In this document: positions 1 to 64,000 of the stretch, in pieces | Position numbering within the stretch: the first letter of the stretch is position 1 | How the letters are laid out: every line of letters starts with the position of its first letter | Assembly (NCBI RefSeq): GCF_049651025.1 | Contig: NZ_JBASBH010000035.1 | Location: 3,611-67,610 of the forward strand | Length of the DNA stretch: 64,000 bases | DNA from: Parvibaculum sp. | GTDB lineage: Bacteria > Pseudomonadota > Alphaproteobacteria > Parvibaculales > Parvibaculaceae | Direction: 5' to 3' | The notes under the pieces: model-generated | What the model saw: the letters and a program-made list of their open reading frames with translations, nothing else | Databases searched by the model: none | What the model was told of the DNA's origin: nothing | Program-made: the position numbers and the translations under genes

Positions 1-1162
1 GCATGGAAACGTAGCGGTTATACCCCATGAAAGCTTCGTCTCCGCCATCCCCGTTCAACGCGACGGTCACATGGCGGCGAGCCATTTCAGCGAGGTAAAA
101 ACTTGGAACAGCCGATGGATCAGCGAAGGGCTCTCCGTAGTGATAGACGAGTTTCGGCAGTATATTTACAGCATCCGGCTTTACTATGAGTTCATGATGG
201 TCGGTGCCATAACGCTCCGCGACCATGCGGGCAAAAATGGTTTCGTCATATTCCTCGTTCTCAAATCCGATAGAGAACGTCTTTACCTGCCCACCGCCTT
301 GCCTGGCCATCATTGCAACGACCGCCGACGAGTCGACGCCTCCCGACAGGAAGGCCCCGAGCGGAACATCGGCTATCATCCTTAGTCGGACGGCTTCCTC
401 AAGATGATGCACCAGCTCCTCGGCGGCCTGATTGACATCCATCGCACGTCGGCGCGGGCGTGGCGCAGGCAGATGCCAGTAGGCTTCGATTTTAGGTTCA
501 GTCAGCCGCCCCCCTTCATCGACGCCAATGACCATCTTGTGGCCGGCCGGAAGTTTCCTGATGCCGCGAAATGCTGTCAGAGGTGCCGGGACATACTGAT
601 AGGTCAGGAATTGATGCAATGCCTCCATGTCCGGTTCGCGCGGTATGCCAGGCCAAGCGAGGACGGCCTTGATTTCAGACCCGAAGAACAGACCCTCACT
701 GGTCAAGGCATAGTTCAGCGGCTTCTTTCCGACGCGATCCCGGGCGAGGAGAAGTCTTTGCGACCGACGATCCCAAATAGCGATGGCAAACATGCCGCGT
801 AATCGCAGCAAAACGTCGTCACCCCATGAGAGATAACCATTGAGAATGACCTCGCTGTCGCTATGGCTTCGGAACACGTGTCCCTTTGCTTCAAGCTCGG
901 CGCGCAATTCGCGAAAGTTGTAAATCTCGCCGTTAAAGGCAAGCCAAACGCCCTCGTCAACGCTTCCCATCGGCTGATGGCCAGCAGGTGACAAATCGAT
1001 GATGGAGAGTCGCTTGAACCCCAACCCCGCACGGCCATCAGACCACACGCCCTGATCGTCGGGACCGCGATGATGCAGCGTCGCCGCCATCTTATCCAAC
1101 CGTCGCTCCGCAAGTGAGCGATCAATCGGATTATTCAAAACAAAGCCGGTCAATCCACACAT
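1..1162 (-). CDS. asnB: Asparagine synthase (glutamine-hydrolysing), N-terminal ~387 codons; the 3' end lies beyond the window start
   Basis: Reverse translation from ATG at 1162 reads MCGLTGFVLNNPIDRSLAERRLDKMAATLHHRGPDD, a class-II glutamine amidotransferase start with Cys2. Further in it reads DVPLGAFLSGGVDSSAVVAMMAR (PP-loop SGGxDS). The ORF stays open to position 1, so it is missing from the ORF track. Confidence 0.85.
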   Translation of the reverse strand, partial: MCGLTGFVLNNPIDRSLAERRLDKMAATLHHRGPDDQGVWSDGRAGLGFKRLSIIDLSPAGHQPMGSVDEGVWLAFNGEIYNFRELRAELEAKGHVFRSHSDSEVILNGYLSWGDDVLLRLRGMFAIAIWDRRSQRLLLARDRVGKKPLNYALTSEGLFFGSEIKAVLAWPGIPREPDMEALHQFLTYQYVPAPLTAFRGIRKLPAGHKMVIGVDEGGRLTEPKIEAYWHLPAPRPRRRAMDVNQAAEELVHHLEEAVRLRMIADVPLGAFLSGGVDSSAVVAMMARQGGGQVKTFSIGFENEEYDETIFARMVAERYGTDHHELIVKPDAVNILPKLVYHYGEPFADPSAVPSFYLAEMARRHVTVALNGDGGDEAFMGYNRYVSM

Positions 1163-1172
1163 CAAATAACGC

Positions 1173-2021
1173 TCAACTCAGGCGCTCGAAGACGAGTTGA
1201 TGACAGCCATAACCATCGTTGGGAAGAATTTTGCGTAGCTTAAAGCCGTCCTTCTCATAGAAATCGATCAACTGTTGAGAGGATGCATATTCGTAAGGAT
1301 ACCCGCCAATCCAATCGATCATGTCGTGCCACCGACTCATGCCACGGCTCTTTTTGTATTCCGTCCAAAGGGAGAAGTAGCCGGCGACATTTTTGTTACG
1401 CAAATAATGCAAAAAATATCGCGCCTCAATGGGCGTCCAAACAGCTATGGCGTAAGGCAGCTTGAGAAGAACAGGTAACTTATTGTAGGTAATTTTTTTC
1501 TTCATCCAGTATGTGCTGACATCTCCGCAATCATTGTAAATCGCGATGAAAAGCTTACTGCCAACCTTACTGTTCAGCTTGATGTTCTCAAGTGCAGGCC
1601 ACATCGCGCCCGTGTGGTGAAGAACACCCCACGAATAGACGATGTCGAATTGGCCCAGAGATTCCAGAAATTCTCTGTCCAGAACCGAGCCCGACAGGAT
1701 ATTCCAGTTCGGATCCTCTCCGAAGTAACGGTGACGTAGTTCTGCAGTGCAGGCGACCGATTGTGGATCATAGTCAAACGACAGCACACGGGCGCCTAGC
1801 CTGCGAGCAACCAGACTGAACAGTCCACTGCCGCTACCGATATCTATGAAGGTCTTTCCCTCGAGATCTTCGACCTCCAGAAATTCTTTGAGCGACTTCT
1901 CTGCCTCCGAGATCCGCTCGCCATTAAGAACACGAAGAAACCTTTTCCAATTACTTCCAAACTTGAATCTTCGTCCGCTTCTGATTTCGGAGGCGTGGGA
2001 TTCTTTTACATGCGTATTCAT
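1173..2021 (-). CDS. Class I SAM-dependent methyltransferase
   Basis: 282-aa ORF with glycine-rich SAM motif I (FIDIGSGSGLFSLVARRLGARVLSFDYD). It lies 10 nt upstream of asnB and overlaps the upstream GT stop by 4 nt. Visibly AT-richer than the rest of the window. Confidence 0.8.
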   Translation of the reverse strand: MNTHVKESHASEIRSGRRFKFGSNWKRFLRVLNGERISEAEKSLKEFLEVEDLEGKTFIDIGSGSGLFSLVARRLGARVLSFDYDPQSVACTAELRHRYFGEDPNWNILSGSVLDREFLESLGQFDIVYSWGVLHHTGAMWPALENIKLNSKVGSKLFIAIYNDCGDVSTYWMKKKITYNKLPVLLKLPYAIAVWTPIEARYFLHYLRNKNVAGYFSLWTEYKKSRGMSRWHDMIDWIGGYPYEYASSQQLIDFYEKDGFKLRKILPNDGYGCHQLVFERLS

Positions 2022-3475
2022 TGGACTTCCGACTCGACAGCTTGGGAGGATGGGATTTCGAGATTGGCGCCGCCCTCAAGTTTGTAAACAGAGAGGGTTT
2101 CCCGGATCATGCGCGACATGCCATATCTCTCGGAAATAAAGGCAGGTCCTGCCTCGCGCGCCATTTCACGAAATTTTTCATTTTGCAGGATCGTTACTGT
2201 AGCATCAGCAATAACATCAGCATCATTTTGTTTGACAACGGTTCCGGTTATCCCATCGAGTACGGCTTCGCCCGCCCCTCCAGCATCCGTCGTCACGACT
2301 GGCAAACCTAGCCATTGTGCTTCAAGAAGCACATTCGGCGTCCCCTCGCCGGTAGAAGTCAGCATTATCAAGTCACAGGGTGAAAGGCCGTTCAGAGCGG
2401 GCGCAATGACGCCAAAAAAATGCGTTTGCATTTCGATGCCGTGCTCTTTGACTGCTCTTTGCATAACGGAGAGCATCGACCCTTGGCCGAATAATATGAA
2501 ATGCGCATCTGGCATGATCTCAGCAATTTTAGCAGCGGATTCGATCCACAAAAGCGGCTGCTTTTCAGCACTGAAACGAAACATCCCACCTATCAAGGGC
2601 GCATCCGCCGGAATTCCGAGACGCTCGCGGAAGGCGACATTATATTCTGACGACGGCCGAAGATCGTCCGTAAACTGCACACCGTTGCGAATAACGTCAA
2701 TCCTGTCACTCGGCATTTCCAGCCAATCGGCGTAGTCGCACGCCCCAGCCTGACTATTGTTCAAAAATATGACACGGTCACCGCTGTACTCACTCAGCGC
2801 TTTGTATATGGGATGGAAATATTCCGTATTAAGATCAAAATGCCGCGGGCTGAGATTGCGTCCCGACAAAACGACCTTGGGAACACCCGCAAGCATGGCT
2901 GCAAGACCCACTCTGACATTGCTCCAATCCAGCCATGCGTGAACCACCTCAGGGCGCATAGTCCGAAATTCGAAATACAGATTGGTAATGTCCAAAACAA
3001 GCGACGGATGAAGCTGAGGAGCTATGTCAAGGAAGGCTTGAGGAAGACCCTCCTCGTTATGCCTCTGTCCATGTGTCTTGATCGTACGGACAGGAGCGCC
3101 CGATTCGAGCGCAAGAGGCAGGTAGAAATCCCTCTTCTCTGGCGTGCCGCCTTCAAGATAGTCACAAAGAAGCGTAACGCTTTCGACGGGCGAATCGGCC
3201 AGACCGATCAACGTGTTCACCACTTGCCGCTCCGCCCCACCCGGCTGCAAGGAACCGCAAACCATCAGTACACGTCCCGGGACCACGGACATTGAGGCGT
3301 TCACCGCAAGCATCTTGCGAAACCAATCGACTTCAGGCGGCTTTATAACTGTGGCCACTACTTTTCCGCGAAACGAGGACGGAAGAACGCGTCGCGCGAT
3401 GGCGCGCACGACTGAGTTGCGGGCAATCCGCCTCATGATCATTCTATCTCTCCCCCGCCCGCCTATTTTTAGCAT
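2018..3475 (-). CDS. Glycosyltransferase family 4 (GT-B fold); the true start may be internal
   Basis: N-terminal GSLQPGGAERQVVNTL and C-terminal STGEGTPNVLLEAQWLGLPVVTTDAGGAGE (EX7E-like GT4 motif). About 60 aa of basic N-terminal extension makes the start uncertain. Confidence 0.8.
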   Translation of the reverse strand: MLKIGGRGRDRMIMRRIARNSVVRAIARRVLPSSFRGKVVATVIKPPEVDWFRKMLAVNASMSVVPGRVLMVCGSLQPGGAERQVVNTLIGLADSPVESVTLLCDYLEGGTPEKRDFYLPLALESGAPVRTIKTHGQRHNEEGLPQAFLDIAPQLHPSLVLDITNLYFEFRTMRPEVVHAWLDWSNVRVGLAAMLAGVPKVVLSGRNLSPRHFDLNTEYFHPIYKALSEYSGDRVIFLNNSQAGACDYADWLEMPSDRIDVIRNGVQFTDDLRPSSEYNVAFRERLGIPADAPLIGGMFRFSAEKQPLLWIESAAKIAEIMPDAHFILFGQGSMLSVMQRAVKEHGIEMQTHFFGVIAPALNGLSPCDLIMLTSTGEGTPNVLLEAQWLGLPVVTTDAGGAGEAVLDGITGTVVKQNDADVIADATVTILQNEKFREMAREAGPAFISERYGMSRMIRETLSVYKLEGGANLEIPSSQAVESEVQ

Positions 3476-3736
3476 TCTTGGAGCGCGCCATCCGCGGCGC
3501 AGCTGACCTGCTTATTTTCTTTTCTTGTTCCCTAGTCATCTCATGCCGGAGAGAGCATGACGGTAGTGGAAGATTTGTTAGGATACAAAGCAACGGATTT
3601 TTTATACACCGCATGAATCAGAATAAATGTATCGGCTGAAACTGCGGCGCGCAAACCATCTGCACAATCGAAACTGTTTGCCACATTATCGACCCTATAA
3701 CTTAAGTCGATGAGCAGCCGCGCCTGAGGGTAAACA

Positions 3737-4915
3737 ATGATGTCTATCGCTGACCCCGTCGATACACATGGGCGGCCACTGGTCACAAAATCGGGGGCGC
3801 TCCGGCTCGCCTTTGTCATTCCTACGATGGAAGCTGGCGGCGCGGAGCGTGTTGCCGCGACGCTTTGCAATCATTGGGCAGATATGGGCCATAATGTTCA
3901 CCTTATCACATTTGAAGGCGATAACGACGTCAGCCATTATTCTCTTGCCCTCGGCGTCAAGCGCCACAAGCTTGATCTGCTACGCAATTCGCGCTCATTA
4001 GCAAGTTTTGCTGCCCATAACCTGAAGCGGGTCTTCGTCTTGAGGCGGGTGCTCCGTTCGATCGCGCCGGATGCCGTCATATCGTTCATGCCTGAGCCGA
4101 ATGTAATCGCGTTGATCGCAAGCATTGGGCAGAGATGGCCTGTCATCGTCTCGGAGCGCATCCACCCCGGCTTTATGCAGCTAGGCCCGATACCGGCAGG
4201 CATGCGCCGCCTTATGTACCCACGCGCAGCGTCCGTTGTGGTGCAAGCAAGCGCCATTGGTCGCTACGTTGACGAGACGTTCAAAGTCACCTCGACGACC
4301 ATCCCCAATCCGGTCGATCTCACTCAATTCACGACCACGGACAATATAAAATACGAGCCGGTACGCCGACGTATCGTTTCGGTGGGGCGGCTCGACCGCC
4401 AAAAAGGCTTCGACCTTCTGATCGATGCGTTTGGAATGGTGGCGAATGACTTTCCCGACTGGGATCTCGTAGTCTTCGGTGAAGGGAACCAGAGGACGAC
4501 GCTGGAGCAACAGATCGATGCTCACAACCTCACCGATCGCATACGGCTAGCGGGGACTGTTACCGACACAGCGCGAGAACTTCAGCATACGGATATATAC
4601 GCGCAATCCTCGCGATTTGAGGGCACGCCCAATGCGGTTATCGAGGCACTGGCTTGCGGCTGCCCGGTGATCGCGACGGATTGTCCGGGGGGCATTCGCG
4701 ATATTCTTGGCGATAGCGATTACGGCCAGCTGGTGCCGGTCGATGACGCGGCAGCTCTGGCCGAAGCCCTGCGGCGGCTGATGACCAATGAAACCCTGCG
4801 TCAGGCCATGAGCCAGCGGGCGCCGGTTGCCGTAGCGGATTTGTCGGTTTCGGTGATTGCGGCGCAATGGATTAGTCTGGCGCAGCGCCTTATTGCGGAA
4901 CGGCGGCGGCTGTAA
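3737..4915 (+). CDS. Glycosyltransferase family 4
   Basis: 392-aa ORF with MEAGGAERVAATLCNHW and SSRFEGTPNAVIEALACGCPVIATDCPGG motifs. Divergent from the previous GT4 gene. Confidence 0.85.
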   Translation: MMSIADPVDTHGRPLVTKSGALRLAFVIPTMEAGGAERVAATLCNHWADMGHNVHLITFEGDNDVSHYSLALGVKRHKLDLLRNSRSLASFAAHNLKRVFVLRRVLRSIAPDAVISFMPEPNVIALIASIGQRWPVIVSERIHPGFMQLGPIPAGMRRLMYPRAASVVVQASAIGRYVDETFKVTSTTIPNPVDLTQFTTTDNIKYEPVRRRIVSVGRLDRQKGFDLLIDAFGMVANDFPDWDLVVFGEGNQRTTLEQQIDAHNLTDRIRLAGTVTDTARELQHTDIYAQSSRFEGTPNAVIEALACGCPVIATDCPGGIRDILGDSDYGQLVPVDDAAALAEALRRLMTNETLRQAMSQRAPVAVADLSVSVIAAQWISLAQRLIAERRRL

Positions 4916-5009
4916 TGCAGAAAAAGATGCACTGACCGGTGACATTCGGGTAATCATCGAGGCCATCGAAACCGGGATCAGAAACGATATCTATCAGGGA
5001 GCAAGACAT

Positions 5010-6245
5010 ATGACTGAAGCATGGATTATTGACGCCTGCCGCACACCGCGCGGCATTGGCAAGCTCGGCAAGGGCGCCCTTGCCGAAATTCATCCCCAGC
5101 AGCTCGGCTCGGCCGTTCTGAAGGCTTTGGCTGAGCGCAACAATATCAATACGGCCGAAGTTGACGACGTGATCTGGGGCACCAGCTCGCAGCGCGGTCA
5201 GCAGGGCGGCGATCTCGGTCGCATGTCGGCGCTCGACGCGGGCTATGACATTCGCTCCAGCGGCGTGACGCTCGACCGGTTCTGCGGTTCGGGCATTACA
5301 GCAGTCAACATGGCTGCGGCAACGATCATGTCCGGCATGGAAGACCTCGTGGTTGCGGGCGGCACCGAAATGATGTCGATGCCCGGCCGCCGCGCGGAAG
5401 ACGGCCCGCCGGTCATGGACAATGGCAATCTTCGCCTGCGCGCGCTTCATCCCCAGTCGAACCAGGGTGTCTGCGCCGATGCCATCGCGACGATGGAAGG
5501 CATCTCGCGCGAAGCCGTTGATGAGCTTGCTCTGGTGAGCCAGCAGCGTGCGGCGCATGCGATTGCGAACGGCCACTTCGACAAGAGCCTCGTGCCCGTC
5601 TATCACGAAGACGGAACGCTCGCGCTTGATCGCGAAGAGTTTCCCCGTCCGCAGACGACAATGGAAGGTCTGGCGAAGCTGAAGCCGTCTTTCGAAGCGC
5701 TGGCCGATATTCCGCTCGACGACAAGGGCACGACATATCGCAGCCTCATCCTTCAGAAGCATCCGGGCCTCGACATCAAATTCATCCACCATGCCGGTAA
5801 CTCCTCGGGCGTGGTTGATGGTTCGGGCGCCCTTCTGCTCGCCTCGCCGACCTATGCCAAGAAGAATGGCCTGAAGCCGCGCGCGCGCGTCGTGGCCATG
5901 ACCAATATGGGCGACTCGCCAACGCTCATGCTCAATGCGCCGGTGCCTGCCGCGCGCAAGGTGCTCGCGAAAGCCGGGCTGACGGTTGACGATATCGACC
6001 TCTTCGAAATCAACGAGGCCTTTGCCGTCGTTGCCGAAAAGTTCATTCGCGACCTGAAGCTCGACCGCGAAAAGGTCAACGTGAATGGCGGCGCGATGGC
6101 GCTTGGCCATCCGATCGGTGCGACCGGCGCCATCCTCATCGGAACGATGCTGGACGAGCTGGAGCGTCGCGATCTGCGTCGCGGCCTGATCACCATGTGC
6201 GCTGCCGGCGGCATGGCACCTGCGATCATCATCGAGCGCGTCTGA
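5010..6245 (+). CDS. Acetyl-CoA C-acetyltransferase / thiolase
   Basis: MTEAWIIDACRTPRGIGK..., active-site context LDRFCGSGITAV, and C-terminal NVNGGAMALGHPIGATG ... CAAGGMA. The ATG at 5010 is preceded by AGGGAG. The track ORF start at 4857 overlaps the upstream GT gene and was rejected. Confidence 0.9.
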   Translation: MTEAWIIDACRTPRGIGKLGKGALAEIHPQQLGSAVLKALAERNNINTAEVDDVIWGTSSQRGQQGGDLGRMSALDAGYDIRSSGVTLDRFCGSGITAVNMAAATIMSGMEDLVVAGGTEMMSMPGRRAEDGPPVMDNGNLRLRALHPQSNQGVCADAIATMEGISREAVDELALVSQQRAAHAIANGHFDKSLVPVYHEDGTLALDREEFPRPQTTMEGLAKLKPSFEALADIPLDDKGTTYRSLILQKHPGLDIKFIHHAGNSSGVVDGSGALLLASPTYAKKNGLKPRARVVAMTNMGDSPTLMLNAPVPAARKVLAKAGLTVDDIDLFEINEAFAVVAEKFIRDLKLDREKVNVNGGAMALGHPIGATGAILIGTMLDELERRDLRRGLITMCAAGGMAPAIIIERV

Positions 6246-6255
6246 TAACTGCCCT

Positions 6256-6338
6256 GCCTCCACCGCCCGCATCGGCTGGCGGTGGAGGCAAAGACCAAAA
6301 GAGAATGCCCGGACGCTTGGATGCGTCCGGGCATTTTT
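6256..6338. terminator. Two GC-rich hairpins between convergent genes; the second is a bidirectional intrinsic terminator
   Basis: gcctccaccgcc/ggcggtggaggc (6256-6289) and atgcccggacgc/gcgtccgggcat (6305-6334), the latter followed by TTTTT. Located between the thiolase stop (6245) and the tpsB stop (6363). Confidence 0.6.
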
Positions 6339-6362
6339 ATTTGCGACCAGAAAGGCTCAGCT

Positions 6363-8102
6363 TCAGTAGGTGAGCGTGATCCGTGTGCCGACCTGCCAAT
6401 CGCCACGCTGCGTCAGGCCCGCGTCGCGGATGGCATAGGCTGCCTCAAGCGACGAGCTCAGATTTCCGCCAAGGCTGTAGCCGAGGCCGAGACCTGCCGA
6501 GATCGGCGATGCGCTGCTGCGATCGAAGCGATCACGCACATAGGCCGCGTCAGCAAAGACATAGGGTGAAACCCGGTCCTGAATATCGCTGAACGAACCG
6601 AGGGCGCTGAAAGCAGGCAGACGCAGTTCATTGCGGGCAGTGACGCCGACATCGAAGCTGCCGTCGTCAGAGGTATAGCCACGCACGTTACTGATGCTGA
6701 TCTGACGCGCTTCGGGCAAGGCGCCTGAAGCAAGCTGTCCCTGCACTTCGCTGGACACGCTGAAGCCCGGCGCGATGACGAAGCTGTGATTGATGCTCGT
6801 CTGGATGTAGTCGTAACGCGCATTCTGAACGCGGCCAGCCGAATAGCTCAGGAAATCGGCGCTGCTATTGTGGCTGCCGATGCCACCGGGCGAGGCATGG
6901 AGCGAGGCATCGATCAGCGTCGCGCCGAGCGGGCTGGTGAAACCACCCGACCAGCCGAGGAAGAGCTGATAGACGTCGACCATCTGGCTCAGCGCATGGA
7001 AGCCAAGGAAGTAGGTGTCGCTGTTCTGGTGCACGGCTTCGACACCGGCATAGATGTCGCCCGACATGCTGCTGAAGTTCGACATGGCACTGCGATAGGC
7101 GACAGTGCCTTCAATTGTGCGCTGGCGAATATCAAAGGGGCTCACATTCTTCGCCGTCTGGACGGCGCTGAACGTGACTTCAAGCTGCTGGCGCGGCGCA
7201 AGCGGCAAGGCAAGACGCATCGCGTGGCTGATATAGCTCGGATGACGCGCATTGTTGAAGAACTGGCCCTGATCGTACCAGAAGTCGCGGCTGCCCGTGA
7301 TCTGATAGGAGAGGAACGAATCCGGGATCAGGAAGTCGCCCGCCATGCCGCCCGCAAAGAAGCGGTCGCGCGTGGTCGAAGGCGCACCGGAATTGGCATA
7401 GCCCGCATAGACGCGCCAGGGCTTGCCCTCGGTCACGCGCAGGTTGAGATCGGTCTCGCCGGACTGCGTGCCCGGCGTGAAGACGGCTTCGGCCTTGTGG
7501 AAATTGCTGCGGTTGATCCAGTCGAGATCCTGAACCAGCGGTCCGGTTTCAACGCGGTCGCCCGACTTCACGCGGACGCGATCCGTGTAGAAGCTCGCAT
7601 CGCCACGCGTATTGCCGGTGGCTTCGACCTTGCCCACCTTGAATTCGATGACGCGGAACTGAACGATACCCATCGTCACTTCTTGCGGCGGCGTCATCAC
7701 GGCGACGAAGGGCAAACCCTTGGCGCGGTAGATATTGGCAATCGTCGCTTCGACTTCGGCAATGGCGCGACGCGTCATCGGCTTGCCGATATATGTGCTG
7801 AGCTGGGCCTGTGAATCGGCGTCGGCAAGATCGGCGACGCGGCTCGCATCGACACCGGCAAGGTTTGCAGATTTAACGACCGCATCCTTCGGGCCGAGAA
7901 TGACGATGGCCTTGAAGTCCGGTCCAAGCGGAACAACGTCCAGTGCTTGCGGCACAGCGTTCGGCGGCACCACAGTTGCCGGGCCTTGCTGCTGCTGTGC
8001 AGGCGGCAGGTTACGCTCGATCGCATCCGCCGCGGCGGGGCCGGCTCCCAGAAACGCCAGCAAACCTGCCGTCGTCACTACAATTTTATTCATCTTCCGC
8101 AT
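6363..8102 (-). CDS. TpsB outer-membrane transporter (ShlB/FhaC/HecB family, POTRA + 16-strand barrel) of a two-partner secretion system
   Basis: 579 aa. Signal peptide MRKMNKIVVTTAGLLAFLGAGPAAADA and a C-terminal barrel ending in an aromatic residue (RITLTY). Overall ShlB/FhaC-like sequence and position directly downstream of a TPS-domain exoprotein. Confidence 0.88.
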   Translation of the reverse strand: MRKMNKIVVTTAGLLAFLGAGPAAADAIERNLPPAQQQQGPATVVPPNAVPQALDVVPLGPDFKAIVILGPKDAVVKSANLAGVDASRVADLADADSQAQLSTYIGKPMTRRAIAEVEATIANIYRAKGLPFVAVMTPPQEVTMGIVQFRVIEFKVGKVEATGNTRGDASFYTDRVRVKSGDRVETGPLVQDLDWINRSNFHKAEAVFTPGTQSGETDLNLRVTEGKPWRVYAGYANSGAPSTTRDRFFAGGMAGDFLIPDSFLSYQITGSRDFWYDQGQFFNNARHPSYISHAMRLALPLAPRQQLEVTFSAVQTAKNVSPFDIRQRTIEGTVAYRSAMSNFSSMSGDIYAGVEAVHQNSDTYFLGFHALSQMVDVYQLFLGWSGGFTSPLGATLIDASLHASPGGIGSHNSSADFLSYSAGRVQNARYDYIQTSINHSFVIAPGFSVSSEVQGQLASGALPEARQISISNVRGYTSDDGSFDVGVTARNELRLPAFSALGSFSDIQDRVSPYVFADAAYVRDRFDRSSASPISAGLGLGYSLGGNLSSSLEAAYAIRDAGLTQRGDWQVGTRITLTY

Positions 8103-8125
8103 TAACCGCCCCTGGCGCCGTATAT

Positions 8126-8163
8126 GTAAAAATATCCGGAGCGAGGGTTCCCCCTCGCTCCGG
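8126..8163 (-). terminator. Hairpin plus T-tract between tpsA and tpsB (candidate attenuator or partial terminator)
   Basis: The minus strand reads CCGGAGCGAGGG-GGAA-CCCTCGCTCCGG followed by ATATTTTTAC. It sits in the 73-nt tpsA-tpsB gap. Confidence 0.5.
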
Positions 8164-8175
8164 CGGTTATGTCTT

Positions 8176-11100
8176 TCAGTTCATCGAGATGAACGTGATG
8201 CCTTCGCTCGGCGTCCAATTGCTCGGATAGGGCTTGTCGACGCAGATCCCATCAGCGGCTTTGCAGTTGCCGTCGATGCTGCCCGTCACGTCGCCGCCAT
8301 CGCCGCCGTTGCCGGCATTGTCGCCAGTTTGCGAAGCGACGGTGCTGCCGGTCGGCTGATCCGCCGTGCCGCCTTCATAGGTGGTGCCGGGGGCCTGGGT
8401 CAACGGATCGATTGTGAAGGTGCCGTTGATGAAGGCGAGCGCGTAGTTGGACGAAAGGCCAAGTGTGCCTTGCGTGATCGCGTAGTCGCCTGGAAGCGAG
8501 CCAGCATCGCGGGTGATGTCGCCAGCAAACTCATCGCCATTGACGAGATTGCCATTGGTGATCGCCCAGGTCAGTGCGGGGTCGTCTTTACCGAGCAGCT
8601 TGCGCAGATTGTCAGCCGTGACGGTGATCATACGCTGGGTAATCGTGAGATCATTGCCCACATAGTTGATCGTGTAGTTGCTGCCGACTGCGAGCGAACC
8701 TTGATTGATACCGTAGCTGCCGACGTTTTGACCTTCGTCGCGGCTCAGGCTACCGGACAAGATCGAGGTGCCCTGACCGAGTTTGAAGCCCGAGGCCGTG
8801 TAGCCCAGCATCGGATCATTCTCTCCATAGACCTTCGTCTGGCTGTTGGCCGTAACAGTCAGCGTGGCAGGCGTCACCGCCAGCGTGCCGGTGTTGTAGA
8901 CGAAGCTGTAGTTATTATCGAAGGCAGCCAGCGCGTAGATGTTGTAGTTGCCGACATTCGAGTTTTTGGTACCCGTCGTTGCCAGCGTGGCTTTGCGATC
9001 GATGACGCTCGCGTCCTGGCCCAAAACGAAGCCGGAGTAGGTCGCCGTCAGAAGAGGGTTGGCGTCGCCATAGATCTTCGACTTGTTGTCGGCTGTGACA
9101 GTCAGAACCGCCTTGTTCACCAGCAATGCGCCGGGGATATAGGTGAAGTTGTAATTGTTATCCAAAGCGCCAGCGGCTTTGATCGAATAGATGCCGGCGT
9201 TCGAGTTCTGCGTCGCGCTGGTCGTGACCGTAGCATGCGTATCGATAACCGAGGCGTCCTGGTTAAGCTTGAAGCCGTAATAGCTGGCCGTCAGCGCCGG
9301 ATTCACATCGCCATAAGTCTTCGACGCGCTGTTGGCCGTCACGAACAACGTCGCCTTGTTCACCGTCAACGTGCCAGCGTTAAAGCCGAGATTGTAGTTG
9401 GACGAAGCGGCCAGATTACCCTGCAGGATGCCGTAGGTGCCGACATCGGAGGCCGCGGTCGCACCGCTGAAAAGGCCGCCCGTCAGCGTATCGCCGTTGA
9501 CGAGATTGCCGCTCGTGATTCTGTAGGTGAGCGCCGGGTTCGCATCGCCGTATGTACGGCGCTTGTTGTCAGCCGTGACCGTGATCGCGCGCTGACCGAT
9601 CGTCAGGGTGCCAGCGACGAATGTCACTGCGTAGTTCGACGAAGCGCCTACTGTGCCCTGCGTGATGTCGTAGGTGCCGACATTTGAGGTCACGCCTGCC
9701 AGCGTCGCCAGATCGCCCGTCAGCGCATCGTCATTGACGAGGTTTCCGGCCGTGACGCCATAGGTGAAGGCCGGGTTCGCATCGCCATAGGTGCGGCCCT
9801 GGTCATTAGCGGTGACCGTGATCGCGCGCTGACCGACGGAAAGCGCACCGCCAGCATAGGCGATGTCGTAGTTGGACAGGCCCGAACCGATGGCGTTGCT
9901 TGCGGTGATCGCATAGGCGATGTCCGACGCGTTTGCCGTGACTGCGGTACCATCAGAAGCCAGCGTCACGCCCGACACGCTGTCGGAGTTCTTGAGGCCG
10001 GCAACGCTGTAGCCGGTCAAGGTCAGCAGGTCGCCATAGACCTTGCTGGCGTTCGACGCTGTGATCGTGAGCGCCGCCTTTGCGACCGACAGGCCATTGG
10101 CAATCGTCGTGCTCAAAGCGCCATAGGCTGCGGTGACACCATAAGAGCCAACGTTTGCCGTTGCGGCCGTTCCAGCGGACGTCAGTCCGATGGTCGAGAT
10201 CTGCGTGGCATCCAGAGTTTGGGTCGAACCGGTATCGGCCTTATAGGCTCCGGTAACGGCGGCGTGTCCGCTGGTGGTGAGCGAGGCTGCCTCGACACTG
10301 GACGAGGTCAGGTCGAGCGTATCGCCGTAGGTCTTGCTGATGGGCTTCAGCGTGACCGACAGGGTGTTGGTTGCCGTGTCATTGGCGAAGACATAGCGGT
10401 TGCCGAGCGCCGAAACGGCGCCAAGCGCTTCCACGCCCCACACGGCCGTGTTGCCGCTATCGAGACCACCGAACGTGTTGCCGGTCGAGCTACCCGCATA
10501 AACCAGCCAGTTGGCATTGCTGCCGCCGGTCGTCAGAGCGTTCGAGCCCGCCTTGTTGATGAACTTGCCGTCGGCTGCGACGGTGATCGCCGTGCCGTTA
10601 GCCGAGCGCGTCGTGTTGATGCCGTCGCCATTCGTCGATCCGTTCGCGAGGGTGATGTCGCTGCCCGCGCCTTGCGCATACAGAGAGACAATACCGTTCG
10701 AGAAGATGCCGTTTGCCGTGACAGTCAGGTCCTGCGAGTTGGTGAAGGCGAAGTTGCCGACGCGCGCATTGCTGGTACCTGCCGTGATCGACGTAACGGT
10801 ATTCGCTGTGCTGTCGAGCGTGACGGTCGGGTTATTGCCCGACGAGGCGCGCTGGATGCTGAGTGCGTTCGCGGCGATATAGCCGGACGTGCCGTCCATG
10901 ATGGCGCCGTTTGCACGCAGCGTGACATCGCTGTTGGAGCCGCTGGCTTTCAACGCATTGTTGATCGCGATGTTGCGCCCGGCTGTGAGGCTGACCGAAC
11001 CATCGCGGCGGTCCGTGTCGAGCGCACCGGTCAAAGTGACGTCGCTATTGTTGCCGTTTGCCTTCAGGCTGACATCGCGATTGAAGTAGATGCCTGCCGA

Positions 11101-12879
11101 GCCAACAGTCAGCGACTTGTTGTTGTTGAAGGTCAGCGAACCGATGCGCGCGTTTGTGCTGTTGCCGCCCGCGGTGAGCGTGCCGACCGAATTGGACGAG
11201 CTGTCCAGCGTGACACTGACGGAGCCGCTATTGCTGTGGTTCTGGATATCGAGATTGGCGACTCGCACATATCCATCGTTCTGGCCATTGGAGTTGTCGG
11301 TGATCGAACCGTCGGCCTTCAAAATCAATGCGGCATTGGCATGGCTGGCCGTAACGGCGCGATTGAACGTGATGTCGTTATGCGCGTCGAGCGTCAGGCT
11401 GCGATCGCTGGTCCAGTTGACCGCCGAGCTCACCGTGATATTGCCGCTCTGGTTGCCGCCGCCGCTGGTGCTGACCACGGTGTTGTTGGAAGCCAGCAGG
11501 TTCTGCAGCGTCGTTGCACCAAGCGTCGAATTGCTGCTGCCAGAGGTGACGCCGCCACCTGTGCCGCTGACAATGGTGAGGTTGTAGGGGTCGAGCAGCA
11601 GCATGCCGGTTTCGCCGGTTTCCGCCGTGCCGAGGAAGTTGAGCGCGCCCTTGCTCGATACTTCCGCGAAGCCGCCGAGGTTGCCTGCGCCGAGCGTGCT
11701 GACCGCGCCCTGATAGTCGGTGAAATCTTCCGACCAGAAGACGACTTTGCCGCCTTCGGCAGCGCTGCCATTGGCGGAGATTTCGGCGCCTGAAGCAACC
11801 GTGACTTCGGATGCGTTGGCCACATCGTAATCGACGAACTTGCGCGATGCGTCCTGGCCGCCGAACTGGTCGCCGCCGATGAGGATCGTGCCGCCCTTCG
11901 TGCCGTTCGCATTGACGCGCGCATTGGCGCCGAGCGCGACCTTGTCGGCCGTGGCGACGATGGTGCCGCCTGCGCCGTTTGCCTTCTGCGCTGTGACTGT
12001 GCCGTCGACTTCCACCGTGCCGCCTTCAGCGGTGAGGAAGACGCGTCCATCACTCGACGAAACGCCGGTCGCGGCGATAAAGCCGTTGGTGCTGCCCGCG
12101 AGAGCATAGACGTTGCCGTCGGCGGCGCGCAGTTCAGCGTCGGCAGCCTTGATGGCGCCCGCGTTGCGCGCTTGCGTATCCGATCCGCCCGCCTTGACGA
12201 TAAACTTGCCATCGGCAACCGAAGCGTCGCGCATCAGCACTTCATAACCGGCGGCGAGCGCCGCCGTGCCGTTTGCGGCTTCGATGGAGCCTTCGTTGTT
12301 GACCTTCGCGGCAATCAGCGCCACGTCGCCGCCGAGCGCACCGAGCTTGCCGTAATTGACGATGGCGGCCTTGCTGTCGCCCTTGAAGGTGAGGTCGCCG
12401 CCATTCAGGAAGTCGCTGTCCTGCACGTCTTGCGTCGAGGCGACGAAGCTGCCGCCGACGTCAATGATGCCGCTGGAACCGACGATGACGCCGTTCGAGT
12501 TGATGAGATAGACGCTGCCCGTGGCCGAGAGCGCTCCGTCAATGGAAGAGACGGTGGCGCCGGTCACCCGGTTGAGCGTCGCGCCGGTGCCGTTGTTGAA
12601 CTGCACCGAATTGCCATTGCCGATCGAGAAATCCGACCAGTTGACGATGCCGGCCCCGGAGGACTGGTTAATCAGCATCTCGTTTGCGGACGGAGCGCTT
12701 ATCACGACATCGCCTGCCACGACCTGAGCACCTGAGGGGAGCGCGCCTGCGGCGAACACCGGCTGCACCATCATGATGCTGATGGCGGTGTAGCTGACCG
12801 TGTTGCGCAGCGCTGTCCTGGCGGTCTTTGCGACGGCCTTAGCATTTAGTTTCGACACGAAATTCCCCTTATCGACCAA
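8176..12879 (-). CDS. TpsA exoprotein: filamentous-haemagglutinin-type N-terminal TPS secretion domain, beta-helical shaft, about eight MBG-type repeats, short Gly/Asp-rich Cys-containing tail
   Basis: 1567 aa. TPS domain motifs NQSSGAGIVNWSDFSIG, TLNRVTGATVSSIDG and YLINSNGVIVG. Repeats have the pattern (I/L)TVTA(D/N)x..(K/R)xYGDANPxLT...GxxLVNGDxLTG...VGTYxIxQG...SSNYxxxFxxGTLT. Confidence 0.9.
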   Translation of the reverse strand: MVDKGNFVSKLNAKAVAKTARTALRNTVSYTAISIMMVQPVFAAGALPSGAQVVAGDVVISAPSANEMLINQSSGAGIVNWSDFSIGNGNSVQFNNGTGATLNRVTGATVSSIDGALSATGSVYLINSNGVIVGSSGIIDVGGSFVASTQDVQDSDFLNGGDLTFKGDSKAAIVNYGKLGALGGDVALIAAKVNNEGSIEAANGTAALAAGYEVLMRDASVADGKFIVKAGGSDTQARNAGAIKAADAELRAADGNVYALAGSTNGFIAATGVSSSDGRVFLTAEGGTVEVDGTVTAQKANGAGGTIVATADKVALGANARVNANGTKGGTILIGGDQFGGQDASRKFVDYDVANASEVTVASGAEISANGSAAEGGKVVFWSEDFTDYQGAVSTLGAGNLGGFAEVSSKGALNFLGTAETGETGMLLLDPYNLTIVSGTGGGVTSGSSNSTLGATTLQNLLASNNTVVSTSGGGNQSGNITVSSAVNWTSDRSLTLDAHNDITFNRAVTASHANAALILKADGSITDNSNGQNDGYVRVANLDIQNHSNSGSVSVTLDSSSNSVGTLTAGGNSTNARIGSLTFNNNKSLTVGSAGIYFNRDVSLKANGNNSDVTLTGALDTDRRDGSVSLTAGRNIAINNALKASGSNSDVTLRANGAIMDGTSGYIAANALSIQRASSGNNPTVTLDSTANTVTSITAGTSNARVGNFAFTNSQDLTVTANGIFSNGIVSLYAQGAGSDITLANGSTNGDGINTTRSANGTAITVAADGKFINKAGSNALTTGGSNANWLVYAGSSTGNTFGGLDSGNTAVWGVEALGAVSALGNRYVFANDTATNTLSVTLKPISKTYGDTLDLTSSSVEAASLTTSGHAAVTGAYKADTGSTQTLDATQISTIGLTSAGTAATANVGSYGVTAAYGALSTTIANGLSVAKAALTITASNASKVYGDLLTLTGYSVAGLKNSDSVSGVTLASDGTAVTANASDIAYAITASNAIGSGLSNYDIAYAGGALSVGQRAITVTANDQGRTYGDANPAFTYGVTAGNLVNDDALTGDLATLAGVTSNVGTYDITQGTVGASSNYAVTFVAGTLTIGQRAITVTADNKRRTYGDANPALTYRITSGNLVNGDTLTGGLFSGATAASDVGTYGILQGNLAASSNYNLGFNAGTLTVNKATLFVTANSASKTYGDVNPALTASYYGFKLNQDASVIDTHATVTTSATQNSNAGIYSIKAAGALDNNYNFTYIPGALLVNKAVLTVTADNKSKIYGDANPLLTATYSGFVLGQDASVIDRKATLATTGTKNSNVGNYNIYALAAFDNNYSFVYNTGTLAVTPATLTVTANSQTKVYGENDPMLGYTASGFKLGQGTSILSGSLSRDEGQNVGSYGINQGSLAVGSNYTINYVGNDLTITQRMITVTADNLRKLLGKDDPALTWAITNGNLVNGDEFAGDITRDAGSLPGDYAITQGTLGLSSNYALAFINGTFTIDPLTQAPGTTYEGGTADQPTGSTVASQTGDNAGNGGDGGDVTGSIDGNCKAADGICVDKPYPSNWTPSEGITFISMN
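8404..10368 (-). repeat. Tandem coding repeats of about 79-81 codons (MBG-type modules) inside tpsA
   Basis: At least eight protein-level repeats. At DNA level the 25-mer gtgaccgtgatcgcgcgctgaccga occurs identically at 9575-9599 and 9812-9836 (237-bp offset). Confidence 0.8.
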
Positions 12880-13524
12880 TGAGATACCGTCAGGAGAGCA
12901 AGGTTCGTGCCGCTCCTGTTTCCCAATATCCGACTCACTTTTTGAAAGTGTTCAGGCGGATTATCACGTCCCGAAATGGGATTTTCAAGTGAATTAGTTG
13001 GTAAATATCATAATGAGACAATGTCTCTATTCATCATTCATCTATAGATCGATGACATAGAGAATATTTTGTGTGCCATAGGCAGACACTAAGGATGAAC
13101 TGATGCCTGTGGATAAAATGGCCTCCATGAGCATGGCGAGGTACCAAACGATCGGACGCTAGGGAACAAGCGCCTCGCGAACAGGAAAACTCGCGGAAAA
13201 TTGCCCCTGCCGCAGAAGGAAGGCGGCGCAAGGAGGGCCCCGCCATTACTGGCCGGGCACTATTTGAGGGATTAACTACTGTCCCGATATAACGCGGCCC
13301 ACAATCGCGCCAGGCGTCCGATTGAAAGTGGGACACCCTGCCCCGTCAAAATCGGACGGTCGGCGAGCCATTCATATAATCATTATACGGATGAATATGC
13401 CGGCGATATGCGCCTGACCATCAGGCAAGTCCGCGGGAAACGCCGTCGATCACAGAGATTCGCCGCGTCCGCCCTGTTTCAAGGCAGCGCCTGCAAGCTC
13501 GTTGGCCCGGTATAAAAGGGAGAT

Positions 13525-13599
13525 TGGCTGGGGCGGGAGGATTCGAACCTCCGTATGACGGAATCAAAATCCGTTGCCTTACCACTTGGCGACGCCCCA
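13525..13599 (-). tRNA. tRNA-Gln (anticodon UUG)
   Basis: Reverse complement is TGGGGCGTCGCCAAGTGGTAAGGCAACGGATTTTGATTCCGTCATACGGAGGTTCGAATCCTCCCGCCCCAGCCA. Cloverleaf fits: acceptor TGGGGCG/CGCCCCA, anticodon stem ACGGA/TCCGT, loop TTTTGAT, TPsiC GGTTCGAATCC, encoded CCA. Closely resembles E. coli tRNA-Gln. Confidence 0.95.
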
Positions 13600-13640
13600 G
13601 CAGTATCACAGGTGCGTAGCGACTCTGCGAAACGGGGCGG

Positions 13641-13669
13641 AAGATAGCGGCATCGGGTTGGGGGTGCAA
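13641..13669 (-). promoter_or_regulatory. Candidate sigma70-type promoter for tRNA-Gln
   Basis: The minus strand reads TTGCAC-N17-TATCTT about 40 nt upstream of the tRNA 5' end. Confidence 0.35.
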
Positions 13670-13707
13670 CTCCCTGGAAATCGGTTCGTTTGCGCGCGTT
13701 TGGCCTC

Positions 13708-13736
13708 TTGCAGCCCCCCGGCCGGGAGGCTATAAC
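13708..13736 (+). promoter_or_regulatory. Candidate sigma70-type promoter for tRNA-Pro
   Basis: TTGCAG-N17-TATAAC ending 19 nt upstream of the tRNA 5' end. Confidence 0.4.
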
Positions 13737-13754
13737 GCCGCCTCAGATTGGATA

Positions 13755-13831
13755 CGGAGTGTGGCGCAGTCTGGTAGCGCACCTCGTTCGGGACGAGGGG
13801 GTCGGAGGTTCGAATCCTCTCACTCCGACCA
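13755..13831 (+). tRNA. tRNA-Pro (anticodon CGG)
   Basis: CGGAGTGTGGCGCAGTCTGGTAGCGCACCTCGTTCGGGACGAGGGGGTCGGAGGTTCGAATCCTCTCACTCCGACCA. Acceptor CGGAGTG/CACTCCG, anticodon stem CCTCG/CGAGG with loop TTCGGGA, encoded CCA. Near-identical architecture to E. coli tRNA-Pro. Confidence 0.95.
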
Positions 13832-13985
13832 ATCTAGCCGCTGGTTTCTGCTTTCCCGAAAAGCACGCTCAACAGAAACCCGGACAAAACTCCATATCCA
13901 GCATATCCGATGCCGTTCGCAGGCCTGCAAAACTGCGGGCGTGCTGCAGGTGTCGCTTCCAAACGCATCGCTGCATGTGCCCGAT

Positions 13986-14013
13986 TTGACAGGCCCGGCG
14001 CGAAACCTATTAT
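13986..14013 (+). promoter_or_regulatory. Near-consensus sigma70-type promoter driving the riboswitch/btuB leader
   Basis: TTGACA (13986-13991), a 16-nt spacer, then TATTAT (14008-14013), immediately upstream of the riboswitch. Confidence 0.5.
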
Positions 14014-14014
14014 G

Positions 14015-14250
14015 CGCCCTGCTCGATGGTTCCCGAGGCGCGAAGGTTCGCGGCTGAGGGAGGCAAGAGGGAACAGGGTGAGGCAAGCGTCTTCGACAAG
14101 AAGGCTCGAGCCGATGCCCTGGCTGCCCCCGCAACTGTAAGCGGCGAGGCCTCGTTCGAAAAAGCCACTGTTGATTGCGCCTTTTGCGGGCACACACAAC
14201 GGGAAGGCGGAACAAGGCCGATGACCCGTGAGCCAGGAGACCTGCCATTA
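14015..14250 (+). promoter_or_regulatory. Cobalamin (B12) riboswitch
   Basis: Contains the hallmark conserved blocks in the correct order: GGTTCC, AGAGGGAACAGGGTGA, GCTGCCCCCGCAACTGTAA, GCCACTG, GGGAAGGC and the B12 box AGCCAGGAGACCTGCC (14231-14246). Lies upstream of a BtuB-like receptor. Confidence 0.85.
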
Positions 14251-14463
14251 AGCGCGTCATCTACCGGTGGCCGGGGTGTGCCAACGGGGCGGCTTGTCCG
14301 CATGGGTGACGCGTCGGTTTCGCGTCCCTTGCGGTGTTCCTGCCGCATCGTGTTGTGCGGTCTGTCGCGTCTTCTCCATGGGCTTCCCCGCTCTGTTTGT
14401 TCGCGCCCCACGTCGCCGGTCCATGCGGCCGGGGTTGGCCGCGAACGACACGATGGGGTTCTT

Positions 14464-16425
14464 ATGAACAACTCAATGCCCAATGGGCGCCGCCTGGGAG
14501 CGGCCCTCTTCACTCTTGCGGCGATATCCGCAAGTCCTGCTCTTGCCGATCAAACCGCAAGCATAGCGCCTGAGCTTCTGATCACGGCGGGCACCATGCC
14601 GCTGCCGACGAAGGAAGTCGCCAGCTCCTACACAATCATCACGGCGGCGGATATTCAGCGTTTTCAATATCGCACCGTTGTCGACGCGTTGAAGTCCGTT
14701 CCGGGCGTTCACATTGTGCAACAGGGCGGTTCAGGCTCGCTCGCCTATGCCTTTACGCGCGGCGGCAACTCCAACCAGACGCTCGTTTTGTTGAACGGGC
14801 AGCCTGTGAGCGACCCCGCCTCCCCTTCCAACGCTTTCAACTTCGCCTTCCTCACGCTTGAAAATGTCGAGCGCATCGAGGTGGTGCGCGGGCCGCAAAG
14901 CGCGCTTTATGGCAGCCAGGCGATCGGCGGCGTCATCAACATCATCACAAAGCAAGGCACGGCCACGCCGTCGAATACGCTCAGCGTTGAAGCCGGATCG
15001 CGCGGCTCGCTGAATACGAGCATCACGTCGAGCGGCAGCGTCGGCAAGACCAACTACTTTGCGTCTCTCGCGCGGCAGGCCACGAACGGCAACGACATTA
15101 CGCCGTCGAGATATCGCCTCGGTACGCCGGAGGAGAAAGATGGCAATGAGGACATCAACGGCTCGCTGCAACTCAACAGTGCGCTCAACGAGCTGGTGAC
15201 CGCATCTGCCTTCGCGCAATTCGGCGATACGCGCAATGCATCCGATACGAGTTTTGGAGGCATCGACGCCGGTGCGAAGACGATCCAGCTTTTTCTCAGC
15301 GGCTCGATCGAAGGTAAATTCGCAGGCGGCGTCTGGACGCCGAAGCTCAACACCTCGTTCACGAAATATCATCGCAACGATGTGGACTATCCCGACGTCC
15401 TCTCGGTGGACGACAGCCAGAGCAACAATCGCGGCGAACGCTTCACGCTGAGCGCGGACAATGCATTCAAGCTCGCCGATTGGAACCTGCTGACGATCGG
15501 CGCGGAATATGCGCATGAGACATTCACGTCGAATGGCTATCTGTTCATTCCCGATCCTGTGTGGGGCGACTATCTCTCGGTGGCGGATTCGGCGGCTGCC
15601 ACATCGTCAACGGCGATATATGGATCGAACCATGTCGATCTCGGCGGACGGTTCTTTGCCACCGTCAGCGGTCGCTATGACATGCCCAAGGATTTCGGCA
15701 ATCAGTTCACCTATTCGATTGCACCCGGCTATTACATCGAAGAAACCGATACGCGTCTGACGGCGAGCTATGGCACGGCCTTCAAGGTGCCCGCACTGTT
15801 CGAGCGCTATGGTTTCACGGCGACAACCTATGGCGACTATCACGGCAATCCCAATCTGAAGCCTGAAAAAAGCCGCGGCTGGGAAGTGGGCGTCGATCAG
15901 GGGCTGTTTGGCGACTATGCCAAGGTCGGCCTGACTTATTTCAAGAGCCGTATCGAGGATTCCATCCGGCAGGATGCGTTCTTCACGACGTCGATCAACA
16001 GCCCGACCTTCCATGCGTCGGGCGTGGAGAGCTATATCGAAATCGATCCGCTGCCCAATGTCTCGGCACGTCTCGACTACACCTATACGCTGATCGACAA
16101 GGGGGCGGCGGCGACGCCGATCCTTCGTCGGCCCCGCCATATCGTCAGCGGAACGCTCGGCTGGCAGGTTGACGACAAGACGGACCTTGGCCTCAATGTC
16201 GAATGGGTCGCCAATTATTTCGATGTTTACAACAGCCCCGTCGTCTTCGGCATTTTCAAGGCGAGCCCCTATGCGGTCGTGAATATCAGCGGATCGCATC
16301 AGCTTACCGACAGCGTGAAGCTGACGGCGCGGATCAACAATCTGCTGAACAAGCAATATGAGCCGGCAGATGGATTCCAGGCGCAGGGCTTCGAAGCCTT
16401 TGCGGGCATCGCCTATACGTTCTGA
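14464..16425 (+). CDS. btuB: TonB-dependent outer-membrane receptor, BtuB-like (cobalamin/corrinoid uptake inferred from the riboswitch)
   Basis: Signal peptide MNNSMPNGRRLGAALFTLAAISASPALA. TonB-box-like ELLITAG. Plug region VDALKSVPGVHIVQQGGSGSLAYAFTRGGNSNQTLVLLNG ... RIEVVRGPQSALYGSQAIGGVINIITK resembles BtuB. Terminal aromatic residue (AYTF). The track start at 14026 would translate the riboswitch and was rejected. Confidence 0.85.
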   Translation: MNNSMPNGRRLGAALFTLAAISASPALADQTASIAPELLITAGTMPLPTKEVASSYTIITAADIQRFQYRTVVDALKSVPGVHIVQQGGSGSLAYAFTRGGNSNQTLVLLNGQPVSDPASPSNAFNFAFLTLENVERIEVVRGPQSALYGSQAIGGVINIITKQGTATPSNTLSVEAGSRGSLNTSITSSGSVGKTNYFASLARQATNGNDITPSRYRLGTPEEKDGNEDINGSLQLNSALNELVTASAFAQFGDTRNASDTSFGGIDAGAKTIQLFLSGSIEGKFAGGVWTPKLNTSFTKYHRNDVDYPDVLSVDDSQSNNRGERFTLSADNAFKLADWNLLTIGAEYAHETFTSNGYLFIPDPVWGDYLSVADSAAATSSTAIYGSNHVDLGGRFFATVSGRYDMPKDFGNQFTYSIAPGYYIEETDTRLTASYGTAFKVPALFERYGFTATTYGDYHGNPNLKPEKSRGWEVGVDQGLFGDYAKVGLTYFKSRIEDSIRQDAFFTTSINSPTFHASGVESYIEIDPLPNVSARLDYTYTLIDKGAAATPILRRPRHIVSGTLGWQVDDKTDLGLNVEWVANYFDVYNSPVVFGIFKASPYAVVNISGSHQLTDSVKLTARINNLLNKQYEPADGFQAQGFEAFAGIAYTF

Positions 16426-16448
16426 TCGAACGCGAGTGAACGAGAATG

Positions 16449-16478
16449 AACGCGGGGAGGAACACTCCCCGCGTTTTT
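16449..16478. terminator. Bidirectional intrinsic terminator
   Basis: aacgcggggag-gaaca-ctccccgcgtt followed by TTTTT, between the convergent btuB-like gene and an enoyl-CoA hydratase gene. Confidence 0.7.
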
Positions 16479-17326
16479 CATTTTCCGGTGAAGTTCGCTT
16501 TGCGCTTCTCGACGAAGTGGGCGACGCCTTCCTTGAAGTCGGCTGTGCCGAAGCTCTTCTGCATTTCGCTGTCGCCGACTTCCAGCGCTTCGTTGAAACC
16601 CTGAAAGAGCGCTTTCCAGATTTGCGCTTTCATCACGGCCATCGAGCGGGGCGAGACGGTTTCGGCAAGCACCGTCGCATAATCCATCACCGCGCCCATG
16701 AATGTCTCCTGCTCGAAGACCTTGTTGACGAGGCCCATGCGCTCGGCTTCGGCGGCTGTGAACTTGCGGGCCGAGAGCAAGAGGTCGAGCGAGTGAGCGG
16801 GGCCGACGAGATGCGGCAAGAGCCAGGATATGCCGTGCTCGGCAATCAGACCGCGCTGCGCAAAGGCGGTCGTGAACTTCGCGTCGGAACCAGCAAAGCG
16901 CATATCGGCATATAGCGCGAAGACGAGGCCGAGGCCTGCCGCCGGGCCGTTGATCGCGGCAATGATCGGCTTCCTGATTTGAAAGAGATAACCGAAGCGG
17001 CCGCCATAATGCGGCGTGACGTCCGGCCCGAGATCGTTGCGAAAATCGAAGGTTTCCTCGCGCGTGGCTTGCGCCAGTTCGCGGTCCTCCCAGTTCGCCG
17101 GTTTGATCTGCTGAAGGAGGCCCATATCGGCCCCGGCGCAAAAGCCGCGCCCTGCCCCGGTTATCACGATGACGCGCACCGCATCATCTTGCACTGCAGC
17201 AGCGAGCGCCCGCTTGATGCTCTTTTCCATGGCGGCAGTCCAGGCATTGAGCCTGTCCGGCCTGTTCAGGGTGATGAGGCCGACGCGGCCCTTCACCTCA
17301 TAAATGAGATCCTCATACTGGCTCAT
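16478..17326 (-). CDS. Enoyl-CoA hydratase/isomerase (crotonase) family protein
   Basis: MSQYEDLIYEVKGRVGLITLNRPDRLNAW ... VIVITGAGRGFCAGADM ... PIIAAINGPAAGLG. The ATG at 17326 is preceded by AGGGAGAAAG. The longer track start at 17398 was rejected. Confidence 0.88.
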   Translation of the reverse strand: MSQYEDLIYEVKGRVGLITLNRPDRLNAWTAAMEKSIKRALAAAVQDDAVRVIVITGAGRGFCAGADMGLLQQIKPANWEDRELAQATREETFDFRNDLGPDVTPHYGGRFGYLFQIRKPIIAAINGPAAGLGLVFALYADMRFAGSDAKFTTAFAQRGLIAEHGISWLLPHLVGPAHSLDLLLSARKFTAAEAERMGLVNKVFEQETFMGAVMDYATVLAETVSPRSMAVMKAQIWKALFQGFNEALEVGDSEMQKSFGTADFKEGVAHFVEKRKANFTGK

Positions 17327-17417
17327 GGCTTTCTCCCTCGGTTGGCTTTTGCTCTTGCGGCATTTTGAGCGAGTATAGGCACGAGAAAGCGCGCTCAAAA
17401 AGGATGCGAAAGAAAAA

Positions 17418-18224
17418 ATGACAGGGTTTCAGCAGATCGTCGTCGATAGCCCGGAGCCGCATGTCGCGCGGATCGTGCTCAATCGTCCGCAGCAGATGAA
17501 CGCCTATTCGACCCAAATGTGCGAGGAACTGGTCGAGGCGCTGGAAGATTATCTGCGCGATGACGACAAGCGCTGCCTCATCCTCACCGGCGCGGGGCGC
17601 GGATTTTGTTCGGGCGGCGATGTCAGCGGCGCCGATGGCGAGCACGCGGAACTGATGAAGACGCAGCTTTCTCACGGACGCGAAATGCGCGACGGCATGC
17701 ACCGCGTCATTCTTGCGCTGTCGCGCATCGACAAGCCGGTGATTGCGATGATCAACGGTGCGGCGGTCGCTGGCGGATTGACGCTGGCCCTTGCCTGCGA
17801 CATGCGCATTGCGTCCGATCAGGCAAAGCTTGGCGACACGTCTGGCCGCTTCGGGCTCCTGCCGGACGAAGGCGGCGCCTGGCTCTTTCCCCGCGCCATG
17901 GGCCTCGACCGGGCATTGAAGATGACGCTGCTTGGCGAGGTTTACAACGCAACCGAGGCTGAGCGCCTCGGGCTTGTAACGGAAGTCGTGCCGCATGCCG
18001 AGCTTGAAGTGCGGACATTCGCGCTGGCTCGCGCGCTTGCGAAGAAAGCACCGCTCGCCGTTCGGCTGGCGAAGAACATGATGCTGCGCGCGAGCGACGT
18101 GTCGCTGGAGCGTTCGCTTGGCGATGCGGCACTTTCCGTCATGGTCGCCAATCCGAGTGCGGATGTGCGCGAAGGCGTGAAAGCGTTCTTTGAAAAGCGG
18201 GAGCCTAAATTCGCGGGCAAGTGA
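17418..18224 (+). CDS. Enoyl-CoA hydratase/isomerase (crotonase) family protein
   Basis: 268 aa with IVLNRPQQMNAY, LILTGAGRGFCSGGD and PVIAMINGAAVAGGLTLALACDMRIA crotonase motifs. Confidence 0.9.
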   Translation: MTGFQQIVVDSPEPHVARIVLNRPQQMNAYSTQMCEELVEALEDYLRDDDKRCLILTGAGRGFCSGGDVSGADGEHAELMKTQLSHGREMRDGMHRVILALSRIDKPVIAMINGAAVAGGLTLALACDMRIASDQAKLGDTSGRFGLLPDEGGAWLFPRAMGLDRALKMTLLGEVYNATEAERLGLVTEVVPHAELEVRTFALARALAKKAPLAVRLAKNMMLRASDVSLERSLGDAALSVMVANPSADVREGVKAFFEKREPKFAGK

Positions 18225-18289
18225 AGCCGCTTGTCGCCCCTGCAAATCTGCTAGCCTTCCGATCAGCACAATCGAAACGGAACACCATC

Positions 18290-19522
18290 ATGCCTATGCC
18301 CGAAAAGGGAACCGACTGGGAAAGCCTCAAACGCGAGATGCAGGAGCGCGGTGCGCATGACGTCAAATGGCGTGATGGCAAGACGGCCGTTTATGTCTTC
18401 AATGCCGGGCCCGATGTCGAGCGCGTACAGAAGGAGGCCTATACGCTCTTCATGTCGGAAAATGGCCTCGGGCCGATGGCCTTTCCGAGCCTGAAGAAGA
18501 TGGAAGATGAAGTCGTCGCGATGGGGCTTTCGCTGCTTCATGCGCCTGACGGTGCCGTCGGCAACATCACATCAGGCGGCACGGATTCGATCACCATGGC
18601 GATGAAGACCGCGCGCGACTTTGCGCGCAAGGAAAAGGGTGTGACCGGCACGCCCAATGTCGTGTTGCCCTATTCGGCACATCCCGCCTTCGACAAGGCG
18701 GCGAAGATGATGGAGATCGAAATTCGCCGTGTGCCGGTCGGTGCCGATCTGCTGGCTGATGTGGAGGCGATGGGCAAGGCGGCGGACGAGCGCACGATCA
18801 TGATCGTCGGATCGGCGCCCTGCTTTCCTTATGGGCTTATCGACCCCATCGAGAAACTCGGCGCACTCGCGCAAGCGCGCGAGCTGTGGCTGCATGTGGA
18901 CGCTTGCGTCGGCGGATATATCGCGCCTTTCGTGCGGATGAATGGCGGCGATGTTCCGCCTTTCGATTTCGAGGTGCCCGGCGTTTCGTCCATGTCGGCC
19001 GATCTGCACAAATATGGCTATTGCGCCAAGGGCGCATCGACCGTGCTTTTCCGCTCCGAGGCGCTGCGTGCTTACATGATCTTCGACACGGATTCATGGC
19101 CGGGCGGGCGCATGGTCACGCCGACGCTTGCGGGCACGCGGCCCGGCGGCGCTATCGCGGCGGCATGGGCGGTGATGAATTTTCTCGGCGTCGAGGGTTA
19201 TCGCGCCAAGCACAAACAGGTGACGGATGCGCGCGAGAAGATCGAGGCGGGCGTCAAGGCGCTCGGCTTTCGCATTCTCGGAAAGCCGCAGCTCGGCCTT
19301 ATCGCCTATACGCATGACGAGATCGACTGCATGGCGGTGTGGGGCAAGTTGTTTGAGCGTGGCTGGTTTACGAGCCTGACGACGCAGCCCAAGGGGCTGC
19401 ATCTGATGCTCTCGCCCTTCCATCTGCAGGTGGCGGACACTTATCTGGCCGATCTCGCCTGGGCGGTGGAGCAGGTCAAAGCCGGTGCGAGCGGCGCAAA
19501 GCGCGAGGCGCGCTACAGCTGA
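18290..19522 (+). CDS. PLP-dependent group II decarboxylase / sphingosine-1-phosphate-lyase-like enzyme
   Basis: Fold-type I PLP enzyme with the SMSADLHKYGYCAKGAS lysine motif typical of group II decarboxylases/SPL. An ATG at 18290 is chosen over the track start 18221, which overlaps the upstream gene. Confidence 0.7.
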   Translation: MPMPEKGTDWESLKREMQERGAHDVKWRDGKTAVYVFNAGPDVERVQKEAYTLFMSENGLGPMAFPSLKKMEDEVVAMGLSLLHAPDGAVGNITSGGTDSITMAMKTARDFARKEKGVTGTPNVVLPYSAHPAFDKAAKMMEIEIRRVPVGADLLADVEAMGKAADERTIMIVGSAPCFPYGLIDPIEKLGALAQARELWLHVDACVGGYIAPFVRMNGGDVPPFDFEVPGVSSMSADLHKYGYCAKGASTVLFRSEALRAYMIFDTDSWPGGRMVTPTLAGTRPGGAIAAAWAVMNFLGVEGYRAKHKQVTDAREKIEAGVKALGFRILGKPQLGLIAYTHDEIDCMAVWGKLFERGWFTSLTTQPKGLHLMLSPFHLQVADTYLADLAWAVEQVKAGASGAKREARYS

Positions 19523-19526
19523 ATGC

Positions 19527-19557
19527 AAAAGAGCCCGCCAAATCGGCGGGCTCTTTC
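19527..19557. terminator. Bidirectional intrinsic terminator
   Basis: aaaa-gagcccgcc-aaatc-ggcgggctc-ttt between convergent genes (stops at 19522 and 19579). Confidence 0.7.
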
Positions 19558-19578
19558 ATATCGAAGGCGACTGAACGA

Positions 19579-19776
19579 TCAGTTGCCCGTGGCGTTGTCG
19601 ATTTTCTCGCCGGCCTTTTCAGCCGGGCCTTGCGGGTTCACTGCGTCCTTCATGGAATCTACAGCGTTGTCGAGTTTTTCGCCCGCCTTTTCAGCCGGGC
19701 CCTTGTCGTCGCATGCGGCCAGCGCGCCCATCAACGGGAGCGTGAGAGCGATGCCGATCATTGCTTTGCGCAACAT
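19579..19776 (-). CDS. Small lipoprotein (65 aa) with an internal duplicated GPAEKAGEK(L/I)DNA module
   Basis: MLRKAMIGIALTLPLMGALAAC has a lipobox (L-M-G-A-L-A-A-C). GGAG lies 9 nt upstream of the ATG at 19776. The track ORF start (19935) overlaps the next gene and was rejected. Confidence 0.65.
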   Translation of the reverse strand: MLRKAMIGIALTLPLMGALAACDDKGPAEKAGEKLDNAVDSMKDAVNPQGPAEKAGEKIDNATGN

Positions 19777-19810
19777 ATTCAAGACTCCATGTTCTTTCGG
19801 GAAAGTGACG

Positions 19811-19963
19811 TCAGATGACGCCGAGCAGCAAGAGGACGAGAAGAATGATGAGTATCGTGCCGATACCGCCACTTGGATAGTAACCCCAACTGGAGCTATA
19901 GGGCCAAGTCGGCAGTGCACCGACAACCAGCACAATGAGCAAAATCAGCAATAAAAGATGCAT
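19811..19963 (-). CDS. DUF3309-family small membrane protein (50 aa)
   Basis: My translation is MHLLLLILLIVLVVGALPTWPYSSSWGYYPSGGIGTILIILLVLLLLGVI. It matches the DUF3309 signature (LPTWPYSxxWGYYPSGG flanked by two TM segments). It falls below the ORF-track size cutoff. Confidence 0.75.
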   Translation of the reverse strand: MHLLLLILLIVLVVGALPTWPYSSSWGYYPSGGIGTILIILLVLLLLGVI

Positions 19964-19983
19964 GTTGGTTCAACCCATAAAAC

Positions 19984-20058
19984 TCAGTGAAACAGAAAAT
20001 AGATGAGGATGAGGATCGGAATCGGAACGCCGACGATCCAGAGAAACAAATAGCGCAT
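19984..20058 (-). CDS. 24-aa hydrophobic micro-protein
   Basis: MRYLFLWIVGVPIPILILIYFLFH. The ATG at 20058 is preceded by a strong GGAGGAATAGAC that overlaps the stop of the upstream ORF (translational coupling). Confidence 0.55.
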   Translation of the reverse strand: MRYLFLWIVGVPIPILILIYFLFH

Positions 20059-20060
20059 GT

Positions 20061-20276
20061 CTATTCCTCCACATGGCGCGCATGATTGACGATGCGCGAC
20101 GCGAGATAGACGACAACCGCCGTCACAACGACAGATGTCACGGGCCGCTTGCGGATCGCATTCACGACAGTGTCGACGACAGGATGCGCAAAGGCTTCCT
20201 TTGTCAGGTCTCTGGCATCGTCTTTCAGCGCTTCAGCATCTCTGCGCAGACGGGTCGTTTTGCTTCTGATCGCCAT
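20061..20276 (-). CDS. Small C-terminally membrane-anchored hypothetical protein (71 aa from the ATG at 20276; start could be 20315)
   Basis: MAIRSKTTRLRRDAEALKDDARDLTKEAF ... RPVTSVVVTAVVVYLASRIV: a charged helix followed by one TM segment. First gene behind the EcfG-type promoter. Confidence 0.55.
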   Translation of the reverse strand: MAIRSKTTRLRRDAEALKDDARDLTKEAFAHPVVDTVVNAIRKRPVTSVVVTAVVVYLASRIVNHARHVEE

Positions 20277-20343
20277 AGCACTATTCACCGTCACTCTGTG
20301 GGGCACACAATTCACCGGCCATAAGGCCCGGCTCGTCTAGTGA

Positions 20344-20368
20344 AACGCCGTAAATCAGGTGCGGTTCC
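20344..20368 (-). promoter_or_regulatory. EcfG-type (general stress response ECF sigma) promoter
   Basis: The minus strand reads GGAAC-CGCACCTGATTTACGG-CGTT, which is GGAAC-N16-CGTT. It lies about 30-70 nt upstream of the first small ORF. Confidence 0.6.
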
Positions 20369-20482
20369 CTTGACCGGGTCGAATAGTTTCCAGGGCAAGG
20401 GCGTCCTATGCGGGACATGTTCCCAAAGCGCATTCGCCTGCTACACTCCAGCCGACAAAAGAAGTCACTGGGAGGGACTCTG

Positions 20483-22030
20483 ATGGGCGGGTTTGTGCGG
20501 TCGGGTGAGCGCGTATCCGATATTGCGGTTTTGTCTGAGCATGCGGCGCGCGCCGGGTCGGGGTTTGCGAGCCTCGGCATCGGGCCGGGCGACGTTGTTG
20601 CCATCTATCTCCGAAACGACTTTGCCTTTTTCGAAGCCTCCGTCGCGGCGGGCCTTGTCGGCGCTTATTCGACGCCGGTCAATTGGCACAATTCCGCCGA
20701 TGAAGCTGCTTACATCTTTGAAAATTCGGGCGCGAAGGCGATCGTCATCCATGCCGATCTCTATCATCCAATCGCCAGCGCGCTGCCTGCCGGGGTGCCG
20801 GTCTTCGTCGTAGAGACGCCGCCAGAGATCATCGCCGCCTATCGCCTCCCTGCCGATGCGCTGCGACTGCCCGCGGGGGTACCACTCTGGAGCGAGTGGC
20901 TCGCGAAATTCCCACCCAAGGAAAAAGGGCCCGACGAGCCGCCGGGCACGATGATCTACACGTCCGGCACGACCGGACACCCCAAGGGCGTGCGCCGGGC
21001 GCGACCGAATGGCGAGCAGGCGCTTGCATGGCAGAAACTCGTCGGCGGCGTGATGGGCTTCGATCCGAAATTCGGCAATCCCGTCGACATGGTGACCGTG
21101 ATCACAGGGCCGATGTATCACTCCGCGCCCAATGCCTATGGACTGTTTGCATTTCGCGTCGGCGCGAATGCGATCCTGCAGCCGCGCTTCGATCCCGAAG
21201 AATTGCTGGCGATGATCGACAAGTACAAGGTTACGCATCTTCATATGGTGCCGACCATGTTCGTCCGTCTGCTGAAGCTTCCCGATGAGGTGAAGAAGAA
21301 ATACGACCTTTCGTCCTTGCGCTTCGTCGTCCACGCGGCGGCGCCCTGCCCGGTTCATGTGAAACAGGCCATGATCGAATGGTGGGGGCCGGTAATTTTC
21401 GAATATTACGGCGGCACGGAAACCGGCGCGGTCGTTTTCTGCGACAGCAAGGAATGGCTCGCTCATCCTGGGACGGTGGGCAAGGCGGTCGACGGCGCGG
21501 AAGTTCGTGTGCTGGGGGAAAATGGCGAGGAGCTTGCCAAGGGCGCGACCGGGGAAATCGTTTGCCGGACGTTCACCATTCCCGATTTCACCTATCATCG
21601 CGACGAAGAGAAACGGCAGCGCGCGGAGAAAGCGGGCCTGATCTCGCTTGGCGATATGGGTTATCTCGACGATGACGGCTTTCTCTATCTGTGCGACCGC
21701 GCCAAGGACATGATCATCTCGGGCGGCGTCAACATCTACCCTGCCGAGATCGAGGCGGAGCTGCACAAGATGCCGGGCGTCGGCGACTGTGCAGTCTTCG
21801 GCATTCCCGACGAGGAATTCGGCGAACAGGTCTGCGCCATCGTGCAGAGGCTGCCCGGGGCAGACATCACGGAAAGCGCCGTGCGTTCATTTCTCCGTGA
21901 GAAGATCGCCGGCTACAAGGTGCCCAAGCACGTCGAATTCCGTACCGACCTGCCGCGCGAGGACTCCGGCAAAATCTTCAAGCGCAAGCTGCGCGAGCCT
22001 TTCTGGGAAGCCGCCGGACGGAGAATCTGA
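20483..22030 (+). CDS. Acyl-CoA synthetase / AMP-dependent ligase (ANL superfamily)
   Basis: AMP-binding motif MIYTSGTTGHPKGV, plus YGGTETG, GDMGYLDDDGFLYLCDRAKDMII and a C-terminal GKIFKRKLR lysine. The ATG at 20483 is preceded by GGGAGGGA. Confidence 0.9.
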   Translation: MGGFVRSGERVSDIAVLSEHAARAGSGFASLGIGPGDVVAIYLRNDFAFFEASVAAGLVGAYSTPVNWHNSADEAAYIFENSGAKAIVIHADLYHPIASALPAGVPVFVVETPPEIIAAYRLPADALRLPAGVPLWSEWLAKFPPKEKGPDEPPGTMIYTSGTTGHPKGVRRARPNGEQALAWQKLVGGVMGFDPKFGNPVDMVTVITGPMYHSAPNAYGLFAFRVGANAILQPRFDPEELLAMIDKYKVTHLHMVPTMFVRLLKLPDEVKKKYDLSSLRFVVHAAAPCPVHVKQAMIEWWGPVIFEYYGGTETGAVVFCDSKEWLAHPGTVGKAVDGAEVRVLGENGEELAKGATGEIVCRTFTIPDFTYHRDEEKRQRAEKAGLISLGDMGYLDDDGFLYLCDRAKDMIISGGVNIYPAEIEAELHKMPGVGDCAVFGIPDEEFGEQVCAIVQRLPGADITESAVRSFLREKIAGYKVPKHVEFRTDLPREDSGKIFKRKLREPFWEAAGRRI

Positions 22031-22221
22031 GTTCTCCCGACGTCCTGCTGCACGTGCGAAGGCCGGTAGAACCGGCTCGCACCGCCGTGAAAATCACCGG
22101 CCACTTTGATCGACTGCGGATCAATTCCGCGGGTTCGAGGCCGTTCGAGCGGTCTTAATTCGCTCCGACCACGGCCGGATGGTCGCGCCTGTCGGCTCGA
22201 GCCGGGCCGCCGCATCCTCTT

Positions 22222-22237
22222 TTTATGCGATCTTTAT
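22222..22237 (+). promoter_or_regulatory. Candidate KdpE (OmpR-family) direct-repeat operator
   Basis: TTTAT at 22222-22226 and TTTAT at 22233-22237, giving 11-bp periodicity in a T-rich tract about 90 nt upstream of the first kdp-locus ORF. Confidence 0.3.
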
Positions 22238-22325
22238 TCTTTCGCGCCCCAAGTCATCTCGATTTTTGTGTCACATTAGGTGTCTGCTCCGGTCACGCTA
22301 CGGACCCTGTCGAAGGAGACTCCTC

Positions 22326-22409
22326 ATGCTCGACGCCGGAATGCTCGCTCTCGCGCTCGCCTCCTTTGCGGCGCTCTTTGGCTATCTTTTCCTCTGCGAC
22401 CGTCTGTGA
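22326..22409 (+). CDS. 27-aa hydrophobic peptide encoded immediately upstream of kdpF
   Basis: MLDAGMLALALASFAALFGYLFLCDRL. The ATG is preceded by AAGGAGA at optimal spacing. The stop lies 7 nt before the kdpF ATG. Confidence 0.5.
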   Translation: MLDAGMLALALASFAALFGYLFLCDRL

Positions 22410-22416
22410 GGCCCCC

Positions 22417-22506
22417 ATGAGCTTCGATCTCATTCTGGGGGGCGGCGTCGCCCTTTTCATTCTCGGCTATCTGCTTGTCGTCCTCGCCATGCCGGAAAGG
22501 TTCTAG
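22417..22506 (+). CDS. kdpF: K+-transporting ATPase subunit F
   Basis: MSFDLILGGGVALFILGYLLVVLAMPERF: 29 aa with one TM segment and the KdpF C-terminal signature YL..AL..PE(R/K)F. Located directly upstream of kdpA. Confidence 0.8.
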   Translation: MSFDLILGGGVALFILGYLLVVLAMPERF

Positions 22507-22515
22507 GAGCCTGCC

Positions 22516-24243
22516 ATGACAGCGAACGGTCTTATCCAGATCGCGCTTTTCAGCGTGATCGTTTTGCTTATCGCGCGCCCGCTCGGCGGCTACATGACGC
22601 GCGTGTTCAAGGGAGACCATGTCTTCCTCACGCCGATCCTCCGGCCCGTCGAGTTGCTCTTTTACAGGCTCGCAGGCGTTGACGAAAAAGACGATCAGCA
22701 TTGGCTCCGCTATGGCGGCGCGATGCTTTTTTTCAATTTGGCCTGCTTTGCCCTTCTCTACGCCATGCTGCGTTTGCAGGCCTATCTGCCCTTCAATCCG
22801 CAGGGCTTCGGCAATGTCGATCCATTGCTTGCTTTCAACACGGCGGTTTCCTTCGTCACCAATACCAACTGGCAGAACTACGGCGGCGAGACGACGCTGA
22901 GCTACTTCGTCCAGATGGCCGGCCTCACCGTGCACAACTTCGTCTCGGCGGCGACCGGCGTGGCGCTGGCGATGGCCTTCATTCGTGGCTTCTCGCGCGC
23001 GTCGGCGAATGGGCTCGGCAATTTCTGGATCGATCTCACACGCTGCTCGCTTTACGTGCTGCTGCCCGTCGCGATCGTCGTCGGCCTCTTCTTCGTCTGG
23101 CAGGGGATGCCGCAGACACTGGGTGCCTATGTCGATGCGACCACCGTCGAAGGCGCACACCAGACCATCGCCGTCGGGCCCGTCGCTTCGCAAGAGGTGA
23201 TCAAGATATTCGGCACGAATGGCGGCGGCTTCTTCAATGCAAACTCGTCGCATCCCTTCGAAAATCCGAACGCCATCACCAATCTCGTCCAGATGCTCCT
23301 GATTTTCGCAATCGGCGCGGCGCTCACAAACGTTTTCGGCCGCATGGTCGGCAACGAGTGGCAGGGCTGGGCACTGTTCGGCGCCATGGGCGTCCTGTTC
23401 CTCGTCGGCGCGCTCACAGCCTATCATTTCGAAGCTGTCGGCAACCCGAACATATCTGCGCTCGGCGTCGATCAGACCGTCAGCGCGCTACAGGCGGGCG
23501 GCAATATGGAGGGCAAGGATGTCCGCTTCGGCATCGCCAATTCCGCCCTCTTTGCCACCGTCACGACGGATGCGTCCTGCGGCGCCGTCAATTCCTGGCA
23601 TGACAGCTTCACGCCGCTTGGCGGGCTCGTTCCCATGGTCAACATGGAGCTTGGCGAAATCATTTTCGGCGGCGTCGGTTCCGGTCTTTACGGCATGCTG
23701 CTCTTTGCCATCGTCGCCGTCTTCATTGCCGGGCTGATGGTCGGGCGCACGCCGGAATATGTCGGCAAGAAAATCGAGGGCTATGACGTCAAGATGACGG
23801 CGCTCGCCATCATCATCCTGCCCTTCTCAACGCTGGGCTTCACCGCACTTGCAAGCTCGCTTCCCGTCGGCGTGTCGAGCATCGCCAATGCCGGTCCGCA
23901 TGGCTTCAGCGAGATCCTCTATGCCTTCAGCTCGACCACAGGTAACAATGGCAGCGCCTTTGGCGGCCTGACGGGCAACACGCCCTTCTACAATGTCACG
24001 CTGGGGCTTGCGATGCTGATCGGCCGCTTCGGCATGATCGTTCCGATGCTCGCGGTTGCCGGCTCACTCGCGCGCAAGAAACACGTCGCGACTTCCGCCG
24101 GCACGTTTCCGACCGATGGCGGGCTTTTCGTCGCGATCCTCATCGCCGTCATCATCATCGTCGGCGGCCTCACCTACTTCCCGGCTCTTTCGCTCGGTCC
24201 GATCGTCGAACACTTCTCGATGGTCAACGGCACGCTTTACTGA
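22516..24243 (+). CDS. kdpA: K+-transporting ATPase subunit A
   Basis: 575 aa polytopic protein with [11 protein letters not shown] and [19 protein letters not shown] selectivity-filter-like KdpA motifs. Confidence 0.95.
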
Positions 24244-24252
24244 GGAAAAATC

Positions 24253-26337
24253 ATGTCACTTGCTCATAACCCGGCAGCCAGCGAGAGTTCCTCTCATCGC
24301 CTCAAAACGGCTTCGCTCTTCCGGGGCGATCTTGTCAGGCAGGCGATCATCGACTCCTTCGTGAAGCTCAGCCCGCGCACATTGGTCAAGAACCCGGTCA
24401 TGTTCGTGGTCGAGATCGTCGCCGCGCTGACAAGCGTTCTGCTGGTGCGCGATCTCGCCATCGGCGCGCATGTCGGCTTCACGGCGCAGATCGTCTTCTG
24501 GCTATGGTTTACCGTGCTGTTTGCAAACTTCGCTGAAGCCCTTGCCGAAGGACGCGGCAAGGCCCAGGCCGATGCGCTTCGCCGCACGCGCTCTGAAGCC
24601 GTCGCCAAGCTTTTGCGGAAGAGCGGCGCCGGTTATGACATCGTCCCGGCAGCTCAGCTCAAGGTCGGCGACGTCGTGCTGGTCGAGGTGAACGATCTTA
24701 TCCCGAGCGACGGCGATGTCGTCGAGGGCGTCGCATCGGTTGACGAATCCGCCATCACCGGCGAATCCGCGCCTGTCATCCGCGAAAGCGGCGGCGACCG
24801 CTCCGCCGTTACAGGCGGCACACGCGTGCTGTCGGACCAGATCAAGGTCCGCATTACCGCCGCACAGGGCTCGACCTTTCTCGACCGGATGATCCATCTC
24901 GTCGAAGGCGCCGCGCGGCAGAAGACGCCGAATGAAATAGCGCTCAACATCCTTCTCGTCGGCCTCACCATCATCTTCCTGTTCGCGACGGTAACGATCC
25001 CGAGCTTTGTTTCCTATGCGGGCGGCACCGTGCCGGTCACGGTTCTCGTCGCGCTCTTTGTCACGCTCATCCCGACGACAATCGGCGCGCTGCTTTCTGC
25101 CATCGGCATTGCGGGCATGGATCGCCTCGTGAAATTCAACGTGCTCGCCATGTCCGGCCGCGCCGTCGAGGCGGCAGGCGATGTCGATACGCTGCTCCTC
25201 GACAAGACGGGCACCATCACGCTCGGCAATCGCGTCGCCAGCGAATTCGTGACCATGCCCGGCGTCAGCGCACAGGAGCTTGCCGATGCAGCGCAGCTTT
25301 CCTCTCTAAGCGACGAAACGCCGGAAGGCCGCTCCATCGTCATTCTCGCCAAGGAAAAATATGGCCTGCGCGGGCGCGAGCTTGCCAATCTCAACGCGAA
25401 GTTCATTCCCTTCTCGGCCCAGACACGCATGAGCGGCATCGACATTGACGGGCATCAGATCCGGAAAGGCGCCGCCGATGCGATATTGCAATTCGTCGGC
25501 GTGAATGCTCCCAATGCCGTCGTACCGAAGGAATTCCAGCAGGTCGTCGACGGGATCGCTCGCGCGGGCGGAACGCCGCTCGCCGTGTCGAAAGATCACA
25601 CTATCCTCGGCGTCATCCACCTCAAGGACATCGTCAAGGGCGGCATTCGCGAGCGTTTCGCGGCGCTGCGCCGGATGGGCATTCGCACCATCATGATCAC
25701 CGGCGACAACCCGCTGACGGCAGCCGCCATTGCGGCGGAATCGGGTGTTGACGATTTTCTCGCTCAGGCAACGCCCGAGGACAAGCTGCGCCTGATCCGC
25801 GAGGAACAGGCCAAGGGAAAGCTCGTCGCCATGTGCGGCGACGGCACCAATGACGCGCCCGCGCTTGCTCAGGCCGATGTCGGCGTCGCCATGCAGACCG
25901 GCACGCAAGCCGCCCGCGAGGCCGGTAACATGATCGACCTCGACAGCGATCCGACAAAGCTCATCGAGATCGTCGCCATCGGCAAGCAATTGCTGATGAC
26001 GCGCGGCACGCTGACCACGTTTTCGATCGCCAACGATGTCGCAAAATATTTCGCGATCATCCCGGCCATGTTCGCGGCCTTCTATCCGGGCCTCGGCGTG
26101 CTCAACATCATGCATCTCTCGACCCCGCAAAGCGCGATCCTGTCGGCCATCATCTTCAATGCGCTCATCATCATCGCATTGATCCCGCTGGCACTCCGGG
26201 GCGTTCAGTACACGCCGCGCAGCGCCGCCGCCTTCCTGATCCGCAATCTGCTGATCTATGGCGCGGGCGGCATCATCGTTCCCTTCATCGGCATCAAGCT
26301 CATCGATCTCACCATCACGGCAATCGGTCTTGTCTGA
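24253..26337 (+). CDS. kdpB: K+-transporting P-type ATPase subunit B
   Basis: 694 aa with the P-type motifs [14 protein letters not shown] (phosphorylation Asp), [10 protein letters not shown] and [18 protein letters not shown]. Confidence 0.95.
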
Positions 26338-26346
26338 GGAAAAGCC

Positions 26347-26946
26347 ATGTTGAAAGAAATCCGCCCTGCCATCATCCTCACGCTGCTGCTCACGCTGCTC
26401 CTCGGCCTTGCCTATCCGCTCGGCATGACGCGCCTTGCCGGAATGTTCTTTCCTCATCAGGCATCAGGCAGCCTCATCGTGAAGAACGGCGCCGTCATCG
26501 GCTCCGAAATCATCGGCCAGACCTTCTCGAGCGCGAAATATTTCCATAGCCGCCCCTCGGCGACGACAGGGACCGACGACAAGGGCAACACCATTGCGCT
26601 CCCCAACAACGCCGCCAATTCGATGGGCTCCAATCTCGGGCCGACCAGCAAGGCCTTGATGGAGCGCATCAGGGGCGACGTTGAAAAGCTGAAAGCCGAA
26701 AACCCCGGCGCGGCCATTCCCGTCGACATGGTGACGACCTCGGCAAGCGGTTTCGACCCCGACATCACGCCCGCAGCCGCCCTCTTTCAGGTGCCCCGCG
26801 TCGCCAAGGCCCGGAATCTCGATCAGGCCAAGGTGGAAGCCCTCGTCAACCAGTTCACGAAACCGCGAACGCTGGGTATCATTGGCGAACCAGCGGTCAA
26901 CGTCCTGAAGCTCAACATGGCTCTGGATGCCGCAACGGCGGGATGA
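26347..26946 (+). CDS. kdpC: K+-transporting ATPase subunit C
   Basis: 199 aa with an N-terminal TM segment and the KdpC motifs GSLI, SNLGPTSKAL and TTSASGFDPDITP. Confidence 0.92.
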   Translation: MLKEIRPAIILTLLLTLLLGLAYPLGMTRLAGMFFPHQASGSLIVKNGAVIGSEIIGQTFSSAKYFHSRPSATTGTDDKGNTIALPNNAANSMGSNLGPTSKALMERIRGDVEKLKAENPGAAIPVDMVTTSASGFDPDITPAAALFQVPRVAKARNLDQAKVEALVNQFTKPRTLGIIGEPAVNVLKLNMALDAATAG

Positions 26947-26969
26947 ACGCGTTGACCCGACAGGCATAG

Positions 26970-29672
26970 ATGGCAAGCATCGACCAGACGGCGAGACGAC
27001 CCACTCCCGAAGCCTTGCTGGAACAGGCGGCGACGGAAGGGCGCGGCAAACTCAAGATCTTCCTCGGCGCTGCGCCCGGCGTCGGCAAGACATATGAGAT
27101 GCTGAGCTCCGGCGCCCAGCGCCAGAGAGAAGGCGTCGACGTCGTCATAGGCATCGTTGAAACGCATGGCCGCGCGGAAACCGAAAATCTGACGCGCGGC
27201 CTTGAAACGCTGCCCCGCGGCCGCATCGCCTACAAGGGCCGCATTCTCGAAGAGATGGACATCGATGCGGTTCTCGCGCGCCGTCCTTCGCTCGTTCTCG
27301 TTGACGAGCTTGCGCATACGAACGCGCCCGGCTCGCGCCACCCCAAGCGCTATCAGGACGTCGAGGAGCTGCTCGATGCGGGCATCGACGTCTATACGAC
27401 GCTCAACGTGCAGCATGTCGAGAGCCTCAACGACGTCGTGGCGCAGATCACGCGCATCCGGGTTCGCGAGACCGTGCCGGATTCGATCATCGACCGTGCC
27501 GACGAGATCGAGGTCATCGACGTCACGCCGCAAGAGCTGATCCAGCGGCTGCATGAAGGCAAGGTCTATGTGCGCGACGCGGCGCAGCGCGCGCTGAAGC
27601 ATTATTTCTCTCCCGGCAATCTGACGGCGCTGCGCGAACTCGCCCTCAGGCGCACGGCGCAGCGCGTCGACGAGCAGATGCTGAGCTATATGCGCGCGCA
27701 TGCGATTGCGGGACCCTGGGCGACGGATGAACGCCTCCTCGTCTGCATCGATGGCGGCCCGGCCTCCACCGGCCTCGTGCGCTACGCGCGGCGCTCCGCC
27801 GACCGGCTGCGCTGCAACTGGGCGGCGATCCATGTCGAAACGCTCGGCCATATTCCGGTGAGCGAGGCAGAGCGCGACAGGTTGAGCGAGGCGCTGCGTC
27901 TCGCCGAGACGCTGGGTGGCGAGGCCGTCACGCTTTCCAACGATCACGTTGCCGACGCGATCCTTGCCTATGCGCGCGAGAGCAATGCGACCCAGATCGT
28001 CCTCGGGCGGCCGCATGGCACCCGCTGGTTCGCGGCCTTTCGGCCCAACGTCACCAGCAATCTCATTCGCAATGCCGGGCAGATCGGCATTCATGTCGTG
28101 CCGGGCGATTCCGGCCCGGCAGAAAAAACCATCCGCACGCGCGTCGCGGGTGAAGGCGTTGACCTGATGCCTTATGCAATGAGCACGTTGACCGTCGGCG
28201 CGGCAATCGGCCTGGGCCGCCTCATCCATGTCATCACGCCGCTTCCCAATATCTCGCTGGTTTTCCTCGCCGCGATCCTCTTCACCGCCGTCAATTACGG
28301 GCTCTGGCCCTCGCTCTATGCGTCGCTGATCAGCACCCTCGCCTATAATTTCTTTTTTCTCGCACCGCTTTACACCTTCACCATCGCGGACCCGGCAAAT
28401 ATTCTCGCCCTCATCTTCTTCACCATCGTTGCGGTTCTCACCAGCAATCTGACGGCACGCACGCGGCGCCAGATCGTCGTTGCCCAAACGCGCGTCAAGA
28501 CGACGACGGACCTCAATTCCTTCAGCCGCAAGCTTGCCGGCATCAATGACCTCGACGATCTGCTCTGGGCGGCGTCCTTCCAGATCGCCTCCATGCTGAA
28601 ACTGCGCGTCGTCTTCCTCTTTCCCGCCGACGGCCATATGAGCGTCGCCGCAGCCTATCCGCCGGAAGATGTCGCGGATGACGCGGACCTCGCCGCCGCG
28701 CGCTGGGCCTTCGACCATCAGCGCCCGGCGGGCCGCAGTTCGGACACGCTGCCCGGCGCCAAGCGCCTCTTCCTGCCGATCAAGACCGCGACCGGTATGC
28801 TCGCGGTCGTCGGCCTCGACCGCGAAGCGCCCGGCCCGCTTTTCACTGCCGATGAGCGACGGCTTCTTGATGCGTTGCTCGACCAGATCGCGGTTTCCAT
28901 CGAGCGCATCAGGCTTGCCGAGGATATCGACAATGCGCGTGTGATGAGCGAAACGGAGCGGTTGCGCGGCGCCCTTCTCACCTCCATCTCACACGACCTC
29001 AGAACGCCGCTCGCCTCGATCATCGGCGCGGTCTCGAGCCTCAGAAGTTATTTCGACCAGTATGATGCGAAGCAGCGCACGGACCTCATTGCGACCATCG
29101 AGGACGAGGCCGAACGCCTCAATCGCTTTGTCGGCAATCTGCTCGACATCACGCGCCTCGAATCCGGCGCACTCAACATTCGCACCGACCGGGTGGAGAT
29201 CGGCGAACTCATCGAAACGGCGCTGCGCCGCGCCGCACGCATGCTCGCAAAGCATCGCGTGGAGGTCGCGCTCTCGCCTGACCTTCCACCCGTCCGCGCC
29301 GATGCCGTTCTGCTGGAACAGGTGATCTTCAATCTGCTCGACAATGCCGCAAAATATTCGCCGCCGGGCAGTCTTGTCCGCATCGGCGCCGAGCATGCCC
29401 ATAGCGAGATTCTTATCCGCGTGACCGATGAAGGCGAAGGCATACCGCCCGACGAGATCGATCTCATCTTCGACAAGTTCCATCGCGTACGCGCAGGCGA
29501 TCAGCGCCCGGCCGGAACGGGGCTTGGCCTCGCCGTCTGTCGCGGTTTCGTGGAAGCGTTCGGGGGGCACATCACCGCCGCCAACCGCGCCGACCGCCAC
29601 GGCGCACAGTTCACCATCGCGCTGCCTGTGGGCCCGCTCGATGCATCAGACAAGGCAAGATATCAGGCATGA
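26970..29672 (+). CDS. kdpD: Sensor histidine kinase KdpD
   Basis: 900 aa. N-terminal KdpD domain with P-loop GAAPGVGKTYEML, then a USP-like region, four TM segments, GAF-like region, H-box SISHDLRTPLASI, and HATPase N/G boxes (LLDNAAKYS, GTGLGLAVCRG). Confidence 0.95.
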   Translation: MASIDQTARRPTPEALLEQAATEGRGKLKIFLGAAPGVGKTYEMLSSGAQRQREGVDVVIGIVETHGRAETENLTRGLETLPRGRIAYKGRILEEMDIDAVLARRPSLVLVDELAHTNAPGSRHPKRYQDVEELLDAGIDVYTTLNVQHVESLNDVVAQITRIRVRETVPDSIIDRADEIEVIDVTPQELIQRLHEGKVYVRDAAQRALKHYFSPGNLTALRELALRRTAQRVDEQMLSYMRAHAIAGPWATDERLLVCIDGGPASTGLVRYARRSADRLRCNWAAIHVETLGHIPVSEAERDRLSEALRLAETLGGEAVTLSNDHVADAILAYARESNATQIVLGRPHGTRWFAAFRPNVTSNLIRNAGQIGIHVVPGDSGPAEKTIRTRVAGEGVDLMPYAMSTLTVGAAIGLGRLIHVITPLPNISLVFLAAILFTAVNYGLWPSLYASLISTLAYNFFFLAPLYTFTIADPANILALIFFTIVAVLTSNLTARTRRQIVVAQTRVKTTTDLNSFSRKLAGINDLDDLLWAASFQIASMLKLRVVFLFPADGHMSVAAAYPPEDVADDADLAAARWAFDHQRPAGRSSDTLPGAKRLFLPIKTATGMLAVVGLDREAPGPLFTADERRLLDALLDQIAVSIERIRLAEDIDNARVMSETERLRGALLTSISHDLRTPLASIIGAVSSLRSYFDQYDAKQRTDLIATIEDEAERLNRFVGNLLDITRLESGALNIRTDRVEIGELIETALRRAARMLAKHRVEVALSPDLPPVRADAVLLEQVIFNLLDNAAKYSPPGSLVRIGAEHAHSEILIRVTDEGEGIPPDEIDLIFDKFHRVRAGDQRPAGTGLGLAVCRGFVEAFGGHITAANRADRHGAQFTIALPVGPLDASDKARYQA

Positions 29673-30358
29673 GTGCATCGACGCATATTCTCATCGTCGA
29701 CGATGAACCGCAGATCCGACGCTTCCTGCGCACCAGCCTCGGCGCGCAGGGCTATCGCCTGTCTGAAGCGGCGACCGCCGCCGAGGCGCAAGCGATGGCG
29801 GCGAAAGACGAACCCGACCTCGTCATTCTCGATCTCGGCCTTCCCGACGGCGACGGATTTTCAGTGATCGAGACGTTGCGTGCACATTCGCATGTTCCGA
29901 TCATCGTGCTGTCGGTACGCAGCGACGAGCAGGGCAAGGTCCGCGCACTCGATCTCGGTGCCGACGACTATGTGACGAAGCCCTTCGGCATGGAGGAACT
30001 GGTTGCGCGCGTGCGCACGGCCCTGCGTCACAAACTTCAGGTGCAGGGCGAAGCGCCGATCTTCCGCAGCGGCGATCTCACCGCCGATCTTGTGCGTCGC
30101 CTCATCACTGTTGGTGGCCGGGAAATAAAACTTTCCGCGAAGGAATATGATCTCCTGCGCATTCTCATCATGCATGCAGGCAAGGTGCTGACGCATGGCT
30201 TCCTGCTGCGCGAAGTCTGGGGCCCGGCGCATACGGAAGACGTGCAATATCTCCGCGTCTATATTCGCCAGCTCCGCGAAAAACTCGAAGCCGATCCCAC
30301 CTTGCCGCAATTAATTCTCACCGAGACAGGCGTGGGCTACCGGCTGCGAGCGGAGTGA
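29669..30358 (+). CDS. kdpE: OmpR-family response regulator KdpE
   Basis: 229 aa. Receiver domain ILIVDDEP ... DLVILDLGLPDGDG and a winged-helix C-terminus (GVGYRL). Its start overlaps the kdpD stop. Confidence 0.93.
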   Translation: MSASTHILIVDDEPQIRRFLRTSLGAQGYRLSEAATAAEAQAMAAKDEPDLVILDLGLPDGDGFSVIETLRAHSHVPIIVLSVRSDEQGKVRALDLGADDYVTKPFGMEELVARVRTALRHKLQVQGEAPIFRSGDLTADLVRRLITVGGREIKLSAKEYDLLRILIMHAGKVLTHGFLLREVWGPAHTEDVQYLRVYIRQLREKLEADPTLPQLILTETGVGYRLRAE

Positions 30359-30855
30359 CGAACGGCATTCAACAGATCATCGTCAGCGGCGCCATCTCCA
30401 ATGCGCCCTCCATCCGGCTCGCTCCCGGCCAGTCCCTGCGTGGCGAAGATGACGGAGCTTCCATCACCTTCACCCTGGGCAAAGACGGCGTTCAGCTTTC
30501 ATCCGACAATCGCGTCCACAACATCCATCTCAAGACCTCAGTGGGCAAGTGCGCGATCCTCAACGACACCGCTGTTGCGAGCTTTGGGCGGATCGAACTG
30601 CGCGGCGTCACGACGACCGGTCGCGTCCAGATTCTGGCGCGCGACGCGGTGCGCGGCGGCCATGTCGACGTGAACGGCCACTACACCCCCGCCACCAAGG
30701 CGGACGTCGCCGCCGAGCGCGCCTATATGGTCGATCTGCATCAGCAGGTGCTCAACCTCGTGCGATCCGGCCAGTCATGGGACGAACTCTATCGCAACGT
30801 CCACTTCAGCAACGATGGCAAAAAATGGATTGCCTTCGACAGCGTCCGTCCCAAA
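30355..30855 (+). pseudogene. Probable chimeric gene remnant: beta-helix-like N-terminal fragment joined to an MBL-hydrolase-like C-terminal fragment
   Basis: A GTG-initiated ORF overlaps the kdpE stop. Its first ~105 aa have repetitive beta-strand character. The sequence then switches abruptly to HYTPATKADVAAERAYMVDLHQQVLNLVRSGQSWDELY, which resembles the extreme C-terminus of MBL-fold hydrolases. The ORF then runs 219 nt antisense into the convergent FAH gene (track end 31074). Confidence 0.3.
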
Positions 30856-31686
30856 TCAAAATTGCCCAAGCGCCACGCGACGTACGGCATCCGTATCGGT
30901 TGGTTCGTGACCGACTTTGTGAGCGGGTGCAGGTACCTCCTGCACAGTATTGGTCACCTTGCCGATGCCGGTGACTTCCACTTCGACCACGTCGCCCGGA
31001 TTCATGGGGCGCGAATTTGCGGGTGTGCCTGTGAGCACGATGTCGCCCGGCAGAAAGGTGATGTGTCGCGATAGATCGGCGAAGATGTAATCGATCGGGA
31101 AGGTCATGTCGCTGACCGGCCCGTCCTGCACCACCTTGCCGTTAATGTAGGTGCGCACGCTCTCCTTGCGGATATCGACACCCCTGACGATGCCGGGGCC
31201 AATCGGACAAAAACCGTCCTGGCCCTTCACCCGCAGCATCGAGCCTGCATCCGTGTCGCGAAAATCTTGCGCACCGACATCGTTGGCCGGAGCAAAACCC
31301 GCGAGATGATCCCAGACATCCTCGCGCGCAATATTGCGCATCGGCTTGCCGACGATCGCCGCGATCTCGCCCTCATAGTTGAGATATTTGCAGTTCGCGG
31401 GCCGATTCAGAAAGCCGCGATGGGAATTGAGCGTCGTCAGCGGCTTCTGGAAATAGGTCGGCGTCACCAGCGGCGGAGCCTTGAACTCGGCGCGACGAGA
31501 GTCGTAGTTCAAATGGATGCAGATGATCTTGGTCGGATCGCAAGGCGGAAGGTAAACAGCATCGGCGTCGGCAACCGTGCGTCCATCGCCGAGCCGCAGC
31601 CAGTCTCCTTCGGGACGCACCCATTTCGGCGTTCCTTCGTGAAGGATACGGCGCCATTCCTCGCGGGGACCATTCAGAACCGACAT
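30856..31686 (-). CDS. Fumarylacetoacetate hydrolase (FAH) family protein; candidate HpaG-like isomerase/decarboxylase
   Basis: 276 aa with the FAH-fold motifs LNYEGEIAAIVGK, PANDVGAQDF, AKGQDGFCPIGP-like KGQDGFCPIGPGIV and GDIVLTGTPAN. Last gene of the meta-cleavage operon. Confidence 0.8.
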   Translation of the reverse strand: MSVLNGPREEWRRILHEGTPKWVRPEGDWLRLGDGRTVADADAVYLPPCDPTKIICIHLNYDSRRAEFKAPPLVTPTYFQKPLTTLNSHRGFLNRPANCKYLNYEGEIAAIVGKPMRNIAREDVWDHLAGFAPANDVGAQDFRDTDAGSMLRVKGQDGFCPIGPGIVRGVDIRKESVRTYINGKVVQDGPVSDMTFPIDYIFADLSRHITFLPGDIVLTGTPANSRPMNPGDVVEVEVTGIGKVTNTVQEVPAPAHKVGHEPTDTDAVRRVALGQF

Positions 31687-31806
31687 TCATTTCTCCCGTT
31701 CATTTTCTGATTTGGATTCAGCCGGGGAGCTGATCCAGCAAGCTCCCCGGCAATGCTCGCCGCCCATACTCTGGGGAAGCGGCGGACATGGTCGATCTCG
31801 TCGCCG

Positions 31807-32721
31807 CTATTCGGCAGCGGTCTCCATGATGCCCTTCATGACACCGGCGACGGGCTCGTGCCCGTAGGTGTCGCGCTGGTAATATTCAGACTGATGCGTC
31901 GCGGGACGGGCGCCCCAACCAATTTCACACATCCAGCCCGAGGGGTTCATGAAATAGAACGAATACATATGATCGTTGGCATGACGCCCCGGCGCGATCG
32001 CGACGGGAACGTCGTTCTGCCGCACAATTTCGTAAGCGAGACCGACGTCGTCGAAACTCTCCACCTCGATCATCAGGTGGTTGATCCGCTTGGTGCCGGG
32101 CGGGCCGAAAGCGATCGTGTGATCGCGGCTGTTGCAATGCATGAACATGAGTTCGGCTGGCCGAGGAAGGCCCGGAAAGGGAATCTTGTATTCGATGCCA
32201 CCGCGCATGCCGAGCAGCTTGTAGAATTCGTACGTCTTCTCAAGGCCGACCGTCTCGCGCTGGATCAGATGTCCTAGCCCGCCATCGCCGGTTTTGAACT
32301 TGCCATGCATCCGCCGCCCCGGATGAAACGGCTTGTCGAGCTGGAGCTGCGGCCCGTGAAAAATTTCGAGCGGATAGCCGCTGGCATCCTCGAACTTCAT
32401 CAGCTCAAGGACACGGCGATCGTCAGCTTCCTCCGGTGTGCCGATGCGGACTTTCACGCCGGCATCTGAAAGCTGTTTCTGCATCTGACGAAATTCCTCG
32501 ACGCCCGCGACGCGGAATCCGAGATAGTCGACATCGTCATGGCCGTTTTCCTCGACGATGAATCGATGATGCCAATAATCCATGCGGAAATAGCAGCGAC
32601 CCGCCTCGCCTTCATCGACCACTTCCAGTCCGAGTATCCGGGAAGCGTAGTCCTTCCATTTATCGAGGCTCTTGACGCCGAGCCCCATGTAGCCAAGCTC
32701 CGTGACCTGCACCATGCCCAT
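31807..32721 (-). CDS. Type I (VOC-fold, two-domain) Fe(II) extradiol ring-cleavage dioxygenase
   Basis: 304 aa. ELGYMGLGVKSLDKW, LGHLI, HCNSRDHTIAF, INHLMIEV and GRHANDHMYSFYF resemble the BphC/catechol-2,3-dioxygenase family. Confidence 0.85.
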   Translation of the reverse strand: MGMVQVTELGYMGLGVKSLDKWKDYASRILGLEVVDEGEAGRCYFRMDYWHHRFIVEENGHDDVDYLGFRVAGVEEFRQMQKQLSDAGVKVRIGTPEEADDRRVLELMKFEDASGYPLEIFHGPQLQLDKPFHPGRRMHGKFKTGDGGLGHLIQRETVGLEKTYEFYKLLGMRGGIEYKIPFPGLPRPAELMFMHCNSRDHTIAFGPPGTKRINHLMIEVESFDDVGLAYEIVRQNDVPVAIAPGRHANDHMYSFYFMNPSGWMCEIGWGARPATHQSEYYQRDTYGHEPVAGVMKGIMETAAE

Positions 32722-32729
32722 TCCTCCCC

Positions 32730-34193
32730 TCAGGCGAACGATCCTTTGCGGATCGATATGTTCTTGATGTCGCTATAGAAGTCGAAGCTCCAGGTTCCGC
32801 CTTCGCGGCCGATCCCGGAATCCCGGCTTCCGCCGAAAGGCACCGCGAGATCGCGCACGAAGAAGCAATTGACCCAGACCGTGCCCGCTACGACCTTCGA
32901 TGCGAATGCGGTCGCGCGCGCTTCATTCCGGCTGAAGAGCGTCGCGGCAAGGCCGTATCTGGTGCCATTCGCAAGCTCGATCGCCTCATCGTCGGATGAG
33001 AAGTTCTGCCAGGTGAGAACGGGGCCGAAGACTTCGCGCTGCGCGATTTCGAGTTCCGGACTCACGTTGGAAAAAAGCGTCGGCTGGAAATAAAGCTCGC
33101 CGAAATTGGCGCGCGAGCCGCCCCAGAGCGGCACGGCCCCATCTGCCTTGGCGCGGTCGACGAAGCCCGCGACACGATCGAAATGCTCTTTATGAATGAG
33201 CGGTCCGACACGAGTATCCTTGTCACGCGGATCACCGACGATCATGTGGCTCGCGGCGCTGCGAACTTTTTCCAGAAACGGTTCCTCGATCGATTTCTCG
33301 ACCATGATCCGAGTACCGGCAAGGCAGACCTGCCCCGCATTCATGTATTGCGCGGCCACCGTTTGCGCCGCCGCATCGAGATCGGCATCTGCGCAGACGA
33401 TGAAAGGCGACTTTCCGCCAAGCTCCGAACTCATCGGCGTGATGGAGCGCGCCGCTGCCTGACCAATGATTTTCGCCGTGTCCGTCGAGCCCGTAAAGCT
33501 GATGCGATCAACATCGGGATGATTGACAAGCGCATCGCCAGCTTCTTCGCCTATCCCCTGCACGACATTGAGAACGCCTGCGGGAACACCAGCAGCATGG
33601 GCGATATCGGCCATCAGCGAGCAGGTGAGCGGCGCCCATTCCGGCGGCTTGACGACGATGGTGTTGCCAGCGGCGAGCGCGGGGCCAACCTTCCATGTCG
33701 TCAACATCAAGGGCGCATTCCACGGCGTGATCAGTGCCGCGACGCCTGCAGGATCATATCTCACATGATTGACGACCTCGGGCGAGTCGATCGAATGACC
33801 ATCGAGCGTCAGCGCCCAGTCGGCAAAAAATTCGATATTCTGTGCCGCGCGCGGAACGACCCTGTGCACGTTGCCCATGAGCAGCGAACCGTTGTCCATG
33901 GTTTCAACGGCGGCAAGTTCATTTGCGCGCGCCAGAATGCCTTGAGCGAAGCGCTTCAGGATCGGCAAGCGACCTTTGGGACCAAGAGCGGCCCATGCCG
34001 GAAACGCCTTGCGGGCGGCGGCGACAGCCTGATCCACCTCCGCCTTGCCGCCGGCGGCGACATCCGCCAGGTGCGAACCGTCCACCGGCGACATATTGGC
34101 GAACCCCCGTGCAGACGATACGCGCCGCCCGTCGATCCAGTGATCGGTCGAGACCTCGACACCGGCAATATTTGCAACATTCCTCGCCATCAC
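32730..34193 (-). CDS. NAD-dependent aldehyde dehydrogenase; candidate 5-carboxymethyl-2-hydroxymuconate semialdehyde dehydrogenase
   Basis: 487 aa ALDH with ITPWNAPL, FTGSTDTAKII, SELGGKSPFIV and QVCLAGTRI (catalytic Cys). The specific role is inferred from operon context. Confidence 0.85.
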   Translation of the reverse strand: MMARNVANIAGVEVSTDHWIDGRRVSSARGFANMSPVDGSHLADVAAGGKAEVDQAVAAARKAFPAWAALGPKGRLPILKRFAQGILARANELAAVETMDNGSLLMGNVHRVVPRAAQNIEFFADWALTLDGHSIDSPEVVNHVRYDPAGVAALITPWNAPLMLTTWKVGPALAAGNTIVVKPPEWAPLTCSLMADIAHAAGVPAGVLNVVQGIGEEAGDALVNHPDVDRISFTGSTDTAKIIGQAAARSITPMSSELGGKSPFIVCADADLDAAAQTVAAQYMNAGQVCLAGTRIMVEKSIEEPFLEKVRSAASHMIVGDPRDKDTRVGPLIHKEHFDRVAGFVDRAKADGAVPLWGGSRANFGELYFQPTLFSNVSPELEIAQREVFGPVLTWQNFSSDDEAIELANGTRYGLAATLFSRNEARATAFASKVVAGTVWVNCFFVRDLAVPFGGSRDSGIGREGGTWSFDFYSDIKNISIRKGSFA

Positions 34194-35665
34194 ACCGCCT
34201 CCGCAAGCTTGAGTTCCGGGGCGAGCGGCGCGTCTTCCTTCAGGAAACGGTCGACCAGACGATCGGCCCGACCGCGGTCGGCGATCATGTGGGCGACCTG
34301 CTGGTTGCGCGCGCCAGAGGCCAGATAGAAGCGCTCATATTGTTCGCCGCGGCTTGCAAGCGCGCTACCTGTAAAGTCCCAGGCGAGACGGAAGAGGCGG
34401 CTGCGCGTCTCGGCGTCGATACCGTTTGCTCCATGCATGTAGCGATCGATGAGCGGCCGCAAGCCCGGATCTGCAAGCTGCGCTTCGGTCGGCGCGGCCA
34501 ACAGATTGTGCGAACCGAGAAGACGGATGATCTCGTTCACGCGGGGGAACCAGCTCGGCAGCAACGATTTCAGCGCGGTGAGCGGCGCACCGTTCGGGAA
34601 CCAGACACCGTTACCGAACTCATAGGCGTCCTGTTCGGCCGACTGGATGCAGGAGCGCGCGAATTGGCCATAGCTCCACAATTCGCCCAGCATCTGCACG
34701 GATGGCGGCTGCAACCCGCCAATCGCCTCCGTCATGCGCGTTGCGATGCCCCATGCGAATTCGAGCTTGGTCTGTGCCCGGATCATGGTTTGCTGCATCA
34801 CATTCGGAAACCAGCCGGTTGCCATAACCTGATTGTAGACATTGACGTTGCAGTTGATGTGGATGCGGTCTCGCGGGACCTCCACATCGTCAAAGATGAC
34901 AAAGGCATCCTGCTCGTCGAAGCGCGAAGATAGCGGATGGTCGCGCAAGTTAAGCGTGCCGGCGCAGCTGTCACGGCAGATGAATTTGAGGCCGGGCGTG
35001 TTGATGGGGATGCAGAAGGAGAGTGCATAGTCGTGCGCATCGGGGCGCACGGGATGCGCCGGATAGACAGCAAGCTCGTCCGCAAAGGGGGCAAGCGTCG
35101 CCAGAACGCGGGCGCCGCGCACAATGATGCCGTGTTCCGTCTCACCGACCTTATGAAGCGGCACTTCATTCGGCGGACCCACGATATCGCCGGCCGCCTT
35201 GTCGACCGTCGGATGGATGATGGTGTGGGTGAGCGAGATGTCATTGCGGCGCAGGAATTTCTGATAGTTGACGAGGTTCTCCGCGCCCTCCTCATTGCCG
35301 TTCGCGCCCCATTCGTCAGAGCGGCCTGCAAATCCCGCATAGGTCACGTTCATATAGTCTGGCGATCGCCCCATGACGCCGACTGTATATTCCGCATGGC
35401 GCGCCAGCGCCTTGTGGCGGCGCAGAATGTCCTCCTTCGAGCGCGGAATCATGTGGCTGGCATTGATCTTCTCGCCCGTTTCCGGGTCCGGCATCAGGCA
35501 GTCCTCTGCATAGGCGTATTGCAGGTCGAAAAGACCGGCAAGGCCGCGCGCGGCGCCTGCGAAGGCCGGATGATCGACAATATCGGTGACGCGGTCGGAC
35601 CCTACCCAGATCTCGCGGTCGCCCTTCAGACCCTTCAGGAATTCCTTTCCTGTACGTGCCGCCAT
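34190..35665 (-). CDS. HpaB-family (group D) flavin-dependent aromatic monooxygenase, oxygenase component
   Basis: 491 aa from the ATG at 35665 (RBS AAGGGAGGGGAG): MAARTGKEFLKGLKGDREIWVGSDRVTDIVDHPAF ... The profile is typical of 4-hydroxyphenylacetate 3-hydroxylase-like proteins. The 644-aa track ORF extends antisense into the tetR gene and was trimmed. Confidence 0.85.
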   Translation of the reverse strand: MAARTGKEFLKGLKGDREIWVGSDRVTDIVDHPAFAGAARGLAGLFDLQYAYAEDCLMPDPETGEKINASHMIPRSKEDILRRHKALARHAEYTVGVMGRSPDYMNVTYAGFAGRSDEWGANGNEEGAENLVNYQKFLRRNDISLTHTIIHPTVDKAAGDIVGPPNEVPLHKVGETEHGIIVRGARVLATLAPFADELAVYPAHPVRPDAHDYALSFCIPINTPGLKFICRDSCAGTLNLRDHPLSSRFDEQDAFVIFDDVEVPRDRIHINCNVNVYNQVMATGWFPNVMQQTMIRAQTKLEFAWGIATRMTEAIGGLQPPSVQMLGELWSYGQFARSCIQSAEQDAYEFGNGVWFPNGAPLTALKSLLPSWFPRVNEIIRLLGSHNLLAAPTEAQLADPGLRPLIDRYMHGANGIDAETRSRLFRLAWDFTGSALASRGEQYERFYLASGARNQQVAHMIADRGRADRLVDRFLKEDAPLAPELKLAEAV

Positions 35666-35717
35666 GTGCGCTCCCCTCCCTTGAATGTGGGACGTCGCCT
35701 CATGAGTGCGCGCCCGT

Positions 35718-35737
35718 TTATGATTCAATTCATTTAT
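35718..35737. promoter_or_regulatory. Candidate operator, copy 1 of a shared 20-bp motif
   Basis: ttatgattcaattcatttat contains ATGA-N6-TCAT dyad symmetry. It lies in the hpaB/tetR divergent intergenic region and matches 36617-36636 at 17/20 positions. Confidence 0.45.
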
Positions 35738-35878
35738 GAGTACAATCACTTTTAAAAAACGTGTCAAGCGTCGAGTTATATTGCGGCGGCGAAAGGTGCG
35801 ATTGACAACGGGGAGCGATCGGCCAAGTTGTTTCTTCGACGAGAATTCGAGCGAGATTCGCAGGAAGAGCGGTAGGAA

Positions 35879-36589
35879 GTGGCTGAAACCAAGGCGACGA
35901 AGGTACGGAAGGCGGGCGTCCCGCCCATCCCACGCACAGGACGGCGCGAGCGCAATAAACAAGAAAAGCTCGACCGGATTCTTGCCGCCGCCCGCGATCT
36001 TTTTGCCGCCAAGGGCTTCAACGAAACGACCACGCAGGAAATCGCCCAGCGCGCCGATATCGGAACGGGCACGCTGTTCCTCTATGCAAAGACCAAGGAA
36101 GACCTCCTCATCATGGTCTTCCATGACGAAATGATCGAAACGTCACGGACAGCTTTTCGCAAGGTTTCGCCGGACACGCCGCTGATCGATCAGCTCATGC
36201 AGGTCTTCAACTCGATGATCGCCTATCACAATCGCGACTTGCCGCTCGCGCGCGCGCTCATTCGCGAAATCACCGTGCTCTCCCGCCCCGAACGCCGCGA
36301 GGATGTGCGCTCGCTGATGCGCGTTATCTATAGCGGCATCGCCGATCTTCTTGCGGCGACGCAGAAGAAAGAAAAACTACGGACGGACGTCGATCTGATG
36401 ATGGCCGCCGAAAATTTTTTCGGCATCTATTACCTCAGCCTGATCGGCTGGCTCGGCGGACAAACGACGAAGCAGGACTTCGTGAAAAGACTTCGCAGAA
36501 AGCTCACAATCGCCGTCGAGGGGCTGATCGATCGCACCGCCGGAACGCCCGCCGCAGCGAAAAACAGATCGGCGCAAAAAATCAGATGA
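35879..36589 (+). CDS. TetR/AcrR-family transcriptional regulator
   Basis: 236 aa (GTG start). N-terminal HTH ILAAARDLFAAKGFNETTTQEIAQRADIGTGTLFLYAKTKEDLL. Confidence 0.88.
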   Translation: MAETKATKVRKAGVPPIPRTGRRERNKQEKLDRILAAARDLFAAKGFNETTTQEIAQRADIGTGTLFLYAKTKEDLLIMVFHDEMIETSRTAFRKVSPDTPLIDQLMQVFNSMIAYHNRDLPLARALIREITVLSRPERREDVRSLMRVIYSGIADLLAATQKKEKLRTDVDLMMAAENFFGIYYLSLIGWLGGQTTKQDFVKRLRRKLTIAVEGLIDRTAGTPAAAKNRSAQKIR

Positions 36590-36616
36590 TCGCACCCATA
36601 TATTGACTTTAGTCAA

Positions 36617-36636
36617 TTATGATGGAACTCATTTAT
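36617..36636. promoter_or_regulatory. Candidate operator, copy 2 of the shared 20-bp motif, preceded by a perfect palindrome
   Basis: ttatgatggaactcatttat lies 50-69 nt upstream of the aldolase ATG. It is immediately preceded by ATTGACT-TT-AGTCAAT (36602-36617). Confidence 0.45.
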
Positions 36637-36685
36637 ATAGTTGCGCCATGCGAATTCGCACGGGCGCCCAACATGAGAGCAGATC

Positions 36686-37465
36686 ATGTCTTCATCATTG
36701 AAAGCCCGCTGGAAGGCGGGAGAAGTGACGCTCGGCGCCTGGTGCATGATTCCGAATGCACTAACGGCTGAAGCGCTGGCACATGGCGGGTTCGACTGGG
36801 TACTGATCGATATGCAGCATGGCTGCATGGATTATCAGACGGCCCTCGACATGATCCGCGCCATCGATCTTACGTCGGCCATTCCCATCGTGCGCGTGCC
36901 CTGGAACGATCCCGGAATCATCGGCCGCGTTCTCGATGCGGGCGCTCTGGGCGTCGTGATCCCAATGATCCAGACGGTGGAAGATGCGCGCCGCGCAGTT
37001 GAGGCCTGTCTTTATCCGCCGGCAGGCCGCCGCAGTTTTGGCCCTGTGCGCGTCGGCATGCGCGACGGGCCCGGATATTTTGCCGAAGCAAACTCGCGCG
37101 TCGCCGTCATTCCCATGATTGAAACGCTGGAAGCGCTCGCGGCGGTCGAGGATATCGCGGCTGTACCCGGCGTCGACGCTCTCTTTGTCGGCCCGTTCGA
37201 CCTGTCCGTCGCGCTCGGCCTTCCACCGGGCGACAATGACGGCAAGCCCGCCTTCGATGCGGCGATCCGCAAGATTTCGAATGCCGCCAAAGGAGCCGGT
37301 GTGGCGACGGCCGTTCTTTCCAACGCCAAGGTCGCACCGCTCCGCATCGAGCAGGGCTTTCAGATGATTTCCGTCACCACCGATATTTCCGCTCTCACCA
37401 TGGCCACGCGTGCGGACCTTCTGACGGTTCAGGCAAGCACGAAGGGAAACGCACATGCTCGATAA
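36686..37465 (+). CDS. hpaI: HpcH/HpaI-family class II aldolase (2,4-dihydroxyhept-2-ene-1,7-dioate aldolase-like)
   Basis: 259 aa. [30 protein letters not shown] ... IVRVPWNDP ... MIETLEAL ... [11 protein letters not shown]: typical HpaI/HpcH family layout. Confidence 0.85.
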
Positions 37466-38246
37466 AGCGACACGGACAAAAATCGTTACCGATCTTTGCG
37501 GGGTCTATGAGACACGAAAGCCCATACGCCTCCTCACCAAGACCTATCCCGAAATCGAGATCGAGGATGCCTATCGCATTCAGGAAGAATTCGTCGCGCG
37601 CCATGTGAGCAAGGGGGCGCGCATCAAGGGATACAAGGTCGGCCTCACCTCGAAGCCCATGCAGGAAATGGCAGGCTCGACGGAGCCCGATTTCAGCGCC
37701 ATGACCGACGATTTCTTTCTGCCGGAAGACACGCCCCTGCCCGCTGCACGCTTCTTCGCCCCCATGATCGAAATCGAGATCGCCTTCGTCATGAAGCACG
37801 CGTTGAGGGGACCCGGCATTCTACCTGTCGACGTGCTTCGGGCGACGGACTTTGTTCTGCCCGCAATCGAGATCGTCGACTTCCGGCTCGCACGGGAGCC
37901 CGGCATGAATATCATCGACACGGTTGCGGATCTTGCTGCCTGCGGCGCAGTCGTTCTCGGCGCCAATCCCCGGCGGCTCGATGCAATCGACATTCGGCGC
38001 GTGAAGGGCTCGATCATCCGCAATGGCAAGATCGAGCAGGAAGGCGAAGCCTCGGCCGTGCTGGGCAATCCGGTGACCTCGGTCGCCTGGCTCGCGAACA
38101 AGCTCGGCGAATTCGGTGTCACCTTCGAGCCGGGCCACGTCATCCTGACCGGATCCTTCGTTCGCGCCATGCCCGTCAATGCGGGCGACGACATCGTGTG
38201 TCGCTTCGATCAGGGGTTTGGTGATGTCGCAACAAGTTTCATCTGA
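37455..38246 (+). CDS. hpaH: 2-oxohept-3-enedioate / 2-keto-4-pentenoate hydratase family (HpaH/MhpD-like)
   Basis: 263 aa. [32 protein letters not shown] ... [11 protein letters not shown] ... VILTGSF. Its start overlaps the aldolase stop. Confidence 0.85.
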
Positions 38247-38337
38247 CCGGAGAGGCCAGAAGGCGATATAGTAACCTTCGTTCCCTTGGCGGTTCCCGTT
38301 TGCCAAGGCCTCATCGAAAAACACGAGAAAAAGCGAC

Positions 38338-38742
38338 ATGCCGATAATCAGAGGTTACAAGCAGCTAATGGCGGAGGCGCGGGAGAAAATCCGTACACTG
38401 ACGCTTGCGGAGGCCGAGGCGCTGCTTGATGCCCCTAACGTCGTCTTCGTCGATATTCGCGACGTCCGCGAGTTGGAGCGCGAAGGCATCATTCCGGGGG
38501 CCTTCCATGCTCCGCGGGGAATGCTGGAATTCTGGGTTGATCCGGAAAGTCCTTACTACAAGGATATTTTCGGCTCAGGAAAGGAATTCGTTCTCTACTG
38601 CCAGTCAGCCTGGCGCTCTAGTCTCGCGACAGCCGCTTTGCAGGATATGGGACTGACGAATGTCTGCCATATCGAGGGCGGCTTCGGGGCATGGAAAGAA
38701 GCCGGGCTGCCCATCGGGGAAAAGCCGCAGCACAAGCGCTGA
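38338..38742 (+). CDS. Single-domain rhodanese-like sulfurtransferase
   Basis: 134 aa. VFVDIRDVRELEREGIIPGAFHAPRG and an active-site loop CQSAWRS. Confidence 0.85.
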   Translation: MPIIRGYKQLMAEAREKIRTLTLAEAEALLDAPNVVFVDIRDVRELEREGIIPGAFHAPRGMLEFWVDPESPYYKDIFGSGKEFVLYCQSAWRSSLATAALQDMGLTNVCHIEGGFGAWKEAGLPIGEKPQHKR

Positions 38743-38875
38743 GCTGCCCCTTCTCGGGAAACGGAGAGCGCCACGCCAGCGGTGCACAATAGAGAAAGAC
38801 ATTCGATTGGCGGCAGGCCCAAAAAATCTGCAGAATCCGCTTGTCGAGCTTGAACGGCTGGAATCGCTCGACAGC

Positions 38876-39922
38876 ATGGAAGGCATCGTCCATGTCGAGC
38901 AATCGCAACCTTCGCGCCTCTATCGATACGTTCCGAGCGGCGCGCTGCTTCACGCTGTCTATCCGGGCGTGCTCGCCGCGCTGACAATTGCGCTCGCCTC
39001 TTCATGGCTCTCACAGCATTACGGCGCGCCGGTCATGCTGTTCGCGCTGCTGTTCGGCATGGCTTTTCATTTCCTGCATGAAGAAGGGCGCTGCGTTGCC
39101 GGGATCGAGTTTTCGTCACGCACCGTGTTGCGTGTCGGCGTCGCGCTTCTCGGCGCTCGCATCACGGCTGCACAGATAGAAAGTCTTGGCATCGTCCCGG
39201 TCGCAACGGTCGTGGTCGGCGTTGCCACAACAATCCTCGTGGGCATATTGCTCTCCAAACGCCTCGGGCTGGGTGGAACCTTTGGCCTCCTGTCCGGCGG
39301 CGCCGTCGCGATATGCGGCGCGTCGGCCGCGCTTGCCATTGCGTCGGTATTGCCACATCACAAGGAGAGCGAACGGGACACCATCCTCACCGTCGTCGCG
39401 GTGACCGCTCTCTCCACGCTTGCGATGATCCTCTACCCGGTCTTCGTCACAGCGCTGAAGCTCGATCATGCCCATGCCGGGATTTTTCTGGGCGGCACAA
39501 TCCACGACGTCGCCCAGGTCGTCGGCGCAGGTTTCATGATCTCGCCCGAGACCGGCGACGTTGCGACCTATGTGAAGCTCCTGCGCGTGTCCATGTTGCT
39601 CCCGGTCGTCTTCATCATCGCGCTTGTCGTCGCCAGAAACGCCAGCACCGCCGCATCCAGAAAAGCTCCTTTGCTGCCTCCGTTTCTGCTCGGCTTCGCC
39701 GCGCTGGTCGCATTGAACAGCTTTGGTCTCCTGCCAAAGCAATCCATCGAGGGTGCCACAGATGTCTCGCGCTGGTGTCTGATAACGGCCATTGCCGCGC
39801 TTGGCATGAAGACGTCATTCAAGGATCTCGTAACCGTCGGCTGGCGGCCAATCGGCCTGATGCTGGCGGAAACCGCGTGGATCGCCATCCTCGTCCTCGT
39901 CTCGGTCGAATTCTTCGCCTGA
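38876..39922 (+). CDS. YeiH/UPF0324-family membrane protein (putative sulfate/anion exporter family)
   Basis: About 349 aa from the ATG at 38876. Polytopic membrane protein whose size and sequence pattern are typical of YeiH. The upstream part of the track ORF (38660-38875) overlaps the rhodanese gene and was trimmed. Confidence 0.75.
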   Translation: MEGIVHVEQSQPSRLYRYVPSGALLHAVYPGVLAALTIALASSWLSQHYGAPVMLFALLFGMAFHFLHEEGRCVAGIEFSSRTVLRVGVALLGARITAAQIESLGIVPVATVVVGVATTILVGILLSKRLGLGGTFGLLSGGAVAICGASAALAIASVLPHHKESERDTILTVVAVTALSTLAMILYPVFVTALKLDHAHAGIFLGGTIHDVAQVVGAGFMISPETGDVATYVKLLRVSMLLPVVFIIALVVARNASTAASRKAPLLPPFLLGFAALVALNSFGLLPKQSIEGATDVSRWCLITAIAALGMKTSFKDLVTVGWRPIGLMLAETAWIAILVLVSVEFFA

Positions 39923-40308
39923 CGCCTCGAAGCTTCGGCGGAAACGATTGGACGGCGCGGGCGTAGAAGAACCTCCAGGCTGAGCCTCGCGATTCAAATC
40001 TCTGCCATTTTCGTGCGCTCGAATCCATCATTGCGCAAAAACCATTCAGAGTTCGGCGATGCGACTGCGGCTTATAGCTCGCTTTGAATCGATCTATTCT
40101 ACCGCACAAGTGAAATTCCACTGATCAACATGATGGTCGCAATAATGATCCGCAGGGACAGGAGAACTGCGTAGAGAAAGTTAGCCGCAGTTTCCGTAGT
40201 CGGATCAATAGCGACCCATCCAGATAGGGAATTAGGCTTGAGGATCGGGGCGTCTCTTATACCCAGAACCCACCTTGCTAGTCCGGACGATATCGAGTGG
40301 CTTCAGGA

Positions 40309-40743
40309 CTAAAGCCAGGCGACCGCGCCGAGCAGCATGCTGATATGGCCGTCGCCCCATAGCGGAAGCAGGAGGCGGCTATAGTCGCTCGTTCTGTAAT
40401 AGGTCGGCGCATGGCCTTCGACTGTCGCGCTGGCTTGCGACTGGAAAAAGTGGAGCGGGTCATGCGTGTCGATCTCATCGGCAAAGCTGCCCGCAAGCGC
40501 CTTGCCATAGCGCGCGGAAACGTCCCGGCCGACGATGTCGAAGCGAAAGCGTTCGGGCCTGGTGAATGCGGCAACGAGCATCAACCTGCCCTCCAGCCCG
40601 GGCAGGTCGGTCAGCTTCACATCGTCCCAATAGGGCATATCGCTTGCCTGACCACGTATCAGGCCCTTCCAGTAGGCGTGCACCTTGGCGAGATCGTCTT
40701 CGAGATGCGGAGGCAGGATGTAGGCGGAGGCGGCGTTGGTCAT
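40309..40743 (-). CDS. Small stand-alone PAS_5 (PF07310-type) domain protein
   Basis: 144 aa. LAKVHAYWKGLIRGQASDMPYWDDVKLTDLP ... RFRFDIVGRDVSARYGKALAGSF ... YSRLLLPLWGDGHISMLLGAV: a pattern typical of the alphaproteobacterial PAS_5 family. Its ATG overlaps the GH2 stop (ATGA). Confidence 0.75.
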   Translation of the reverse strand: MTNAASAYILPPHLEDDLAKVHAYWKGLIRGQASDMPYWDDVKLTDLPGLEGRLMLVAAFTRPERFRFDIVGRDVSARYGKALAGSFADEIDTHDPLHFFQSQASATVEGHAPTYYRTSDYSRLLLPLWGDGHISMLLGAVAWL

Positions 40744-42791
40744 TTTGGCTTCCTGCTTGCGGGTGATGTGTCGAGCCGTTTTCCGAATTGCTTCGACCCG
40801 TTCTCGGTAAAAGAATCTTCAGTCCATGATTGAAGCGGCGCGTCGCCGAGCGCGCGATAGATGCGTTGCAGATATGCGAAAGCTTTTTTCCTTGCGCCCG
40901 TTTCATCCACGAGACCCTTGCGATTGTAATAGTCCTGATAGGCGGGATGCGTGCGCAGCGGCGAGCGGAAATCCTTGAGCACCCAGGGCGAAAGGCCGCG
41001 AAGCCTGTGGCTCTTCGCCAACATGGCGAGCTGGAGTTCATAGAGCCTGAGCTGGTAGGACTCCGACATCATCGTCTGGTCGTCGCCTTCGAAACCCGCT
41101 TTCGCGTCGGCACCGAATTCCGTAACGATGAGCGGCTTGTCGGCGACAGGGTCGAAGGTCAGTTCCTGCATCAGGACGAGGAACATGCGCGCCATTTCCG
41201 CCTCATCCATCGGTACAGTGCGCGCCCATTGCGCCGCATAGTACCAGCCGAAATATTCGTTCCAGGCAATGACATCCAGATATTCCGCCAATGGATCGTC
41301 GATCGCGAGCGCAGGCGCACGAGCGAGCGTCTGGAGAATTGCAGGATTGCTCGCGTCGACGCCGTCTGCGGCGAAAGCGCTGCGGATGGGCGCCTTGGTC
41401 CGTTCATCGACGGACGGGTCCAGCAGGAGCCGCGCACGGATTGTTGCGACGACAGGTTTGCGCACATCCTTGTCGCGGCCATAGATCGCCGCGGAGACGA
41501 GGCGAGTGCCGTCGAGAGCGCGCACGTCATCAATAAGATTCTTGAGGAATTCGAGGCGCGAAGCGGTTGGCGGCGTTTCATTGGCGACCGACCAGATGAT
41601 GACGCTGGTACGATTTCTGTCGCGCTCGACCATCGTCCGCACTTGCGCCTTTGCATTTTCGAGCGTCGCCGGATTGTCCCAGGAGATCTGCCAATAGACG
41701 GGCGATTCCGACCAGACCAGAAGGCCTAGTTCGTCGGCAAGCCGCGTCACATATTCATTGTGTGGATAGTGCGCGAGCCGCACGAAATTGCAGCCGAGTT
41801 CCACGGCGAGCGAAAGAAGTGCGCGGGCGTCCTCCGGTCCGAAGGCGCTGCCGTCATGGCGCGGGCTTTCTTCATGCGCAGAGATTCCTTTGAGGAAAAC
41901 AGGCGCGCCGTTCAGCAGAATATCGGCCCCGCGCCGCTCGACCATGCGAAAGCCGATGCGGTCGCGGATCGTCTCGCCGTTGAAATTCAATTCAACATCG
42001 TAAAGCTGCGGGTGCGCTGAAGACCACAGGCTTGCCCTGGTGTCGAAGACCGTTTCGGCAAGGCCCTCTGCATCGACGGTTGCGCGCGCCGTTTCTCCGA
42101 GCGCTGGCAGAACGACTTCGATTTCGCGTCCGGTCGTCGCGCCTTCGACATGAAATGTCGCACGGATGCGGCGCGTGGCGAGATCGTCGAGCCTGATCCA
42201 GTAATCGCGGATATAGGGATCGGGGAGCGAGAGAAGCAGAACCTCGCGCTTGATGCCGCCATAGTTCCACCAATCGGTGAGAAGCGTCGGCACGGTTTCC
42301 GCATCGACCCGCGCATCCACCTTGACGATCAGAAAATTGTTTCCGTTCTTCAATGTCTCTGTCACGTCGAAGGCAAAGGGCGTGTAGCCGCCTTCATGCG
42401 TTCCGATGCGCGTGCCGTTGAGCCAGATTTCGGCCCGATAATTGACTGCGCCGAAGTGAAGAAGGTAGCGGCGTCCCGGCTCCCACGCGGCTGCAAAGTC
42501 TCTGCGATACCAGACAGTCGATTCATAAAAGAACAGACGCGCATCCTGCGTGTTCCAGTCGCGGCCTGTCTGGAGCGTGTGCCGGTCGTCGAATGCGAAT
42601 TCGATGAGCTCAAGCCCCTGCGCGCTCTCGCGGCCCTCGGTGAGACCATCAATATTGCGGCCCGGCAACGGCGGATGAAGCCCCGGGCTGCGCGGATCGA
42701 CAATGATGCGCCATGCACCGCCAAGATCGAGATGTGCACGCCCGAAGGGGTTCTGGATCAGAGACGCATCATGAGCTTGTATGGCGGTCAT
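40740..42791 (-). CDS. Glycoside hydrolase family 2 (beta-glucuronidase/beta-galactosidase-like), no signal peptide
   Basis: 683 aa. Sugar-binding domain (VWYRRDF, NGTRIGTHEGGYTPFAFDVT). TIM barrel with acid/base WSVANE and nucleophile region IVTEFGADA. An insertion of about 50 aa lies between them. Confidence 0.85.
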   Translation of the reverse strand: MTAIQAHDASLIQNPFGRAHLDLGGAWRIIVDPRSPGLHPPLPGRNIDGLTEGRESAQGLELIEFAFDDRHTLQTGRDWNTQDARLFFYESTVWYRRDFAAAWEPGRRYLLHFGAVNYRAEIWLNGTRIGTHEGGYTPFAFDVTETLKNGNNFLIVKVDARVDAETVPTLLTDWWNYGGIKREVLLLSLPDPYIRDYWIRLDDLATRRIRATFHVEGATTGREIEVVLPALGETARATVDAEGLAETVFDTRASLWSSAHPQLYDVELNFNGETIRDRIGFRMVERRGADILLNGAPVFLKGISAHEESPRHDGSAFGPEDARALLSLAVELGCNFVRLAHYPHNEYVTRLADELGLLVWSESPVYWQISWDNPATLENAKAQVRTMVERDRNRTSVIIWSVANETPPTASRLEFLKNLIDDVRALDGTRLVSAAIYGRDKDVRKPVVATIRARLLLDPSVDERTKAPIRSAFAADGVDASNPAILQTLARAPALAIDDPLAEYLDVIAWNEYFGWYYAAQWARTVPMDEAEMARMFLVLMQELTFDPVADKPLIVTEFGADAKAGFEGDDQTMMSESYQLRLYELQLAMLAKSHRLRGLSPWVLKDFRSPLRTHPAYQDYYNRKGLVDETGARKKAFAYLQRIYRALGDAPLQSWTEDSFTENGSKQFGKRLDTSPASRKPK

Positions 42792-42795
42792 GCGG

Positions 42796-44166
42796 TCAGC
42801 TCACTCTGCGGATGAGGTCCGCATACCAGCGGGCCGACGACTTCGGCGTGCGCTTCAGCGTCTTGAAGTCCACATAGACGAGGCCGAAGCGGTTGGAGAA
42901 GCCTGCGCCCCATTCGAAATTGTCGAGAAGTGACCAGACGAAATAGCCGCGCACATCGGCGCCCGCCTTGACCGCCTCGCCAAGTGCGTGGGTATAGGCG
43001 CGGAGATAGTCGACGCGTTTCTCGTCGAGAATTTCGCCTGCCGCGTTCGGCGCGTCATTATCGCCGCAACCATTCTCCGTCACATAGATGGGAAGTTTGT
43101 AACGCTTTGCCGTGTCGATCAGGATTTCGCGGAAGGCATCGGGATGGATCGGCCAGCCGATGCCGGTATGGGCGGCACTGTCCGGCGACTTGCCCCAGCC
43201 GAAGCCGAGCTGCGCGCCCGCATCGGCGCGCGCATAGATCGGCGAATAATGATTGAGGCCGAACCAGTCGGTCTTGCGGCAGATCTGCGCCATGTCGCCG
43301 GCTTTCTGATAGGGCTCCATGTCGAGCGCGGCGAGCGGCGGATAGGCGGCAAAATTCTGCGGATCGGGGAAAATCAGATTCCAGTGCGTGTCGAGAAGCG
43401 CCGCCGCTTGCGCGTCCTCCGCACTGTCGCTTTCGGGATAGACCTGCTGGCGGTTATGCACGATGCCGATGGAAGCATCGGGGACAAGCGAACGGATCAC
43501 ATCGACGGCGCGGCCATGCGCAAGGTTCAGATGATGGACCGCCTTGAAGTAGGATGCCCTCTCCACGATGCCCGGCGCATTCCAGCCCATGGCATAGCCG
43601 AACATGGTTGAGACGGATGGCTCGTTAAAGGTGGCGAAGCGCTTCACACAGTCGCCGTAGCGGCGCGAGATGAGCGCCGCATAGTCGGCGAACCATCCGG
43701 CTATATCGCGGCTCGTCCAGCCGCCGAGATCGTCCAGCGCTTGCGGCAGATCCCAATGATAGAGGCAGAGCCACGGTTCGATCCCTGCTTCGAGCACGCT
43801 GTCGATCAGACGGTCGTAGAAATCGAGGCCCTTTTCATTGGTAACGCCGCGTCCGAGCGGAAGCACACGCGGCCAGGCAATCGAAAACCGATAGGCTTTC
43901 AAACCGAGATCGCGCATCAATGCAACGTCTTCGGCATAGCGGTGATAATGGTCGCAAGCGACATCGCCCGTGTCGTCATGGGCAATGCGGCCATTCTGGC
44001 GGCAATAGGTGTCCCATATGCTTGCGCCGCGCCCGTCCTCCTTCGCCGCGCCTTCGATCTGATAGCTCGATGTCGACGCACCCCAGAGAAATCCCTTCGG
44101 AAGCACGTTCTTCTGCAACTCGACGGTTGCGGCCTTGGCGTCGGTGACGATGGGGGATTGTGTCAT
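42796..44166 (-). CDS. Glycoside hydrolase family 1 beta-glucosidase, no signal peptide
   Basis: 456 aa. FLWGASTSSYQIEGA, acid/base TFNEP and nucleophile YVTENG motifs. Confidence 0.92.
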   Translation of the reverse strand: MTQSPIVTDAKAATVELQKNVLPKGFLWGASTSSYQIEGAAKEDGRGASIWDTYCRQNGRIAHDDTGDVACDHYHRYAEDVALMRDLGLKAYRFSIAWPRVLPLGRGVTNEKGLDFYDRLIDSVLEAGIEPWLCLYHWDLPQALDDLGGWTSRDIAGWFADYAALISRRYGDCVKRFATFNEPSVSTMFGYAMGWNAPGIVERASYFKAVHHLNLAHGRAVDVIRSLVPDASIGIVHNRQQVYPESDSAEDAQAAALLDTHWNLIFPDPQNFAAYPPLAALDMEPYQKAGDMAQICRKTDWFGLNHYSPIYARADAGAQLGFGWGKSPDSAAHTGIGWPIHPDAFREILIDTAKRYKLPIYVTENGCGDNDAPNAAGEILDEKRVDYLRAYTHALGEAVKAGADVRGYFVWSLLDNFEWGAGFSNRFGLVYVDFKTLKRTPKSSARWYADLIRRVS

Positions 44167-45947
44167 GATCCGTCTTTGCTGATCGGCACGAGGCGTGCGT
44201 TTTCGGCTCTTTCAAGGCAGAGCTTGCGGTCGTGAAATCTTTCGAGCGCGGGGTGAAAACCGATCGTCATGATCGTGGCGTCCGGGAATTCGTGCCGCAA
44301 CGTCTCCATCATTTTCTCTTCACCCTTTGGGTCGAAAGCGTCGCTGGCTTCCTGCATGAATATCCAGCTCGGGCGATGGAGAAAGAGCCGCGCGAATCCG
44401 AGGCGTTGCTGGCCGCGCTGCGTGAGCACCTGATCCCATGCTTCAACATCGCCGAGCCTCATGGTGAGATAGCCGAGCCCAGCATGATCGAGCGCCGCGC
44501 GGATGACATTGTCGTCAAAGAGATCGGGTTCGTCCGGATAGCTGATCGCCGTGCGCAGGGAGCCATGCGGAATGAAGGGGCGTTGCGGCATGAAAAAGAT
44601 GGACCGGTCCTTCGGCAGAAGGACGCGGCCCCTGCCCCACGGCCAGAGCCCGGCGACCACTTTGAAGAGATCGACGGCGGCGTCTGCGTCCCCGTCAATC
44701 AGCACCCGTTCGCCTTCGCGGATTTCAACATCGAATCCGTCGAGAACGTGCGGGCCTTCGGGCCTCGAGATATGCAGATCGCTGATGATGAGTGTCGGTA
44801 TAGCGGCGGTGGCAAATTCGATGCGCTCTTCCATGCCGTCGACAGGTTGTTCGTCTAGCGCGGCGAGGTCGTCATGCAACGACAGAACACGATTGGCGGA
44901 TGCGCTCCACCTTGCCATGTCTGCCAGATTATCGATCGGCCAGGACAGGGCGGAGGTAAGTTTCTGGAACGCCTGAGCCGTCTGCATCAGAACGCCGAGC
45001 GACATGGTGCCGGCAATATATTGCGGGGCGCAAACGAGGATCGGGAAAACCGGAAGCAGCGCGCCATAGCCGGAGGTGAAGAACAGGATCCACGTATAGG
45101 CCAGCGTCTGGCGGCCCCACCATTCGCGAATGTCGGAGAAGAGAGCGAATGACCGCTGCCGTTCCATCTTTTCGCCGCCGACCAGAGCAATCGCTTCGGC
45201 TTGTTCGCGCGCACGGGCGAGGCCGAAACGGAAATTGGCCTCGACCGTTTGCAGCCCGTTCGTCGATCTGACGAGAGGCTGGCCAAGGATAAGTCCCATC
45301 ACAGTGCCTGCACCCGCATAGGCAAAGGCGAGCACAACCATGTAGCCCGGAACATGCAATGACGAGCCGTTCAGGCTGACCGTGGTGCCACCGGCGACGG
45401 AGAGCAGAATGTCGACAAAGCTGCCGAGAATGAGCAGCGAGTAGACCAGCGTATGGCTGAGGCTGATCGCAAGATCGGTAACGATGTTGATGTCGTCAGC
45501 GATGCGGCCGTCGGGATTGTCGTGCTCGCCCGGCGTAAAGGTGAGCCGGTAATGGCGCTTCTCCGACATCCAGCGGTCGATGACATGTCTGGTGAGCCAG
45601 CCGCGCCAACTGATCTGCAGCCGCTTTTTTACCTGCAAATGCATGGCGGCCACGGCCATGGTGAGGCTGAAGATGATGGCGAAAATACCGATCTGGGCGA
45701 GGAAGCGGGAGGTGGATCGCTCGCCAAGGGCGTCGAACAGCGCGCCGTTCCAGTAATTCGTCCAGATGGCGAGGACGACTTGCGCCAAGGTCAACAGCAC
45801 AAGACCGGCTGTGAGGCCGATTGCCTTCCACCGGTCTTCCGTGGTCCAGAAAGGCGCGGCCATGCGGATGAAACGCCGCAAGAATCGATAGCGAGAAAGG
45901 ATCGAGCCTTCCGGGGTGCGGCGGACGATGGGAGCGTCGATCGTCAT
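44163..45947 (-). CDS. SbmA/BacA/YddA-type (ABC_membrane_2) fused permease-NBD protein with degenerate ATPase motifs
   Basis: 594 aa. The TMD resembles YddA/SbmA (FWTTEDRWKA, NPDGRIADDI). In the NBD, Walker A is GDADAAVD instead of GPSGxGKS, the signature is LTQRGQQR instead of LSGGEQQR, and Walker B is WIFMQE instead of hhhhDE. Confidence 0.8.
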   Translation of the reverse strand: MTIDAPIVRRTPEGSILSRYRFLRRFIRMAAPFWTTEDRWKAIGLTAGLVLLTLAQVVLAIWTNYWNGALFDALGERSTSRFLAQIGIFAIIFSLTMAVAAMHLQVKKRLQISWRGWLTRHVIDRWMSEKRHYRLTFTPGEHDNPDGRIADDINIVTDLAISLSHTLVYSLLILGSFVDILLSVAGGTTVSLNGSSLHVPGYMVVLAFAYAGAGTVMGLILGQPLVRSTNGLQTVEANFRFGLARAREQAEAIALVGGEKMERQRSFALFSDIREWWGRQTLAYTWILFFTSGYGALLPVFPILVCAPQYIAGTMSLGVLMQTAQAFQKLTSALSWPIDNLADMARWSASANRVLSLHDDLAALDEQPVDGMEERIEFATAAIPTLIISDLHISRPEGPHVLDGFDVEIREGERVLIDGDADAAVDLFKVVAGLWPWGRGRVLLPKDRSIFFMPQRPFIPHGSLRTAISYPDEPDLFDDNVIRAALDHAGLGYLTMRLGDVEAWDQVLTQRGQQRLGFARLFLHRPSWIFMQEASDAFDPKGEEKMMETLRHEFPDATIMTIGFHPALERFHDRKLCLERAENARLVPISKDGS

Positions 45948-45997
45948 CTGTCCTTCAGTCCGGCTTCATGCGAATGGCTGGCAGGGACACGTAAAGA

Positions 45998-48511
45998 CTA
46001 CTCCCTTGTCTTTCCCGGCGTCGAGATAGCGAATTGGCGCCGCAACGGGCCTGCTCCTATCCGGCGGAGACGTGGCCGTGTTGCAGCGTTCGGACTTGTA
46101 CGTTTCGGCGCACGCACTGCTTCGGCGTCCGCAAGGATGGTCATGGTGCGGATGACGCTTTGCGGATTGACGCTGATCGAGTCGATGCCGAGCTTTGCGA
46201 GAAAACGTGCGATCCCGGGGTTATTCGCAGGCGCTTCGCCGCAAATGCCGACATGGCGGCGGTTGCGCTTTGCGCCGGTGACGGCGAGACGCAGCATTTC
46301 CATCATGCCGGGATCTCCCTCGTCGAAGTCGAAGGCGACGATTTCGGAATCGCGGTCGACACCGAGCGTAAGCTGCGTCAGATCGTTCGAGCCGATGGAG
46401 AAACCGTCGAAAAGCTCGGAGAAAGCGTCGATGCGGATCACATTGTTCGGAATCTCGCACATGACAAAAATTTCGAGGCCGTTTTCGCCGCGCTTCAGCC
46501 CGTGTTCGGCCATGCTGGCGATGACTTTGCGCGCCTCTTCTTCGCGGCGGCAGAAGGGAACCATGATCTTGAGATTGTCGAGGCCCATCTTGCCGCGCAC
46601 CCTGGCAAGCGCCGCACATTCAAGCGCGAAGCCCGCCGCATAGGCCTGATGCGTATATCGCGAGGCGCCGCGAAAACCGAGCATGGGATTGGCTTCCTTC
46701 GGTTCGAAAGCCGCGCCCGCGATGAGGCTTGCATATTCGTTCGTCTTGAAGTCGGAGAGCCGGACGATGACCGGCTTTGGATAGAAGGCGGCGGCTATCG
46801 TGCCGACACCTTCCGAAAGTTTCTCGACGAAGAAGTCCGCCGGCTTCTTGTAGCCTCGCGTCAGCGTTTCGATTTTCCTGCGGTCGCTTGCAGATGCCAC
46901 CTTCTTCGGTGCGGCAAGGGCCATGGGATGAACGCCGATATATTCGTTGATGATGAATTCCATCCGCGCAAGGCCGACGCCGTCATTGGGCAGCATGGCT
47001 GTGCGGAAGGCGAGATCGGGATTTCCGAGATTGACCATGATGGCGGTCTTCGGTCGCTTCAGCTTGTCGGTCGTCATCCGCGTGACGTTGAAGGGAACGG
47101 CGCCCTTGTAGATGTGGCCGGTCTCACCCTCGGCGCAGGAGATCGTGACGATCTCACCCGTCTTGATCTTTGCGGTCGCACCTTCCGCACCAATGACCGC
47201 AGGCACGCCCATCTCGCGCGCGACAATGGCGGCGTGGCAAGTGCGGCCGCCATGATCGGTCACGATCGCCGCCGCCTTTTCCAATACGGGTTGCCAGTCA
47301 GGGCTTGTCGTTCGCGCCACCAGAACCTCACTGGGCTTGAATTTGGCGAGGTCTCGCTTGTTCACGATGACGCGGGCCTTGCCGGTCGCGATCTTCTCGC
47401 CGACGGCGCGGCCGGACGCGACGACGGCGCCCTTTCCTTTCAGCGCATATGTTTCAAAAACATTCGTCGCCCGCTGGGAGGCGACCGTCTCGGGCCGCGC
47501 CTGAATGATGTAGAGGCGGCCATCCACTCCGTCCTTCGCCCATTCGATATCCATGGGCATCGGATGGCCTGCTGCCTTCGAGTAATGACCCTCGATCGCC
47601 ATAGCCTGACCGGCAAGGTCCAGCGCCTCGCGGTCGGAAATGCAATAGCGCTCGCGATCGATGCGCGGCGTCTTCACGAGACGCGTGCTTACCTCCTTCT
47701 TCACGCGCGCGTATTTGAGCTTCACTTCCTTCGCTCCGAGCGAGTGGCGAAGAATGGCGCGATGGCCTGCCTTGAAGGTCGGCTTGTGCACATAGAACTC
47801 GTCCGGATCGACCTGACCCTGCACAATCGTTTCGCCAAGGCCATAAGCGCCAGTGATGAAAACAACGTCGCGAAAGCCAGACTCCGTATCCAGCGTGAAC
47901 ATCACACCGCTCGCCGCCATATCCGAGCGCACCATCTTCATGACGGCGACGGAGAGAAAAACCTTGGAATGGGCAAAGCCACTATTATTCCGGTAGACGA
48001 TAGCGCGGTCGGTGAAGATGGACGCAAAGCAGCGGCGACAGGCATCGATCACATGGGGCAAGCCGCTCACATTGAGGAAGCTTTCGTGCTGGCCCGCAAA
48101 ACTTGCAGTCGGCAGGTCTTCGGCAGTGGCGGAACTGCGCACGGCGACCGCGACGTTCTTGCCATATTGCTTCTGCAACGTTGCATAGGCCGTCTCGATC
48201 TGCTGCCTGATTTCGTCCGTTCCCGTTGCTCGGTAAACGATATCGCGCGCCTTGGCGGCGTTGCGGGCGAGCGTCCTGGTATCGGCGCGCTTGAGGCCCT
48301 TGAGGAGCGGCGCGAGCTTTTCCCAGGCCCCCGCCTTGGTCAGCGCGTCGCGATAGGCCCCGGCGGTCAGCGCAAAGCCGTTTGGAACGCGAACGCCCGC
48401 GTCGGATAGCGCGTTGTAAAGCTCGCCAAGCGACGAGGTCTTGCCGCCGACAAGCGATACGTCCGCGACATGGATGTCCTTAAACCAGCGAATGTAATCG
48501 TGATGCGGCAT
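45998..48511 (-). CDS. ppsA: Phosphoenolpyruvate synthase (pyruvate, water dikinase)
   Basis: 837 aa from the ATG at 48511 (RBS GGGGGAGAAG). MPHHDYIRWFKDIHVADVSLVGGKTSSLGEL, phospho-His motif GGRTCHAAIVAREMGVPAV, and a C-terminal PEP-utilizer TIM barrel (FFSIGSNDLTQ-like GFSIGSNDLTQLTLG). The 1261-aa track ORF is an upstream shadow extension. Confidence 0.93.
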   Translation of the reverse strand: MPHHDYIRWFKDIHVADVSLVGGKTSSLGELYNALSDAGVRVPNGFALTAGAYRDALTKAGAWEKLAPLLKGLKRADTRTLARNAAKARDIVYRATGTDEIRQQIETAYATLQKQYGKNVAVAVRSSATAEDLPTASFAGQHESFLNVSGLPHVIDACRRCFASIFTDRAIVYRNNSGFAHSKVFLSVAVMKMVRSDMAASGVMFTLDTESGFRDVVFITGAYGLGETIVQGQVDPDEFYVHKPTFKAGHRAILRHSLGAKEVKLKYARVKKEVSTRLVKTPRIDRERYCISDREALDLAGQAMAIEGHYSKAAGHPMPMDIEWAKDGVDGRLYIIQARPETVASQRATNVFETYALKGKGAVVASGRAVGEKIATGKARVIVNKRDLAKFKPSEVLVARTTSPDWQPVLEKAAAIVTDHGGRTCHAAIVAREMGVPAVIGAEGATAKIKTGEIVTISCAEGETGHIYKGAVPFNVTRMTTDKLKRPKTAIMVNLGNPDLAFRTAMLPNDGVGLARMEFIINEYIGVHPMALAAPKKVASASDRRKIETLTRGYKKPADFFVEKLSEGVGTIAAAFYPKPVIVRLSDFKTNEYASLIAGAAFEPKEANPMLGFRGASRYTHQAYAAGFALECAALARVRGKMGLDNLKIMVPFCRREEEARKVIASMAEHGLKRGENGLEIFVMCEIPNNVIRIDAFSELFDGFSIGSNDLTQLTLGVDRDSEIVAFDFDEGDPGMMEMLRLAVTGAKRNRRHVGICGEAPANNPGIARFLAKLGIDSISVNPQSVIRTMTILADAEAVRAPKRTSPNAATRPRLRRIGAGPLRRQFAISTPGKTRE

Positions 48512-48673
48512 GACGCTCTTCTCCCCCGGCACAACGGCCAGAGTCTTATGCACAATCGGCCCGCCCGAAACATTGATTGAGGTCAAAGGCCTGGGATCAA
48601 GAGCCTGACAATATGATCGGGGCAATTCGCCCCAAAGCCCGCGATCCCGGGATCGAGAAAATCGGAGAAGCCC

Positions 48674-50683
48674 ATGGACAGCGACGAAGCTGACCTCGCA
48701 AGACGCCGCTCCAATATGGTCGATCTGCAGATCGCCGCGCGGGGTGTACTGAGCGCGAATGTGCTGGAGGCGATGCGAAAGGTACCGCGCGAGGCCTTCC
48801 TGCCGCATGAGATGCGGGAATTCGCCTATGACGACGCGCCGCTTCCCATTGCCGAAGGGCAGACGATCTCTCAACCCTATATCGTGGCCTTGATGACAGA
48901 GGCTCTCGGCCTTGAAGGCAATGAGCGCGTGCTCGAGATCGGGACGGGATCGGGTTACGCCGCCGCTGTCCTGTCGCGCATCGCAGGCGAAGTTTACACC
49001 GTCGAGCGCGTCGGCCAGCTCGCGGAAAAGGCCGCGACGGTGCTTGCCGATCTCGGCTATGCCAATGTGCATGTCAACCATGCCGACGGAACAATGGGCT
49101 GGAACAGAGGCGCGCCTTACGATGCAATCGTCGTGACAGCGGGCGGGCCGGAGGTGCCGGAAGCACTGAAGAACCAACTCAGGATCGGCGGCAGGCTCGT
49201 CGTACCGGTCGGCGACGATCCACGCTTGCAGGAGCTTGTGCGCGTCACGCGGCTTTCCGAAAACGAATACAAGACGGAGGAACTTCTCGATGTTCGCTTC
49301 GTGCCGCTGGTCGGCGAGGCGGGATGGACGCAGGCGGAAGCCGAGGCGGGCGCACCACGGAAAGCCCGGGCACCCGAGACGGAGGATGCAAAGCTTGCAA
49401 AGGCGATCGCAAGGGAGAGCGAGCCGTTCGGCAGCATCGACAATGCAGACCTCGAACCGCTCCTGAAACGTATCGGCGATGCGCGCGTCGTCCTGCTTGG
49501 CGAGGCAACGCATGGCACGTCGGAGTTCTATCGCATGCGGGAGCGCATTTCGCGCACGCTCATCGAAAAGAAGGGCTTCTCCTTCATCGCCATCGAGGGC
49601 GACTGGCCGGATGCTGCACGCATCGACCATTATGTGCGCCACGCCGAATATCCGCCTTCCGAATGGACGGCCTTTGCGCGCTTTCCGGTCTGGATGTGGC
49701 GCAACAGGGAAGTACGCACCTTTGTCGACTGGCTCCGCGCTCACAACGCCGCGGTCGAGCCCGCGCGCCGCGTCGCCTTTCACGGCCTCGATCTCTACAG
49801 CCTCTATAATTCAATTCGCTCGGTGCTCGCCTATCTCGATGAGGTCGATCCGGCGACGGCGGAGGTCGCGCGCAGGCGCTACGGCTGCCTGACGCCCTGG
49901 CAGACGGACCCGGCGACCTATGGCCATGCGGCGCTCACGGGGACATACCGGACCTGCGAGAAAGAGGTCGTGCACATGCTCTCCGATCTTCTGGAGAAGC
50001 GGCGCGCCTATGCCGAGAGCGACGGCGAGCGTTTTCTCGACGCGGTGCAGAATGCGCGCCTCGTCGCCAACGCGGAGCGCTACTACCGTATCATGTATTA
50101 TGGTTCGCGCGCGTCATGGAATCTGCGCGACACGCATATGTTTGAAACGCTGAAGGCGCTTCTCGGCTTTCACGGCGCAGGAAGCAAGGCAATCGTCTGG
50201 GCGCATAACTCGCATGTGGGCGATGCGTCGGCGACGGAAATGTCGGCGCGCGGCGAAACCAATATAGGCGAGCTTTGCAGGCGCGAATTCGGATCCGCCG
50301 TCTATTCCATCGGCTTCGGCACGAATAGCGGCACGGTGGCGGCCGCGTCGAACTGGGAAGCGCCGATGGAGATCAAGAAGGTGCACCCTGCCCTGCCCCA
50401 AAGCTATGAGCGGCTTTGTCATGAAACCGGCAGCGAGCGTTTCTTTCTCAAGCTGCGCGCGCCGATCGCGACGGATATCGCGCAAGGCCTGTCGAAGCCG
50501 CGCCTCGAACGCGCCATCGGCGTCATCTACCGGCCCGAGACGGAGTTGCAGAGCCATTACTTCGAAGCGACGCTGCCACGGCAGTTCGACGAATATGTCT
50601 GGTTCGACAAGACGCGAGCCGTGACGCCTTTCGAGACCGAGGAGCTTGAGGATATGCCCGACACCTATCCGTTCGGGCTCTAG
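48674..50683 (+). CDS. Fusion protein: protein-L-isoaspartate O-methyltransferase (PCMT) domain + erythromycin-esterase-like (Ere/ChaN/TIKI superfamily) domain
   Basis: Residues ~15-215 carry TISQPYIVALMTEAL and VLEIGTGSGYAAAVLS (PCMT). Residues ~250-669 carry VVLLGEATHGTSEFYRMRERISRTLIEKKGFSFIAIEGDWPDA and IVWAHNSHVGDA (erythromycin esterase family). Confidence 0.85.
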   Translation: MDSDEADLARRRSNMVDLQIAARGVLSANVLEAMRKVPREAFLPHEMREFAYDDAPLPIAEGQTISQPYIVALMTEALGLEGNERVLEIGTGSGYAAAVLSRIAGEVYTVERVGQLAEKAATVLADLGYANVHVNHADGTMGWNRGAPYDAIVVTAGGPEVPEALKNQLRIGGRLVVPVGDDPRLQELVRVTRLSENEYKTEELLDVRFVPLVGEAGWTQAEAEAGAPRKARAPETEDAKLAKAIARESEPFGSIDNADLEPLLKRIGDARVVLLGEATHGTSEFYRMRERISRTLIEKKGFSFIAIEGDWPDAARIDHYVRHAEYPPSEWTAFARFPVWMWRNREVRTFVDWLRAHNAAVEPARRVAFHGLDLYSLYNSIRSVLAYLDEVDPATAEVARRRYGCLTPWQTDPATYGHAALTGTYRTCEKEVVHMLSDLLEKRRAYAESDGERFLDAVQNARLVANAERYYRIMYYGSRASWNLRDTHMFETLKALLGFHGAGSKAIVWAHNSHVGDASATEMSARGETNIGELCRREFGSAVYSIGFGTNSGTVAAASNWEAPMEIKKVHPALPQSYERLCHETGSERFFLKLRAPIATDIAQGLSKPRLERAIGVIYRPETELQSHYFEATLPRQFDEYVWFDKTRAVTPFETEELEDMPDTYPFGL

Positions 50684-50692
50684 CGGCGGCCT

Positions 50693-50911
50693 TCACATTG
50701 CGTCTTTCAAGACCCATGTGTCGCCCCTCTTGCGGTAGCCTTTCTTGACCGCCGCCCATGCCACGCGAAAAGCCGCTTCCTCCCGGCGCGCGCCTTCCGA
50801 CGCATACTGGTTCCAGGCATGGTTGAATGCCTCGCGGAAAATGTCCTGCGCATGGGCAGGAAGATGGCCGCGCACCGTAGGAGGCAGATCCGCATTCGTT
50901 TCATAGGGCAT
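50693..50911 (-). CDS. ChaB-family protein
   Basis: 72 aa. MPYETNADLPPTVRGHLPAHAQDIFREAFNHAW ... AFRVAWAAVKKGY matches the ChaB domain pattern. Confidence 0.85.
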   Translation of the reverse strand: MPYETNADLPPTVRGHLPAHAQDIFREAFNHAWNQYASEGARREEAAFRVAWAAVKKGYRKRGDTWVLKDAM

Positions 50912-50929
50912 GCAATGCCTCGCGCGACG

Positions 50930-51331
50930 CTAGAGATTTTCGGTGAAGTCGGCGCAACTCTCGTCAAAGGCATCGAGCCCTTCCTCCAGATAGTCGCCAA
51001 GAAGAGGAAGGCCCAGAAGATATTCTGCCGTGCGTGGATTATGCGCATCGCGTGCAGCTTCCAGTGCCTCATCCCACTCTTCAGCGCTGTAGGTGCCGCG
51101 TCCCACCCATGCGAGCGCGACGAGCGCGATCTGCTCATCCTCGGCGAGGCCACGGATAAAGGCGACCAGTTGCTGCCGCGTCGGATCGTCTGAAAAATCC
51201 TCAAGGGCGTCGCGCATGTCATCATCCGTCGGGTTCGACCCTGAATCCGGATCGGACACCTCCGCCTTCACATCGAACATGCGCGCCTTCTGGATGATGT
51301 AGCAAACTTTTTCAGTGCTGATTTCAGGCAT
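50930..51331 (-). CDS. DUF3775-family protein
   Basis: 133 aa from the ATG at 51331 (RBS GGAGG). MPEISTEKVCYIIQKARMFDVK ... LVALAWVGRG ... W..A..EA is typical of DUF3775. Confidence 0.75.
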   Translation of the reverse strand: MPEISTEKVCYIIQKARMFDVKAEVSDPDSGSNPTDDDMRDALEDFSDDPTRQQLVAFIRGLAEDEQIALVALAWVGRGTYSAEEWDEALEAARDAHNPRTAEYLLGLPLLGDYLEEGLDAFDESCADFTENL

Positions 51332-51371
51332 GGAGCCTCCTGCGCACATGAGTTCTGTCGTCCACGGCTCC

Positions 51372-52409
51372 CTAGGCTTCGATGATGACCTTCAACGCAT
51401 GGGTCTTGGCCGCGTCTGTGAAGGTCTCGTATGCCTCGATGATATTGGCGAGCTTGAAGCGATGCGTAATGAGAAGCTTCGGATCGATCTTTTTCGACTG
51501 AACTGTTTTCAGAAGCATCGGCGTCGTCACCGTGTCCACGAGGCGCGTCGTGATGGAGATATTCTGCGACCAGAGCCTTTCGAGATGCAAATCGACCTTG
51601 ATACCGTGGACGCCCACATTGGCGATCGTGCCGCCGGCTCCCACAATGTCCTGACAGATGAGAAAGGTCGCGGGAACGCCGACCGCCTCGATGGCTGTGT
51701 CAACTCCGTGCCCGCCCGTCATTTTCATCACCGTCTCGGCCGCCTTGCCGTCCGCACTGTTGATCGTCGCGGTTGCGCCGAAGCGTTTTGCAACTTCGAG
51801 CCGGTTGTTATCGAGATCGATCATGATGATCTCGGCGGGCGAATAGAATTGCGCAGTCAGAAGCGCGGCAAGGCCGATGGGCCCCGAGCCGACGATGGCG
51901 ACGGTGTCGCCCGGCTTAACCTTGCCGTTGAGCACGCCGCATTCAAAACCTGTCGGGAGAATGTCGCTCAGCATGACGAGGGCTTCCTCGTCCGAGCCGG
52001 CGGGTATGGGATAGAGACTCGTGTCGGCATGAGGGATGCGTACAAACTCGGCTTGCGTGCCGTCGATCTTATTGCCGAGAATCCAGCCGCCGGTCGTGCA
52101 ATGGGAATACATACCCTTGCGGCAATACTCGCATTTGCCGCATGCCGAAATGCAGGAGATGAGAACGCGGTCGCCCTTCTTGAATGCAGTAACGGCGGCG
52201 CCTGTCTTCTCGACGATCCCGACGCCTTCATGGCCGAGGATGCGCCCCGGCTCGCAGGTCGGAACGTCGCCTTTGAGGATATGAAGATCAGTGCCGCAGA
52301 TCGTCGTGCGGGTCATCCTGACGATGGCGTCGCTCGGATCGACGATCTCGGGCGTCGGGCGGTCCCGCAGAGCTTTCTTGCCCGGCCCTTGATAGACGAG
52401 AGCTTTCAT
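51372..52409 (-). CDS. Zn-dependent NAD(P)-dependent (secondary-type) alcohol dehydrogenase, MDR family
   Basis: 345 aa. ICGTDLHILKG, GHEGVGIV, the structural-Zn Cys cluster CISACGKCEYCRKG, and a Rossmann GSGPIGL. Confidence 0.9.
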   Translation of the reverse strand: MKALVYQGPGKKALRDRPTPEIVDPSDAIVRMTRTTICGTDLHILKGDVPTCEPGRILGHEGVGIVEKTGAAVTAFKKGDRVLISCISACGKCEYCRKGMYSHCTTGGWILGNKIDGTQAEFVRIPHADTSLYPIPAGSDEEALVMLSDILPTGFECGVLNGKVKPGDTVAIVGSGPIGLAALLTAQFYSPAEIIMIDLDNNRLEVAKRFGATATINSADGKAAETVMKMTGGHGVDTAIEAVGVPATFLICQDIVGAGGTIANVGVHGIKVDLHLERLWSQNISITTRLVDTVTTPMLLKTVQSKKIDPKLLITHRFKLANIIEAYETFTDAAKTHALKVIIEA

Positions 52410-52430
52410 TTCCTCTTCCTCCTCACAACA

Positions 52431-52991
52431 CTAACGGATCCAGTGGACATGCGGCGCATGCCTGTCGGTAGCTTCGGGCCAGGCGGCGGGATGGCCGACA
52501 ATGATGGGGGCGACTGCGACTTGCGCAGGCGGCAGGCCGAGTTCGGCCTTCGTCGCCGATTTGTTGAACCAGGGCCGGGCGAGCCCGACCCAGCAGGTGC
52601 CGAGATCGCAGGCGCGGGCGGCCAGCAACAGGTTCTGTCCGGCGAGACAGCAATCCTCCGCCGCCTGGGCTTCGGGACCGGTGGCGTAGATGACGATGAG
52701 TGCAGGCGCACCGTAGAAAATCGAGAAATTGCGATCCTCAAGCGTCGGCCGCATGTGGCTGAGCTGCGGATAGGCATCGAGTTCCGCCAGCAGCGACGCC
52801 TTGGCAAGCTCGCCCAGCGTTGCGACCCGTTCCTTGCCGAGGGCCACAGCGAAAGCCCATGGCTGCATATTCATCGCGCTTGGCGCTGCGATGGCAGCCG
52901 CAATCAATTCGTCGATATCTGGCTGGGCGATGTGCTTGTCGCTATAGGCCCGCACTGCGCGCCGGGTCTTGATCGTCTGAAGAAGGTCCAT
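52431..52991 (-). CDS. Nitroreductase-family protein
   Basis: MDLLQTIKTRRAVRAYS ... APSAMNMQPWAF ... The ATG at 52991 is chosen; the track start at 53039 adds 16 aa. Confidence 0.8.
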   Translation of the reverse strand: MDLLQTIKTRRAVRAYSDKHIAQPDIDELIAAAIAAPSAMNMQPWAFAVALGKERVATLGELAKASLLAELDAYPQLSHMRPTLEDRNFSIFYGAPALIVIYATGPEAQAAEDCCLAGQNLLLAARACDLGTCWVGLARPWFNKSATKAELGLPPAQVAVAPIIVGHPAAWPEATDRHAPHVHWIR

Positions 52992-53301
52992 GCCGGGCGC
53001 TCCTGACGGGACAGACAAACATGCCGTATCCCTTGTCATTTAGCGCCCGTGACGCCTCACGCGCATTGACCTCGATCAACTTGCCCGGCCTGAGCGACCG
53101 CGCCCCGAAAGGTTCGGACAGGCTTTGCAGTAGGTAAAAATCCCTAGCCGATTTCCGGCCTTAATCGAGAAATGGGGGCTGCCGCTATCCAAAATCCTTG
53201 TAGTATCAAGGCCGGACAAGGCTCGAATATTTCGAGAGAACGCACCGCTTCGTGTGCTGAAGGGGTGATCGACGCAGGCACTCCAACAAGAAGTGAGCGG
53301 C

Positions 53302-54183
53302 ATGTTCAAATCCATATTTGTTCCCACCACAGGTTTTTCCAACGATCCGGCCGCGCTCGAAACGGCGCTCGCGGTCGCGCGCACCTTCGGTGGGCATCTC
53401 GATTGCGTGCATGTGCATCCCGATCCATCGCAGATATTCATGCAGGCTGCAGGCTATGACGTAGGCATGGGCACGGGTGCCGCCTTCGCCGTCGGAGACA
53501 TCGCAACAGCGCTCCAGGAGGAGGACAGCAAGCGGACCGAGCGATCCCGGAAAACCTTCGATGCTTTTTGTCTGCGCGAAAAGCTGGAACAGGTAAGCCT
53601 GGCTCCCTGCCCGCGCGCGCCGACCGCCGCCTGGACCGAACTCATGGGCCGCGAGATCGACATTCTGACCCGGCAGGCGCGTGTTCATGATCTCACCGTG
53701 ATCGGGCACCCGACGCAGTGGGGCGGGCTCACGCGCGAGATGATGGGCAGCATGCTTCTCGGCAGCGGGCGGCCGCTCCTCCTCGCGCCCGCGAAAGCGC
53801 CCGCTCGTCTCGGCGAAACGATTGCGATCGCATGGAAGGACACAGCGGAGTCGGCCCGCGCCATCACGGCGGCGATGCCCTTCATCGCCAAGGCGCGGCA
53901 GATCGTGCTCATCAACATCGCCGAGCATGACGCTGTAACAATCGAGGCGGTCGATGCGCTCGCCAGGAACCTGCGCTGGCACGATGTTCAGACAGACATC
54001 CGCTATCTCGCCCATCCCTGCGGTTCGATACACGACACGATCCTGACGATCGCCAAGGAAGTGAGCGCGGATATGCTGGTGATGGGCGGCTATAGCCACA
54101 GCCGGGTCAGCGAGCTTATTTTCGGCGGCTTCACGCGGCATGTCCTTGCCGGCACCGAACTACCCATATTGATGGCGCACTGA
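53302..54183 (+). CDS. Tandem-domain universal stress protein (UspA family)
   Basis: About 293 aa with two USP repeats. The second ends in the typical ADMLVMGGYSHSRVSELIFGGFTRHVL motif. Confidence 0.85.
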   Translation: MFKSIFVPTTGFSNDPAALETALAVARTFGGHLDCVHVHPDPSQIFMQAAGYDVGMGTGAAFAVGDIATALQEEDSKRTERSRKTFDAFCLREKLEQVSLAPCPRAPTAAWTELMGREIDILTRQARVHDLTVIGHPTQWGGLTREMMGSMLLGSGRPLLLAPAKAPARLGETIAIAWKDTAESARAITAAMPFIAKARQIVLINIAEHDAVTIEAVDALARNLRWHDVQTDIRYLAHPCGSIHDTILTIAKEVSADMLVMGGYSHSRVSELIFGGFTRHVLAGTELPILMAH

Positions 54184-54239
54184 GGTTCCTGCTCTATTTT
54201 CTGGCCGAAGTTTTCGATTTTGAAAGAGGCTGGTTGATC

Positions 54240-54672
54240 ATGGAAGTGCTCGCAACTGACCGGCTTAGCCGCCGCTTCGGCAATGTTCAGGCGGTCGACA
54301 ACTTCACATTGTCGATTGCACCCGGCGAAGTATTCGGCCTTCTCGGCCGGAACGGTGCCGGAAAGAGTACGCTCATAAAAATGTTGACGACGCCGCTACC
54401 GCCGACGTCAGGCAGCGCAACGGTGTGCGGATACGACATCGTCCGGCAAGCCGCGCAGGTGCGGCACATATCCGATGAGCATCATGCCGACCTGGCTGCA
54501 GTGGGTTTCCCATTTCAACCCGTTGACCTATGAGGTCGATGGGCTTCGGACGCTCATGCTCGAAGGCGGGGAGAGCGCCTTCGGCCTTGGCGCGGATGCC
54601 CTGATCCTCTGCACCACTCTTGCGATACTCGTCTTTATCGGTAGACGGATGTATCCGCGTCTGGCGACATAG
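54240..54672 (+). pseudogene. Deletion remnant of an ABC-2 type exporter: N-terminus of the ATPase fused out of frame to the C-terminus of the permease
   Basis: Frame 1: MEVLATDRLSRRFGNVQAVDNFTLSIAPGEVFGLLGRNGAGKSTLIKMLTT... has Walker A but stops about 20 aa later, with no Q-loop, signature or Walker B. Frame 2 from 54475: MSIMPTWLQWVSHFNPLTYEVDGLRTLML... is the conserved ABC-2 permease C-terminus. The junction is around 54465-54480. Confidence 0.7.
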
Positions 54673-54820
54673 TGGAACACCGCGAATATGCGAGAACTAT
54701 CTTCACAAGAGATTTATCGAGCGAGGCAGGAAGGCCCGCAATCTTCGAATGAAGGACAGCCCGACTTCCGACCAATAATTTGATACGGCTTTGCGCCCCT
54801 CAAACATTCGGGAGTTACCG

Positions 54821-55804
54821 ATGCGTGCGATGATGCTCGAAAGCCCCGGCAAGCCGCTCGTCATGCGAGAGCTTCCCGATCCCGAACCGGGCCGCGGTGA
54901 AGTTCGCGTTCGCGTGCTCGCCTGCGGCGTCTGTCGCACCGACCTCCATGTCGTCGACGGTGAGTTGCCGGAGCCGAAGCTGCCCCTCATTCCGGGCCAC
55001 GAAATCGTGGGAACGGTCGACAGGATCGGCGAGGGCGTGAGTGGTTTTACGCTTGGCCAGCGCGTCGGCATTCCGTGGCTCGGTGCGACTTGCGGCGTCT
55101 GTCGCTATTGCCGCGCGGGCCGCGAAAATCTTTGCGACAAACCGCTTTTTACCGGCTACACGCGCGACGGCGGCTATGCGAGCCATGCGATCGCGGATGC
55201 GAGATTTGTTTTTCCGCTCGGTGACATCGGTGACGACATCGCGGCGGCTCCCCTCCTCTGCGCCGGGCTGATCGGCTGGCGGTCGCTGAGGATAGCGGGC
55301 GATGGCGCGACGCTCGGCATCTACGGCTTCGGCGCAGCAGGCCATATCGTGCTTCAGGTTGCGCAGGCTCAGGGGCGCAAGGTCTTTGCCTTCGGACGCC
55401 CCGGCGACAAGGCCGCGCAAGACTTCGCACGCGCGCTCGGCGCCGACTGGGCGGGCGGATCGGACGAGATGCCACCGGAGCCGCTCGATATGGCGATCAT
55501 TTACGCGCCGGTCGGCGATCTCGTTCCGACTGCGCTTCGCGCCGTTCGCAAAGGCGGCCGCGTCGTTTGCGCCGGTATTCACATGAGCGACATTCCAAGC
55601 TTTCCCTATAGCCTCCTCTGGGAGGAGCGGCAGCTCGTCTCTGTCGCCAATCTCACACGCGCGGACGCGGTCGAGTTTCTGAACCTGGCTCCCGGCTTCG
55701 GTATCAAGACGACGACGACCATCTATCCTCTCTCGCGCGCAAACGAGGCGCTCGACGATCTGCGCAGCGGTCATCTGGAAGGTGCCGCAGTCCTCGTGCC
55801 CTGA
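54821..55804 (+). CDS. Zn-dependent alcohol dehydrogenase family protein (MDR)
   Basis: MRAMMLESPGKPLVMRELPDPEPG ... ACGVCRTDLHVVDGEL ... GHEIVG ... CGVCRYCRAGRENLC. The ATG at 54821 is preceded by GGGAG; the track start is a TTG at 54791. Confidence 0.9.
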   Translation: MRAMMLESPGKPLVMRELPDPEPGRGEVRVRVLACGVCRTDLHVVDGELPEPKLPLIPGHEIVGTVDRIGEGVSGFTLGQRVGIPWLGATCGVCRYCRAGRENLCDKPLFTGYTRDGGYASHAIADARFVFPLGDIGDDIAAAPLLCAGLIGWRSLRIAGDGATLGIYGFGAAGHIVLQVAQAQGRKVFAFGRPGDKAAQDFARALGADWAGGSDEMPPEPLDMAIIYAPVGDLVPTALRAVRKGGRVVCAGIHMSDIPSFPYSLLWEERQLVSVANLTRADAVEFLNLAPGFGIKTTTTIYPLSRANEALDDLRSGHLEGAAVLVP

Positions 55805-55867
55805 ATGTCACGCCTTGCGGTTCGCAATTTCAAGCGCGTGCCGCTTTGTGAACAACCCGTGTAACCA

Positions 55868-56767
55868 TCACGATGCAACGCCCGCTTCTCGCCTCAATGC
55901 ATCCGCCAGCAGATCGGCAAGCGGAATGGCGTTCGTCGGATGCGGAATACCGTCGCTCGACCAGATTTCTTCCGCTCCCGCCTCGCGCATGTTTTTCTCA
56001 ACAACAGAATCGAAAAGCGCATGGGTGACAGCAACCCGCACCGCGCCAGCGCCCGCGCGCTTCAGGCCCCTGATCGCCTCGGTCATGGTGCCGCCGCTCG
56101 AAACAATGTCATCGACCAGAAGAACGGCGCGTCCATCGAGGACGTGGAGCGGAAACTCGATCTCGACATTGCGGTCGCCAAGGCGGCGTTTCGAGCCGAC
56201 GATGCTTTCGCAGCCCAAAGCTGCACCGATCTGTTCGACCCATTGTATGGATTCGCCGTCCGGCCCCGCCACCAGCATGTCGTGCGGCAAGGCTTTCGCT
56301 TTTACGAAAGCGACAATAGCGGGTGCCGCGCTCAGGCTTTCTGCCTCGATGCCGGGAAAGACCGACGAGATTTCCTTCACGCGATGCAGATGCGGATCGA
56401 CCGTCACGATCCTGTCGAACAGGCTGCCAAGCAAGCGGCCGACGGCTTGCTGACCGACCGCCTCGCCTTCATGGAAGGCCACATCCTGACGCATGTAGCA
56501 GAGATAGGGCGCGACAAGGACGAGGCGGCGCGCGCCATTTCTGCGCAACGCGTCAGCCGCCAGAATCAGTTCCACAAGCCTCGCGTTCGGACGATCGAGG
56601 GGACAGTAAATGCAGGCGCTTGCATCAGCTTGCGAGACCGTCACCAGAGACTCGTCATCGGGAAATTTGTGAACATGGATCGGCGCGACCCGCGTCCCAA
56701 GACGCCGCGCGATTTCCGCCGCCTCGTGCATTCCATGCTCGAAGGCATGCAGAATAAATCCGCTCAT
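55868..56767 (-). CDS. Ribose-phosphate pyrophosphokinase (Prs)-family phosphoribosyltransferase
   Basis: About 299 aa. LVAPYLCYMRQD, VTVDPHLH and a PRPP loop VLLVDDIVSSGGTM. Confidence 0.8.
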   Translation of the reverse strand: MSGFILHAFEHGMHEAAEIARRLGTRVAPIHVHKFPDDESLVTVSQADASACIYCPLDRPNARLVELILAADALRRNGARRLVLVAPYLCYMRQDVAFHEGEAVGQQAVGRLLGSLFDRIVTVDPHLHRVKEISSVFPGIEAESLSAAPAIVAFVKAKALPHDMLVAGPDGESIQWVEQIGAALGCESIVGSKRRLGDRNVEIEFPLHVLDGRAVLLVDDIVSSGGTMTEAIRGLKRAGAGAVRVAVTHALFDSVVEKNMREAGAEEIWSSDGIPHPTNAIPLADLLADALRREAGVAS

Positions 56768-56833
56768 AGGGTGGGTTCTCCAGTACGGGTTGGTCATTCT
56801 CAATATTGCCGCGCTGCGCGCCAGTGCCTAGCC

Positions 56834-59449
56834 CTATCGTCCGGTCGACCGGTCGCCCGACAATCTTGCCCAGCGATAGAAGAGACCTTTGGCGACCTCG
56901 ACGATTGCCAGATAGGCGACCGTCGCGCCGATCAGGTAAACGAAGAACAGCGGCGGCGGCGCCACGAAGCCGAACCACCGGCCCAGCGGAAAAAAGGGAA
57001 GAAGCACCGCAATGGCCACAGCGCCAAATGCCATGGCAGCGAGAAACATGTGCGGCTTGCTTTGATAGAAGCGCCGCCGTGTACGAATGGCGAAGACCAC
57101 CAATACCTGCGTCGTGATCGACTCGATGAACCAGCCGGTTTGAAAGAGCGCCTCGTCAGCCTTGAACAGATGCAGCAGGGCATAAAAGGTCAGAAAATCG
57201 AAGATGGAGCTGACGGGCCCGAATACCAGCATGAACCGCTCGATCATCTGAACGTCCCACTTCACCGGCAGGGCGATGGACTCCTGATCGACGCGGTCGA
57301 ACGGAATCGCGATTTCCGAGATGTCGTAAAGCAGGTTGTTCAGCAATATCTGGATCGGCAGCATTGGCAGGAAAGGCAGGAACAGCGCGGCGCCGGCCAT
57401 GCTGAACATATTGCCGAAGTTCGAGCTTGAACCCATCAGAACATATTTGGATACGTTCTGAACCGCTCCGCGTCCGTCGATCACGGCGTCATGCACGACG
57501 GAAAGGTCGTGTTCGAGCAGGATCAGATCGGCGGCGGCGCGCGCTACATCGGCCGCGCCGTCGACCGATATGCCGACATCCGCGGCATGCAGCGCCGGAG
57601 CGTCGTTGATGCCGTCGCCGAGGAACCCGACGACATTGCCGAGCCGCTTCAGCGCCAGCAATATCCGGTGCTTCTGTTGCGGATTGACGCGGCAGAACAG
57701 ATTCACCTGCGACACTTGCCCGATCAGGGCCTCGTCCGAAAGATGGGTCAGCATATCGCCGGTCAGCACGCCGGTGACCGGCACGCCGATCTCGGCAAAG
57801 ACATGACGTGCCACAAGTTCATTGTCTCCCGTCAGTACCTTGACGGCGATGCCGGCCGCGGCCATCGCCTCGATCGTGGCTCCGGCGCTTGCCTTTGGCG
57901 GATCGAGAAAAACGGCAAAGCCGGAAAAAACGAGATCGCTCTCATCGGAGATCGCGGCAGTCGCATGGTTCATGTCGACCAGGCGGCTTGCTATGCCGAG
58001 CGCGCGAAAACCTTGCGCGCCCAGCCCGTCCAGCGTGGCCTCAAAGGCGCGGCACGTTTCTGCATCGAGCGGATGCACCTCTCCATCCGCGCTTTCATAT
58101 TGCCCGGACAGACGCAAGAGATCCTCCGGCGCGCCCTTCACGATGAGGCGACGCTGCGCCTCATGCTCGACCAGAACCGAAACGCGCCGCCTTGCAAAAT
58201 CAAACGGCACTTCATCGATCTTCTTCCAGCCCGCCATGTCGTAGGGATGCGCGGCGAGGATCGCATCGTCGAGCGGGCTCTTCATGCCACTTTCAAACGA
58301 GCTGTTCACATAGGCATAGGCATAAGCGCGTGCGCTCTCGACCCCGCGCCCGTCGATGGCGCGCACAAGTTCGATCGTGGCTTCCGTCAGCGTGCCGGTC
58401 TTGTCGGTGCACAACACATTCATGGCGCCGAGATCGTGGATGGCGGAAAGGCGCTTTACGATCACCTTTCGTTTGGCCAGATCCATCGCCGAGCGGGCGA
58501 GCGTCACCGTCACGATCATCGGCAGCAGTTCCGGCGTCAGCCCGACGGCGAGCGCCAGTGCGAACATCAGCGACTCCAGCACCGGACGGTCGAAATAGAT
58601 GTTCACCACCAGCACGAACAACACCATCAATATGGTGAAGCGCATGATCAAAAGGCCGAAACGACGAATGCCGACAACGAAGGCAGTTGCGGGCAGCTTT
58701 TCCGCCAGGCTCGTCGCAAGATGGCCAAGCGCCGTGCTGCCGCCGGTCCGGCAGATGAGAATGGTCGCCGTGCCGCTGATGACGGAGGTGCCTGCAAAGA
58801 CGGCGTTTGAAGCACCGGCGGGATTTTCAGCGCCCGAAGCCGTATCGCCCGCCTGTTTCTCGGCGGGGTAAGGCTCACCGGTCAGGAGAGCCTGATTGAT
58901 GAACAGATCCCGGCTTTCAAGCAGGCGTGAATCCGCAGGCACCAGATCGCCCGCGATCAGTTCGACAATATCGCCGGGAACGAGCTGGTCGATCGGTACC
59001 GAGATGCATGCGCCGTCGCGCCGCACGGTCGCCTGCACAGCCACCGACCGGCGCAGCGCCTCGACCGCATTCTGGGCACGGACTTCCTGCACGAAATCAA
59101 GCGTCATGCTGATCGTGACGATCGACACGACAATCAGAAAGCTCGCAACGTCGCCGGTAGCTGCGGACAGACCGCTCGCTACAAGCAGAATGATGACCAG
59201 AGGATTTCTGAAACGGCCGAGAAATTGGAGCCAAAGAGGCAAACGCTTGACGGTTGCCGCATCGTTGGGCCCATAGATCGCCAGACGTGACCGCGCTTCT
59301 GCTGCGGAGAGACCGGCGGGGTTTGTCGCCAGCCTCGCGAGAAGCCGGGCTGCCGGTTCCTGCCAGACTTCCTCGGCCCCAAGCTCGCCATGGTCGGCAT
59401 CGGCCGCGTTCGGCGCGCTTATCGGCTGGCGTTCACGAGTTAGGTTCAC
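56834..59449 (-). CDS. mgtA: Mg2+-importing P-type ATPase (MgtA/MgtB family)
   Basis: 871 aa (GTG start). CTDKTGTLTEA, LTGDNELVA, GDGINDAPALHAADVGISV and overall MgtA-like topology. Confidence 0.9.
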   Translation of the reverse strand: MNLTRERQPISAPNAADADHGELGAEEVWQEPAARLLARLATNPAGLSAAEARSRLAIYGPNDAATVKRLPLWLQFLGRFRNPLVIILLVASGLSAATGDVASFLIVVSIVTISMTLDFVQEVRAQNAVEALRRSVAVQATVRRDGACISVPIDQLVPGDIVELIAGDLVPADSRLLESRDLFINQALLTGEPYPAEKQAGDTASGAENPAGASNAVFAGTSVISGTATILICRTGGSTALGHLATSLAEKLPATAFVVGIRRFGLLIMRFTILMVLFVLVVNIYFDRPVLESLMFALALAVGLTPELLPMIVTVTLARSAMDLAKRKVIVKRLSAIHDLGAMNVLCTDKTGTLTEATIELVRAIDGRGVESARAYAYAYVNSSFESGMKSPLDDAILAAHPYDMAGWKKIDEVPFDFARRRVSVLVEHEAQRRLIVKGAPEDLLRLSGQYESADGEVHPLDAETCRAFEATLDGLGAQGFRALGIASRLVDMNHATAAISDESDLVFSGFAVFLDPPKASAGATIEAMAAAGIAVKVLTGDNELVARHVFAEIGVPVTGVLTGDMLTHLSDEALIGQVSQVNLFCRVNPQQKHRILLALKRLGNVVGFLGDGINDAPALHAADVGISVDGAADVARAAADLILLEHDLSVVHDAVIDGRGAVQNVSKYVLMGSSSNFGNMFSMAGAALFLPFLPMLPIQILLNNLLYDISEIAIPFDRVDQESIALPVKWDVQMIERFMLVFGPVSSIFDFLTFYALLHLFKADEALFQTGWFIESITTQVLVVFAIRTRRRFYQSKPHMFLAAMAFGAVAIAVLLPFFPLGRWFGFVAPPPLFFVYLIGATVAYLAIVEVAKGLFYRWARLSGDRSTGR

Positions 59450-59850
59450 GCCCTGTTACCCCTCGAGCCTTTGCCGCGGTCCACAAGCTGGCCAAGATTA
59501 GCGGCAAACAGTCCGGACAATGGGACGACGGTAAATATCCAGGCGCGCAGTACCCGGCTCAATCAGGTTATGCCTGCACGGTGACTTTCATAGCTGAAAA
59601 TGCGCATACGGATAGTTGAGTCAAAATTGCAGGGGAAATCGGCTTGCACCGCCAAGCTGAGCGATTTGACAAATTTCCCGCGGCTGACCGTCGCGGAAAA
59701 TTTACAAACTGACATCTTGTCAATTTGTGCAATGCAGCATATTCTTGATCGAACATCAAAACCAAGAGGCGCTTTGTAAAGCGCACCCCTGCCAGGGACG
59801 GACGACAGGATGGGTTGCCTGTAACCATCTGATCTGGAAGGGATTTAGCC

Positions 59851-60060
59851 ATGCCCGTCGTCCATACGCCCGCAACACACGCCGCGACCCCCGCTACGTC
59901 TTTCGCCGCCGAAACGGTGAGCAAGGTCGGCCTGCTCGGCAAGGAACTGGCAAATGCGTCGAAGGAGTTCGACTTTGGTGAGGCTTTTGCAGCCGCCACC
60001 TATGTCGCGATGAGCTTCTACGGCATCGCGCTTCTGGCCTATGCCGCCCTGCGCTACTGA
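59851..60060 (+). CDS. 69-aa hypothetical protein with a C-terminal TM segment
   Basis: The ATG is preceded by GGAAGGGA. The ORF is followed 28 nt later by a clean intrinsic terminator. No recognisable family. Confidence 0.45.
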   Translation: MPVVHTPATHAATPATSFAAETVSKVGLLGKELANASKEFDFGEAFAAATYVAMSFYGIALLAYAALRY

Positions 60061-60087
60061 CAGATCGGCCTCACAAAAATTTGAATC

Positions 60088-60111
60088 AGCCTCCCTTGCG
60101 GGAGGCTTTTT
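60088..60111 (+). terminator. Intrinsic terminator
   Basis: agcctccc-ttgc-gggaggct followed by TTTTT. Confidence 0.75.
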
Positions 60112-60119
60112 CATCGGCA

Positions 60120-60140
60120 TATAATGAGCAATGCTTATTA
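60120..60140 (+). promoter_or_regulatory. Perfect -10 hexamer overlapping an imperfect palindrome (candidate MarR autoregulatory operator)
   Basis: TATAAT at 60120-60125. TAATGAGCA-A-TGCTTATTA at 60122-60140 (8/9 symmetric). About 40 nt upstream of the marR-family ATG. Confidence 0.4.
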
Positions 60141-60177
60141 AGTGTAGACCCCTTAAACAGCCTTGCTGCCTATATTG

Positions 60178-60684
60178 ATGGATGGTCCAGTTCAAAATCC
60201 TGCATGGGGCGTCGGTTTTCTGATCGGCGATGCTTCGCGCATGCTCCGACGCATCTTCAATGAGCGCGTCACGCCAATGGGCCTCACGCAGGCGCAATGG
60301 CGAGCGCTCGTGCACCTGTCGCGCAATGAGGGCCTCAATCAGGTCAGCCTGTCCGAGCTTCTGGAAGTGCAGCCAATCACGGTCGCGCGTCTGATCGACA
60401 AGCTGGTTGCAGCGGGTCTCGTCGAGCGGCGTCCCGATCCCAACGATCGCCGGGCGCAACGTCTCTTTCTCACCAGCCAGGCTGCGCCGGTCCTCGACCA
60501 TATCTGGGAAATCGCGGAAGAAACCTACGATGTCGTGCTGGCGGGTCTGTCGCAAAGCGAACGCGTGGCGCTGGTCGATCTTCTCACCCGCGTGAGGTCC
60601 AACATCACAACCTTGTTGCCCGGCAGCGCGCCCGCACGCAGCGCCGGTGAACCCCAGATCGAAATGCGAACCAAGTACAAGTAG
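60178..60684 (+). CDS. MarR-family transcriptional regulator
   Basis: LTQAQWRALVHLSRNEGLNQVSLSELLEVQPITVARLIDKLVAAGLVERRPDPNDRR: a winged HTH typical of MarR/EmrR. Confidence 0.88.
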   Translation: MDGPVQNPAWGVGFLIGDASRMLRRIFNERVTPMGLTQAQWRALVHLSRNEGLNQVSLSELLEVQPITVARLIDKLVAAGLVERRPDPNDRRAQRLFLTSQAAPVLDHIWEIAEETYDVVLAGLSQSERVALVDLLTRVRSNITTLLPGSAPARSAGEPQIEMRTKYK

Positions 60685-60702
60685 TAAAAAGAGCCATCTC
60701 AG

Positions 60703-61788
60703 ATGTCTGTCACCTTCGCTCCTGTTACCGGCGCCGCGCGGCGGCTCATAAGCGACCGGGCCTCTCTCAGGCCCATATTGATGATCGGCGTGCCCGTGCT
60801 CGCGCTTCTCGTCATCGGATATTTCTATCTGGTGAGCGGGCGCTATGTGAGTACGGACAATGCTTACGTGAAGGCTGACATGGTTTCGGTGAGCCCCGAT
60901 GTCGGCGGGCGCATCGTTGCCGTTTTCGTCAAGCAGAACGAAACGGTGAAGGCAGGCGACCCGCTGTTCCAGATCGATCCCCAGCCTTACAAGCTTGCAC
61001 TTGCCGAATCCGATGCCCAGCTCCACGCGGCAGCGAGCAACGTCAATTCTCTCAAGGCCAAATATGAGATGACGGTCGCGCAGCTCGGGCTCGCGCAATC
61101 CAATGTCGAGTTTTACGGCCGCGAGTTGAAACGCCAGTCCGAACTTGCAAAGCAGAATTTCGCCAGCCAGTCCAAGCTCGATACGGCGCGCCACAACTAC
61201 GACACAGCCGTTCAGCTCGGCGGCGTCTTGAAGCAGAGCATCGGCCAGATCGCGGCAACGCTGGATGACAAGCCGGCGGCGCCCGTCGAGGAACATTCCT
61301 CTTATATGCAGGCCAAGGCGACGCGGGACAATGCAGCGCTCAATCTTGAGCGCGCGACAGTCCGTGCGCCTTTCGACGGTGTGCTCGGGAAGCAGCCGCA
61401 GGTCGGCGACAATGTTGCGCCCGGCGTGCCCGTGGTGAACATCGTCTCGGAGAAGAACGTCTGGGTCGAAGCGAACTTCAAGGAAACCGATCTCGCCAAT
61501 GTCCATCCGGGCCAGACGGCAACGATCGACATCGACACCTATCCCCACCACCCGTGGCAAGGCCGCGTCGTCAGCATTTCGCAGGCGACAGGCTCGGAGT
61601 TCTCTGTGCTGCCAGCGCAGAACGCCACCGGCAACTGGGTGAAGGTCGTTCAGCGCATTCCGGTGCGCATAGCCATCGAGCGGCGCGAGGGCGATCCGGC
61701 CATTCGCGCAGGCATGAGCGTAGAAGCGGAGATCGACACGCATTCGGGCAAGACCGCCTCCACGGGGGCTGAAGGCCACGCATCATGA
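60703..61788 (+). CDS. HlyD/EmrA-family membrane fusion protein
   Basis: 361 aa. N-terminal TM segment, YVSTDNAYVKADMVSVSPDVGGRIVAVFVKQNETVKAGDPLFQID lipoyl-like half, coiled coil, and a C-terminal beta-barrel (GNWVKVVQRIPVRI). Confidence 0.9.
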   Translation: MSVTFAPVTGAARRLISDRASLRPILMIGVPVLALLVIGYFYLVSGRYVSTDNAYVKADMVSVSPDVGGRIVAVFVKQNETVKAGDPLFQIDPQPYKLALAESDAQLHAAASNVNSLKAKYEMTVAQLGLAQSNVEFYGRELKRQSELAKQNFASQSKLDTARHNYDTAVQLGGVLKQSIGQIAATLDDKPAAPVEEHSSYMQAKATRDNAALNLERATVRAPFDGVLGKQPQVGDNVAPGVPVVNIVSEKNVWVEANFKETDLANVHPGQTATIDIDTYPHHPWQGRVVSISQATGSEFSVLPAQNATGNWVKVVQRIPVRIAIERREGDPAIRAGMSVEAEIDTHSGKTASTGAEGHAS

Positions 61789-63317
61789 CACCACGCGTTC
61801 AACGCGGAATTGTTACCGGCTCGATCATGCTGGCGACGATCATGCAGACGCTGGATTCGACGATTGCCAACGTCGCCCTGCCGCATATGCAGGGAAGCAT
61901 GTCGGCGACGCAGGACCAGATTTCCTGGGTGCTGACCTCCTATATCATCGCCGCCGCCATAGCGACGCCCGCCACGGGCTTTCTCTCGACGCGTTTCGGG
62001 CGCAAGAGGCTGCTGGCGATTTCGGTCGTCGGCTTCACCGTGACCTCGATGCTTTGCGGTGCCGCCACCTCGCTTGAACAGATCGTGCTCTTTCGCCTCG
62101 CGCAGGGCGCTTGCGGCGCGGCTTTCGTGCCGCTCAGCCAGGCGATCATGCTCGACACCTATTCGATGGAAATGCGCGGCAAGATGATGGCGCTGTGGGG
62201 CGTCGGCGTCATGGTCGGACCCATTGTCGGCCCTGCCCTCGGCGGCTGGCTGACGGACAGCTATAGCTGGCGCTGGGTTTTCTACATCAATGTGCCGTTC
62301 GGCATTCTCGCGCTTGTCGGCATCATGACGGCGTTGCCGGAATCGACGCTCGACAAGGTGCGACGGTTCGACTGGCTGGGCTTTACATTCCTGAGCCTCG
62401 CCATCGGCTCGATGCAGTTGATGCTCGATCGCGGCAATCTCAAGGACTGGTTTTCGGCAAACGAGATCGTCGTCGAATTCCTGATCGCGGCTTTCGCATT
62501 CTATCTCTTCATCATTCACTCGCTGACGGCGAAAAAGCCTTTCATCGACCTGCAACTTTTCAAGGACCGAAATCTGCTGGTCGGCCTGACGATGATGTTC
62601 GTGGTCGGCCTCGTCCTCTATGCGACGATGGCACTGATGCCGCCCTATCTCGAAACGCTGATGGGCTATCCGGTGACGACCACGGGGCTTGTGCTCGCGC
62701 CGCGCGGCATCGGCACGATGATTGCGATGATGGTGGCAGGACGCATCATCAATCGGGTCGACATGCGACACCTCATCGCCTTCGGCCTCGCACTATCGGC
62801 CTTTTCTCTCTGGCAGATGGCGCAGTTCAACCTCAATATCAGCGAGCACACGATCATCTATACCGGCGTCGTTCAAGGCTTCGGTCTCGGCTTCATCTTT
62901 GCGCCGCTGACGACGATTTCCTTTGCGACACTGCCCGCGCATCTGCGCACCGACGGCACCAGCATTTACAGCCTGATGCGTAATGTCGGATCGAGTGTGG
63001 GCATTTCGGTGGCGATGGCGCTTGTCGTGCGGCTGACGCAAGTCAACCACGCCGCACTTGCCGAACGCGTGGACCCGACAAATCCGATTTTCCGTTCAGG
63101 CGCCATGCCGCATGGCTTTGGTATCGATACCCAGATGGGTCTTGCCATGCTGGACGGCGAAATCACGCGGCAGGCGGCGGCGATTGCCTATCTGAACGAT
63201 TTCCGTTTGATGATGGTGATGACTGCCATCGTCATTCCGCTGGTCTATCTGATGCGCAATCCAACGATCACGCCCGAGATGCAGAAAGAAGCGGCCGCGC
63301 ACGCAGTCATGGACTGA
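61785..63317 (+). CDS. MFS drug efflux transporter, DHA2 (EmrB/QacA, 14-TMS) family
   Basis: 510 aa. IMLATIMQTLDSTIANVALPHMQGS ... WVLTSY ... GRKRLL. Its start overlaps the MFP stop. Confidence 0.9.
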   Translation: MTPRVQRGIVTGSIMLATIMQTLDSTIANVALPHMQGSMSATQDQISWVLTSYIIAAAIATPATGFLSTRFGRKRLLAISVVGFTVTSMLCGAATSLEQIVLFRLAQGACGAAFVPLSQAIMLDTYSMEMRGKMMALWGVGVMVGPIVGPALGGWLTDSYSWRWVFYINVPFGILALVGIMTALPESTLDKVRRFDWLGFTFLSLAIGSMQLMLDRGNLKDWFSANEIVVEFLIAAFAFYLFIIHSLTAKKPFIDLQLFKDRNLLVGLTMMFVVGLVLYATMALMPPYLETLMGYPVTTTGLVLAPRGIGTMIAMMVAGRIINRVDMRHLIAFGLALSAFSLWQMAQFNLNISEHTIIYTGVVQGFGLGFIFAPLTTISFATLPAHLRTDGTSIYSLMRNVGSSVGISVAMALVVRLTQVNHAALAERVDPTNPIFRSGAMPHGFGIDTQMGLAMLDGEITRQAAAIAYLNDFRLMMVMTAIVIPLVYLMRNPTITPEMQKEAAAHAVMD

Positions 63318-63369
63318 CGCCTCGTGCTTTGACATGCTGGCGTCAGACCTTCGTTCGAGGAAAGTGCTT

Positions 63370-64000
63370 ATGGCTGTTCAGATACCCTATGTCCGCGAGA
63401 TCGAGTTCACCTATGACGCCAGCGAGCAGATCACGCCGCTGATCCGGCGCGTCGTCGCGGAGAACCCATCGGCATTCACCTACAAAGGGACGGGCACCTA
63501 TATTATCGGCCATGGCAATGTCGCCGTGATCGATCCGGGTCCGATGATCGAGGCGCATGTCGAGGCGCTGATGCGCGCGCTTGAGGGTGAAACGGTCACG
63601 CATATTCTCATCACCCATACGCATAGCGACCACTCCCCCGCCGCTGCGCCGCTGAAGGCGCGCACGGGCGCGAAGACCTATGGCTATGGACCGCATGGCG
63701 GCGGACAGGGCGAGGAAGACGGCGACATGGATTTCGTGCCGGATGTCGAAATCCGTCATGGCGATATCATCAAGGGAGACGGCTGGACGATCGAATGCGT
63801 GCACACGCCCGGCCACACGTCGAACCATATCTGCTTTGCGCTGCGCGAAGAGAAGGCGCTCTTCAGCGGCGATCACGTCATGGGCTGGTCGACGAGCATC
63901 GTCAGCCCGCCCGACGGCAATATGCGCGAATATATGGCGTCGCTTCGTTTGCTGCTGACGCGCGATGACGAGATTTACTGGCCGACGCATGGGCCTGCGA
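63370..64000 (+). CDS. MBL-fold metallo-hydrolase, N-terminal ~210 codons; continues beyond the window end
   Basis: My translation from the ATG at 63370 is MAVQIPYVREIEFTYDASEQITPLIRRVVAENPSAFTYKGTGTYIIGHGNVAVIDPGP ... ILITHTHSDHSPAA (HxHxDH motif). It has no in-window stop, so it is absent from the track. Confidence 0.8.
   Translation, partial: MAVQIPYVREIEFTYDASEQITPLIRRVVAENPSAFTYKGTGTYIIGHGNVAVIDPGPMIEAHVEALMRALEGETVTHILITHTHSDHSPAAAPLKARTGAKTYGYGPHGGGQGEEDGDMDFVPDVEIRHGDIIKGDGWTIECVHTPGHTSNHICFALREEKALFSGDHVMGWSTSIVSPPDGNMREYMASLRLLLTRDDEIYWPTHGPA

Follow-up and report, generated by a model that had tools for sequence, protein, structure and literature searches.

A conserved pairing of a degenerate ABC-fold transporter of the BacA/YddA lineage with cytoplasmic glycosidases

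What does a transporter of the SbmA/YddA family carry when it is encoded in one compact unit with two glycosidases? The question is raised by a 64,000-nucleotide stretch of Parvibaculum sp. DNA (the window), whose ORF listing contains a minus-strand set of four genes encoding 594, 456, 683, and 144 aa: a type IV ABC-fold half-transporter of the BacA/YddA/ABCD lineage (44163..45947), a GH1 beta-glucosidase (42796..44166), a uronidase-type GH2 enzyme (40740..42791), and a stand-alone PAS-like protein (40309..40743). Direct reading of the sequence reproduced the packing reported in the initial annotation. The transporter stop and GH1 start share 44163-44166 (ggatcATGAcac), the GH1/GH2 junction reads TGAccgcATG, with a 4-nt gap at 42792-42795, and the GH2 and PAS-like genes overlap at 40740-40743 (aaaATGAcc). 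The same holds for ppsA (PEP synthase, 837 aa; 45998..48511, minus strand; PF01326/PF00391/PF02896), whose TAG stop (45998-46000) lies 50 nt from the transporter ATG at 45947; its start at 48511 is that of the gene call, and its translation, on the identical contig L087. This spacer (45948..45997, minus strand) carries GAAGGA just 5' of the ATG, and no terminator-like site was found in it or in the intervals between the four operon genes. The operon arrangement is far beyond chance. The transporter is preceded by ppsA in every Parvibaculum-type locus examined, and the two, being co-directional, may share a transcript. Pfam searches and gene content reveal no solute-binding protein, separate ATPase, or LacI/ROK regulator at the locus, and the window's single cobalamin riboswitch is not close to the operon but 30 kb away.

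Pfam recovered the expected families for the transporter (PF06472 at 2e-39, PF05992 at 6e-20), GH1 (PF00232, 2.5e-149), and GH2 (PF02837/PF00703/PF02836). The GH1 protein scores 580 bits against the TIGR03356 BGL model (cutoff 478.5) and has the motifs NEP (aa 181) and TENG (aa 363). GH2 retains ANET403, TEFG557, and NRKG623, with best PDB matches to BuGUS-1 (6d1n, 2e-150) and the beta-galacturonidase AqGalA (7vqm, 2e-140). Neither N-terminus shows a hydrophobic signal sequence, in agreement with the cytoplasmic location first proposed. The original PAS_5 label for the 144-aa protein fares less simply: it has no Pfam match, even at E<=10, and reaches only NCBIfam MopJ at E=4e-4, but its AlphaFold model (pLDDT 92.6) has PAS/GAF-like fold matches and 10 of 35 relatives match PF07310, so that it is best described as a divergent PAS_5 relative.

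The transporter's transmembrane domain (TMD) spans about aa 20-365 (44853..45890, minus strand; Pfam span 39-341, long AlphaFold helices from 16 to 365) and is followed by a domain resembling a nucleotide-binding domain (NBD) at about aa 386-580 (44208..44792, minus strand; pLDDT mostly 84-92), which aligns to the NBDs of Mycobacterium tuberculosis Rv1819c and ABCD1. The fold is kept, but the catalytic motifs are not, and PF00005 (ABC_tran) is absent from the protein even at E<=10. In a residue-level alignment, Walker A of Rv1819c (GRSGAGKT) corresponds to GDADAA-VD, the remnant GDADAAVD (aa 419-426; 44670..44693, minus strand) having lost the Lys-Ser/Thr pair and one residue by deletion. The signature LSPGEQQR (LSxGEQQR in canonical relatives) corresponds to LTQRGQQR (aa 508-515; 44403..44426, minus strand). 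Walker B, hhhhDE by consensus although LDG in the deposited Rv1819c chain itself, is reduced to WIFMQE (aa 528-533; 44349..44366, minus strand), where the Asp has become Gln (Glu in most homologs) and Glu533 is kept. The H-loop SHR corresponds to GFH within IGFHP (aa 562-566; 44250..44264, minus strand), an invariant Phe564 standing at the position of the catalytic His. The initial annotation placed the protein correctly in the SbmA/YddA family but overlooked the loss of its ATPase motifs. On its motifs it is not a functional ABC transporter of the YddA type, and because all motifs for ATP binding and hydrolysis are lost, transport is probably ATP-independent.

It could be argued that ATP power is retained, through an unconventional nucleotide site or a canonical half-transporter partner encoded elsewhere, and that this is an ordinary YddA-type ABC transporter after all. 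The NBD fold, the Q-loop Gln455, the D-loop Asp, and Glu533 are indeed conserved—the Q-loop is ordinarily the link between an NBD and its membrane domain—and there are well-established examples of heterodimeric ABC exporters in which one site is degenerate. Such sites, however, retain the Walker A that is deleted here. In the established architecture of ABC proteins, moreover, ATP sites are composite, so the loss of both P-loop and signature from one subunit would leave both sites defective in any dimer containing this protein, and the neighborhood has no conserved gene for a second half-transporter. A further counterargument comes from a second, NBD-less SbmA-like lineage, which adjoins GH1 in all four loci sampled and is independent of the degenerate clade while occupying the same genomic niche. 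A CBS-domain gene often follows its transporter gene; in L086 and L089 it overlaps the transporter's end, with Glk, PfkB, and ppsA nearby. An ATP-driven mechanism thus seems scarcely credible.

The motif loss is not peculiar to this genome. The same remnants are found in all 120 closest homologs (54-99% identity), none of which contains G-x4-GK[ST]. In a search of 1.84 billion proteins, about ten representative clusters with the highest scores (P0104, P0241-P0250) are all without Walker A; the first match whose Walker A is intact is P0251 (41% identity), and such relatives form the majority at lower ranks. In a TMD-only neighbor-joining tree, neighbor-joining being the sole method used, the degenerate proteins group in a single clade and have the P-loop deletion in common. 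As judged from alignment, the degenerate NBD is nevertheless under constraint, with conservation close to that of the membrane domain, since the majority frequency across 121 homologs is 0.70 for the NBD vs. 0.76 for the TMD and 46 NBD columns (alignment A1) are invariant. The dead domain has probably been retained in a structural or regulatory (gating) role.

The association with glycosidases is likewise widespread. A survey of transporter neighborhoods in 80 species-genome loci recovered the pairing in 71 of them, and it extends well beyond Rhizobiales, to Pseudomonas, Azotobacter, Thauera/Azoarcus, Desulfovibrio, Magnetospirillum, and others; the proposed linkage of an SbmA/YddA-family protein to the glycosidases is thus real. 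The usual partner is a cytoplasmic GH5 gene, directly downstream of the transporter in 59/80 loci (median gap 37 bp) but convergent with it, and so not co-transcribed, in most crown-group loci. Of 53 GH5 partners, 52 carry the catalytic NEP and EWS motifs; the best PDB relatives of this enzyme are exo-beta-1,3-glucanases (1e-61 to 1e-55). GH1 takes the place of GH5 in 12 loci, and glucokinase (PF02685, 5e-110) directly adjoins the module in about ten; no further conserved neighbor was found among the 80. Among deeper metagenomic relatives, GH1 or GH5 adjoins 38 of 63 degenerate members, in varied orientations, vs. 0 of 17 relatives with intact Walker A (p=2.8e-6), although these 17 control loci share one common neighborhood and are probably close kin rather than independent samples. 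An adjoining glycosidase is missing from roughly a third of degenerate-clade loci, partly owing to short contigs, and is never present in a sub-clade marked by GDPEAAxALFR. A literature search found no paper on the pairing, in keeping with the earlier view that the gene combination is not a recognized, characterized system.

The conserved core is the transporter with GH1 or GH5, and GH2 and the PAS-like gene are lineage-specific accessories. The four-gene block had been put forward as a unit. The genes do form a conserved unit, and the arrangement is syntenic in all Parvibaculum-type loci examined, but what is conserved is not the block of four: L006, L007, L008, and L122 lack GH2, which is missing from half of the Parvibaculum-type loci. 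The PAS-like gene is limited to alphaproteobacterial loci and is separable from the core: in L085 it keeps company with ppsA and PfkB where transporter and GH1 are absent. The reported lack of a sugar kinase holds within the window but not for sister loci, which carry PfkB and/or glucokinase genes.

These partners bear directly on the substrate. The initial annotation suggested that a glycoconjugate is taken up and deglycosylated inside the cell, for instance a peptide bearing sugars or a glycoside from plants or microbes whose aglycone is released; the SbmA/BacA-like protein would then keep its family's specificity for peptides or bulky solutes. Characterized family members import peptides, bleomycin, and cobalamin, according to PMC13316013 and PMC10960864, and GH1 together with a uronidase-type GH2 is what mixed glycosides, for example glucuronidated aglycones, would call for. 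Yet neither a peptidase nor an enzyme for aglycone processing is a conserved neighbor, GH2 is missing from half of the Parvibaculum-type loci, the additional conserved genes encode glucokinase and a PfkB kinase, and the partner with the wide distribution is homologous to exo-beta-1,3-glucanases. The GH1/GH5, glucokinase, and PfkB partners point to beta-glucosides or beta-gluco-oligosaccharides destined for glycolysis and do not specifically indicate glycosylated peptides; we consider the glycoconjugate reading decidedly improbable.

The interpretation we favor, with moderate confidence, is ATP-independent import of beta-glucosides or beta-gluco-oligosaccharides, which are hydrolyzed in the cytoplasm to glucose; its direction and substrate are proposed through guilt by association. 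The pairing, which recurs in many bacterial groups, points to a so far undescribed and probably ATP-independent import route for beta-linked glucose compounds. The core module would consist of an inner-membrane type IV ABC-fold transporter and a cytoplasmic exo-acting beta-glucosidase (GH1 here, the GH5 homolog in most other lineages). The transporter, presumably powered as in SbmA/BacA by a proton or substrate gradient, would move hydrophilic beta-glucosides or short beta-gluco-oligosaccharides from periplasm to cytoplasm. GH1 or GH5 would then release glucose, which could enter glycolysis via glucokinase and a PfkB-type kinase, whose genes occur in many sister loci. A membrane-embedded acidic residue specific to the degenerate clade, which would support proton coupling, was sought and none was found. 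In the Parvibaculum lineage, the module sits behind ppsA and has gained GH2, which would widen the range to substrates with beta-glucuronide or galacturonide, and the PAS-like protein, a possible small-ligand sensor.

Many host genera, including Parvibaculum, Thauera, and Desulfovibrio, are not known to grow on sugars, which makes plain nutritional uptake less obvious. The same machinery might instead recycle the host's own periplasmic beta-glucan (osmoregulated periplasmic, cyclic beta-1,2, or beta-1,3). Consistent with this, the 80-locus survey showed no conserved gene for a secreted glucanase, a binding protein, or an outer-membrane receptor next to the module, the GH5 partner is akin to exo-beta-1,3-glucanases, and the cavity of Rv1819c-type transporters is large and suited to bulky hydrophilic molecules (see PMC10960864). 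Phenylobacterium encodes a 2867-aa GH94/glycoamylase protein similar to cyclic beta-1,2-glucan synthase at a distance of 3.5 kb from the PfkB/PAS-like/ppsA group. In L110, a fragment of a gene of this kind (57% identity) is divergently oriented 420 bp upstream of a transporter from the degenerate clade. However, synthase adjacency was seen only these two times, L110 belongs to a sub-clade without a glycosidase neighbor, no glucan synthase matches occur in the window or the other 160 loci, and the opening of cyclic glucans is not a known activity of GH1 or GH5 exo-enzymes. Glucan recycling is on balance unlikely, if worth keeping in mind.

A lipid substrate has also to be weighed, given that the transporter's best NCBIfam match is TIGR00954 (peroxisomal fatty-acyl transporter subfamily, 2e-42) and that ABCD1 and ABCD3 match strongly by sequence and fold. 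An ABCD relative might flip or extract a beta-glucosyl lipid for deglucosylation by GH1 or GH5, families that both include glucosylceramidases, and in L001 and L004 the module has Mla-type lipid-transport genes in its vicinity. But these genes are not conserved as neighbors, the closest solved relatives of the GH5 partner are soluble-glucan exo-glucanases rather than ceramidases, and GH1 exceeds the BGL equivalog threshold; glycolipid handling is very unlikely.

Several known systems share parts of this design. YddA/BclA-type ABC transporters (32-41% identity), which the TMD tree places as the closest outgroups, have the same PF06472 domain, length, and architecture, but retain GxSGxGKS, LSGGEQQR, and hhhhDE, and those sampled sit in a different neighborhood, with a glycosidase in none of 17 loci. 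Rv1819c (BacA; PDB 6TQE/6TQF) is the best solved relative both by sequence (E=9e-60, residues 75-590) and by fold (E=3.5e-25, 598 columns), and both are type IV ABC-fold half-transporters with the TMD preceding the NBD. It imports bulky hydrophilic solutes (PMC10960864). Unlike the window protein, in which all four catalytic motifs are lost, Rv1819c is ATP-driven, with canonical Walker A, signature, and H-loop His, and it is tied to cobalamin, bleomycin, and peptides rather than to glycosidases. Escherichia coli SbmA and rhizobial BacA (SLiPT family) have a related TMD (PF05992, as above; PDB 7p34, E=7e-5), and SbmA offers a precedent for an ABC-type TMD acting as a proton-driven importer (PMC13316013). 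These proteins lack an NBD altogether, whereas the window protein conserves a motif-less one and scores 54 bits against the NCBIfam SbmA equivalog (cutoff 492), and the known cargo of SbmA is peptides; the word "degenerate" does not occur in a 2026 phylogenetic study of the SbmA/BacA family. The heterodimeric exporters TmrAB, TM287/288, BmrCD, and PatAB set a precedent for type IV ABC transporters that retain non-catalytic ATP sites, but these keep Walker A and ATP binding at the degenerate site alongside one fully active site, whereas here P-loop and signature are both gone from one chain. Finally, binding-protein-dependent ABC importers for cellobiose or beta-glucosides, such as the CebEFG-MsiK/BglC type, and LacY/LacZ combine import with cytoplasmic hydrolysis (by a cytoplasmic GH1 in the former) and subsequent sugar phosphorylation; the Parvibaculum locus would follow the same logic with a wholly different transporter fold and energy source.

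The 594-aa transporter ORF of the operon (44163-45947, minus strand) retains the membrane domain of its family and appears to have lost the catalytic machinery of an ABC protein. Residues 39-307 match PF06472 (ABC_membrane_2 TMD; E=2.2e-39), and PF05992 (SbmA_BacA; E=6e-20) is matched with 72 bits against a cutoff of 24; PF00005 (ABC_tran), however, gives no match even at E<=10, though 594 aa would suffice for both a TMD and an NBD. The initial annotation had left room for a working YddA-type ABC protein, and this is contradicted by the loss of the Walker A, signature, Walker B and H-loop motifs together with the missing PF00005 match. Aligned by residue with the best solved relative, M. tuberculosis Rv1819c (E=9e-60), the transporter reads GDADAA-VD where Rv1819c has GRSGAGKT—a one-residue deletion in Walker A, with no Lys-Ser/Thr—and LTQRGQQR in place of the signature LSPGEQQR. 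Walker B is IFMQE against the consensus hhhhDE, and the H-loop His position is taken by Phe564, in GF(564)H; Gln455 of the Q-loop and Glu533 are kept. Each ATP site of an ABC dimer combines the P-loop of one chain with the signature of the other, so the loss of both from one chain would leave any dimer containing that chain without an intact ATP site. The NBD is very probably non-catalytic, and ATPase activity would be absent.

These losses extend well beyond a single protein. The Walker A pattern G-x4-GK[ST] occurs in 0 of the 120 closest homologues (54-99% identity), which come from Alpha-, Beta- and Gammaproteobacteria and Desulfobacterota; all 120 share the remnants GD(P/A)xxT..LFK, LPLRAQQRL and hhhEEATDAFD. 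A search over 1.84 billion representatives returned 1471 relatives at E<=1e-30. Its roughly ten top-scoring representative clusters (P0104, P0241-P0250) all lack Walker A, which is first seen intact at cluster P0251 (41% identity) and prevails among lower-scoring relatives. In a neighbour-joining tree of TMD sequences only—crude, but free of any influence from the NBD motifs—the degenerate proteins form one clade sharing the P-loop deletion, with the canonical relatives outside. Across 121 sequences the majority-residue frequency is 0.70 in the NBD versus 0.76 in the TMD; the NBD region of the AlphaFold model has a normal fold (pLDDT mostly 84-92), and the best fold match of the model is Rv1819c over its full length. 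Judged by this conservation and by the predicted structure, the NBD-like domain is not decaying. A search for clade-specific acidic membrane residues hinting at proton coupling yielded none that were new; only H103, K107, R108 and several Gln set the clade apart.

The transporter gene is followed on the minus strand by ORFs for a GH1 enzyme (456 aa, 42796-44166; PF00232), a GH2 enzyme (683 aa, 40740-42791; GH2 domains) and a small PAS-like protein (144 aa, 40309-40743). The ORF listing places all four exactly where the initial annotation had put them, and the two ATGA overlaps and the 4-nt gap on which its case for co-translation was built can be read directly in the sequence, as can the 50 nt that separate the ppsA stop codon from the transporter gene. 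Its view that both glycosidases are cytoplasmic is borne out by the hydrophilic N-termini of GH1 and GH2, neither of which carries a signal sequence. No terminator-like sites were found between the operon genes, in a scan whose promoter and terminator counts do not exceed shuffle expectation. Upstream, ppsA occupies 45998 to 48511 on the minus strand, with the start at 48511 that it also has on an identical 12.7-kb contig present in a public assembly; a 1261-aa version of the ORF is an artefact in which the frame runs on across the divergent gene as far as an upstream GTG. That divergent gene (48674-50683, plus strand), separated from ppsA by 162 bp, encodes a 669-aa fusion of a protein-L-isoaspartate O-methyltransferase (PF01135, 1.8e-62) with an erythromycin-esterase domain (PF05139, 8e-138). 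A corrinoid role for the operon was considered and rejected, as the window's sole cobalamin riboswitch lies 30 kb away, before another gene: it spans 14010-14263 on the plus strand (RF00174, 108 bits), at the start of a 799-aa ORF (14026-16425) and near tRNA genes at 13528-13599 (minus) and 13755-13828 (plus).

The GH1 protein is identified as a beta-glucosidase by a score of 579.7 bits against TIGR03356, above the cutoff of 478.5, and by its catalytic glutamate motifs, NEP (aa 181) and TENG (aa 363). In GH2 the N-terminal, Ig-like and TIM-barrel domains are all present according to Pfam, and the closest solved relatives are Bacteroides uniformis GUS-1 (6d1n, 2e-150) and a beta-galacturonidase (7vqm, 2e-140), although the protein falls below the NCBIfam GUS equivalog cutoff (211 vs 544). 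The acid/base motif ANET403, the nucleophile motif TEFG557 and an NxK-like uronate-recognition motif, NRKG623, make it a likely uronidase.

Conservation of the four-gene block, which the initial annotation had put forward for testing, holds in part. The order ppsA-transporter-GH1-(GH2)-small gene recurs in all Parvibaculum-type loci; GH2 is shared by the window and loci L001-3, L005 and L009 and is missing from L006-8 and L122. In one of these relatives, L001, the region 3' of the module (14930-17797) encodes MlaC, an acyl carrier protein, a ketoacyl synthase and a class I/II aminotransferase, a set that we take to resemble bacterial sphingolipid or aminolipid synthesis genes.

The association of transporter and glycosidase is real and extends well outside this stretch of DNA. 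A first scan, with one genome per species, yielded 80 loci, whose neighbouring ORFs were compared by tblastn and clustering. In 59 of these loci, from other lineages—Pseudomonas, Azotobacter vinelandii, Thauera, Azoarcus, Desulfovibrio and Steroidobacteraceae among them—a cytoplasmic GH5 gene of ~370 aa lies directly downstream of the transporter and convergent with it, at a median gap of 37 bp; GH1 stands in its place in 12 loci. The GH5 partner matches PF00150 (3.7e-15), begins with methionine and a short hydrophilic N-terminus lacking a signal peptide, and keeps the catalytic NEP and EWS motifs in 52/53 cases; among solved structures it comes closest to exo-beta-1,3-glucanases of fungal and rumen origin (1e-61 to 1e-47; 8z2w 1e-61, 1eqp 1e-55). 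A glucokinase gene (PF02685, 5e-110) is found in about ten loci, usually 37 bp upstream and co-directional, and no further neighbour is shared by more than 12 of the 80.

A second scan, with deep-branching degenerate members as queries against metagenome contigs, found GH1 or GH5 next to 38 of 63 degenerate-clade genes versus 0 of 17 relatives with intact Walker A (Fisher p=2.8e-6), the 17 sharing one neighbourhood and so not being independent. That neighbourhood (L128, L131, L134, L137-L139 and others) is itself conserved: a 265-aa protein, which by eye we take for a class II aldolase relative, is encoded 22 bp upstream and co-directionally, and downstream lie what presumably are tripartite tricarboxylate (TctC/Bug)-like binding proteins and an acyl-CoA-dehydrogenase-like gene, again by eye. 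Within the degenerate clade the arrangement varies. GH5 is co-directional and 30 bp downstream of the transporter in the GNAFTGSKLFK sub-clade, GH1 is convergent with it in the GDPGAAI(K/R)LF(K/R) sub-clade, and GH1 lies upstream in a third. Such re-association in differing orientations favours function over inherited synteny, and we consider a functional tie between the module and the breakdown of beta-glucosides probable.

A comparable link appears in a second group of proteins. Homologues of the small protein led to locus L086, which encodes a 377-aa SbmA-like protein that has no NBD and shares 30% identity with the window TMD; a CBS-domain gene comes next and overlaps it, and the same locus holds the small PAS-like gene, PfkB, glucokinase, ppsA and a GH1 gene whose product is 61% identical to the window GH1. 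This NBD-less family of ~375 aa adjoins GH1 in 4/4 loci sampled (L086 4129-5801, L089 4637-7673, L088 and L090). In L086 and L089 the CBS-domain gene (180 aa) overlaps the transporter end by 4 nt, and L089 has the order GH1-transporter-CBS with overlapping junctions, Glk, ppsA and PfkB lying just upstream. Descent of these proteins from the degenerate clade was rejected, the neighbour-joining TMD tree setting them apart, beside canonical members; on this crude tree, NBD loss and motif loss look like independent events. There are thus two lineages of the transporter family apparently lacking a working ATPase, both tied to cytoplasmic beta-glucosidases.

The last gene of the operon may belong to a different association. 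Its product, which has a 100% identical counterpart annotated as hypothetical in a Parvibaculum sp. MAG, had been called a PAS_5 protein; the 144-aa sequence itself has no Pfam match at E<=10, but 10/35 of its homologues match PF07310 (best 1e-7), and the confident predicted model finds PAS-like folds at modest scores (E=2.6e-3, TM ~0.5). There is also a weak NCBIfam match to MopJ. On homologue matches and predicted fold, the assignment is best amended to a probable divergent PAS_5 relative. The gene occurs in alphaproteobacterial loci only. Phenylobacterium has it flanked by PfkB and ppsA, and neither the transporter nor GH1 is in the vicinity; its main link may therefore be to these two opposing enzymes of central carbon metabolism. 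Across Alphaproteobacteria the gluconeogenic ppsA, a possibly glycolytic PfkB-type kinase and the PAS-like gene recur as a group, with or without the transporter (L085 4912-8908, L086, L089 and the Parvibaculum loci), so the small protein may influence central-carbon flux, not transport. The PfkB-type kinase scores above the TIGR03168 cutoff, and at all other Parvibaculum-type loci its gene directly follows the small one in convergent orientation (L001, L002, L005-L009, L122). The initial remark that no sugar kinase is present is accordingly correct for the 64-kb window, which has no PfkB homologue, but not for its relatives; the corresponding position in the window (39923-40308) is a 386-bp non-coding spacer 3' of the small gene, in which no RNA elements were found, followed by a PF03601 gene.

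We infer the direction, driving force and substrate of transport from this setting. The transporter would let hydrophilic beta-glucosides or short beta-gluco-oligosaccharides into the cytoplasm without ATP; GH1 or GH5 would there take off glucose, glucokinase and PfkB would hand it on to glycolysis, and GH2 would widen the substrate range to uronide-containing compounds in some Parvibaculum. The kept NBD would probably act as a clamp that holds the structure together or as a regulatory domain; a hint of nucleotide or metabolite sensing comes from the CBS partner found with the NBD-less lineage. ATP-free import is suggested by analogy with SbmA, reported to be proton-driven (PMC13316013), and with Rv1819c, an importer with a large cavity (PMC10960864). 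The evidence is purely computational, but two scans, two lineages and several gene orders agree. The full model of ATP-independent beta-glucoside import, cytoplasmic hydrolysis and glycolysis seems to us slightly more likely than not.

Many hosts of the module are not regarded as sugar users, and this raises the possibility—the main rival, with the same mechanism and another substrate source—that the substrates are the cell's own periplasmic beta-glucans, salvaged in a dedicated pathway. The module's lack of an accompanying extracellular glucanase points the same way. A cyclic-glucan-synthase-like gene nearby would fit as well, but with two sightings only it was rejected as a conserved neighbour and is a lead, not evidence. 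In Phenylobacterium montanum (L085 1-2432), 3.5 kb separate PfkB/PAS-like/ppsA from a GH94/glycoamylase gene (2867 aa) that resembles cyclic beta-1,2-glucan synthase; on a metagenome contig (L110 3-2393) a 57%-identical synthase fragment is divergent from a degenerate-clade transporter, 420 bp upstream of it. ATP-independent import of beta-glucosides would represent a new fold and mechanism for bacterial beta-glucoside or beta-glucan uptake.

In public annotation these proteins appear as 'vitamin B12/bleomycin/antimicrobial peptide transport system ATP-binding/permease' or 'ABC transporter ATP-binding protein/permease'; if our analysis is right, such names misstate both energy source and substrate for a clade that occurs in many Proteobacteria and Desulfobacterota. 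The origin of proton-driven importers of the SbmA type from ABC transporters is under active study (PMC13316013). A large clade with an apparently dead NBD and an NBD-less lineage in the same genomic niche would offer living intermediates that could be purified and compared. More tentatively, and at rather less than even chances, the degenerate clade may represent a natural halfway stage from primary to secondary transport: a homodimeric ABC fold that hydrolyzes no ATP, its NBD under selection as a gating or metabolite-sensing domain, as the CBS partner may be in the NBD-less lineage. The BacA/SbmA family would then have moved into carbohydrate transport, possibly supplying the missing inner-membrane step of periplasmic beta-glucan recycling.

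Literature searches linking SbmA/BacA/YddA to glucosidases, glucans, beta-disaccharides or sugars, or concerning homodimeric ABC transporters without Walker A or such a dead-NBD clade, returned nothing relevant, and the word 'degenerate' has 0 occurrences in a 2026 phylogenetic study of SbmA and its relatives. The known degenerate ABC sites, those of TmrAB, BmrCD and PatAB, retain Walker A and have an active site next to them; the window transporter, in contrast, has neither. With YddA/BclA/Rv1819c-type ABC transporters it shares the PF06472 TMD but not the defining ATPase motifs. With SbmA/BacA (SLiPT) it shares PF05992, but those proteins are TMD-only and ~400 aa long, whereas the window protein has 594 aa and an NBD-fold domain, and it reaches 54 bits against the cutoff of 492 for the SbmA equivalog NF008306. 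The window protein would thus work most like SbmA/BacA and yet belong to neither group as now defined, because it departs from the one in its ATPase motifs and from the other in its architecture and equivalog score.

Follow-up and report, generated by a model that had tools for sequence, protein, structure and literature searches.

A family of YddA/Rv1819c-like half-transporters with a degenerate nucleotide-binding domain and neighbouring beta-glycosidase genes

ABC transporters are defined by the ATP-driven dimerisation of their nucleotide-binding domains (NBDs), and asymmetric ABC exporters in which one of the two sites is non-catalytic are well known. Among the closest described relatives of the transporter analysed here, Rv1819c, BclA and SbmA/BacA take up hydrophilic cargo (PMC13316013, PMC12003926), and transport by BclA requires ATP hydrolysis (PMC12003926). 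SbmA has neither an NBD nor coupling helices; it possesses an additional helix, TM0, and a ladder of six glutamates (PMC13316013). Proton-driven importers of the SbmA/BacA type have been proposed to derive from YddA-like ABC transporters through loss of the NBD, and the physical separation of the transmembrane domain (TMD) from the NBD is one scenario considered for their origin (PMC13316013).

Here we report an old and widespread clade of type IV half-transporters that, judged by their sequences, are YddA/Rv1819c-like and carry a pseudo-NBD. This family of degenerate-NBD transporters is previously undescribed: a literature search returned no described relative of YddA or SbmA with a degenerate NBD and no link to glycosidases, and two family surveys do not contain the word "degenerate". 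Its members carry no annotation beyond "ABC transporter ATP-binding protein/permease", which is probably wrong about ATP.

The half-transporter and its pseudo-NBD

The transporter gene lies in the window, the stretch of 64,000 nucleotides analysed here, together with the features listed in Table 1. Its ORF is intact, with a GC3 of 0.74 and a GC2 of 0.44 like those of the adjoining genes, and has an AAGGA ribosome-binding site and a stop codon that shares nucleotides with the start codon of the gene that follows. The sequence was matched only in metagenomic DNA runs. Within the product, PF06472 (ABC_membrane_2; 2e-39, 135.9 bits, Pfam cutoff 24.4) spans residues 39-307, the match to PF05992 (SbmA_BacA; 6e-20, 72 bits, Pfam cutoff 24) is weaker, and PF00005 was undetected by Pfam search even at E 0.1. 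Rv1819c (PDB 6tqe) aligns over the full length of the transporter (E 9e-60). Rv1819c and ABCD1/3/4 are also the top Foldseek matches of an AF2 model with an overall pLDDT of 76, and TM287/288 and TmrAB are among its further fold matches. The TM helices of this model carry long intracellular extensions. The pseudo-NBD, modelled as alternating beta/alpha elements with a pLDDT of 80-91, aligns along the entire NBDs of Rv1819c and the ABCD proteins. In coupling helix 1, columns H142 to I149 are invariant in the family alignment and align with DNPDQRI of Rv1819c; the change specific to the degenerate clade is from DNPDQ to DNPDG, with G147 in 83% of the degenerate representatives and Q in 106 of 121 intact relatives.

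Table 1. Features of the transporter locus, numbered along the window
Feature	Position	Strand	Basis or remark
Half-transporter gene, 594 aa, type IV ABC fold (YddA/Rv1819c/ABCD-like), degenerate NBD	44163..45947	(-)	ORF, Pfam, PDB, AF2, Foldseek
TMD, residues about 30-345, six long helices and a predicted periplasmic beta-hairpin (187-200)	44913..45860	(-)	Pfam, AF2
Coupling-helix-1 motif EHDNPDGRI, residues 141-149	45501..45527	(-)	Invariant in family
NBD-fold domain (pseudo-NBD), residues about 375-580, catalytically degenerate	44208..44825	(-)	Alignment, AF2, dN/dS
Former Walker A GDADAAVD, residues 419-426, no Lys, no Ser/Thr, one residue deleted	44670..44693	(-)	Alignment
Q-loop FMPQRP, kept	44577..44594	(-)	Q455 invariant in alignment A1
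Former ABC signature LTQRGQQR, residues 508-515	44403..44426	(-)	Alignment; family consensus LPLRAQQR
Former Walker B WIFMQE, residues 528-533	44349..44366	(-)	Asp to Gln; next Glu (E533) kept
Former H-loop TIGFHP, residues 561-566	44250..44267	(-)	Alignment to Rv1819c
GH1 beta-glucosidase gene, no signal peptide; start overlaps transporter stop (ATGA)	42796..44166	(-)	PF00232, 2.5e-149
GH2 beta-glucuronidase/galacturonidase-like hydrolase gene, next in same operon	40740..42791	(-)	Pfam GH2 domains
144-aa ORF, start overlaps GH2 stop; possible last operon gene	40309..40743	(-)	No Pfam match
ppsA (PEP synthase), same strand, upstream, 50 nt before transporter	45998..48511	(-)	ORF, junction

Motif positions were fixed by alignment to Rv1819c (PDB 6tqe), E. 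coli YddA and intact relatives. Based on this comparison, the Walker A motif GxSGxGK[ST] has become GDADAA-V with a one-residue deletion, and LSGGE of the signature has become LTQRG. The position of the Walker B Asp is occupied by Glu in most orthologues and by Gln in the window transporter, and Phe stands at the position of the switch His, with a His one residue later (family consensus SFHPGLE). Given a shortened P-loop devoid of Lys and Ser/Thr, and with the switch His, the Walker B Asp and the signature missing as well, canonical ATP binding and hydrolysis by the pseudo-NBD are very unlikely. These alignments bear out the loss of all catalytic NBD motifs that the earlier note on this DNA had described for an SbmA/YddA-like protein; the coordinates and residues it gave for GDADAAVD, LTQRGQQR, WIFMQE and TIGFHP are exact, and the FMPQRP segment and framework residues it named are present.

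The former motif segments are conserved at 0.69-0.80, equal to or higher than the NBD mean of 0.67, with the former signature segment at 0.80. G419 and Q514/R515 are invariant in the family alignment, and D420 and R511 are each at least 90% conserved. With Q455, E533 and the shifted His kept and R511 newly conserved, the pseudo-NBD may bind nucleotide in a noncanonical manner. By analogy with SUR and CFTR, it could even be a ligand sensor that gates the transporter, its remodelled pocket binding unhydrolysed nucleotide, a sugar phosphate or another metabolite, so that its role would be regulatory and not just structural. In favour of a sensor, the former motif segments show some of the highest conservation within the NBD, and D420, R511 and F564-H565 are newly conserved pocket or interface residues beside the retained Q455 and E533. 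We nevertheless consider a sensor rather unlikely, since the one-residue deletion and the loss of Lys and Ser/Thr remove the phosphate-binding loop, and the more distant Azospirillum homologues lose the Q-loop Gln too (replaced by Glu). Moreover, the replacement residues at motif positions vary among subclades of the wider degenerate clade, which argues against a single common new ligand.

Family spread, selection and relation to SbmA/BacA

Loss of the motifs is common to all 120 of the 120 nearest protein clusters (53-99% identity) and is likewise found in 82 orthologues from named genomes. It also holds for 23 representatives, with identities as low as about 35%, that form one group in an NJ tree, although their monophyly is provisional because the tree is without bootstrap support. 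Hosts of the family include Parvibaculum, Pseudomonas, Azotobacter, Thauera, Azoarcus, Desulfovibrio and Azospirillum, and a full-length NBD domain without frameshifts occurs in more than 560 species-level genomes from several classes. Two other YddA-like groups, P0156 and P0168, are partly degenerate, and their gene contexts are uninformative.

Comparison of the window transporter with its orthologues at loci L004 and L013 gave a dN/dS of about 0.16-0.18 for the NBD versus 0.13 for the TMD, and NBD values in close pairs were 0.01-0.25; these estimates come from close pairs and the nearest orthologues of the window transporter only, because codon bias compresses dS between distant high-GC taxa. 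Mean pairwise identity over the 82 orthologues is 62.8% for the TMD and 54.6% for the NBD. The fold of the pseudo-NBD, its Q-loop and its coupling-helix contacts to the TMD are kept under purifying selection, in agreement with the earlier note, which took the ORF to be intact, apparently under selection and not a pseudogene. Intact Walker motifs in close relatives would have suggested a strain-specific decay event. The orthologues lack such motifs and the loss is family-wide, so that strain-specific decay fails as an explanation, and family-wide loss together with purifying selection rules out both it and a pseudogene. A related possibility is that the NBD is a neutral relic heading for deletion that does nothing by itself. 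By comparison to the TMD, the NBD is indeed under relaxed constraint, identity among the degenerate representatives being 47% in the TMD and 34% in the NBD, the reverse of the 35% versus 41% in intact relatives. However, a full-length domain free of frameshifts across this many genomes and classes, a dN/dS well below 1 and a fold predicted with confidence contradict this reading, which is almost certainly wrong.

The earlier note had also suggested that this protein looks like an intermediate on the way from YddA to SbmA. As a statement on phylogeny this is not supported, as the degenerate clade branches within the intact YddA-like proteins in the NJ tree and SbmA is nearer the intact relatives, with a median of 35 bits to the degenerate clade versus 61 bits to the intact proteins. 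Placement of the clade on the SbmA stem is rejected by this score comparison and the tree. Matches to SbmA family models are mixed, PF05992 scoring above its Pfam cutoff and the NCBIfam SbmA model NF008306 below its own (54 bits, cutoff 492). Several protein features set the window transporter apart from SbmA: coupling helix 1 (EHDNPDGRI) is kept, and, unlike in SbmA/BacA, an NBD-fold domain of about 210 residues and an invariant coupling-helix motif are present. Alignment to SbmA showed no equivalent of TM0; residue 29 of the window transporter aligns with SbmA residue 70 and is preceded by about 28 residues, the first 13 of which are disordered in the AF2 model. As a sign of proton coupling, we sought the gain of an SbmA-like glutamate ladder (E193, E203, E269, E276, E287 and E378 of SbmA; PMC13316013), which is absent: the window transporter matches two of the six positions, the same two as its ATP-driven relatives with an intact NBD. 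The equivalent of E193 is D151 (E in the clade), and that of E276 is E236. Residues specific to the degenerate clade are mostly uncharged, and its specific charged TM residues are just H103, K107 and R108, with no ladder-like set. Since the degenerate clade lies off the SbmA stem, it is a parallel, living example of a dead ATPase with the domain kept, a lineage that illustrates the intermediate state and is not the ancestor of SbmA.

Beta-glycosidase neighbourhood and proposed function

The most informative feature of the locus, overlooked by the earlier note, is a conserved link to cytoplasmic beta-glycosidases. Among 72 informative loci, with at least 1.3 kb of sequence downstream of the transporter, a signal-less beta-glycosidase gene lies directly downstream in at least 61 (51 GH5, 10 GH1), and GH5 was found in 2 additional loci by tblastn only. 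The neighbouring GH5 proteins match exo-beta-1,3-glucanases (1e-61 to 1e-55), and no signal peptide was found at their N termini. GH5 and transporter genes are convergent in most lineages, their 3' ends typically overlapping by 3-14 nt, and are not co-transcribed, so that the functional link between them rests on conserved adjacency. A glucokinase gene (PF02685, 2e-94) is adjacent in 9 (about ten) loci. Among distant members, P0121 has a glucokinase gene beside the transporter gene, P0125 has an adjacent, co-directional GH5 gene, and the Azospirillum homologues adjoin GH1 genes. No such glycosidase context was found at the intact relatives P0131 and P0132.

In the window, the GH1 protein matches PDB beta-glucosidases (to 5e-152) and the GH2 protein matches PDB 6d1n (2e-150) and 7vqm. 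The transporter-GH1 gene order is shared by the Parvibaculum-type loci L004 and L009-L013, the GH2 gene is kept in L004, L009 and L013, and L004 has an unannotated 151-aa gene at the place of the 144-aa ORF. The ppsA neighbourhood is kept only in Parvibaculum-type genomes. Our results show a tight evolutionary link of the transporter gene with a gene for a signal-less beta-glycosidase and sometimes with a glucokinase gene. This conserved neighbourhood of degenerate-NBD transporters is new.

A near-constant beta-glucosidase neighbour combined with a dead ATPase suggests an ATP-independent sugar importer. We consider it somewhat probable that the transporter is a homodimer that imports beta-glucosides or glucan oligosaccharides independently of ATP and keeps its pseudo-NBD as a structural or gating module, with substrate and energy source as we infer them here. 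The homodimer would bring a beta-linked glucoside or gluco-oligosaccharide through the inner membrane, and the partner enzyme, GH5 exo-beta-1,3-glucanase-like in most lineages and GH1 followed by GH2 in the window, would then cleave this cargo to glucose in the cytoplasm. Candidate sources of a non-ATP drive are the proton-motive force and a downhill flux that hydrolysis and phosphorylation in the cytoplasm would pull, and the pseudo-NBD pair would serve as a module for structural dimerisation or as a cytoplasmic gate, possibly with a regulatory role. We infer import, as opposed to export, only because the hydrolases lie in the cytoplasm. Many of the genera that host the family (Thauera, Parvibaculum, Desulfovibrio) are, to our knowledge, not known for using sugars, and the substrate could thus be an endogenous glucan or glycoconjugate.

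In the opposite direction, the protein would export or flip a molecule that contains a glucoside, for example a glucan or glycolipid precursor, and the glycosidase would trim or recycle this product instead of breaking down sugar taken up by the cell. Type IV is the classical exporter fold, the ABCD relatives move lipidic substrates, and immediately upstream of the A. brasilense Sp7 homologue are genes for a GT-A glycosyltransferase and a DUF6212 protein. Export is nevertheless highly doubtful, given that the nearest characterised relatives, Rv1819c, BclA and SbmA/BacA, import hydrophilic cargo (PMC13316013, PMC12003926), that adjacent glucokinase genes in some loci indicate release of glucose in the cytoplasm, and that export against a gradient is harder to energise without ATP.

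Alternatively, ATP could still drive transport if the protein were an obligate heterodimer with an intact-NBD YddA-like paralogue encoded elsewhere, acting via the Walker A site of that partner. Asymmetric exporters with one degenerate site, of which TM287/288 and TmrAB are among the fold matches, set a precedent; organisms often have several YddA-like paralogues, and Azospirillum replicons show second, more distant matches. We regard such a heterodimer as quite unlikely. Every motif of the subunit is degenerate, including the signature that would complete the site of the partner, so that both composite sites would be impaired. Furthermore, no partner ABC/NBD gene or second half-transporter gene is conserved within 6 kb across 88 loci, 4 of which have weak, unrelated matches, and the neighbour that is conserved is the glycosidase.

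Within the preferred reading of an ATP-independent importer, a more specific proposal remains tentative: the family may have switched from ATP to the proton-motive force or to facilitated diffusion pulled by hydrolysis, with the dead NBD pair as a mechanical gate, and its transporter and a cytoplasmic exo-beta-glucosidase may make up a fixed module of two genes for the uptake of beta-glucan-derived or glucoside cargo. If true, primary transport would have turned into secondary transport by a second route on the YddA scaffold, independently of SbmA/BacA, and the family would offer a natural system for asking what NBDs do mechanically without ATP. In addition, import of a beta-glucoside or beta-glucan oligosaccharide provides a functional lead for the subfamily.

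Comparison with known systems

A large clade in which the NBD fold and its coupling with the TMD persist without a catalytic motif in either site of the presumed homodimer can mean one of two things. Either something other than ATP can power the ABC scaffold while its NBDs act as passive mechanical elements, or an NBD can be remodelled for a new purpose. The family shows that the functional death of an NBD can precede its loss and stay stable for very long, which bears on the proposed origin of SbmA/BacA (PMC13316013).

Rv1819c (6tqe) is the best match of the window transporter in both sequence and fold, NBD included, although identity is only about 26-30%. The transporter resembles Rv1819c and BclA in combining one TMD (PF06472) with one NBD-fold domain and in the DNPDxRI coupling-helix motif. 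By contrast, Rv1819c and Bradyrhizobium BclA have canonical Walker A and B motifs, signature and H-loop, none of which is present here, and their genomic context includes no beta-glycosidases, which the degenerate clade adjoins. E. coli YddA (b1496) belongs to the same subfamily (251 bits to the window transporter) and has the same domain order. Its motifs GYSGAGKT, LSSGEKQR, FLDE and TH are intact, whereas those of the window transporter are lost, and yddA adjoins the TonB-dependent receptor gene yddB instead of a glycosidase gene. The TMD is homologous to that of SbmA/BacA, the SLiPT family (PF05992, 6e-20; PDB 7p34, E 7e-5), and SbmA/BacA and the degenerate clade would both have given up ATP as energy source. 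The eukaryotic ABCD transporters (ABCD1/3/4 and plant ABCD1) share the Pfam TMD family and align over the full length (E 1e-45 to 1e-25). ABCD proteins are ATP-driven and act on acyl-CoAs or cobalamin. For degenerate ABC sites that are kept for structural or regulatory roles, TM287/288, TmrAB, CFTR and SUR provide the precedent; in these, one composite site is catalytic or binds ATP, whereas both sites of the presumed homodimer described here would be dead.

Motif loss in the transporter and its relatives

The degenerate nucleotide-binding domain (NBD) of the YddA/Rv1819c-like half-transporter encoded in the window is a real, conserved feature, and the protein is best described as a member of a pseudo-NBD clade of YddA-like transporters that forms a module with cytoplasmic beta-glucosidases. 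All catalytic ABC motifs are lost. Each motif string quoted in the earlier note was found at its coordinates in a sequence check, and the loss that it had claimed was confirmed by alignments to Rv1819c, E. coli YddA and intact relatives, which were also used to set the motif positions. In Walker A, GRSGAGKT is replaced by GDADAA-V, with Lys and Thr gone and the loop shorter by one residue; the ABC signature LSPGE reads LTQRG; the Walker B Asp is replaced by Gln, with the next Glu retained; and the switch His of the H-loop is replaced by Phe, with a His present one position later. The Gln of the Q-loop is kept; of the five sequence features by which a working ABC ATPase is defined, the protein lacks four. 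Pfam assigned ABC_membrane_2 (2e-39) and SbmA_BacA (6e-20) to the protein, and there was no match to ABC_tran even at E 0.1. The best solved relative was Mycobacterium tuberculosis Rv1819c (6tqe, E 9e-60), aligned over residues 75-590 with the whole NBD covered; ABCD transporters ranked next, and SbmA matched at only E 7e-5.

Coordinates of the transporter, its motifs and other features; coordinates refer to the window unless a locus is named
Feature	Coordinates	Strand	Residues	Description
Two-partner secretion pair	6363-12879	minus		ShlB/FhaC-type TpsB (579 aa) and 1567-aa TpsA exoprotein with TPS domain and seven MBG_2 repeats
kdp cluster	22516-30358	plus		KdpA, KdpB and KdpD by Pfam; putative kdpC and kdpE (ORFs of 199 and 229 aa) assigned by position
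Homoprotocatechuate-type aromatic degradation cluster	31807-38246			Adjoins kdp cluster; extradiol dioxygenase, aldehyde dehydrogenase, HpaB-like hydroxylase, HpaI aldolase, FAA-hydrolase-family protein
HpaB-like hydroxylase	34190-36124	minus		About 157 residues ahead of the Pfam HpaB_N match in the longest ORF; the protein is extended at its N-terminus or the start is mis-called
144-aa ORF	40309-40743	minus		No Pfam match; start overlaps GH2 stop, translationally coupled
Transporter ORF	44163-45947	minus	594 in total	
GDADAAVD (Walker A position)	44670-44693	minus	419-426	
FMPQRP (Q-loop)			452-457	
LTQRGQQR (signature position)	44403-44426	minus	508-515	
WIFMQE (Walker B position)	44349-44366	minus	528-533	
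TIGFHP (H-loop position)			561-566	
644-aa ORF	59845-61779	minus		No Pfam match; gene-like codon-position GC (GC3 0.64 vs GC2 0.44)
TauE/SafE-family gene, loci L004/L013	5246-6004			
Upstream genes, locus L098	2262-5874			

The same kind of degenerate motifs was observed in all 120 closest protein clusters (53-99% identity), from all of which a precomputed PF00005 match is absent, and the consensus of these clusters reads GDPAVT-ISLFK, LPLRAQQRLG, WIFIEEATDAFD and SFHPGLE. Scanning one genome per species with two peptide patterns, one of them HDNPDGRI containing the clade-typical DNPDG (most intact relatives have DNPDQ), identified at least 562 relatives. The best 80 of these comprise proteins from Parvibaculum, which is the closest named genus among them (67-74% identity), Pseudomonas, Azotobacter vinelandii, Thauera, Azoarcus, Parazoarcus, Magnetospirillum, Desulfovibrio and other Desulfobacterota, and one Bacteroidota MAG. 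Homologues on Azospirillum chromids (46-48% identity) have the same shortened P-loop. According to the earlier note, intact Walker A and B motifs in close relatives would have suggested strain-specific decay; the orthologues are also degenerate, and decay in a single strain is ruled out by motif loss common to the clusters and to the relatives in named genomes.

Among 50%-identity representatives searched exhaustively, degenerate sequences with the one-residue P-loop deletion reach down to about 35% identity, and relatives with fully intact motifs were seen from about 41%. The 23 fully degenerate representatives form one clade in a neighbour-joining tree of 144 representatives, with the intact protein P0132 as its sister and a position within the intact YddA-like proteins. 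As this tree carries no support values, any count of independent losses is provisional. Two smaller, partly degenerate YddA-like groups sit outside the main clade in the tree (P0168, P0269, P0171, P0204 and P0154; P0221, P0228, P0156, P0189 and P0268). Their members often retain Walker A and still match PF00005, with the signature, Walker B or H-loop gone. Based on this partial degeneration in two further groups, NBD degeneration may be recurrent in the YddA-like subfamily.

Constraint on the pseudo-NBD

The NBD fold and the coupling between the transmembrane domain (TMD) and the NBD are retained under purifying selection. Across 82 orthologues, the TMD had the highest mean pairwise identity (62.8%), followed by the NBD (54.6%) and the linker (41.5%). 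Nei-Gojobori dN/dS of the query against its nearest orthologues, L004 and L013, was 0.13 for the TMD; the NBD gave 0.16-0.18 in these comparisons and 0.01-0.25 in close pairs, in agreement with the earlier proposal that the ORF is under selection. Variation within the domain is not concentrated in the former motif segments: conservation is 0.69 in Walker A, 0.79 in the Q-loop and 0.80 in both the signature and Walker B/D-loop, with 0.67 as the mean of the NBD. In intact relatives the NBD is better conserved than the TMD (41% vs 35%), whereas this order is reversed in the degenerate clade (34% vs 47%); the constraint on the NBD relative to the TMD has thus shifted in the clade.

An AlphaFold2 model from an 18-sequence alignment had a mean pLDDT of 76, with NBD blocks at 80-91 in the usual order of strands and helices, and a Foldseek search with this model placed Rv1819c first, followed by ABCD1/3/4. 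Coupling helix 1, EHDNPDGRI, is invariant, and its change from DNPDQ to DNPDG is specific to the clade. Taken together, NBD conservation, dN/dS, the model and coupling helix 1 indicate that the pseudo-NBD is conserved and remains coupled to the membrane domain. D420 in the former P-loop and R511 in the former signature are a conserved Asp and Arg in the query's subfamily, and we speculate that they might touch across the dimer at the old ATP site.

Beta-glycosidase neighbourhood

The transporter is in tight evolutionary linkage with beta-glycosidases, and sometimes a glucokinase, a context that the earlier note had missed. In the window, the stop of the transporter gene and the start of a GH1 beta-glucosidase gene share bases (ATGA); the GH1 gene is followed by a GH2 beta-glucuronidase/galacturonidase-like gene and the 144-aa ORF; the order transporter-GH1-GH2 is common to Parvibaculum-type genomes. 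The 144-aa ORF may be the last gene of the operon, and L004 has a similarly placed unannotated gene. Upstream, ppsA lies 50 nt from the transporter. A gene for a TauE/SafE-family membrane protein, absent from the window, stands between ppsA and the transporter in L004 and L013, where its stop overlaps the transporter start.

The gene downstream of the transporter in gamma- and betaproteobacteria and Desulfobacterota is of a different family, GH5, with 365-385 codons (65-88% identity across these groups); it is convergent with the transporter gene, usually with 3' ends that overlap by 3-14 nt. Among 72 loci with at least 1.3 kb of downstream sequence, the downstream gene was a GH5 ORF in 51 and GH1 in 10, and GH5 was detected by tblastn only in two more. 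The GH5 protein matches exo-beta-1,3-glucanases (8z2w, 1e-61; Candida Exg, 1e-55), and no signal peptide was found in either GH5 or GH1. A glucokinase gene (PF02685, 2e-94) adjoins in nine loci. Among degenerate relatives of 44% identity, P0121 has a glucokinase gene directly upstream and P0125 a GH5 gene directly downstream on the same strand, and GH1 genes lie beside the transporter homologues of Azospirillum lipoferum 4B and A. brasilense Sp7. Neither glycosidase nor glucokinase neighbours were present at the two nearest intact relatives examined. We found no other conserved neighbour family at the transporter loci and no second ABC or NBD gene recurring within 6 kb.

The tail-to-tail overlap measures 14 nt exactly in many genomes of Pseudomonas, Azotobacter, Thauera and Azoarcus and 3-10 nt elsewhere (L006, L007, L031, L036-L039, L044, L052, L055, L058, L071, L073, L075 and others). 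Such an overlapping convergent arrangement kept across classes is unusual and may point to transcriptional interference or to a terminator used by both genes. In L098, on plasmid p2 of A. brasilense Sp7, genes for a 684-aa GT-A glycosyltransferase and a DUF6212 protein lie directly upstream of the homologue, and those for a TPR protein and two GH1 beta-glucosidases downstream, which hints at a local locus of glycan synthesis and turnover.

Proposed function and comparison with known systems

We infer what drives transport, what is carried and what the pseudo-NBD does as follows. A beta-glucoside or gluco-oligosaccharide would be imported by the transporter, acting as a homodimer, and be cleaved by the cytoplasmic hydrolase to release glucose. 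Since canonical ATP binding is very unlikely, another force would have to drive transport, possibly the proton-motive force as in SbmA or a downhill flux kept up by hydrolysis and phosphorylation, and the pseudo-NBDs could hold the dimer together or act as a gate. Candidate substrates are beta-1,3-linked glucose, judging by the GH5 type, and additionally uronides, judging by the GH2 gene in the window. Several host genera are, to our knowledge, not known as sugar users; glucans of the cell's own periplasm or glycoconjugates from the environment are therefore just as plausible as dietary sugars. The six glutamates of the SbmA ladder (PMC13316013) gave no positive sign of proton coupling: two have equivalents in the transporter (D151/E and E236), and the same two occur in ATP-driven relatives.

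Among type IV ABC transporters, homology places the protein in the YddA/Rv1819c/BclA/ABCD branch. It does not belong to SbmA/BacA (SLiPT): an NBD-fold domain and a coupling helix are present, a TM0 equivalent is lacking, the glutamate ladder is incomplete, and the score is far under the NCBIfam SbmA threshold. Public annotations of the family read "ABC transporter ATP-binding protein/permease" or "SbmA/BacA-like family transporter". We found no description of the degenerate clade or its glycosidase link in the literature, and the word "degenerate" is absent from an evolutionary analysis of SbmA (PMC13316013) and a 2025 taxonomic survey of BacA/BclA/ExsE. Against intact YddA-like proteins, SbmA reaches a median of 61 bits (maximum 102); against the degenerate clade the median is lower, at 35 bits, with 28.5 for the query. 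As SbmA is thus closer to intact YddA-like proteins, the earlier view of the transporter as an intermediate holds only as a functional analogy and not as a phylogenetic position. SbmA has been proposed to descend from a YddA-like ancestor via separation and loss of the NBD (PMC13316013). The clade described here represents a stable state, with the ATPase dead and the domain kept, on the scaffold from which SbmA is thought to derive, and it offers a testable function for an uncharacterised, widespread family.
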